DNA of 30,791 bases from Bacteroidia bacterium (GTDB taxonomy: Bacteria > Bacteroidota > Bacteroidia > CAILMK01 > JACPUW01). This document shows, piece by piece, positions 1 through 30,791 of this stretch (positions are counted from its first letter, which is position 1; every line of letters starts with the position of its first letter). The notes beneath the pieces are model-generated. The model saw only the letters and a program-made list of their open reading frames with translations. It was not told the origin of the DNA and searched no databases. The stretch lies in the NCBI GenBank assembly GCA_049599535.1, contig JBMYOR010000001.1:1-30791 (forward strand), given 5' to 3'. Made by a program: the position numbers and the translations under genes.

Positions 1-2
1 CG

Positions 3-3000
3 AGCCCATCAAGCACTACAGTTTGTGTTGATGATGACCCAACTTTTACGGTTGTCGCTACTGGAGATGGACTCAATTTACAATGGCAAGAAGATGATGG
101 AACCGGATTTTCTGATCTAAGTGATGGTGGCGTTTATAGCGGTACGAGTTCTACTACTTTAACCTTAACTGATGTTACCGCATCCATGTCAGGCAATATT
201 TATAGATGTTATGTAACTGGTAATTGTACTCCAGATGCTACTTCGGGCACAGCTACACTAACTGTACATGCCTTACCAACATTTACAGGTAATCCAAGTA
301 GTACAACATATTGTTCTGGATCTGACGTTGATCTTTCGGCTACTGTTACAGGCACAAGCCTTACCTTACAGTGGCAAGAAGACGACGGAACCGGATTTAG
401 CAATTTAAGCAATAACGTTACTTATGCAGGTGTTTCAACTGAAGACCTTACAATCACAGCAGCAGGTGCAGGCCTTGATGGATATGATTACAGATTGGTA
501 GCCACCAATACCGGTTGCGGATCAGTAAACTCTTCAGCCGCTACCATTACAGCAACAGCGGCTCCTAGCGTAACAACTGCCCCAAGCAATTCAACAGTTT
601 GTGTTGATGATGACCCAACTTTTACGGTTGCAGCATCTGGTTCAAGTTTAGGTTACCTATGGCAAGAAGATGACGGGACAGGTTTTACCGACTTAAGCGA
701 TGGTGGAAAATATAGCAATACATCTACTACCACATTAAATATAACAGACGCTTCGGCTGCTATGGATGGCTATAAATACAGAGTGGTAGTTTCAAGCCCT
801 AGTTGTCCTTCAACTACATCGGCATCGGCAAATCTTACTGTAAATACTGCTCCGGCTATTACAGCACAGCCTTCAGATCAGTCGGCTTGTGATGGTGATA
901 ATATAAATTTTGCAGTTACAGCTTCAGGCGCGGGCCAAACTTTTGTTTGGCAAGAAGATGACGGAACCGGTTTTGCCAACTTATCAGATGGCGGAAAATA
1001 CAGCAATACAACAAGCAGTACATTAACAATATCAGGTATAACAGCCGCTTACGATGGTTATGATTATAGGGTAGTAATATCTGGTACATGTACTCCTGCA
1101 GTAACATCAAATAGTGGTGAACTTACGGTTGTAAGTCAAGTAGCCATAAGCTCAAACCCAAGTAGCCTTGATGTTTGTGTTGATGATGATCCAACATTTA
1201 GCGTTACAGCAAGTGGCGGTACTATTACTTACAAATGGCAAGAAGATGACGGGACAGGATTTTCTGACTTGTCTGATGGTGGTATTTACAGCGGTACAGG
1301 CACATCAACATTAGCCCTTACCGATGTTACAGCTACCGAAGATGGTTATGATTATAGATGTTATGTTACCAGTACTTGTGGTAGCCCCGTAACATCAAAC
1401 ACCGCAACACTTGGTGTTGATGTTGCACCTATAATTACCGCAAACCCAGGTGATTTATCGAAGTGCGAAACAGAAAGTGCAACTTTTAATGTAACTGCAG
1501 CAATAGGTACTAACTTGAGCTTTCAATGGCAAGAAGATGATGGTACCGGATTTGCAGATTTAAGCAATGGTGGTGTGTACAGCAATGTTCAAACTTCATC
1601 ATTGTCAATATCATCAGTTAATTCTGGTATGAACGGATATGATTACCGTTGTGTGGTTACAAATAATGGTTGCGGCAGTGCCAATAGTGGCAGCGCCACC
1701 TTAACTGTTTTAGAAGCTCCATCAATAAGCGCCCATGGCGGAAACATGACAGAGTGCGAAACTGATGATGCAGTATTTACCGTTACAGCTTCGGGCTCAA
1801 ATATTACTTTTCAATGGCAAGAAAACACAGGAGCTGGTTATACCGCCTTATCAAATGGTGGCCAGTATAGTGATGTGCAAACAAATACCTTAACAGTTTC
1901 AGGAGTTTCAGCTTCTATGCATAAATACATTTACCGTTGTGTTGTTTCAGGTACATGTAATCCTTCAGCTACTAGTATAAACGACACCCTATTTGTATTA
2001 GAAGCACCAATTGTTACAACCGACCCTAGTGATGCTACTATTTGCGAGGGTACAAATACATCTTTTACAGTGGCCGCTACAGGAGATAATCTTGTTTATC
2101 AATGGCAAGAAGATGATGGAACAGGGTATGCTAATTTATCAGACGGCGGAGTATATAGCGGAACAGATGGTACCACACTATCAATTACAGGCGCTACATC
2201 TGGTATGGATGGATATAAATACAAATGCGTAGTTGACAACAGTGCTTGTACCGAAGATATTTCGGCTGAAGCAACATTAAATGTTCAAGCAACACCTACG
2301 GTTACAGCCGATCCGAGCGATGTTACTATTTGCGAAAACACAAATACTTCATTTACAATAACTGCTACAGGCAGTAACCTTGATTTTGTATGGCAAGAGG
2401 ATGATGGCAGTGGATTTTCTGATCTAAGCGATGGGGGAGTTTACAGCGGAACAGATGGTGCAACATTGTCTTTAACAAATGCCGATGACAATATGAACGG
2501 TTACAAATACCGTTGCATTATCGATAATTCTGAATGTACCGAAGATATTTCGGCTGAAGCATTATTAACAGTGCAAGTGGCCCCATCAGTTACTGCAAAC
2601 CCTACCGATTCAATTATTTGTGAAGGTAACGATGCCACATTTACTGTTGGCGCCAACGGATCTGCGTTGCAATTTGTATGGCAAGAGGATGATGGTAGCG
2701 GTTTCTCTGACCTAAGTGATGGTGGAGTTTACAGCAATACAGATCAAACTACTTTAACAATAACCAATGCTACTGCAGCAATGGATGGTTACGAATACCG
2801 AGCGGTTGTAGGTAATAGTCAATGCACCGATGTAATCTCAAATTCAGCAACATTTACGGTGCAAACTGCTCCAAATGTTACGGTTGATCCTTCTGATGCA
2901 ACAATTTGCGAAAGTTCAAATACTACTTTTTCAGTTACGGCAACGGGCAGTAATTTAGATTACCAATGGCAAGAAGATGATGGTAGCGGATTCTCTGATC

Positions 3001-5459
3001 TAAGCGATGGTGGAGTTTACAGCAATACCGATCAAATTACTTTATCTATAACTGGTGCTGGCACCGGAATGGATGGATACAAATACCGATGCGTAGTTGA
3101 TAATAGCACATGTACAGCAGATATTTCGGCTGATGCGACATTAACGGTTCAAACAGGTCCGTCAATTACATCAAACCCAATAGATTCGTTAATATGCGAA
3201 GGCAACAATGCAACATTTACGGTTGCAGCATCAGGCTCATCATTAGATTATCAATGGCAAGTTGACGATGGTAGTGGATTCTCTGACCTAAGTAATGGTG
3301 GAGTTTACAGCAACACTGATCAAACTACTTTAACAATTACTGGCGCTACCACTGCTATGAATGGATTTGATTACCGAGTGGTAATTGACAACAGTCAGTG
3401 TACTGGTTTAAATTCTAGCGCAGCTACATTATCAGTTCAAACCTTACCAAACGTTACTACCGATCCAAGTGATGTTACCATATGCGAAAACACCAATACT
3501 ACTTTTACAGTTGCGGCAACAGGTAGCAACCTTACCTTTTTATGGCAAGAAGATGATGGTAGCGGATTCTCTGATTTAAGTAACGGTGGAATTTACAGCA
3601 ATATCGATCAAGCAACAATGACAATAACTGGAGCAGGATCAGGAATGGATGGCAATAAGTACCGATGTGTTGTAGACAACAGCACATGTGCTGCCGATAT
3701 TTCTGGCGAAGCAACAATTACAGTACAAGTAAACCCAAGTGTTACAACAAACCCAAGCAACGCCACAATTTGCGAGAATACAGGAGCTAAATTTACAGTA
3801 GTAGCATCAGGCTCAAGCCTTACCTTTTTATGGCAAGAGGATGATGGTAGCGGATTCGCCGATTTAAGTGATGGTGGAATTTACAGTGGAACAAGCACTA
3901 GCACGCTTTCAATAAGCTCGGCGGCATCGGGTATGGATTTATACGAATACAGAGTAGTGGTTGACAACAGTCAGTGTACCGATGTAACATCAAACGCAGC
4001 TGTATTAGATATTCAAATTACACCTGGTATTGCTAATAGCCCAGTATCAACAACTATTTGCGAAAGTGATAATGCAACATTCTCAGTAACCGGTACGGGT
4101 TCAGATTTAACTTACCAATGGCAGGTTGACAATGGCACCGGATTCTCTGATTTAAGTGACGGTGGAGTTTACAGCAATACCGATCAAGCAACAATGACAA
4201 TAACCGGTGCAGGATCAGGAATGGACGGCAATGAATATAGATGCGTAGTTGATAATTCTACTTGTAGCCCAGCTACATCAAATGCGGCAACTTTATCAAT
4301 TGATGCCTTACCTGCAGTAACATCAAACCCAACAGATATAACAGTTTGTATAAATGATGATCCAACATTTAGTGTTACGGCAACAGGTGCTGGTGCCGCA
4401 TTGCAATGGCAAGTTGACGATGGCAGTGGTTTTGCCGATATTTCAAATGGTGGAATTTATACAGGTGCAACAACATCAACCCTGCAAATTACAGATGCTA
4501 CAGCAACTGAAAACGGATACGAATACCGATGTGAAGTTACAGGAAACTGTACCCCGGCCGCATACTCTACTGCTGCTACATTAACTGTTCAAACTCCTGC
4601 ATCAATTACTACAAATCCTGCTGATGTTGCGGTTTGCGATGGTGGTAATACTAGCTTTTCAGTAGTAGCATCAGGCTCATCATTAGATTATCAATGGCAA
4701 GTAAATGATGGAAGCGGTTTTGCCAATTTATCAAATGGAGGTATATATAGCGGAACAGATAATGCAACATTATCAATTACAGGAATAACTACTACTCTAG
4801 ATGGATACGAGTACCGAGTTGAAGTTGATAACGCAGCTTGTACATCAACCCTATCTACGGCAGGAGAAATTACATTCTTGGCGTTACCAAATGTTACATC
4901 AGACCCAACAGCATCAACAATTTGCGAAGGTGGTAATACAGCATTTAGTATTACAGCAACAGGAGCGGGTGCAGCGTTTCAATGGCAAGTTGATGACGGT
5001 ACGGGATTTGCTGATATTTCAAATGGTGGAATTTACTCAGGTGTAACTACCAATACCCTTAGCCTAACTAGCGCACCAGTTACCAACAATGGCTATGATT
5101 ACCGATGCGTAGTTTCAGGTACTTGTACACCAAATGATATTTCGAATAGCGCAACATTAACTGTTGATGCCACACCTACCATATCGGTTCAACCAAGAGA
5201 TACAAGCCTTTGCGAAAGCTTCAATACGTTTTTTGCGGTAACAGCATCAGGTACATCAATTCAATACAAATGGCAAATTGAAGATAATGGTGTTTTCACC
5301 GACCTTACTGCCGCCGGCCGATACAACAGTGTAGATAAAGCCACCATGGTACTTACCGATTTAATTTCTTCAATGGATAGTACTTATTACAGAGTAGTGG
5401 TTGAAGGACCAAATTGTCCAGACGCAGTTTCAGATACGGTAATGTTAGATGTAAAGGCA
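3..5459 (+). repeat. Tandem array of 19 Ig-like repeats, period 96 aa / 288 nt (first one partial, one of 97 aa)
   Basis: Recurrent P..T..P.D.T.C....TF.V.A.G..L..QWQEDDG.GF.DLSDGG.YS.....TL.IT.....MDGY.YR.VV....C....S..ATL.V. Hand count: 90 + 17x96 + 97 = 1819 aa. Confidence 0.92.
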
Positions 5460-8400
5460 AACTCTACAAAACCACACCCTTTTGCAACACAATATGATTT
5501 TTGCGAAGAGAACTCATCAGATTTATATGCTCAATTTGGTATTGAAGGTGATAACTCAACTATTGAATGGTACACAGGTCCAAACGGAACAGGCACCAAC
5601 TTTGCAAGTGGAGAAGGTCCAATTTCGGTTTCGCCAACCGATACAATTACTTATTATGTAAGAAGAGAAGGCGAGTGTAACACCACCGATGATACCACCA
5701 TAACACTTAATGTACACCCTAAACCAACTGCCAATTTTAAAGCCTTTGAAACATGCGAAGGTTTGGCAACATTAGTTTACGATTCATCAACAGTGGCACA
5801 AGACTCAATTGTTAAGTTTGAGTGGGACCTAGGCGATGCCGGTACATCAAGTCTTAAAAATGTATCTCATGTGTATTCAAGCACGGGTACTTATGATATT
5901 AACTTGGTAGTTACTACAAAAAGTGGTTGTACCGATACCATTACAAAATCTACAGTAATATACGAGCAACCAGAGGCTGACTTTAGTGTTAGCAGCGTTT
6001 GTTTAAATGAAACTACCAGTTTTACAAACAGCTCGAGCATTACAGGTACAGCAACACTAAGCTACGATTGGAACATGGGCGACGGAGCAGGTACTTCAAT
6101 TGCCACAAATCCTGATTATACATATAATGCAACTGGTGGGTACACAATTCAACTTAAAGTAACGTCATCAGATGGGTGTATTGATTCAGTAAGCAGATCA
6201 ACCAATATTTTTATGTTGCCTGATGCCGACTTTGACTTTACAAACGCTTGTTTAGGAGATGATGTAAACTTTACCAATAAATCAAAAATTGGAACAGGAA
6301 CGCTTACCTACGAGTGGGATTTTGATGATGGCAATTCTGCCAATACAATTTCGGCCACAAATAGCTACTCAGCGGCAGGGGTTTATGATGTTGAGTTAAT
6401 TGCTACTAGTAACCAAGGATGTAAGGATACTGTAATAAATGAAGTTGAAACTTATGCCCTACCTACGGCGAGCTACACATTTACAAGCGCATGTCAAAAC
6501 GATCAAGTAACGTTTACCGATAATAGTACTAACCCTACATCATCAAAACTTACCTACGAGTGGGATTTTGACAACGGAGCCAGTAGTACAAGTAAAAACC
6601 CACAAGTAAGCTATACCACAGCCGGAAGCTATGATGTAACATTATTAGTAACATCGGCCGAGGGTTGTGAAGATGATACCACCACAGCAGTTGATGTTTA
6701 CGGAATACCTTCAGTTAGTTTTACAACCAACAAGGTATGCGATGGTTTTGCAACAACATTTACAAACGGATCAAAAAGTACAGATGCTAGCTCGCTCTCA
6801 TTTATATGGCGATTTGGCGATGGCGACACAAGTCAAAGAGTTGCACCATCACATTCATACGCATCGGCCGGAACTTTTGTAGCAACCTTAATTGCAGTTT
6901 CAGCAAATGGATGTACCGATTCAACAACGGCACCCGTAACAATTTGGCCAAAACCTGATGCCAATTATAGAGTAAGTAATGTTTGTGAGTCTGATTCTGC
7001 TGAATTCTTTAACCTTAGCACAATTTCAACAGGAAACTTTACAAGCCTTTGGAATTTTGGCGATGCATCTACATCAACCAAAACTAGCCCTAAGCACAAG
7101 TACTTAACAGATAATACGTATAGTACCAAATTGATTGTAACAAGTGGCAATGGTTGTCAAGATTCGGTTTCGCAGAATTTAGAAATTTACCCAATGCCTG
7201 GCGCAGATTTCACCTTTACTAATCAATGTGATGGTGATGAAGTTGACTTTACCAACCAAACTGCTGTAACTACAGGTACACAATATGTTTGGGCCTTTGG
7301 CGATGGATTTGGATCAACTACTCAAAACCCAATGCATACCTATGCATCATCAGGTACTTACAATGCAAGCCTTACCGCCACTACGGCAAACGGTTGCATT
7401 GAAACCACCTTACCTAAAACGGTAACCATTTTCCCAAGAGTTAATCTTAACTTTAATGTAGCCAATGTATGCGACGGCGATTCAGTTTCTTTTGTAAACA
7501 CATCGTTCCTTAGCGCTGGTACCGCACAATATGCTTGGAATTTTGGTGATGGCAACGGCGTAATTGGACAAAATAATGCCAAGCATTTATATGATACGTT
7601 TGGGGTATATGGTGTTACACTTTATGGCCGTACCGATAATAACTGTATAGATTCAATTAAGCAACAAGTAAATGTATACGCACAGCCAATAGCCAAATAC
7701 ACGGTTGCTAGTGATTGTGAAGGCAACTTTACCGATTTTCAAAATACCACTGTATTGGCCGATGGTGTTGGTGTAACCTACATATGGGATTTCAATAATG
7801 GCTTTAGTTCAACTTTGGCATCTCCTAAACATCAATACCAAACATTTGGAACCTACAATACCGAGTTAGTTGCAGTAACCAATGATGGTTGTATTGACAC
7901 TGCTAAAAGAACACATAATGTTTGGCCAAATCCTGATGCAGCCTTTAAAACATTTGGTAGTACTACTAATGAGGTTTCAGAGCTTTGTATTTACGAAACA
8001 GCCAACTTTACCGATATATCAACTATTGATGCAGGTAAGGTAATAAATTGGGTTTGGAACTTTGGAGATGCAACATCGCAAAGTGGCCTAAAAACTGTGC
8101 AGAAAAACTACATACTACCAGGTGTATATGAAGTTGAATTAGTAGCTGAATCAGATAGCGGTTGTACCGATGCTGTGATTCAAAAATTTGAAGTATTACC
8201 TAAACCAGATGTTGCCTTTACTTTTAAAGATACCTGCGAAGGTTTTGGTGTACAATTCAATAATCAAAGTACAGTAAGCAAAGGTCAAATGAGTTTTACT
8301 TGGGACTTTGGCGATAACGAGAAATCTACACTAAGAGAACCAATTCATGCTTACGCAACTGCGGGCACTTACCCAGTAACACTTATTGGTATTAGTACTG

Positions 8401-9164
8401 ATGGTTGTTTAGATACAGCTGGCCCTGCTGATATTGTAATTCACGAAATTCCGGATGCTACTATTACAAGCAACATAGGGGGATTTGAGTTTTGCGAAGG
8501 TGATTCAGCAATATTGAGTGTACCTGAAGTAACAGGGTATACCTATGTGTGGAGCAACGGAGATTCTGGCCCATCAACCACAGTAAAAGTAGGTGGTGTG
8601 TACGAGGTAACTATTACGAGCGCATTTGGATGTACAAACTCAAGCCAGCAATTAGTAACTGTTTGGGTAAGGCCAACCGCCAATGCCGGCGAAGATGTGA
8701 CTATTAGTAAAGGTTACAGTACCGAGCTTGTAGGAGATGGTGGATTATTCTTTTATTGGAGCCCTGGCCAAACGCTTGACGATTCACTAAAACAAAACCC
8801 AATTGCTACACCATTAATTGATGAAACCTACCAATTGGTAGTTGAAGATGGCAACGGTTGTTTAGATACTGCATCAGTTAACGTAACTGTTGAAGAAGAC
8901 TACTTACTAGAGCCTTCAGATATATTTACACCAAACGGAGATGGAGTAAACGAATTCTGGGTAATTAAAAACATTACTACTTATCCAGATTGTGAGCTAA
9001 TTATAACCAACAGGTGGCAACAAATAATTTACAGCACCAGCCAATATGCAAACGACTGGGACGGTACATTTAACGGAGCACAGCTACCAACAGGAGCATA
9101 CAATTACCTTATTAAGTGTGGTAATGGTAGAATTTATACAGGAACAGTTAATATTTTAAGATAA
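3..9164 (+). CDS. Giant T9SS type B-CTD surface protein/adhesin (19 Ig-like repeats, 1 further Ig-like domain, 11 PKD domains, 2 short Cys-containing beta repeats, gliding-motility-associated CTD); 5'-truncated by the window
   Basis: The frame is open from base 3 (SPSSTTVCVDDDPTFTV...), so ATG 186 is an internal Met. C-terminus IFTPNGDGVNEFW...NRW...WDGT..G..LPTGAYNY....G...YTGTVNILR matches the type B (CHU_C/TIGR04131-like) CTD. A PorP/SprF gene follows immediately. Confidence 0.93.
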   Translation, partial: SPSSTTVCVDDDPTFTVVATGDGLNLQWQEDDGTGFSDLSDGGVYSGTSSTTLTLTDVTASMSGNIYRCYVTGNCTPDATSGTATLTVHALPTFTGNPSSTTYCSGSDVDLSATVTGTSLTLQWQEDDGTGFSNLSNNVTYAGVSTEDLTITAAGAGLDGYDYRLVATNTGCGSVNSSAATITATAAPSVTTAPSNSTVCVDDDPTFTVAASGSSLGYLWQEDDGTGFTDLSDGGKYSNTSTTTLNITDASAAMDGYKYRVVVSSPSCPSTTSASANLTVNTAPAITAQPSDQSACDGDNINFAVTASGAGQTFVWQEDDGTGFANLSDGGKYSNTTSSTLTISGITAAYDGYDYRVVISGTCTPAVTSNSGELTVVSQVAISSNPSSLDVCVDDDPTFSVTASGGTITYKWQEDDGTGFSDLSDGGIYSGTGTSTLALTDVTATEDGYDYRCYVTSTCGSPVTSNTATLGVDVAPIITANPGDLSKCETESATFNVTAAIGTNLSFQWQEDDGTGFADLSNGGVYSNVQTSSLSISSVNSGMNGYDYRCVVTNNGCGSANSGSATLTVLEAPSISAHGGNMTECETDDAVFTVTASGSNITFQWQENTGAGYTALSNGGQYSDVQTNTLTVSGVSASMHKYIYRCVVSGTCNPSATSINDTLFVLEAPIVTTDPSDATICEGTNTSFTVAATGDNLVYQWQEDDGTGYANLSDGGVYSGTDGTTLSITGATSGMDGYKYKCVVDNSACTEDISAEATLNVQATPTVTADPSDVTICENTNTSFTITATGSNLDFVWQEDDGSGFSDLSDGGVYSGTDGATLSLTNADDNMNGYKYRCIIDNSECTEDISAEALLTVQVAPSVTANPTDSIICEGNDATFTVGANGSALQFVWQEDDGSGFSDLSDGGVYSNTDQTTLTITNATAAMDGYEYRAVVGNSQCTDVISNSATFTVQTAPNVTVDPSDATICESSNTTFSVTATGSNLDYQWQEDDGSGFSDLSDGGVYSNTDQITLSITGAGTGMDGYKYRCVVDNSTCTADISADATLTVQTGPSITSNPIDSLICEGNNATFTVAASGSSLDYQWQVDDGSGFSDLSNGGVYSNTDQTTLTITGATTAMNGFDYRVVIDNSQCTGLNSSAATLSVQTLPNVTTDPSDVTICENTNTTFTVAATGSNLTFLWQEDDGSGFSDLSNGGIYSNIDQATMTITGAGSGMDGNKYRCVVDNSTCAADISGEATITVQVNPSVTTNPSNATICENTGAKFTVVASGSSLTFLWQEDDGSGFADLSDGGIYSGTSTSTLSISSAASGMDLYEYRVVVDNSQCTDVTSNAAVLDIQITPGIANSPVSTTICESDNATFSVTGTGSDLTYQWQVDNGTGFSDLSDGGVYSNTDQATMTITGAGSGMDGNEYRCVVDNSTCSPATSNAATLSIDALPAVTSNPTDITVCINDDPTFSVTATGAGAALQWQVDDGSGFADISNGGIYTGATTSTLQITDATATENGYEYRCEVTGNCTPAAYSTAATLTVQTPASITTNPADVAVCDGGNTSFSVVASGSSLDYQWQVNDGSGFANLSNGGIYSGTDNATLSITGITTTLDGYEYRVEVDNAACTSTLSTAGEITFLALPNVTSDPTASTICEGGNTAFSITATGAGAAFQWQVDDGTGFADISNGGIYSGVTTNTLSLTSAPVTNNGYDYRCVVSGTCTPNDISNSATLTVDATPTISVQPRDTSLCESFNTFFAVTASGTSIQYKWQIEDNGVFTDLTAAGRYNSVDKATMVLTDLISSMDSTYYRVVVEGPNCPDAVSDTVMLDVKANSTKPHPFATQYDFCEENSSDLYAQFGIEGDNSTIEWYTGPNGTGTNFASGEGPISVSPTDTITYYVRREGECNTTDDTTITLNVHPKPTANFKAFETCEGLATLVYDSSTVAQDSIVKFEWDLGDAGTSSLKNVSHVYSSTGTYDINLVVTTKSGCTDTITKSTVIYEQPEADFSVSSVCLNETTSFTNSSSITGTATLSYDWNMGDGAGTSIATNPDYTYNATGGYTIQLKVTSSDGCIDSVSRSTNIFMLPDADFDFTNACLGDDVNFTNKSKIGTGTLTYEWDFDDGNSANTISATNSYSAAGVYDVELIATSNQGCKDTVINEVETYALPTASYTFTSACQNDQVTFTDNSTNPTSSKLTYEWDFDNGASSTSKNPQVSYTTAGSYDVTLLVTSAEGCEDDTTTAVDVYGIPSVSFTTNKVCDGFATTFTNGSKSTDASSLSFIWRFGDGDTSQRVAPSHSYASAGTFVATLIAVSANGCTDSTTAPVTIWPKPDANYRVSNVCESDSAEFFNLSTISTGNFTSLWNFGDASTSTKTSPKHKYLTDNTYSTKLIVTSGNGCQDSVSQNLEIYPMPGADFTFTNQCDGDEVDFTNQTAVTTGTQYVWAFGDGFGSTTQNPMHTYASSGTYNASLTATTANGCIETTLPKTVTIFPRVNLNFNVANVCDGDSVSFVNTSFLSAGTAQYAWNFGDGNGVIGQNNAKHLYDTFGVYGVTLYGRTDNNCIDSIKQQVNVYAQPIAKYTVASDCEGNFTDFQNTTVLADGVGVTYIWDFNNGFSSTLASPKHQYQTFGTYNTELVAVTNDGCIDTAKRTHNVWPNPDAAFKTFGSTTNEVSELCIYETANFTDISTIDAGKVINWVWNFGDATSQSGLKTVQKNYILPGVYEVELVAESDSGCTDAVIQKFEVLPKPDVAFTFKDTCEGFGVQFNNQSTVSKGQMSFTWDFGDNEKSTLREPIHAYATAGTYPVTLIGISTDGCLDTAGPADIVIHEIPDATITSNIGGFEFCEGDSAILSVPEVTGYTYVWSNGDSGPSTTVKVGGVYEVTITSAFGCTNSSQQLVTVWVRPTANAGEDVTISKGYSTELVGDGGLFFYWSPGQTLDDSLKQNPIATPLIDETYQLVVEDGNGCLDTASVNVTVEEDYLLEPSDIFTPNGDGVNEFWVIKNITTYPDCELIITNRWQQIIYSTSQYANDWDGTFNGAQLPTGAYNYLIKCGNGRIYTGTVNILR
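5715..8441 (+). repeat. Tandem array of 11 PKD-like domains (~82 aa)
   Basis: Recurrent P.A.F.....C....F.N.S......Y.W.FGDG..S....P.H.Y...G.Y.V.L...S..GC.D; W-x-F-G-D-G is the PKD signature. Confidence 0.88.
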
Positions 9165-9190
9165 TGGCTCATAGCTTAAGAAATAATAAA

Positions 9191-11140
9191 ATGAAGAAGT
9201 TAATCATCATAGTAATAGCGGCCATCTCATTTACAGCATTAAAAGCACAGCAAATACCGCTTTATACGCAGTATTACAACAATGAGTTTTTATATAATCC
9301 ATCTCAAACCCTTACCGACGATTATTCATCGTTGAGTTTATTTTACCGTAAGCAATGGATTTTGAGTGAGAGCCCATTAGTAACGCAAGGGGTAGTTTTT
9401 CAAACCCCGCTCAAAACTGAAAAAGTAGGTTTAGGGGTAAATCTTATTAATGATAAGTTCGGTATTTTTAATCGTACCGGTGCGTCAATGGCCTACTCTT
9501 ATCAGGTTGACCTAAACGCCGATCATAAACTACTATTAGGCCTTAGTGCTGGTTTTATGAACACCAATTACGATTGGAATCAAGATGTTTCAATTTTATC
9601 AGATCCGCGTTTTCAAGAGGCTATAACAGATAGAGTAACATCTTTTGACGCAACATTTGGTTTTACTTACAAGTGGAAAGAACTTGAAGTAGGTGTGGCT
9701 ATACCACATTTATTGGCCGATGATCTTGATTTTACTGTTGAAAGCTCAGACTTGCTTTACTTTAATTATCGTCATTATGTAGCATCGGCCGCATATCAGT
9801 TTAGATTTGGTGATGATAAGTACGGTTTACGTCCTTTGGCACTAGTGAGGTATCAACCAGCTGTAAATCCTTTGTTTGATATAAACGCTGTATTTGATTA
9901 CAATCAGAAAGTATGGGCTGCTGTAGGCTACAGATACGAAGGTGCCATGACATTTGGCGCCGGTGTAAAATTGCATGATAGGTTTAATATAGGTTACTCT
10001 TATGATATGAACCTAAACAGCGATTTAACTCAGTATTTTGGAGCCACACATGAAATCAATTTGTCGGTAAACTTTGGTGCATCGTCAAGCTTTGGTGGCG
10101 GAACTAAAGATAAGAAGAGACCAGATTGTTTGGAGTTTGAAAATGAAGATGGCATTATGACTGAAATATGTCTTGAAGATCTTCAGAAAGAAATTTCAGA
10201 TTTGAAAAAAGCCAATGCTGATCAAGATTCAACCATTGAAGATCATGAAGAAAGAATTAAGCGGCTTGAGAATAAGGTGAGAAAAGACTCACTTGAAGAG
10301 ATTATGAAAGGCATTTTAAATGATATGAAAGTTGGTAGTGGCTATATGGACATTAAAGGAGATAACCTTGAAATGACAGGAACGCCAAACCCTATTTTAA
10401 ACCCTAATGATAAAGACGGTAATGTTTGGGGGTATCATGAAGATGGGACACCAATTAAGCCATTTGAAAAAATTAAAAGTGGTGAATCTGTTTATACTGA
10501 TCCTAACGCTGAGAATATAGTTGCCGATCCAAAAGCCGGAGTTACACTTTATGACGAAAATGGAAATGAGATTAAAGACCTTAGCAACTACACCGGTAGG
10601 GTTAAGGATGTAGATGGTAATTATGTTAAAGGCCCTGATGGCAAGTACCTTTATTACAACAACGAAGGGTACAACGATAATTATAACAATGGTGGCGGCG
10701 GTAATAATGGCGGCGGTACTTATAATGGTGGTGGTAACAAAGGCCGCAATAACAACGGAGGTGGTGATGCCACTGGTGGTAACAATAATGGCGGCAGTAA
10801 TAACAATGGTAACTCAGGCCGTGGTAATGGAAACAACAATTCAGGTAGATCACCAGTTAAAACTTACTCGCCAACCGAACTAATGGATGATGGTATTAGA
10901 TATACCGCACCCGGAAATTACGTTGTAGTAGGATCATACCGTAGTAAAGAGTACGCCATTGCAATGAGAGAAACCTTGCAAGACAAAGGTTACAGTGCGG
11001 GTATTGTTTACAATCACTTTAGAAAATGGTTTTATGTTTATACACATGAGAGCAACGATTTTGATAAAACCCTTCAACTTTTAAGACAAGAGCAAACTGG
11101 CGATTATAGCGACGCCTGGGTGCATGTTATAATAGAATAA
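9191..11140 (+). CDS. PorP/SprF-family T9SS outer-membrane barrel with C-terminal coiled coil, N/G-rich linker and SPOR domain
   Basis: Signal peptide MKKLIIIVIAAISFTALKA followed by QQIPLYTQY...YNP (PorP/SprF N-terminal motif). Barrel ends ...GATHEINLSVNF (~10075). C-terminal GNYVVVGSYRSKEYA...L..KGY.A.I......F.V......F..T..L........YSDAWV fits SPOR. An alternative in-frame ATG at 9164 overlaps the upstream stop (TAATG); 9191 is preferred for its A-rich upstream context and clean signal peptide. Confidence 0.88.
   Translation: MKKLIIIVIAAISFTALKAQQIPLYTQYYNNEFLYNPSQTLTDDYSSLSLFYRKQWILSESPLVTQGVVFQTPLKTEKVGLGVNLINDKFGIFNRTGASMAYSYQVDLNADHKLLLGLSAGFMNTNYDWNQDVSILSDPRFQEAITDRVTSFDATFGFTYKWKELEVGVAIPHLLADDLDFTVESSDLLYFNYRHYVASAAYQFRFGDDKYGLRPLALVRYQPAVNPLFDINAVFDYNQKVWAAVGYRYEGAMTFGAGVKLHDRFNIGYSYDMNLNSDLTQYFGATHEINLSVNFGASSSFGGGTKDKKRPDCLEFENEDGIMTEICLEDLQKEISDLKKANADQDSTIEDHEERIKRLENKVRKDSLEEIMKGILNDMKVGSGYMDIKGDNLEMTGTPNPILNPNDKDGNVWGYHEDGTPIKPFEKIKSGESVYTDPNAENIVADPKAGVTLYDENGNEIKDLSNYTGRVKDVDGNYVKGPDGKYLYYNNEGYNDNYNNGGGGNNGGGTYNGGGNKGRNNNGGGDATGGNNNGGSNNNGNSGRGNGNNNSGRSPVKTYSPTELMDDGIRYTAPGNYVVVGSYRSKEYAIAMRETLQDKGYSAGIVYNHFRKWFYVYTHESNDFDKTLQLLRQEQTGDYSDAWVHVIIE
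10658..10846 (+). repeat. Low-complexity Asn/Gly-rich coding stretch (AAT/AAC/GGT/GGC-rich)
   Basis: NNEGYNDNYNNGGGGNNGGGTYNGGGNKGRNNNGGGDATGGNNNGGSNNNGNSGRGNGNNNSG. Confidence 0.9.
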
Positions 11141-11159
11141 TCCTGTGTTATTATTTAAG

Positions 11160-11198
11160 AAAGCCTCTACCTTTTCTGGGTAGGGGCTTTTCTTTTTT
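11160..11198 (+). terminator. Intrinsic terminator after the adhesin-sprF pair
   Basis: AAAGCCTCTACC (11160-11171) pairs with GGTAGGGGCTTT (11179-11190) with one G-U, followed by TCTTTTTT. Confidence 0.85.
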
Positions 11199-11228
11199 AC
11201 AATTTAAATTTATTGCAATTGCTAATCC

Positions 11229-11236
11229 TAATTTTG
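11229..11236 (+). promoter_or_regulatory. Bacteroidota sigma-A -7 element for tatC
   Basis: TAATTTTG matches TAnnTTTG; 4 nt upstream of the tatC ATG. Confidence 0.7.
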
Positions 11237-11240
11237 CGCT

Positions 11241-12074
11241 ATGCTTGATCAACCTTTTGAAGAAGCCGAAGAAAAAGAGATGTCGTTTCTCGATCATCTT
11301 GAAATACTACGATGGCATTTAATTAGAAGTATATCGGCTATTGCAATTGGTGCTATTGCAGCCTTTGCAGGCAGAAAATGGGTAGTAGCCGTAATTGAAG
11401 GCCCCACAAAACTTGATTTTTGGACTTACCGTAAGCTTTGTGATTTATCTCAATACTTTGGTAACGATGCCTTTTGTATCGATTCATTGCATTTTCAATT
11501 GATCAATCGTAAAATAATGGGGCAGTTTACCCAGCATCTATTGGTTTCGGTAATTGTAGGCTTTGTGTTGGCGTTTCCGTATTTGCTTTTTGAAGGCTGG
11601 CGATTTTTAAAACCCGCATTAAGGCAAAAGGAGCGTAGCTATTTACGCGGCGTTATTTTTTCAGGATCTATTTTGTTTTTTATGGGTGTATTTACAGGCT
11701 ATTTTATGTTGGCGCCTATTTCAATACAGTTTTTGGTTAACTACACCTTTATGGATCAATTGGCCAATACAATTGATATCTCAAGCTACATATCGTTATT
11801 GGCTATGGTAACCTTAGCCGCTGCTGCAATATTTGAGTTGCCCATAGTTGTATATTTTTTAGCTAAAATCGGACTCGTAACGCCTGGCTTAATGAGAAAC
11901 TATCGTAGGCACGCCCTTTTGGTAATTCTTATTTTATCGGCCATTATTACCCCGCCCGATATTACAAGTCAAATCTTACTTAGTATACCATTTTTTATTC
12001 TTTACGAAACTTCAATATTAATTGCGGCGGCAGTTGTAAAACGCGAAAAAGAAGCCGAAAAGCGCGAAAGATAA
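11241..12074 (+). CDS. tatC: Twin-arginine translocase subunit TatC
   Basis: EMSFLDHLEILRWHLIR N-terminal motif, P...Y..W.F..PAL...E, FELP, RRHA...I....AIITPPD motifs; multiple hydrophobic segments. Confidence 0.96.
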   Translation: MLDQPFEEAEEKEMSFLDHLEILRWHLIRSISAIAIGAIAAFAGRKWVVAVIEGPTKLDFWTYRKLCDLSQYFGNDAFCIDSLHFQLINRKIMGQFTQHLLVSVIVGFVLAFPYLLFEGWRFLKPALRQKERSYLRGVIFSGSILFFMGVFTGYFMLAPISIQFLVNYTFMDQLANTIDISSYISLLAMVTLAAAAIFELPIVVYFLAKIGLVTPGLMRNYRRHALLVILILSAIITPPDITSQILLSIPFFILYETSILIAAAVVKREKEAEKRER

Positions 12075-12104
12075 TTGTGTTTAAAGCAAAGGTTTTGTTC
12101 TGCG

Positions 12105-12112
12105 TATTTTTG
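12105..12112 (+). promoter_or_regulatory. Probable -7 element for rpiB
   Basis: TATTTTTG matches TAnnTTTG, 20 nt upstream of the rpiB ATG in a 58-nt intergenic gap. Confidence 0.55.
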
Positions 12113-12132
12113 CCCAAAGCATTGAGTAAAAC

Positions 12133-12558
12133 ATGAGAATAGCAATTGGTAGCGATCATGCAGGTTTTGAGTTAAAAGAGCACTTAAAAACATTTTTAGC
12201 TGATCATGATATTGAAGATAAAGGACCTTTTTCTGCTGATTCGGTTGATTATCCTGAATTTGCACATGAAGTGGCTAATGTGGCTGCAACCGAGCAAGTA
12301 AACTGTGGTATTTTAATTTGTGGATCAGCCAATGGAGTGGCTATGAGTGCTAATAAGCATCAAAATGTAAGAGCTGCCATATGCTGGTTGCCCGAAATTG
12401 CATCATTAGCTAAGCAACACAATAATGCCAATATAATTTGCCTACCCGCTAGGTTTATTTCAAATACCGAAGCCGAGGCAATTGTAAAGGCCTATTTATC
12501 TGCTGAATTTGAAGGAGGCAGACACCAACGCCGAATTGATAAAATACCTTGCGTTTAA
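12133..12558 (+). CDS. rpiB: Ribose-5-phosphate isomerase B
   Basis: GSDHAG, DYPEFA, CGSANG...ANK, HNNAN, FEGGRHQRR motifs of the RpiB/LacAB family; catalytic Cys present. Confidence 0.96.
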   Translation: MRIAIGSDHAGFELKEHLKTFLADHDIEDKGPFSADSVDYPEFAHEVANVAATEQVNCGILICGSANGVAMSANKHQNVRAAICWLPEIASLAKQHNNANIICLPARFISNTEAEAIVKAYLSAEFEGGRHQRRIDKIPCV

Positions 12559-13641
12559 TTGTCGTTAAATGCTTTAAATATCCATGATCTTGGCGAAAAG
12601 GCGCTAGCCGCTAGGCGAAAAACAATTCATAATCTTGATCATGTTTTAATTGAGTTCGAAACAGCCTTTTTACAAGGTCGTGGCAAGCTGCATTGGGCGG
12701 CTGACGATAATGATGTTTTTCAAATAGTAAACAAAGTTTTGCAAACTGCAAACCGAACTGAATACTATATTGAAAATGATCCGATAATTACCGAACTTGA
12801 TTTAAAAAGCAGGCTAAAATCTAAAGCCAATTTAAAAAATAGCAGCGAGCTAACTCAATCGCTAGCATACATATGCGGTTGTGCATTTATTTGTGCCGAA
12901 TCGCCTACGGCCTACTTTAATAAAAAAGGAGTATCAAATATATTTTTAGATCAAAATACCTTACCGGTATTAATAGTTTCAATAGATCAATTGCTATTAT
13001 CATTAATTGATTTGCATGCTCTGGCCCCTTTATTGTGTCAAACATCAAATGATGCATTTGAGCTAATATCATTGCTTAAACAACCAAAACTTAATGTAGT
13101 AATAGTTGATAATGGCAGATCAAAACTTTTAGCCAAAACACCACAAAACAAGCTTTTAGAACTTAGCCATCCTAAATACTTTTTAAAAAACAATTCTGAT
13201 GCAAGGTTAATAGAATCGATATATTATGGGCATTTGGCAAAAAATGACCCGCTCAGTTTGGTTAACAACTTTTGTTTAGATGGTTACACCAAAAACTCAC
13301 TCTTATTAAATATCGATATCACTGAGATTGTAATAGCAGGTAGAGCTATTAAGGCAGAAAAAAACAAGAGTGAAAACGATTTAATTTGGCGTTCGTGGAA
13401 AAGTGCAATGCTTAGCCGTAAGGTGTTACGTCGTAGCCGATTGGGCCCTATTTCGTTAATGAAATCGTTTTATAAAAGAGGGTTCGGAAGTTTAAGAAGT
13501 TTTCCTAAAACCGAAAAAGGTAGTTTTAGTGAGCAATGGGTAAAGCAAAGGCCAAATGTTGTGCATTCAAAAAAGCTTACCGATATACCAAAGGGGCAAT
13601 TATTGGTGCGCAAACCAGCAACCGATGGGCTTAATAATTAG
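12559..13641 (+). CDS. Degenerate LutB/YkgF-like (LUD-domain) protein lacking the Fe-S cysteine motifs
   Basis: NLD..L.EFE..F....GK..WA.D, V.I.DNGR..LLA, ...NIDI and the C-terminal G.LR.FP.....SFS.QW are collinear with LutB as I recall it. No CxxCxxCxxxCP motif. TTG start directly after the rpiB TAA. Open for 360 codons. Confidence 0.72.
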   Translation: MSLNALNIHDLGEKALAARRKTIHNLDHVLIEFETAFLQGRGKLHWAADDNDVFQIVNKVLQTANRTEYYIENDPIITELDLKSRLKSKANLKNSSELTQSLAYICGCAFICAESPTAYFNKKGVSNIFLDQNTLPVLIVSIDQLLLSLIDLHALAPLLCQTSNDAFELISLLKQPKLNVVIVDNGRSKLLAKTPQNKLLELSHPKYFLKNNSDARLIESIYYGHLAKNDPLSLVNNFCLDGYTKNSLLLNIDITEIVIAGRAIKAEKNKSENDLIWRSWKSAMLSRKVLRRSRLGPISLMKSFYKRGFGSLRSFPKTEKGSFSEQWVKQRPNVVHSKKLTDIPKGQLLVRKPATDGLNN

Positions 13642-13644
13642 GTT

Positions 13645-14619
13645 TTAAAAGGGTAAATAGTCTTTATCAAGATAGTTTTGTACGTAATCTTTGACTCCTT
13701 GCGCTAAGCTTGTAAAAGGCTTGTCATAGCCAATGTTTTTTAGCTTTTGCATATTGGCCTCAGTAAAATATTGGTATTTGTCCCTAATGTCTTCAGGTGT
13801 ATCAATAAATTCAATTTTTGACTCAAGATTAAGGGATTTAAATACACCAGTAGCTAAATCTAAAAAGGTTTGTGCCTTACCAGTACCTAAGTTGTAAAGT
13901 CCGTTGTTTTGTGGTTTTCGATTTTCTAAAAGCCAAATAATTACATCAACCACATCTTTTACATAAATAAAGTCTCTTTTTTGTTCCCCGTTTTTATAGT
14001 CTGCATTATGAGACTTAAACAGGCTCATGCTGCCTTTAATTTTTATTTGATTATAAGTATGGTAAACCACTGATGCCATTCTGCCTTTATGATACTCATT
14101 AGGCCCGTAAACATTAAAAAACTTAAGGCCAATCCAGTAGTATGGCTTTTTATCCTGTGCCAAAGCCCATTTGTCAAAGTCGTTTTTACTTTCGCCATAA
14201 GGGTTAAGGGGCTGCAATTGATTTAATATTTCGTGAGTATCGTTATACCCCAATTCGCCGCCACCGTATGTAGCAGCCGATGATGCATAAATTATCGGAA
14301 AACCATATTCTACACACTTTTGCCAAAGCGATTTGGTATAATTAAGGTTTAAGTGATCAAAAATTTGGGTATCGAACTCGGTGGTATCGGTTCTTGCGCC
14401 AATGTGAACAATAAACTCAATCTCAATGTAATGGCTATCAATCCATTCAATAAACTCTTCGCGGTCAATTTTGTTGATATTTTCAAAACCTATAAGATTG
14501 TTGGCCTTAGCAGTTTTGCTAAAATCATCAACCAATAATAAATCTTTGTATCCTTTATTGTAAAGAGAATGAGCTACACAACTACCAATAAATCCTGCTG
14601 CACCGGTTACCACAATCAT
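13645..14619 (-). CDS. rfaD: ADP-L-glycero-D-manno-heptose 6-epimerase
   Basis: MIVVTGAAGFIGS, H.GA.TDTT, YASSAATYG, PLNPYGESK (YxxxK), FFNVYGPNEYHKGRMAS, RDFIYVKD, YQYFTEA. Confidence 0.95.
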   Translation of the reverse strand: MIVVTGAAGFIGSCVAHSLYNKGYKDLLLVDDFSKTAKANNLIGFENINKIDREEFIEWIDSHYIEIEFIVHIGARTDTTEFDTQIFDHLNLNYTKSLWQKCVEYGFPIIYASSAATYGGGELGYNDTHEILNQLQPLNPYGESKNDFDKWALAQDKKPYYWIGLKFFNVYGPNEYHKGRMASVVYHTYNQIKIKGSMSLFKSHNADYKNGEQKRDFIYVKDVVDVIIWLLENRKPQNNGLYNLGTGKAQTFLDLATGVFKSLNLESKIEFIDTPEDIRDKYQYFTEANMQKLKNIGYDKPFTSLAQGVKDYVQNYLDKDYLPF

Positions 14620-14623
14620 GCTG

Positions 14624-14631
14624 CAAAATTA
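14624..14631 (-). promoter_or_regulatory. -7 element for rfaD
   Basis: Plus strand CAAAATTA = TAATTTTG on the minus strand, 4 nt upstream of the rfaD ATG. Confidence 0.68.
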
Positions 14632-14706
14632 CAAAGCCATATGCAGCAATTAATGGTATTAAGAAGTAAGCTGTTAATTTGCAAACCCATTACCTCCTAT
14701 AGTATT

Positions 14707-17706
14707 ATGCGTACTTTATTACTTGTGTTTACTTTTGGCTTACTACCGTTTATTGGCCTTGGGCAGTTTGCGCTAAATGGTTCGGCTACAAAAGTGTCTG
14801 ATTCAATTTACCAACTTACACCAGCTCAAACCGGTACGGTGGGTAGTATTTGGGATTCAACTAGGCTCGATGTATCAAAGAGTTTTGATATTAGTTTTAA
14901 TTTAAGATTTGGATGCAACAATGGCGGAGCCGATGGAATTGCCTTTGTATTACAGCGTGATATTGATGGGTTAAGTGCTTTGGCTAAAAATGTAAACCGC
15001 ATGGGGTATCAAACGGCTATTGGCAACTCTGTGGCATTTGAGTTTGATACCGAAAATGATGGAACAAATGATATTGGCCCTGACCACGTGGCAATTCATA
15101 AAAATGGAGCTCAAAATTCGGTGTTGGCAGGGCCAGAGAGTATGTACCTAGATGCCCGAAATGTTGAAGATTGCGGACTGCACCGAGTTAGAATTACCTA
15201 CAACAGTGCCAATAATGCTGTAGTTGTATATGTAGATTGTCAGCAGCGTATAAGCACTAAAATAGACTTAAAAAACGATATTTTTAACGGTGCTAACAAT
15301 GTTTGGATGGGCTTTACGGCATCAAACGGAAGCACTAATACCCCTCATTTGGTTCAATGGATTGGCAATACAAGGCCATTAACCTTTGGTTTAGATGTAG
15401 CAGCGGTTTGTCCCGATTCAATTCAATTAAAGTCGGCTGATCTTAACCGCAATGAGTTTACAAATCCAAAATGGGAGATTGTTTATAAGGGCAATACAAT
15501 AAGCACAATTAATAAATATAAATCAGTTTATAAAGCCCCGCAATTAGGGAATTATGAAATTAAGCTTAGTGTGCTAAGGGTTTGCGATAGTGTAAATCTT
15601 AACCGTCAAACTACAGTAAAAGCTATTGACGAAACCGATGTTTCTCTAAGCTATGAGATAGATACGTTTTGTGATAATTTTAAATTAAGGGTTAATACCA
15701 GTTGTTTAACCTGCAACGATTTACAATGGGATTTCGGTTCGCAGGCGGCTGCTTGGGGATTTCCTAATCAAATATTGAATTTTACCCGCAGCACGCATAC
15801 CAATGCAACATTTATTGCCGAATCTCGAAACGGTAGTTGTTTTGCCAAAGATTCGCTACAGTTTGATTTAAAAGTATTAAATAAATATGCCCCATCAATT
15901 GCTTTTAATAATGATACAATATGCGGTGGCGATAGGCTACTAATTTCAGTTGATCCTAGTATAGGCGATTCTGTAGGTTTTGAATTTACACCAGGTTTTG
16001 GGTTAAACCCTGTGGGCAAAGCGGGGCTAGATACTATAAGTTTGGCACCAACGGGTTTTGGTACTTTAGGGGTATACAGATCGGTGCATTATCCAAAATA
16101 CTCATGTATTTTTAACGATACGCATTTTGTACAAGTAGATACTTTTCCTGTAGCAGATTTTTTAGTTTTAGATTCAAGCAAAAACTGCAATAAGGTAGTT
16201 TACAATTTCCAAAACAAATCGCTTTATGCTTCAAATTATAAGTGGCTTACAACTTACGATACGGTTAGGGTTCAAGATTTGAGCACATTGGTAACATTTC
16301 CGAGGCAGTTTAGTGTAAGGCTAGTTACTGTAAATGGTGCTTGTAGAGACACAGCCCTATGGAAAACCTTGCCCGACTTATATTATGCCCCCGTAAGTAG
16401 TTTAAGTTCAGATTCAACTGAAGGTTGCTCGCCTTTTGAAACAACATTTAATTGGAAATCTGAACCACTTGATTCATATTTTATTGATTTCGGAAACGGT
16501 GTAGATTCATTTGGAACAAAGCGAAATGAAACCATTAAAATGGACTATACATCAGGATTTTATGATGTAAAATGGATTACTTATTCGGGTAATGGAAATT
16601 GCATAGACACTACCATTTTAAGCGAATATATTATAGTGAGAGATTCGGTTGAAGCCGGGCTCGGTATTGCCGATTTTGGTGGTTGTCCACCTTTTAGGTT
16701 AGATATTAGCGATAGTAGCTTTTTTGGTGATGCAGATATCCAAAATAAGTATGTGTCGGTTTCAACCAGCGATAATTTGAATTTTAGGCAGGTTTATTTT
16801 TTAAATGATGAAGATACAACTCTTGAAAACGAAGGTATTTACAATGTGGTATATTACGTAAGCAATGGCTATTGTACCGATACCGTTTTTGAGCAAGTTG
16901 AAGTAAAAGGACTTACCAAAAAAGATACCGTTGAGCTTTACGGTGTAACTATAGATGACAACCTGAATGCCAATTATAGCTGGAAACCAGAAGCGGTGGC
17001 ATCTTATTACGATGTATCAAGGGTAGATGATGCGGGTTCTGAAAGAATATTTGCTCAAATTATAGATACCGCTCTTATTGATCATTCTATTAATGCAACA
17101 CGTACCGAATATAAATATACCGTTACCGCAGTAGACGATTGTGGATCGCGCAGTGCGGAATCTCAAATTTCAACTACCATACTGCTTACCGGCGAAGTAA
17201 ATGAAGAACAAATAGCGCAGCTTAGCTGGACCGAATATGAGTATTATCCGGGCGGTGTAAGAAACTACGTAATTGAACCCATAAATGGCACCAAGGTAAA
17301 TACCAATGGTACCCAGTTTTTCGATGATGAATTTTTTGATTTAAGTAAACCCGATACAGGCAGGTGCTACAGAGTTTATGCTTATGAAAACGGCGGCGAT
17401 AGTTTTATAAGTGCTAGTAATATTTTATGCCTTTCGCCACAAACTCAAGTTTATTTTCCTTCGGCTTTTTCGCCAAATAATGATGGCGATAACGATACCT
17501 TTAAATGGAAAGGAGTAGGGGTGAGATCTACCAATTTGCGTATTTACAATAGGTGGGGGCAAAGGGTTTTTGATGGCGAAAACGAATGGGATGGTACTTT
17601 TAACAACACCATTTGCCAAGATGGCCTTTATTACTATGTGGCTACAATGGTAGGCTCAAACAACGACACCTATTTTTATAAAGGAGAGATTTATTTAAGA
17701 CAATAA
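14707..17706 (+). CDS. T9SS type B-CTD surface protein with N-terminal L-type (legume-like) lectin domain, PKD-like/Ig-like and FN3-like domains
   Basis: Start moved from 14569 (overlaps rfaD) to ATG 14707, which gives the signal peptide MRTLLLVFTFGLLPFIGLG-Q. Lectin motifs GADGIAFVLQ and VAFEFDT..D....DHVAI. CTD FPSAFSPNNDGDNDTF...IYNRWGQ.VF....WDGT......G.YYY. Confidence 0.87.
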   Translation: MRTLLLVFTFGLLPFIGLGQFALNGSATKVSDSIYQLTPAQTGTVGSIWDSTRLDVSKSFDISFNLRFGCNNGGADGIAFVLQRDIDGLSALAKNVNRMGYQTAIGNSVAFEFDTENDGTNDIGPDHVAIHKNGAQNSVLAGPESMYLDARNVEDCGLHRVRITYNSANNAVVVYVDCQQRISTKIDLKNDIFNGANNVWMGFTASNGSTNTPHLVQWIGNTRPLTFGLDVAAVCPDSIQLKSADLNRNEFTNPKWEIVYKGNTISTINKYKSVYKAPQLGNYEIKLSVLRVCDSVNLNRQTTVKAIDETDVSLSYEIDTFCDNFKLRVNTSCLTCNDLQWDFGSQAAAWGFPNQILNFTRSTHTNATFIAESRNGSCFAKDSLQFDLKVLNKYAPSIAFNNDTICGGDRLLISVDPSIGDSVGFEFTPGFGLNPVGKAGLDTISLAPTGFGTLGVYRSVHYPKYSCIFNDTHFVQVDTFPVADFLVLDSSKNCNKVVYNFQNKSLYASNYKWLTTYDTVRVQDLSTLVTFPRQFSVRLVTVNGACRDTALWKTLPDLYYAPVSSLSSDSTEGCSPFETTFNWKSEPLDSYFIDFGNGVDSFGTKRNETIKMDYTSGFYDVKWITYSGNGNCIDTTILSEYIIVRDSVEAGLGIADFGGCPPFRLDISDSSFFGDADIQNKYVSVSTSDNLNFRQVYFLNDEDTTLENEGIYNVVYYVSNGYCTDTVFEQVEVKGLTKKDTVELYGVTIDDNLNANYSWKPEAVASYYDVSRVDDAGSERIFAQIIDTALIDHSINATRTEYKYTVTAVDDCGSRSAESQISTTILLTGEVNEEQIAQLSWTEYEYYPGGVRNYVIEPINGTKVNTNGTQFFDDEFFDLSKPDTGRCYRVYAYENGGDSFISASNILCLSPQTQVYFPSAFSPNNDGDNDTFKWKGVGVRSTNLRIYNRWGQRVFDGENEWDGTFNNTICQDGLYYYVATMVGSNNDTYFYKGEIYLRQ

Positions 17707-17710
17707 AAAG

Positions 17711-18412
17711 ATGAAAAACCTACTTTTACTCAGCAACTCAACTTTAAAAGGCGATCCATATTTTCAATGGCCGCTACCTTATGTACAGGCTTTTTGCGAA
17801 AGATTAAATATTAAAAAGGTAGCATTTGTGCCTTTTGCTGCGGTTACTTTTAGTTTTGATGAATACACCAGCATTTTACAAAAAGCCACAAAATCTATTG
17901 GGCTCGAAATTATAGGTGTTCATAATAATGTCAATGCTTTAGCTGAAGCCGATGCAGTTGCAGTTGGCGGTGGCAACACCTTTGCGCTTTTAAAAAGAAC
18001 CTATGAAGCCGGATTGGTACAAAAAATTAGAGATAAAGTAAATAATGGTGTGCCATACATGGGTTGGAGTGCGGGTTCTAATATGGCCTGCCCCTACGTT
18101 TTTACAACAAACGATATGCCTATAGTTGAGCCGCCAAGTTTTAATGCACTTAATCTTATTCCCTTTCAAATTAATCCGCATTATACCAATATGGTATTAA
18201 AAGGCCATGGTGGCGAAAGTCGTGATACTAGAATTAATGAGTTTACTGCAATAAATAACCTTAATGTGGCCGCCATACCTGAAGGCAGTTTAATTGAAGT
18301 AGCAGGTAGCAAAATTGCCTATAAAGGTGCGGGGCAATTAAAACACTTTAAGCAGGGGCAGCAGCCAAAACTTTATACTCAAACTGACGACATATCATTC
18401 TTATTAAAATGA
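17711..18412 (+). CDS. pepE: Dipeptidase E (peptidase S51)
   Basis: LLLLSNST, VGGGNTF.LL, GWSAG nucleophile, PFQINPHY, PEG; triad residues present. Confidence 0.95.
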   Translation: MKNLLLLSNSTLKGDPYFQWPLPYVQAFCERLNIKKVAFVPFAAVTFSFDEYTSILQKATKSIGLEIIGVHNNVNALAEADAVAVGGGNTFALLKRTYEAGLVQKIRDKVNNGVPYMGWSAGSNMACPYVFTTNDMPIVEPPSFNALNLIPFQINPHYTNMVLKGHGGESRDTRINEFTAINNLNVAAIPEGSLIEVAGSKIAYKGAGQLKHFKQGQQPKLYTQTDDISFLLK

Positions 18413-19152
18413 AGAAACACATTCCGAACATAATTACCCTTGGCAATTTGGCTTGTGGTTGCGTAGGATTGGCCTTTGCCCACGTAGGCAATATTTGGGG
18501 TGCAGCCTTAATGGTTATTTTGGCAGCAGTATTCGATTTTTTTGATGGTTTCGCTGCTCGTCTGCTGCACGTAAAATCTGAAATAGGCGCACAGCTAGAT
18601 TCACTTTCAGACTTGGTAAGTTTTGGCGTATTGCCAGCTTTTATTGCCCATGAGCTTTTTGTTTTAGGGTCAATGCATCAAGAGTGGTCAAGGCTTTACT
18701 TTTTAAATGGAGCCAACTCCTGGTCTCTTTTAGTATTTGTATTTGCCCTAGCGGGTGCCTACAGATTGGCAAGGTTTAATGTTACTCAGTCAGATTCTGA
18801 TGAATTTAGGGGTTTGCCCATACCTGCGGCAGGTTTGTACCTAAGCAGTTTTGCATTAATTTATCGTTTTGGTTTGCATAGTACGCCGTTTTCGCCAGAG
18901 TTAATTGAAACCTACGCCACCAGCAATATTGGTTTACTGGTTACGGCAGCAGCATTGGGTTTGCTAATGGTTTCTAAAGTAAAACTACTTACCCTAAAAG
19001 TAAGCAGCTTTGGCTTAAAAGGCAACGAGTTTAGGATAGTACTTATTTTAGGTAGCATACTACTGCTTATATTTTTTGGTGTGTTAGCCATTCAACTCAT
19101 TGTACTTTTGTATTTACTATTATCATTAATTCAAAACGCAACAGTAAAATGA
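18409..19152 (+). CDS. pssA: CDP-alcohol phosphatidyltransferase, probably phosphatidylserine synthase
   Basis: IPN.ITLGNL, D.FDGFAAR.L...S.IG.QLDSL.D.VSFGV.P, RLARFN, F.GLP.PA. Exact substrate inferred from family. Confidence 0.85.
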   Translation: MKKHIPNIITLGNLACGCVGLAFAHVGNIWGAALMVILAAVFDFFDGFAARLLHVKSEIGAQLDSLSDLVSFGVLPAFIAHELFVLGSMHQEWSRLYFLNGANSWSLLVFVFALAGAYRLARFNVTQSDSDEFRGLPIPAAGLYLSSFALIYRFGLHSTPFSPELIETYATSNIGLLVTAAALGLLMVSKVKLLTLKVSSFGLKGNEFRIVLILGSILLLIFFGVLAIQLIVLLYLLLSLIQNATVK

Positions 19153-19403
19153 AGTTTCAGGTAGCGGTAGATATTATGCCCCTTGACGAATTGCTAGATC
19201 CCCAAGGCAAAGTAGTAAACAGAGGTTTACACAACTTAGGTTTAAATGGTATTGACAATGTAAGAATTGGTAAACATATGAATTTTAGCATTGAAAGCAA
19301 TAGCCGCGATGAGGCCGAAAAACAAGTGGAGGATGCATGTAAAAAGCTTTTGGCTAATCTAATTATGGAAAAATATTCTTTTGAATTAACCGAGATTGGA
19401 TAG
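19149..19403 (+). CDS. purS: Phosphoribosylformylglycinamidine synthase subunit PurS
   Basis: LLDPQGK.V...L..LG...I..VRIGK......C.KLLAN...E.Y; 84 aa. Confidence 0.94.
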   Translation: MKFQVAVDIMPLDELLDPQGKVVNRGLHNLGLNGIDNVRIGKHMNFSIESNSRDEAEKQVEDACKKLLANLIMEKYSFELTEIG

Positions 19404-20674
19404 TGCGTTTTGCCTTTGTTGCATTATTAATAATATTACTTACTTCAAATATTTGGGCGCAAAACCTTGATTATGCCAAAAGCGTAGTAAAGGTTTTGTG
19501 TGCCGAAGATTACCACGGGCGTGGATATGTAAATGATGGGAGCAAAAAATCGGCAAATTTTATTCATAGTGAATTTAAAAAGGCGGGTTTAAAAGGGGTT
19601 CAGTTTCAAAAATTCACGCATTCGGTAAATACTTTTCCGGGCAAGCTTTCGGTAGCTATTGATGGCAACGAGCTAAAACCTGGCAAAGATTATCAAGTAG
19701 AACCATCATCAAAAGGCTGTAGCGATTTAGCCCTAAACTTGGTTTACCTGCAAGCTAAGCATTTAAAAAGCTATCGTAAATTCAAGCGGTTTGTTAAAAA
19801 GCATAATTGGAGCCAAAGTGCATTGGTTTACAGCAATAGCATAATTGTAAATATTAATGATGACAATGTTGGCAGGGCCTTTGCCAACAATGAGTTTGGT
19901 GCGGCGGCTTATATAAACATTGTTGAAGCCGAAAAACTTACTTGGAGTGTTAGAGATAGGGTGAAAAATAGAATTTGGATTGAAATTTTAGAAGGCTCGT
20001 TTCCTAAAAATGCACGAGCAATTAGCCTTAATATTGAGCAAGAATTTATTTCAGAGTTCAACAATCAAAATGTATTGGGTTTTCTTTCAGGTAAAAGCTC
20101 AGATTCTACCATAGTATTTACTGCACATTACGATCATTTGGGCAGAATGGGCACCGAGGCCTGTTTTTACGGAACAAATGACAATGCAGGCGGCACAGCC
20201 ATGTTGCTCGATTTGGCCAATTTTTATGCTAAAAATGACTCACTCCGTAAATACAATATGCTTTTTATTGCCTTTGCGGGCGAAGAAGCCGGTTTGGTGG
20301 GGTCTAAATATTACGTCGAGAATCCGGTATATCCGCTTGAGCAAATTAGCTTGCTTATAAACCTTGATTTGGTTACCAATGGCCAAGATGGAATGACCGT
20401 GGTAAATGGCAGAGTGTTTAAAGGAGTAATGAAAATGCTCAAAAAAATAAATGGAGAAAAAGAATACATGACTGTTATAAAAGGCAGGGGCAAAGCAGCC
20501 AATAGCGATCATTATCATTTCTCAGAAAATGGTGTGCGTTCAATATTCATTTACCTTTTGGGCGATTATCCTTATTACCACGATATTAATGATACGCCCG
20601 ATAAACCCAGCTGGGCAGGCTACAATAACTTTTTTCATTTAATTGTAGATCTCTGCAACACTATAGCAGAGTAG
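19403..20674 (+). CDS. M28-family zinc aminopeptidase, secreted/periplasmic
   Basis: GTG start, signal peptide ending IWA-Q; AHYDHLG, NDNAGG, GEEAGL.GS, NLD, NSDH..F, YH...DT. No T9SS CTD. Confidence 0.9.
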   Translation: MRFAFVALLIILLTSNIWAQNLDYAKSVVKVLCAEDYHGRGYVNDGSKKSANFIHSEFKKAGLKGVQFQKFTHSVNTFPGKLSVAIDGNELKPGKDYQVEPSSKGCSDLALNLVYLQAKHLKSYRKFKRFVKKHNWSQSALVYSNSIIVNINDDNVGRAFANNEFGAAAYINIVEAEKLTWSVRDRVKNRIWIEILEGSFPKNARAISLNIEQEFISEFNNQNVLGFLSGKSSDSTIVFTAHYDHLGRMGTEACFYGTNDNAGGTAMLLDLANFYAKNDSLRKYNMLFIAFAGEEAGLVGSKYYVENPVYPLEQISLLINLDLVTNGQDGMTVVNGRVFKGVMKMLKKINGEKEYMTVIKGRGKAANSDHYHFSENGVRSIFIYLLGDYPYYHDINDTPDKPSWAGYNNFFHLIVDLCNTIAE

Positions 20675-20802
20675 GCCATCAAATTAACCTAAGGGGAGTA
20701 AGTTATTAAGTAACCCTATAATTTATTCACTTTCGATTAAAAAGTGAGCACCGCTTTTTAACCAGTAGGTTTGAGTTACTGCTTTCATTTTCTGATTCAA
20801 AC

Positions 20803-20819
20803 AACTAAGTAACTTAGTT
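20803..20819. promoter_or_regulatory. Palindrome upstream of the maeB promoter, possible regulator site
   Basis: AACTAAGT-A-ACTTAGTT (8-1-8 perfect inverted repeat). Confidence 0.4.
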
Positions 20820-20844
20820 CATTTTATAAAGGCGCTCATTGTTC

Positions 20845-20852
20845 TACTTTTG
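20845..20852 (+). promoter_or_regulatory. -7 element for maeB-ruvA-sprA
   Basis: TACTTTTG matches TAnnTTTG; TTTA 18 nt upstream could serve as -33; ATG 26 nt downstream. Confidence 0.68.
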
Positions 20853-20865
20853 AGCGCTCAAAAGT
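20846..20865. promoter_or_regulatory. Perfect 20-bp palindrome overlapping the maeB -7 element and predicted start site; candidate operator
   Basis: ACTTTTGAGCGCTCAAAAGT is its own reverse complement. Confidence 0.55.
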
Positions 20866-20878
20866 TTTACAGGTTATT

Positions 20879-23176
20879 ATGGCCAAGATTATAAGAAAAA
20901 AGGATGCCCTGAACTACCATTCTGATGGAAGACCAGGTAAAATAGAAGTAGTATCAACTAAACCTACAAATACACAGCGAGATTTGGCGTTGGCCTACTC
21001 GCCCGGTGTGGCCGAACCTTGTAAAGATATTGCCGAAAATGTAGATGAAGTTTATAAATACACCGCCAAGGGAAATTTGGTAGGTGTAATATCAAATGGT
21101 ACCGCAGTTTTAGGTTTGGGCGATATTGGTCCTGAGGCATCAAAACCAGTAATGGAAGGTAAAGGAGTGTTATTTAAAACCTTTGCCGATATTGATGTTT
21201 TTGACCTTGAACTGAATACAAAAAACATTGAGGAGTTTATAAGCGTAGTAAAAGCGCTTGAACCCACTTTTGGTGGAATAAATCTTGAAGATATTGCCGC
21301 CCCAGATTGTTTCGAAATTGAAACACGGCTTAAAAAGGAGCTTAATATTCCTGTAATGCATGATGATCAGCACGGTACCGCAATAATTTCGGCGGCTGCT
21401 TTGCTCAATGCGCTTGAGGTTTCGGGTAAAAATATCTCTGAAATTAAAATGGTAGTAAACGGCGCTGGTGCAAGTGCAGTATCATGTACAAGGCTAATAA
21501 TATCGTTAGGTGTAAACCCCCAAAATGTGTTAATGCTCGATAGCAAAGGGGTAATACATAGCGAGCGCCAAGGGCTTACAGGTATGAAAAAAGAGTTTGC
21601 CCGTAAAACAGATAAGCGTAGCCTTGAAGATGCCATGGCCGGAGCCGACTTTTTTTTAGGTTTATCTCGAGGTAATATTTTAAGTCCTGAAGCACTAAAA
21701 CTAATGGCACCAAACCCAATTGTGTTTGCATTGGCCAACCCCGACCCTGAAATTAAATACGAACTTGCCCTAAGTACCCGAGATGATATTATGATGGCAA
21801 CCGGAAGATCTGATCATCCTAACCAGGTAAACAATGTATTGGGTTTTCCTTTTATTTTTAGAGGCGCTCTTGATGTAAGATCTACGTCTATTAACGAAGA
21901 AATGAAAAGAGCTGCCGTAAAGGCCATTGCCGAACTAGCTAAAAAACCGGTTCCTGAAATTGTAAAACTCGCTTACAATATGCCAGGCTTATCGTTTGGT
22001 GCTGAGTATCTTATTCCTAAACCGCTCGATCCAAGGTTGATTTCAACAGTGGCACCAGCAGTTGCCAAGGCAGCGGTAGATTCAGGCGTTGCACGAAACC
22101 CAATATTTAATTGGGATCAATATGCAATTGATTTACAAACCCGCATGGGCAATGAAAATCAATTAATGCGAATTGTTTTTAATAGAGCTCGAAAAGATCC
22201 AAAAAGAATTGTTTTTCCTGAAGGTGATGTGCTAGAGATACTAATGGCCGCACAAACCATGCACGACGATGGCTTTGCAATACCAGTACTTTTAGGCAGG
22301 CGCGCTAAAATAGAAAAGCTTATAAAAGAAAATAATTTTGAACTTGAAGGAGTTGAGATAATTGACCCTATTGAAAATGAGCCGCTTAGGGCAAAATATG
22401 GAGAGTTGCTATTTAATAAAAAGCAGCGCAAAGGTTATACACTAAGTGAAGCCATAAGAACCATGAAAACCAGAAACTATTTTGCTTTTGGAATGGTTGA
22501 AAATGGCGATGCCGACGCGGTTGTAACTGGCCATACAAGAAAATATGCCGATGTAATAAGGCCTGCGCTACAAATAATTGGCCCTGAGCCAAATTGTAAA
22601 CGTGTAGCGGGTATGTATATATTACTTACCAAAAAAGGTATTATGTTTTTTGGTGATCCTACGGTAAATTCAAACCCTGATGTTGATACCATTGTACACA
22701 TTACCGAGTTAATTGCCCGTGCGGCCAAAAATTTTGATATGGAACCAAGGGTAGCACTTTTATCCTATTCAAACTTTGGATCTGCCAATACAAAGAGCGC
22801 TCGTAAAATGGCCAAAGCAGCTCAAATATTAAGCGAAAAACACCCTGATTTAATTGTTGATGGAGAAATGCAAGCCAACTTTGCATTAAATAAAGATTTA
22901 CTCAAGTCGCATTTTCCATTCTCTAAATTGGTAGATAAAAAGGTAAACGTACTTATTTTCCCAAGTTTATCGTCGGGTAATATTTCTTATAAACTATTGC
23001 AAGAGCTAGGCAATGTTGAAGCCATTGGCCCATTGCTATTAGGTATGAATAAAAGCGTTCATATACTTCAAATGGGTTGTTCCGTTAGAGAAATTGTTAA
23101 TGTTGCAGCGGTTGCAGCAATGGATGCCCAAATTATTCAATCAAAAACCAATATTGATCCATGTACGGATATTTAA
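20879..23176 (+). CDS. maeB: NADP-dependent malic enzyme with C-terminal phosphotransacetylase-like domain
   Basis: LALAYSPGVA.PC, NGTAVLGLG.IG..ASKPVMEGK, INLEDI, HDDQHGTA, NGAGA, ALANPDPEI, TGRSD.PNQVNNVLGFPFIFRG; PTA-like C-terminal half (DGEMQAN.A, GP.LLG). Confidence 0.97.
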   Translation: MAKIIRKKDALNYHSDGRPGKIEVVSTKPTNTQRDLALAYSPGVAEPCKDIAENVDEVYKYTAKGNLVGVISNGTAVLGLGDIGPEASKPVMEGKGVLFKTFADIDVFDLELNTKNIEEFISVVKALEPTFGGINLEDIAAPDCFEIETRLKKELNIPVMHDDQHGTAIISAAALLNALEVSGKNISEIKMVVNGAGASAVSCTRLIISLGVNPQNVLMLDSKGVIHSERQGLTGMKKEFARKTDKRSLEDAMAGADFFLGLSRGNILSPEALKLMAPNPIVFALANPDPEIKYELALSTRDDIMMATGRSDHPNQVNNVLGFPFIFRGALDVRSTSINEEMKRAAVKAIAELAKKPVPEIVKLAYNMPGLSFGAEYLIPKPLDPRLISTVAPAVAKAAVDSGVARNPIFNWDQYAIDLQTRMGNENQLMRIVFNRARKDPKRIVFPEGDVLEILMAAQTMHDDGFAIPVLLGRRAKIEKLIKENNFELEGVEIIDPIENEPLRAKYGELLFNKKQRKGYTLSEAIRTMKTRNYFAFGMVENGDADAVVTGHTRKYADVIRPALQIIGPEPNCKRVAGMYILLTKKGIMFFGDPTVNSNPDVDTIVHITELIARAAKNFDMEPRVALLSYSNFGSANTKSARKMAKAAQILSEKHPDLIVDGEMQANFALNKDLLKSHFPFSKLVDKKVNVLIFPSLSSGNISYKLLQELGNVEAIGPLLLGMNKSVHILQMGCSVREIVNVAAVAAMDAQIIQSKTNIDPCTDI

Positions 23177-23751
23177 AAGGAGATTTAGCAGAGTGTAGCC
23201 CAACCAATGCCTTGCTTGATGTAAACGGAGTTGGATACGATTTAAGCATTTCGCTTTACACCTTTGAAAAAATCAGCAATAAAAAGCAAATTGTACTGTT
23301 TACCTACCTATGGGTAAAAGATGATGCCTTATCATTATTCGGTTTTTTTGATAAAGAAGAGAAAGCCATTTTTGAAATGATGATTACCGTATCAGGTATT
23401 GGCCCCAATACCGCACGCACGGTTTTATCAACTTTATCACCATCAGAAGTAGTAAGTGCAATAAGTTCGGGCAATGTGCCGTTACTCAAATCTGTAAAAG
23501 GAATTGGCGCTAAAACCGCTCAGCGAATGGTACTTGAATTACAAGATAAATTAATGAAAAACGGCTCTGGCGGGCAGCTTGACGTAATGCAAGCGCATGA
23601 TGCCAGCCGCGAAGAAGCAATTGCCGCACTAGTAATGCTAGGATTTGCTCGTAATGCTGCCGAAAAAGCACTGGCAAGAGTAATTAAAAACAATTCAGAC
23701 GATGATCTTAGCGTTGAACAACTTATAAAACTTACACTAAAGGCTATATAG
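23161..23751 (+). CDS. ruvA: Holliday junction branch migration protein RuvA
   Basis: VNGVGY, LFGF....E...F...I.VSGIGP.TA, VKGIGAKTAQR..LEL.DK, EA..AL..LGF. Overlaps the maeB end by 16 nt. Confidence 0.97.
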   Translation: MYGYLKGDLAECSPTNALLDVNGVGYDLSISLYTFEKISNKKQIVLFTYLWVKDDALSLFGFFDKEEKAIFEMMITVSGIGPNTARTVLSTLSPSEVVSAISSGNVPLLKSVKGIGAKTAQRMVLELQDKLMKNGSGGQLDVMQAHDASREEAIAALVMLGFARNAAEKALARVIKNNSDDDLSVEQLIKLTLKAI

Positions 23752-23766
23752 AACAGACTGCTACTC

Positions 23767-26700
23767 GTGAAAAAGTCCCCATTTTTATCAAAAGCAATTA
23801 TTCTGCTTTCGGCTGCCGCTGCATTTGGTCAGGTTTCGCAGCTAATTGATGTAATACAGCAATCAGATTCTTATGCTGCTTATGATCCTACTTTTGTAGA
23901 TAGTTTTAGCGGCCCCGATACCCCCAAGCTAAAGTTTCCTATTGATACTACCAAAAAGCCAGGCGATGGTAAAAGCCACTCTTTAGATCTTAAGGATCCA
24001 TCAAATATTAAAAAGAAAACGGTTTACGATACGGCGTCAGGCAAGTTTATAACCACACGTAGTATTGGCGATAGCACCGATTTAGGGTCAAAAGAGTATT
24101 ATAATCTTGATGAGTACCTAGATAAGAGTAACGATGATTATTTAAAAGATTATTTTAAGAGCCGAGCAAAGGCCAGCAATTTTACCAGCAACTCAAATGC
24201 CGATTTAAAATTTAAAATAAACGAAGGGGTTTTAGAAGATGTATTTGGCGAAGAGTTTGTAGATATAAAGCCACAAGGTAGCGCCGAGCTTATTTTTATG
24301 GGTGAGATCAATAGGGTAGAAAACCCGGCATGGTCAGTAAGAACCCAAAGAAATGGACAGTTTAAGTTCGATCAAAAAATTAGGTTAAATGTATTGGGTA
24401 AAATTGGCGATAAAATCAACTTAAACCTTAATTATGATACCGAAGCTAATTTTGAGTTTGACAATCAAATCAAATTAAATTGGCAAGGAAAAGAAGATGA
24501 TATTGTAAAAAGTATTGAAGCGGGTAATGTGTCATTGCCGGTGCAAGGCTCATTAATTTCGGGGAGTTCAAATCTATTTGGTATTAAAACCACCATGCAA
24601 TTTGGTAGGCTTACCGCCACTGCTGTGGTTTCAAAACAAAATACCGAGCGCAAGGAAATTACCGTTGATGGTGGTGCACAAAAAACAGCATTTAACATAC
24701 CAGCCAATGAGTATGATGCTAACAAGCACTTTTTTTTAAGCCAATATTTTAGAAATAACTATAATGCTTGGGCGGCCAACTCACCACTGGTAATGTCGCC
24801 AATACAAATTACACGTTGCGAGGTGTGGGTTACCAATTATAATGGCAGACCCCAAGAGACGCGTAATATGGTAGCCTTTATGGATATGGGCGAAAAAGGG
24901 ACTGACAATGAAGGCGAACCTAATTTACACTACAACAATGGCGTAGTTTTTAAAGAAGATGTGACTAATGTTTTTCCAGGACCATCAAATGATGCCAATT
25001 CGCTTTTTGACGATGTACTTTATGCTCCAAGTAAAAAAACAAAGGCCCGGAGTTTAACTACTGTAAACTCAGTATTGGCTCAAGAGAGCTTTACCGATCC
25101 TGAGTTTGCCAAAGGTGTAGATTATGCAGTAATCTCAAATGTTAGAAAACTAAGTGAAAGTGAATATAAACTTCACAATAGGCTAGGCTTTATATCATTA
25201 CGAACTCCATTGCCCGATAATGCGGTTTTAGCCGTTTCATTTGAGTATACGCTCGATGGAGAAACTAAACAAGTAGGTGAGTTCTCAAGAGATATACCCG
25301 CAAACCCTAGCGACCCTAATGTTTTGTTTTTAAAAATGCTAAAGTCAGATCAGATCAGAACTGACCTACCGCTTTGGGATTTAATGATGAAAAACGTTTA
25401 TTCATTAGGTTCAAATAGAATTGAAGAGAGCGATTTTAGACTCGAAATCATTTATGCCGATGATGAAAGTGGAGCCGATTTAGCTTACATACCCGAACCA
25501 AGTGAACCAAAGCTAAAGGGTAAGCAGCTCATTAAAGTTTTAGGTGTAGATAAAATTAATAAGCAGCAGCAACCCATGCCCGATGGGGTTTTTGATTACG
25601 TACCTAACTTAACTATTGATACCGAAAATGGCTTTGTATTTTTACCGGTACTTGAGCCATTTGGTGATCATTTGTTTGCTCAATTTAAAAATCAAGATTT
25701 AGCAAATGATTATGTATACCGTGCGCTGTATGATTCAATTCAGCAAATAGCTATACAAGATGCCTACTTTAATAAATTCTTTTTAAAGGGATTTTTTAAA
25801 GGTACATCTAGCGATGAGATACCTTTAAATGCGTTTAATATTCAGCCTGGCTCGGTAAAAGTAACTGCAGGGGGAGTAGAGCTTGTAGAGAATCAAGACT
25901 ATAGGGTTGATTACACCTTAGGTAGAGTTAAGATTTTAAATGAATCAATACTTAGCTCGGGGCAACAAATAAACGTGTCTCATGAGAGTAATACCCTTTT
26001 TCAAACCATGCAAAAGGCGCTGTATGGCACAAGGCTAGATTATAAAATTAGCGAAGATTTTGGTTTAGGCGGTACCCTTTTACATTTACGCGAAAGACCT
26101 ATTACCCCAAAAGTTAACGTGGGCGATGAACCTCTAAAAAATACAATCTATGGATTTGACGGAAGGTATAGAACAGATTCGAGGCTTTTAACAAAAATGG
26201 TAAATAGATTGCCATTAATTGATACTAAAGAAGAATCAGAAATTAGCATTAGCGGAGAGTTTGCACATTTGATACCGGGTTTTCCTAAAGTTATTGGCGA
26301 AACAGGTACTTCTTATTTAGATGATTTTGAAGGTAGCGAAATTCCCTATGATTTACGATTAGGCGTAATTAACTGGACTCTAGCATCAACCCCACAAGGG
26401 CAAAGAAACTTGTTTCCGTATGCCAGTACTATTGATGCCGACTTAAGCAACAACTACCGCAGAGCTAAAATGGCATGGTATATTTTAGACCCTCTGTTTT
26501 ACAATGATAACAATTTAACCCCAAGCCATCTTAGAAGAGATGTAGCCCAATTATCGAACCATTATGTAAGGCAGGTTACACAAAACGAAGTTTTTCCGCA
26601 ATTAGATAGGCCCCTTACACAAATACCAACACAGCCCACCCTTGATTTAGCATATTACCCTAAAGAGCGTGGTCCTTACAATTACGAAACCGATGCCGTA

Positions 26701-29700
26701 AATACCGATGGAACCCTAAAGGACCCTAAGAGCAATTGGGCCGGTATTATGCGTCGTATCGAAACCATCAACTTTGAGGCAGCCAATATAGAGTACGTTG
26801 AATTTTGGATGATGGACCCATACATCTACAATCCTGAGGCAGCAGGTGGCGATCTTTACATAAACTTAGGGCAAGTATCTGAAGATGTACTACAAGATAG
26901 CAGAAAAGCCTTTGAGCACGGCCTGCCAACCGATGGCTCTGATGACAATACCGTAAGCAATGAGTATGGTAAAACGCCAACCATTCCAAACATCAACCAT
27001 GCTTTCCCTAACGATGCTAGTGCTAGGCAGTTTCAGGATGTTGGTTTAGATGGCTTAAATGATAAAACCGAAAAAGAGAAATTCAGAGAAGTATATCTCG
27101 ATGTATTAAAAGAGAAGTTTGGTGAAAACTCACAAGCCTACCAAAAGGCATTAAAAGATCCTTCAACTGATAATTACAGCTATTTTAGGGGCGATAGCTT
27201 AGATCAAATTGAAGCGAGCATTTTTGAGCGTTATAAAAACTTTAGCAATCCACAAGGTAACTCTCCTACGCCCGATGGCAATGGAGATTGGCCTGATGGC
27301 TATCCTACATCTGCCAAAGTATCGCCTGATGATGAAGATATTAATAAAGATTTTACACTAAATACTACCGAAGCATATTATCAATATAAAATTGCGCTAA
27401 GGCCTGACGAAATGAAGGTGGGCCAGAACTATATTACCGATATACTTGAAACATCGGTACCTCTCAAAAATGGTGGACGAGAAACCATTAAGTGGTATCA
27501 AGTAAAAATTCCAATAAGATCATACCAGCGTAAAATCGGACCAATATCTGGCTTTAAGTCAATACAGTTTATGCGTATGTTTTTAACCGGTTTCGAAGAT
27601 TCGGTAATGTGCCGGTTTGCACAACTACAGCTTATAAGAGCCGATTGGAGAAGGTATTTATATGATTTAACTCAACCCGGCGAAGTTGTAACTACCGATC
27701 CGTTTTCAAATACAGTTTTTGATATTTCAACCGTAAATATTGAAGAAAATAGTGAGCGTACACCAATAAACTACGTAGTACCGCCCGGAATTGTTAGAGA
27801 ACTAAACGCCAATAATATTCAACAAACCCAGCAAAATGAGCAATCCTTATCACTGCGGGTTTGTAATCTCGAAGATGGAGATGCAAGAGCCGTTTTTAAA
27901 ACTACAGAATTTGATGTACGGCAATTTAAGCGGCTTAGAATGTTTGTACATGCCGAAGGAACTAACCTGAAAGACAACGATCTTAGCCTATTTATAAGGT
28001 TAGGAACCGATTTGTCGGGGCATTATTACGAGTATGAATTCCCTTTAAAAATTACCGAAGAAGGTACTTTTATAGATGATGATATTTGGCCCGAAGCCAA
28101 TGAGATTAATATGCTGCTCGAAGAGTTTTATAATGTAAAACTGGCCCGTGATGCTGATTTACACCCAATGACCCAAATGTATTCGCGATTTGATACTGAA
28201 GGCAGGGGAGTAGTTTCGGTACTCGGAAACCCAGATTTAAGCAATTTAAGAACCATAATGATTGGGGTAAAAAACCCAAGAGCAGCCAATAATCCGTTTG
28301 ATCAGCAAGACGATGGATTGCCAAAATGCGGCGAAGTGTGGGTAAATGAGCTACGGCTTACAGATTTTGACCAAACTGGAGGTTGGGCAGCAAATGCTAG
28401 ATTAAAAGCTAAAATGGCTGATTTTGCACAATTTGATATTGTGGGCCACCGCAAAACAATTGGATTTGGTGGCATAGAGCAAACTTTACTAGAGCGTAGT
28501 CAAGAAGATGAAAGAGGTATAGATTTTAGATCAAGTTTTGCGTTAGATAAGTTTTTTCCGCAAAAGGCGGGTGTTAAACTACCCATGTATTATGATTACT
28601 CTCAAAAAAATATAAGGCCAAGGTTTAACCCACTACAGCCCGATGTGTTGTTAGAGTCTACATTGGCAAGTATGGTTGGCGATAGCCGCAAAGATTTACT
28701 TGATAAGGTTGAAGAAGTTGAAATACGGCGTAGTCTAAACTTTGTAAACGTATCAAAAAGTAGAACCAACCTATCTCATGATCCGTTTCCTTGGGAAATC
28801 TCAAATTTTACAGGTACCTACAAGTTTACCGAAACCATAAAGCGCGATATTTTCACCACATTTGATTCAACGCGAACCTACACTGGTATTTTAGGGTATA
28901 ATTATAAATTTCCTGAAGCCAATTGGCAACCACTTAAAAAATTAGGGAAATACAAATCGCTCAAGCTACTTTCAGATTTTAATGTGGGCTACTTACCTAG
29001 TAATTTTAATTTTCAAGGTCAGCTTGACAGAAGGTATAATACCGTACTGTTTAGAAACAATGATAACGTAGAATCTATAATACCCCCCAACTACAACAAA
29101 ACTTTTAGGTTTGATAGAAAGTACGGCATGCGCTGGAACCTAACCAAAGGTTTAAAGCTAAACTACACCGCCAATGCGCAATCAATTATTGATGAACCAG
29201 AGGGCTCCATTTCAACCCAAAAGAAAAGAGATACCGTACTCAGTAACTTGCAAAGTTTGGGTAGGCCGCAGCAGTATCAGCAAAGTGTAAATCTTAATTA
29301 CAAAATACCAATTAACAAATTGCCGCTTATGGACTTTGTTAATGCATCAGGCGATTATAAAGGTGGTTTTGGATGGCAGGCAGCACCGCCAATTGCCGAT
29401 AGTTTAGGTAACTCAATAACCAACTCGGCTGCCTATTCATTAAATACTCAATTTAACTTTATACAGCTTTACAACAAATCTCAATTTTTACGAAACGTAA
29501 ACTCTGGAAGAAGTAACGTTGATAAAATTCAAAAAAATAGAGAGAAAAAAGAAAAAGAAAAACTTGCTGAAGCCAAGAAAAAAGGACTCGATGTTAAAGT
29601 TGAAGAAAAAGATGATGACGAAGACGAGGAAGAAGATGAGTATGACTTGGTAAATGAAGGCTTTATTAAAGCGCTTGAGGGCGGAGTAAGGGTGCTAATG

Positions 29701-30791
29701 GCTGCTCGTAGTTTTAATGTAAATTATCAGGTAAATGAAGGTACCCAGTTGCCTGGTTTTATGCCTAGTCCGCAATATTTAGGAAATAATTTTGATCAAG
29801 ATGCTCCTGGACTACCATTTATACTGGGTAGTCAGCAGGATATTAGGTACAAGGCCGCTGACAATGGTTGGTTAACGTACTCCGAAAATCAATTGAACTT
29901 CTACAGAAAAACCTATACCGAAAACTTAACGGGTAATGCCACATTAGAACCCATAAAATCATTTAGAATTACAGTTGATTTTAATAGAAGGTATGCATCT
30001 AGCCTGCAAGAAAACTTCAGAAACCAAATTGATGAGCAAGGCAATAATAATTTTATTGGCTTAGGCTCCTTAGAAACAGGAAATCTATCAATGAGCTTTA
30101 ATACCATTAGAACATCGTTTGTAGAACCTGTATTAAAACACGACAGTGCGGTTGCACTTTACGATTTCCATCCCTTGGTTGAGCAATTTGAAGATAACCG
30201 TAAAATAATATCAGACCGTATTGCTGCCGAGCGCGGAATTACTGCAATTGACGATTCAACAGGGTACGCCAAAGGATATAGCTATTTTAGTCAAGATGTG
30301 TTAGTGCCTTCGTTTTTAGCAGCTATGTCAGGTGCCGATGCTTCTGAAGTAGAGTTAAGCCCGTTTTGGAAATTACCAATGCCAAACTGGAGGGTAAGCT
30401 ACAATGGCTTAAGTAGGGTAAAAGCACTTAAAAAGTATTTTAGAACAGTAAATATCAATCACACCTATAGGTCTACCTATGCAATAAATAATTATACATC
30501 ATCGCTCGAGTATGAAAACAGCATAAGTGTAGCGCCTGAAGATCTTGATCGCGGTCAAGATTACTTATCTCAATTTCAAATTCAGCAAATAAGTATTAGT
30601 GAGCAATTTGCCCCACTATTTGGTATTGATGTAACCTGGAAAAACAATTGGAGCACAAAGTTTGAATACCAGCGATCAAGAACAATGGCCTTTAATTTTA
30701 CTAATTTTCAGTTGCAAGAAATGTTTCAGAAAAGCTTAGTAATTGGCATTGGTTACCGAACCAAAGAGCTAACACTACCATTTAAATATCA
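23767..30791 (+). CDS. sprA: T9SS translocon SprA/Sov; 3'-truncated by the window, absent from the ORF track
   Basis: I read the frame from GTG 23767 to the window end without a stop (2341 codons). Signal peptide MKKSPFLSKAIILLSAAAAFG-Q. SprA motifs IKPQGSAEL, F.FDQ.I..NV.GKIG, IE.GNVS.P...LI.G..NLFG.K, YLDDFEG, EFWMMDP, GE.WVNELRL, P.PNWRV.YNGL, EQFAPL.G.D. Follows ruvA as in other Bacteroidota. Confidence 0.96.
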   Translation, partial: MKKSPFLSKAIILLSAAAAFGQVSQLIDVIQQSDSYAAYDPTFVDSFSGPDTPKLKFPIDTTKKPGDGKSHSLDLKDPSNIKKKTVYDTASGKFITTRSIGDSTDLGSKEYYNLDEYLDKSNDDYLKDYFKSRAKASNFTSNSNADLKFKINEGVLEDVFGEEFVDIKPQGSAELIFMGEINRVENPAWSVRTQRNGQFKFDQKIRLNVLGKIGDKINLNLNYDTEANFEFDNQIKLNWQGKEDDIVKSIEAGNVSLPVQGSLISGSSNLFGIKTTMQFGRLTATAVVSKQNTERKEITVDGGAQKTAFNIPANEYDANKHFFLSQYFRNNYNAWAANSPLVMSPIQITRCEVWVTNYNGRPQETRNMVAFMDMGEKGTDNEGEPNLHYNNGVVFKEDVTNVFPGPSNDANSLFDDVLYAPSKKTKARSLTTVNSVLAQESFTDPEFAKGVDYAVISNVRKLSESEYKLHNRLGFISLRTPLPDNAVLAVSFEYTLDGETKQVGEFSRDIPANPSDPNVLFLKMLKSDQIRTDLPLWDLMMKNVYSLGSNRIEESDFRLEIIYADDESGADLAYIPEPSEPKLKGKQLIKVLGVDKINKQQQPMPDGVFDYVPNLTIDTENGFVFLPVLEPFGDHLFAQFKNQDLANDYVYRALYDSIQQIAIQDAYFNKFFLKGFFKGTSSDEIPLNAFNIQPGSVKVTAGGVELVENQDYRVDYTLGRVKILNESILSSGQQINVSHESNTLFQTMQKALYGTRLDYKISEDFGLGGTLLHLRERPITPKVNVGDEPLKNTIYGFDGRYRTDSRLLTKMVNRLPLIDTKEESEISISGEFAHLIPGFPKVIGETGTSYLDDFEGSEIPYDLRLGVINWTLASTPQGQRNLFPYASTIDADLSNNYRRAKMAWYILDPLFYNDNNLTPSHLRRDVAQLSNHYVRQVTQNEVFPQLDRPLTQIPTQPTLDLAYYPKERGPYNYETDAVNTDGTLKDPKSNWAGIMRRIETINFEAANIEYVEFWMMDPYIYNPEAAGGDLYINLGQVSEDVLQDSRKAFEHGLPTDGSDDNTVSNEYGKTPTIPNINHAFPNDASARQFQDVGLDGLNDKTEKEKFREVYLDVLKEKFGENSQAYQKALKDPSTDNYSYFRGDSLDQIEASIFERYKNFSNPQGNSPTPDGNGDWPDGYPTSAKVSPDDEDINKDFTLNTTEAYYQYKIALRPDEMKVGQNYITDILETSVPLKNGGRETIKWYQVKIPIRSYQRKIGPISGFKSIQFMRMFLTGFEDSVMCRFAQLQLIRADWRRYLYDLTQPGEVVTTDPFSNTVFDISTVNIEENSERTPINYVVPPGIVRELNANNIQQTQQNEQSLSLRVCNLEDGDARAVFKTTEFDVRQFKRLRMFVHAEGTNLKDNDLSLFIRLGTDLSGHYYEYEFPLKITEEGTFIDDDIWPEANEINMLLEEFYNVKLARDADLHPMTQMYSRFDTEGRGVVSVLGNPDLSNLRTIMIGVKNPRAANNPFDQQDDGLPKCGEVWVNELRLTDFDQTGGWAANARLKAKMADFAQFDIVGHRKTIGFGGIEQTLLERSQEDERGIDFRSSFALDKFFPQKAGVKLPMYYDYSQKNIRPRFNPLQPDVLLESTLASMVGDSRKDLLDKVEEVEIRRSLNFVNVSKSRTNLSHDPFPWEISNFTGTYKFTETIKRDIFTTFDSTRTYTGILGYNYKFPEANWQPLKKLGKYKSLKLLSDFNVGYLPSNFNFQGQLDRRYNTVLFRNNDNVESIIPPNYNKTFRFDRKYGMRWNLTKGLKLNYTANAQSIIDEPEGSISTQKKRDTVLSNLQSLGRPQQYQQSVNLNYKIPINKLPLMDFVNASGDYKGGFGWQAAPPIADSLGNSITNSAAYSLNTQFNFIQLYNKSQFLRNVNSGRSNVDKIQKNREKKEKEKLAEAKKKGLDVKVEEKDDDEDEEEDEYDLVNEGFIKALEGGVRVLMAARSFNVNYQVNEGTQLPGFMPSPQYLGNNFDQDAPGLPFILGSQQDIRYKAADNGWLTYSENQLNFYRKTYTENLTGNATLEPIKSFRITVDFNRRYASSLQENFRNQIDEQGNNNFIGLGSLETGNLSMSFNTIRTSFVEPVLKHDSAVALYDFHPLVEQFEDNRKIISDRIAAERGITAIDDSTGYAKGYSYFSQDVLVPSFLAAMSGADASEVELSPFWKLPMPNWRVSYNGLSRVKALKKYFRTVNINHTYRSTYAINNYTSSLEYENSISVAPEDLDRGQDYLSQFQIQQISISEQFAPLFGIDVTWKNNWSTKFEYQRSRTMAFNFTNFQLQEMFQKSLVIGIGYRTKELTLPFKY

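Follow-up and report, generated by a model that had tools for sequence, protein, structure and literature searches.

The window analysed here, a 30,791-nucleotide stretch of DNA from a Bacteroidia bacterium, contains near its beginning a giant T9SS cargo gene followed by a gene for a PorP/SprF-like shuttle with a long C-terminal tail. The features of this gene pair, apart from the tail, are the following.

3..9164, + strand: open reading frame of a giant T9SS cargo/adhesin, its 3' 3053 codons (Pfam Ig_3, I-set, Ig_7, PKD_4 and CHU_C)
8916..9143, + strand: type B C-terminal sorting domain (CTD) of the cargo, residues 2972-3047 of 3053
9164..11140, + strand: SprF-SPOR shuttle gene, start at 9164 or 9191, signal peptide ending at about nucleotide 9247
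9242..10066, + strand: PorP/SprF outer-membrane β-barrel of the shuttle (PF11751, residues 27-301)
11159..11191, + strand: hairpin resembling an intrinsic terminator, with a T run (14-bp stem, 6 of 14 pairs G-C)

The cargo and its shuttle

The cargo frame is open at its 5' end, where the contig edge removes about 1,290 N-terminal residues. Its residue 2 in the window aligns to residue 1292 of a same-genus orthologue, a 4345-aa open reading frame with a signal peptide, and the full cargo has about 4,300 residues. Pfam analysis revealed about 20 Ig_3/I-set domains, one Ig_7 domain and about 11 PKD domains, and no SprB-repeat match in frame 3..9164; giants with SprB repeats are present elsewhere in the genome. 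The extreme C-terminus of the cargo carries a sorting domain that exceeds the cut-offs of both PF13585 CHU_C (E 2.8e-19, 69.5 bits against 27) and TIGR04131 (68.8 bits against 35), identifying the protein as a T9SS type B CTD cargo.

The shuttle gene lies directly downstream. It starts either at 9164, where its ATG overlaps the cargo stop codon as TAATG, or at 9191 after a 26-nt gap, the latter being the public gene call (649 aa). Its barrel matches PF11751 over residues 27-301 (E 4.4e-62, 210.5 bits against a cut-off of 22.3) and TIGR03519 (220.4 bits against 90.55), so that curated cut-offs are exceeded across the whole barrel and the shuttle is a member of the PorP/SprF family. Chance is of no concern here, because all domain matches except that to SPOR have E<1e-15. 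Past the terminator-like hairpin, tatC starts at 11241. The arrangement of cargo and shuttle is repeated at orthologous loci, and the order giant cargo, SprF-SPOR, tatC and rpiB is kept in three other MAGs, with whose cargos the last 654 residues of the present one share 69-82% identity. Structure prediction docked the cargo CTD on the barrel with a score of 0.75, against 0.04 for the best of three controls; among 78 solved complexes, 51 attain a mark of 0.75, and among 108 mismatched pairs, 2 do. The predicted complex supports binding of the two, short of demonstrating it. An earlier note on this DNA had read the locus as a type B cargo paired with its own SprF-like protein and closed by a terminator. 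Gene order, the CHU_C/TIGR04131 and PF11751/TIGR03519 matches and the hairpin all bear this reading out, and both checks that the note had proposed for it, a HMMER search with PF11751 and a structure prediction of the CTD with the barrel, came out in its favour, the second at the level of a model.

The tail of the shuttle

Beyond the end of the barrel at about nucleotide 10066, the protein continues for about 355 residues. First comes a helix of about 50 residues, then a conserved module and a Gly/Asn linker, and last a C-terminal domain.

10169..10324, + strand: long helix (about 51 residues), putatively periplasmic and probably forming a coiled coil (AF2 helix at tail residues 33-83)
10364..10666, + strand: conserved middle module of about 100 residues, rich in D-G-x motifs (AF2 pLDDT 83-90)
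10667..10855, + strand: Gly/Asn-rich low-complexity linker (AF2 pLDDT 31-35)
10910..11137, + strand: divergent SPOR-type domain (β-α-β-β-α-β), a putative peptidoglycan-binding module (PF05036, AF2, Foldseek and VIA)

The helix holds a family-invariant H-E-x-R-I-x-x-L-E motif, in which H352, E353, R355, I356, L359 and E360 are invariant across an alignment of 15 orthologues, and weak coiled-coil Pfam matches occur in the tail. The middle module shows little regular secondary structure in the AF2 model and is conserved in all 15 orthologues; searches of Pfam, AFDB clusters and Atlas gave no informative match, and it might confer another function. In the same alignment the linker is nearly absent in some orthologues and reaches about 60 residues in others. 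The published drawing of SprF shows a barrel of 14 strands and places both termini on the periplasmic side (PMC9143113), a topology by which the tail of the shuttle would be periplasmic; as the barrel is even-stranded, its C-terminal domain should lie on that side too. The Pfam scan found no OmpA match in the tail. By its sequence the shuttle falls outside the PorE-like OmpA_C (PF00691) anchors, though it would be PorE-like in its working.

The C-terminal domain scores 20.4-20.7 bits against PF05036, just below the Pfam gathering threshold of 21, and a whole-protein Pfam scan at E<=0.01 reported no SPOR domain. At the level of the family, PF05036 matches all 15 orthologues (best E 8.4e-8) and, at E<=0.01, 54 of 59 SprF-linked SPOR domains, and a profile built from these 59 finds the SPOR domain of CwlC at E 9.5e-5. 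The AF2 model of the domain (pLDDT 96.1) has the order β-α-β-β-α-β; its top three Foldseek matches are CwlC, DedD and FtsN, and its AFDB matches are almost all SPOR proteins. VIA ranks an uncharacterised protein from Burkholderia (6ozd) first and gives Z-scores of 7.5 for CwlC, 6.9 for RlpA, 6.8 for DedD and 4.5 for DamX, while unrelated folds stay at 4.0 or below; the values of 6.8-7.5 are middling ones on a very common fold. With a mean column identity of 73%, where the tail as a whole has 48%, the domain is also the best-conserved part of the tail. Sequence evidence from the family and the predicted fold together confirm that it is SPOR-like despite the sub-threshold score. The earlier note had placed a SPOR domain at the end of the shuttle and had staked this on the domain scoring and folding as one: the assignment and the fold stand, whereas the protein's own PF05036 score stays narrowly under the cut-off.

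Spread of the fusion and exchange of wall-binding modules

SprF-SPOR fusions number three in this genome and five in a same-genus genome, G001. The shuttle itself has 15 orthologous clusters (571-634 aa), and at least 66 further clusters at 50% identity combine the barrel with a C-terminal SPOR domain. The helix and middle module are limited to one genus-level family, and the SPOR end is common to dozens of otherwise different tails. Wherever the gene upstream of a SprF-SPOR gene was scanned, it encodes a CHU_C cargo, and two unrelated barrel-SPOR clusters that were checked both lie downstream of CHU_C cargos. The fusion is thus widespread in metagenomic, uncultured Bacteroidota, and this survey of architectures and neighbouring cargos, which the earlier note had suggested, shows that the architecture is no rarity. 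Our literature search found no paper describing the SprF-SPOR architecture, nor binding or localisation data for one.

Paralogous shuttles carry other wall binders at the same position. No PorE-like neighbour is present at the three SprF-SPOR genes of this genome, wherever the downstream sequence is readable; two plain SprF genes of the genome (contigs C153 and C198) directly precede PorE-like genes, one encoding TPR, PD40, CarboxypepD_reg and OmpA domains (711 aa) and the other PD40 and OmpA. In G001, one SprF barrel that follows a PKD/CHU_C cargo has a fused OmpA_C domain in the position of the SPOR tail (L020:6167-7771), another precedes a gene for an OmpA protein of 719 aa, and an OMP-barrel protein combines OmpA_C with the SprF-linked SPOR type. 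SPOR, OmpA_C and PorE-like modules are therefore interchangeable among paralogous shuttles. This comparison provides the strongest functional evidence: where these paralogues have OmpA_C or a PorE-like gene, the shuttle has its tail, most likely as a built-in tether to peptidoglycan. It strongly backs the proposal of the earlier note that the wall anchor is built into the shuttle barrel.

Glycan-contact positions in the SPOR-type domain

Denuded glycan is recognised by residues Q251 and R285 in FtsN and by Q270 and R309 in RlpA (PMC6895207). The Gln forms a hydrogen bond with the glycan, and the Arg belongs to the basic patch that receives the lactyl carboxylate. In the SprF-linked domains, with the Gln position mapped by sequence alignment without superposition and the Arg position taken from the strand-3 register, the strand-1 Gln (FtsN Q251/RlpA Q270) is replaced by Val in the present domain and by V or I in 59 of 59, and the strand-3 Arg (FtsN R285/RlpA R309) by Tyr in 58 of 59. 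Paralogue P0166 retains the canonical Arg, as do three of the four further SPOR domains read from this genome. The Phe/Tyr corresponding to FtsN F255/RlpA F274 and the Trp corresponding to FtsN W283 are kept. Judged by these sequences, the SprF-linked domains form a SPOR subfamily with a sheet face rich in Tyr, Trp and His and without the canonical Gln/Arg. Because the replaced Gln and Arg are those that contact the MurNAc lactyl group, the ligand could differ from that of classical SPOR domains.

These substitutions bear on the suggestion of the earlier note that the adhesin may be placed at the septum or new pole. In this scheme the SPOR domain reads amidase-denuded glycan, so that shuttle and adhesin gather where the cell divides and pass to the new pole. 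The retained fold and aromatic residues speak for it, as does the fact that denuded glycan, which is enriched at the septum, is the ligand of every SPOR domain characterised so far (PMC6895207). However, septal or polar targeting is left unsupported because the Gln/Arg that read denuded glycan are replaced throughout the subfamily. Moreover, paralogous shuttles use the general wall binders OmpA_C or PorE-like proteins in the same position, which argues that anchoring, not an address, is the selected function, and a single genome holds up to five SprF-SPOR fusions for different cargos. We therefore regard targeting to septum or pole as unlikely. There is a small chance that the SprF-linked SPOR domain reads a cell-cycle-specific feature of the wall, either denuded or otherwise remodelled glycan, and so places adhesins at septum or new poles. 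If so, T9SS display would be spatially programmed by wall chemistry, with some cargos addressed by SPOR and others anchored everywhere by OmpA_C/PorE.

Discussion

The locus probably encodes a two-gene T9SS display unit, in which the SPOR tail pins the shuttle to the wall and the adhesin is static. In this putative model, the Ig/PKD adhesin of about 4,300 residues would be exported through the SprA translocon by means of its type B CTD, and the adjacent cognate PorP/SprF-like barrel would take it over and keep it on the cell surface. From the barrel C-terminus in the periplasm, the chain would run through a helix some 7-8 nm long, a small conserved module and a flexible Gly/Asn linker to the SPOR-type domain, which would bind peptidoglycan and thereby pin the shuttle to the cell wall. 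The adhesin would then be displayed as a static, load-bearing anchor that is not transported by the gliding machinery, and the tail would stand in functionally for the separate PorE-like OmpA_C protein of PorE-PorP-cargo complexes. We infer both the peptidoglycan binding of the tail and the immobility of the adhesin. The latter, already proposed in the earlier note, agrees with the behaviour of F. johnsoniae cargos, among which Fjoh_3952, encoded together with the PorE-like Fjoh_3950, is static, whereas those without a PorE-like gene move (PMC12618676).

This unit is reminiscent of several known systems. In the PorE-PorP-PG1035 complex of P. gingivalis, proposed to be anchored to peptidoglycan (PMC9143113), a PorP-family barrel with a link to peptidoglycan, putative in our case, likewise holds a type B CTD cargo. 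The P. gingivalis link, however, is a separate four-domain lipoprotein (TPR, β-propeller, CRD and OmpA_C), in contrast to a barrel-fused tail ending in a SPOR-type domain. Fjoh_3952/Fjoh_3951/Fjoh_3950 of F. johnsoniae share the operon logic of cargo then shuttle and the proposed wall anchoring that leads to a static adhesin, but they are three genes, whereas the present unit has two, with a fused putative wall-binding module of another fold family. The three-gene design is also found in this genome, on contigs C153 and C198. As in F. johnsoniae SprB/SprF, a giant repetitive type B cargo is followed by its cognate PorP/SprF gene; SprB is a mobile gliding adhesin, whereas the present cargo has Ig/PKD repeats and a shuttle whose SPOR tail predicts immobility. 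The domain itself resembles the SPOR domains of FtsN, DamX, DedD, RlpA and CwlC in its β-α-β-β-α-β order, in the G-S-F motif that ends strand 1 and in a hydrophobic/aromatic strand 3, yet it differs from them in having V/I and Tyr for Gln/Arg and in being attached to an outer-membrane barrel rather than to an inner-membrane anchor or an enzyme. Similar in layout, too, is the SprF-OmpA_C fusion of the same-genus genome, where a PKD/CHU_C cargo again precedes a PorP/SprF barrel with a C-terminal wall-binding domain, which there is OmpA_C and here SPOR.

Alternatively, the tail might serve as an adaptor to periplasmic machinery, the PorK/N-GldK/N ring or the gliding track, instead of a wall anchor. 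The helix and middle module would then link the shuttle to a complex that moves or secretes, with the SPOR-like fold as a protein-binding module. PorP contacts PorK, and SprF has been proposed to contact the Gld track (PMC9143113). The good conservation and confident modelling of a middle module lacking informative database matches are consistent with such a role, as is the loss of the glycan-reading Gln and Arg, and the SprB-repeat giants and GldK/J-like genes of the genome indicate that a gliding apparatus is probably present. Nevertheless, the restriction of helix and middle module to one genus-level family, with the same SPOR end on dozens of differing tails, the exchange of SPOR for OmpA_C among paralogues and the fusion of this SPOR type to OmpA_C in an OMP-barrel protein make an adaptor quite improbable.

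OmpA, Pal and Lpp staple the outer membrane to the cell wall. That the tail is a general envelope tether of this kind, to which the adhesin is linked incidentally, is suggested by the OmpA-like layout of barrel, spacer and wall-binding domain and by the OMP-barrel+OmpA+SPOR protein of the sister genome, but is very improbable for a specific PorP/SprF member that is co-transcribed with a type B cargo and predicted to dock its CTD, in a family whose scanned SprF-SPOR genes all follow CHU_C cargos.

The wall-anchored unit favoured here joins in one fusion the parts of wall-anchored display that have so far been known only as separate proteins. What makes type B cargo move with the gliding machinery or stay fixed is a current question of T9SS biology, and recent work in F. 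johnsoniae (2025) ties immobility to a PorE-like wall binder encoded nearby (PMC12618676). The genomes examined contain a natural series of four designs, namely the plain shuttle, the shuttle followed by a PorE-like gene, shuttle-OmpA_C and shuttle-SPOR. This series supports such a link and gives a minimal two-gene test system, in which deleting or transferring a single domain should make a mobile adhesin fixed or a fixed one mobile. A divergent SPOR domain under the Pfam threshold goes unnoticed in many database entries that bear no label but PorP/SprF, and the SPOR subfamily defined here, which has an aromatic sheet face and lacks the canonical Gln/Arg, may be of interest for its ligand specificity.

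The cargo–shuttle pair

The 5′ part of the window is occupied by a giant adhesin gene and a PorP/SprF gene, and the ORFs, the Pfam and TIGR matches and the downstream hairpin bore out both the coordinates and the description given for this pair in the earlier note. The source MAG, of which the window is contig C1, has 4.09 Mb in 1012 contigs and is 81% complete.

Features of the cargo–shuttle pair
3..9164: cargo ORF, 5′ end open, 3053 residues, with about 20 Ig_3/I-set repeats, one Ig_7 and about 11 PKD domains
Cargo residues 2972–3047: type B T9SS sorting domain (CTD), CHU_C/TIGR04131 match
9164 (ATG in TAATG with the cargo stop) or 9191 to 11140: shuttle ORF, signal peptide present
Shuttle residues 27–301: PorP/SprF barrel (PF11751, E 4e-62; TIGR03519, 220 bits)
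11159–11191: strong terminator-like hairpin closing the pair; tatC and rpiB come next downstream

A 97%-complete genome from the same genus contains a cargo orthologue, an ORF of 4345 aa that includes a signal peptide. As the first cargo residues in the window align to residue 1292 of this orthologue, about 1,290 residues are missing from the window. Complex prediction for the CTD and the barrel also favored the proposed pairing, giving a docking score of 0.75 versus 0.04 for the best control; 0.75 was attained in 51 of 78 solved complexes, against 2 of 108 mismatched pairs. The score thus supports the cargo–shuttle pairing as a prediction, and is no proof of it.

A second type B cargo (14569–17706, 1045 aa), with a legume-lectin-like domain and CHU_C, is followed by Peptidase_S51 and has no adjoining PorP/SprF gene; this "orphan" cargo must rely on a shuttle encoded elsewhere. 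The T9SS translocon gene sprA (23767–30789; SprA_N, E 8e-190) lies directly downstream of ruvA and maeB (malic enzyme), and is cut by the 3′ end of the window. A 360-aa ORF at 12559–13641 gave no Pfam match at E ≤ 0.01; its position beside rpiB is conserved at L005 and L006, two orthologous loci.

Architecture of the shuttle tail

Beyond the barrel, the shuttle continues with a tail of about 355 residues, the parts of which were delimited by AF2 on 15 orthologous tails together with the alignment of these tails.

Parts of the tail
10169–10324: helix of about 51 residues, predicted by AF2 and containing invariant alignment columns
10364–10666: conserved middle module, some 100 residues with many D-G motifs, pLDDT 83–90, almost no regular secondary structure
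10667–10855: Gly/Asn-rich disordered linker, pLDDT 31–35, length differing among orthologues
10910–11137: compact C-terminal domain of SPOR type

All 15 orthologues share, without change, the helix motif H-E-x-R-I-x-x-L-E (10244–10270). Conservation within the tail is highest in the C-terminal domain, where column identity averages 73% versus 48% over the whole tail. At 0.15 nm per residue, the helix would measure about 7–8 nm and, together with the linker, might provide the reach from membrane to wall; if the helix forms oligomers, the tail would be like an Lpp-like stalk. For the middle module, searches of Pfam, AFDB clusters and Atlas gave no usable match. Profile matches to WD40/STAND proteins and choline-binding repeats were short and repeat-like, and were judged to be repeat-pattern noise; matches of the tail to MAP70, DivIC and GrpE were dismissed as generic coiled-coil similarity. 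In paralogous tails (loci L002 and L022), dockerin/EF-hand-like Ca-loop matches stand in place of the middle module.

A divergent SPOR domain at the C-terminus

The SPOR domain that the earlier note had placed at the shuttle C-terminus is borderline on the window sequence itself (PF05036, 20.4–20.7 bits versus a gathering score of 21), although the wider evidence from homologs and predicted structures clearly points to a divergent SPOR subfamily. A whole-protein Pfam scan at E ≤ 0.01 gave no SPOR match, which surfaced only with the tail or the C-terminal end scanned alone, and a PDB search with the single domain sequence returned only noise. By comparison of relatives, SPOR was matched in 15/15 orthologues (best E 8e-8) and, at E ≤ 0.01, in 54 of the 59 SprF-linked C-terminal domains aligned. 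The 59-member profile searched against the PDB found the CwlC SPOR domain (E 9.5e-5), followed by FtsN.

The AF2 model computed with the 59-sequence alignment reached a pLDDT of 96.1 with a b-a-b-b-a-b order of elements, and replaced an earlier model of the whole tail built from 15 sequences, in which the SPOR part scored only 57–75. Foldseek against the PDB ranked CwlC, DedD and FtsN on top, yet with no E-value below 1e-3; VIA was needed to set SPOR apart from other ferredoxin-like folds. The VIA Z-scores were 7.5 for CwlC, 6.9 and 6.8 for RlpA, 6.8 for DedD and 4.5 for DamX, against at most 4.0 for unrelated folds; one uncharacterised Burkholderia protein scored 8.4. Matches of the domain among AFDB clusters were SPOR proteins almost throughout.

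Distribution of SprF–SPOR shuttles

The exact tail, comprising helix, middle module and SPOR, is confined to a narrow group of 15 clusters at 90% identity (3 at 50%) from three species-level MAGs labelled Bacteroidia, Bacteroidetes or "bacterium", and was found in every sampled genome of the genus. The barrel-plus-SPOR architecture is common, no rarity in sequence space: the tail-profile matches listed include at least 81 PorP/SprF barrels with a SPOR-type end (420–690 aa, some with two SPOR domains). At least 66 of them lie outside the orthologue family. Many of these proteins (for instance P0022, P0168 and P0171–P0174) bear only a PF11751 or PorP/SprF tag in precomputed Pfam tables and public sources, because the SPOR score falls just short of the threshold; counting architectures in databases will therefore yield too few fusions. 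Literature searches pairing SPOR with SprF, PorP or type IX secretion yielded nothing relevant; SprF–SPOR proteins are uncharacterised and absent from the literature searched.

Interchange of putative wall-binding partners

The most telling evidence on the role of the tail comes from comparing shuttles within and between genomes. Besides the window gene, the same MAG encodes two further SprF–SPOR proteins: one on contig C32, with two SPOR domains (55 bits), downstream of a 716-aa CHU_C cargo, and one on contig C608, downstream of a PKD/CHU_C cargo. Unrelated metagenomic examples are likewise located downstream of CHU_C cargos; at locus L013, the upstream gene is only a fragment, too short for class assignment. 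Contigs C198 and C153 of this MAG carry the classical three-gene design, in which a PorE-like gene overlaps the stop codon of a plain SprF gene ending at the barrel. Genome G001, from the same genus, has five SprF barrels with SPOR tails, another two or three that are plain, and one whose downstream neighbor encodes an OmpA protein of 719 aa.

Genes of the comparative series
L009:335–2470 (own genome, C198): PorE-like gene, 711 aa, TPR+PD40 propeller+CarboxypepD_reg+OmpA, the PorE architecture
L008:4320–5594 (own genome, C153): PorE-like gene, PD40+OmpA
L020:6167–7771 (G001, C5): SprF–OmpA_C fusion, 534 aa, with OmpA_C at the place of the SPOR tail, preceded by a PKD/CHU_C cargo at least 1983 aa long
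L021:1335–3293 (G001, C50): 652-aa protein with an OMP beta-barrel, OmpA_C and, at the C-terminus, SPOR of the SprF-linked type

At the level of gene and domain organization, SPOR, OmpA_C and a stand-alone PorE-like protein are interchangeable in this series as partners of cargo-specific shuttles. Their shared property would be peptidoglycan binding, which is putative for the SprF-linked SPOR domain. The outer-membrane protein at L021 combines two distinct wall-binding modules in one chain.

Proposed static display versus septal placement

The earlier note had interpreted the shuttle as a barrel with a built-in wall anchor that immobilises the adhesin and perhaps places it at the septum or new pole. 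Septal or polar placement is the most interesting possibility, and it relies on classical recognition of denuded glycan. In FtsN and RlpA, the best-documented glycan contacts are Q251/Q270 and R285/R309; F255/F274 and, in FtsN, W283 were compared as well (PMC6895207). We mapped these positions onto the 59 SprF-linked domains by sequence alignment, without superposition.

FtsN/RlpA positions in SprF-linked SPOR domains, as aligned by sequence
Q251/Q270: V or I in 59/59
R285/R309: Tyr in 58/59
F255/F274: F or Y retained
W283 (FtsN): W or Y retained
Last-strand Trp: invariant; counterpart in FtsN/RlpA not named

The aromatic positions are thus retained, but the two best-documented contact residues are absent across the subfamily; other SPOR domains read from the same genome have the Arg in three of four cases and the Gln in one of four. 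In addition, the interchange with OmpA_C suggests anchoring, not addressing, as the selected function. We accordingly regard septal or new-pole placement as improbable. In two weaker explanations, the tail would connect as an adaptor with PorK/N or with the gliding track, or the SprF–SPOR protein would be a general envelope staple.

The other part of the interpretation, wall-anchored static display, is favored by the paralogue series and by the literature. A PorE–PorP–PG1035 complex has been proposed to bridge the wall and the outer membrane (PMC9143113), and in F. johnsoniae, helical movement is seen for cargos that lack an accompanying PorE-like gene, as opposed to the static cargo that is encoded alongside one (PMC12618676). 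Given these reports and the series of tail types, we read the window pair as a probable fused form of a wall-anchored static display unit. It would resemble the peptidoglycan-tethered type B complexes in having a cargo and a shuttle, and differ in consisting of two genes with the anchor fused.

Gene content makes it probable that the organism has, in addition, a gliding apparatus and a mobile adhesin of the SprB type. On contig C21, numerous SprB repeats (PF13573) occur in a giant frame that is at least 3671 aa long, and GldJ/GldK-like genes occur on contigs C63 and C87, the GldJ match being below the model's cut-off in this 81%-complete MAG. The natural series of tail types gives direct access to the question of static versus mobile cargos.
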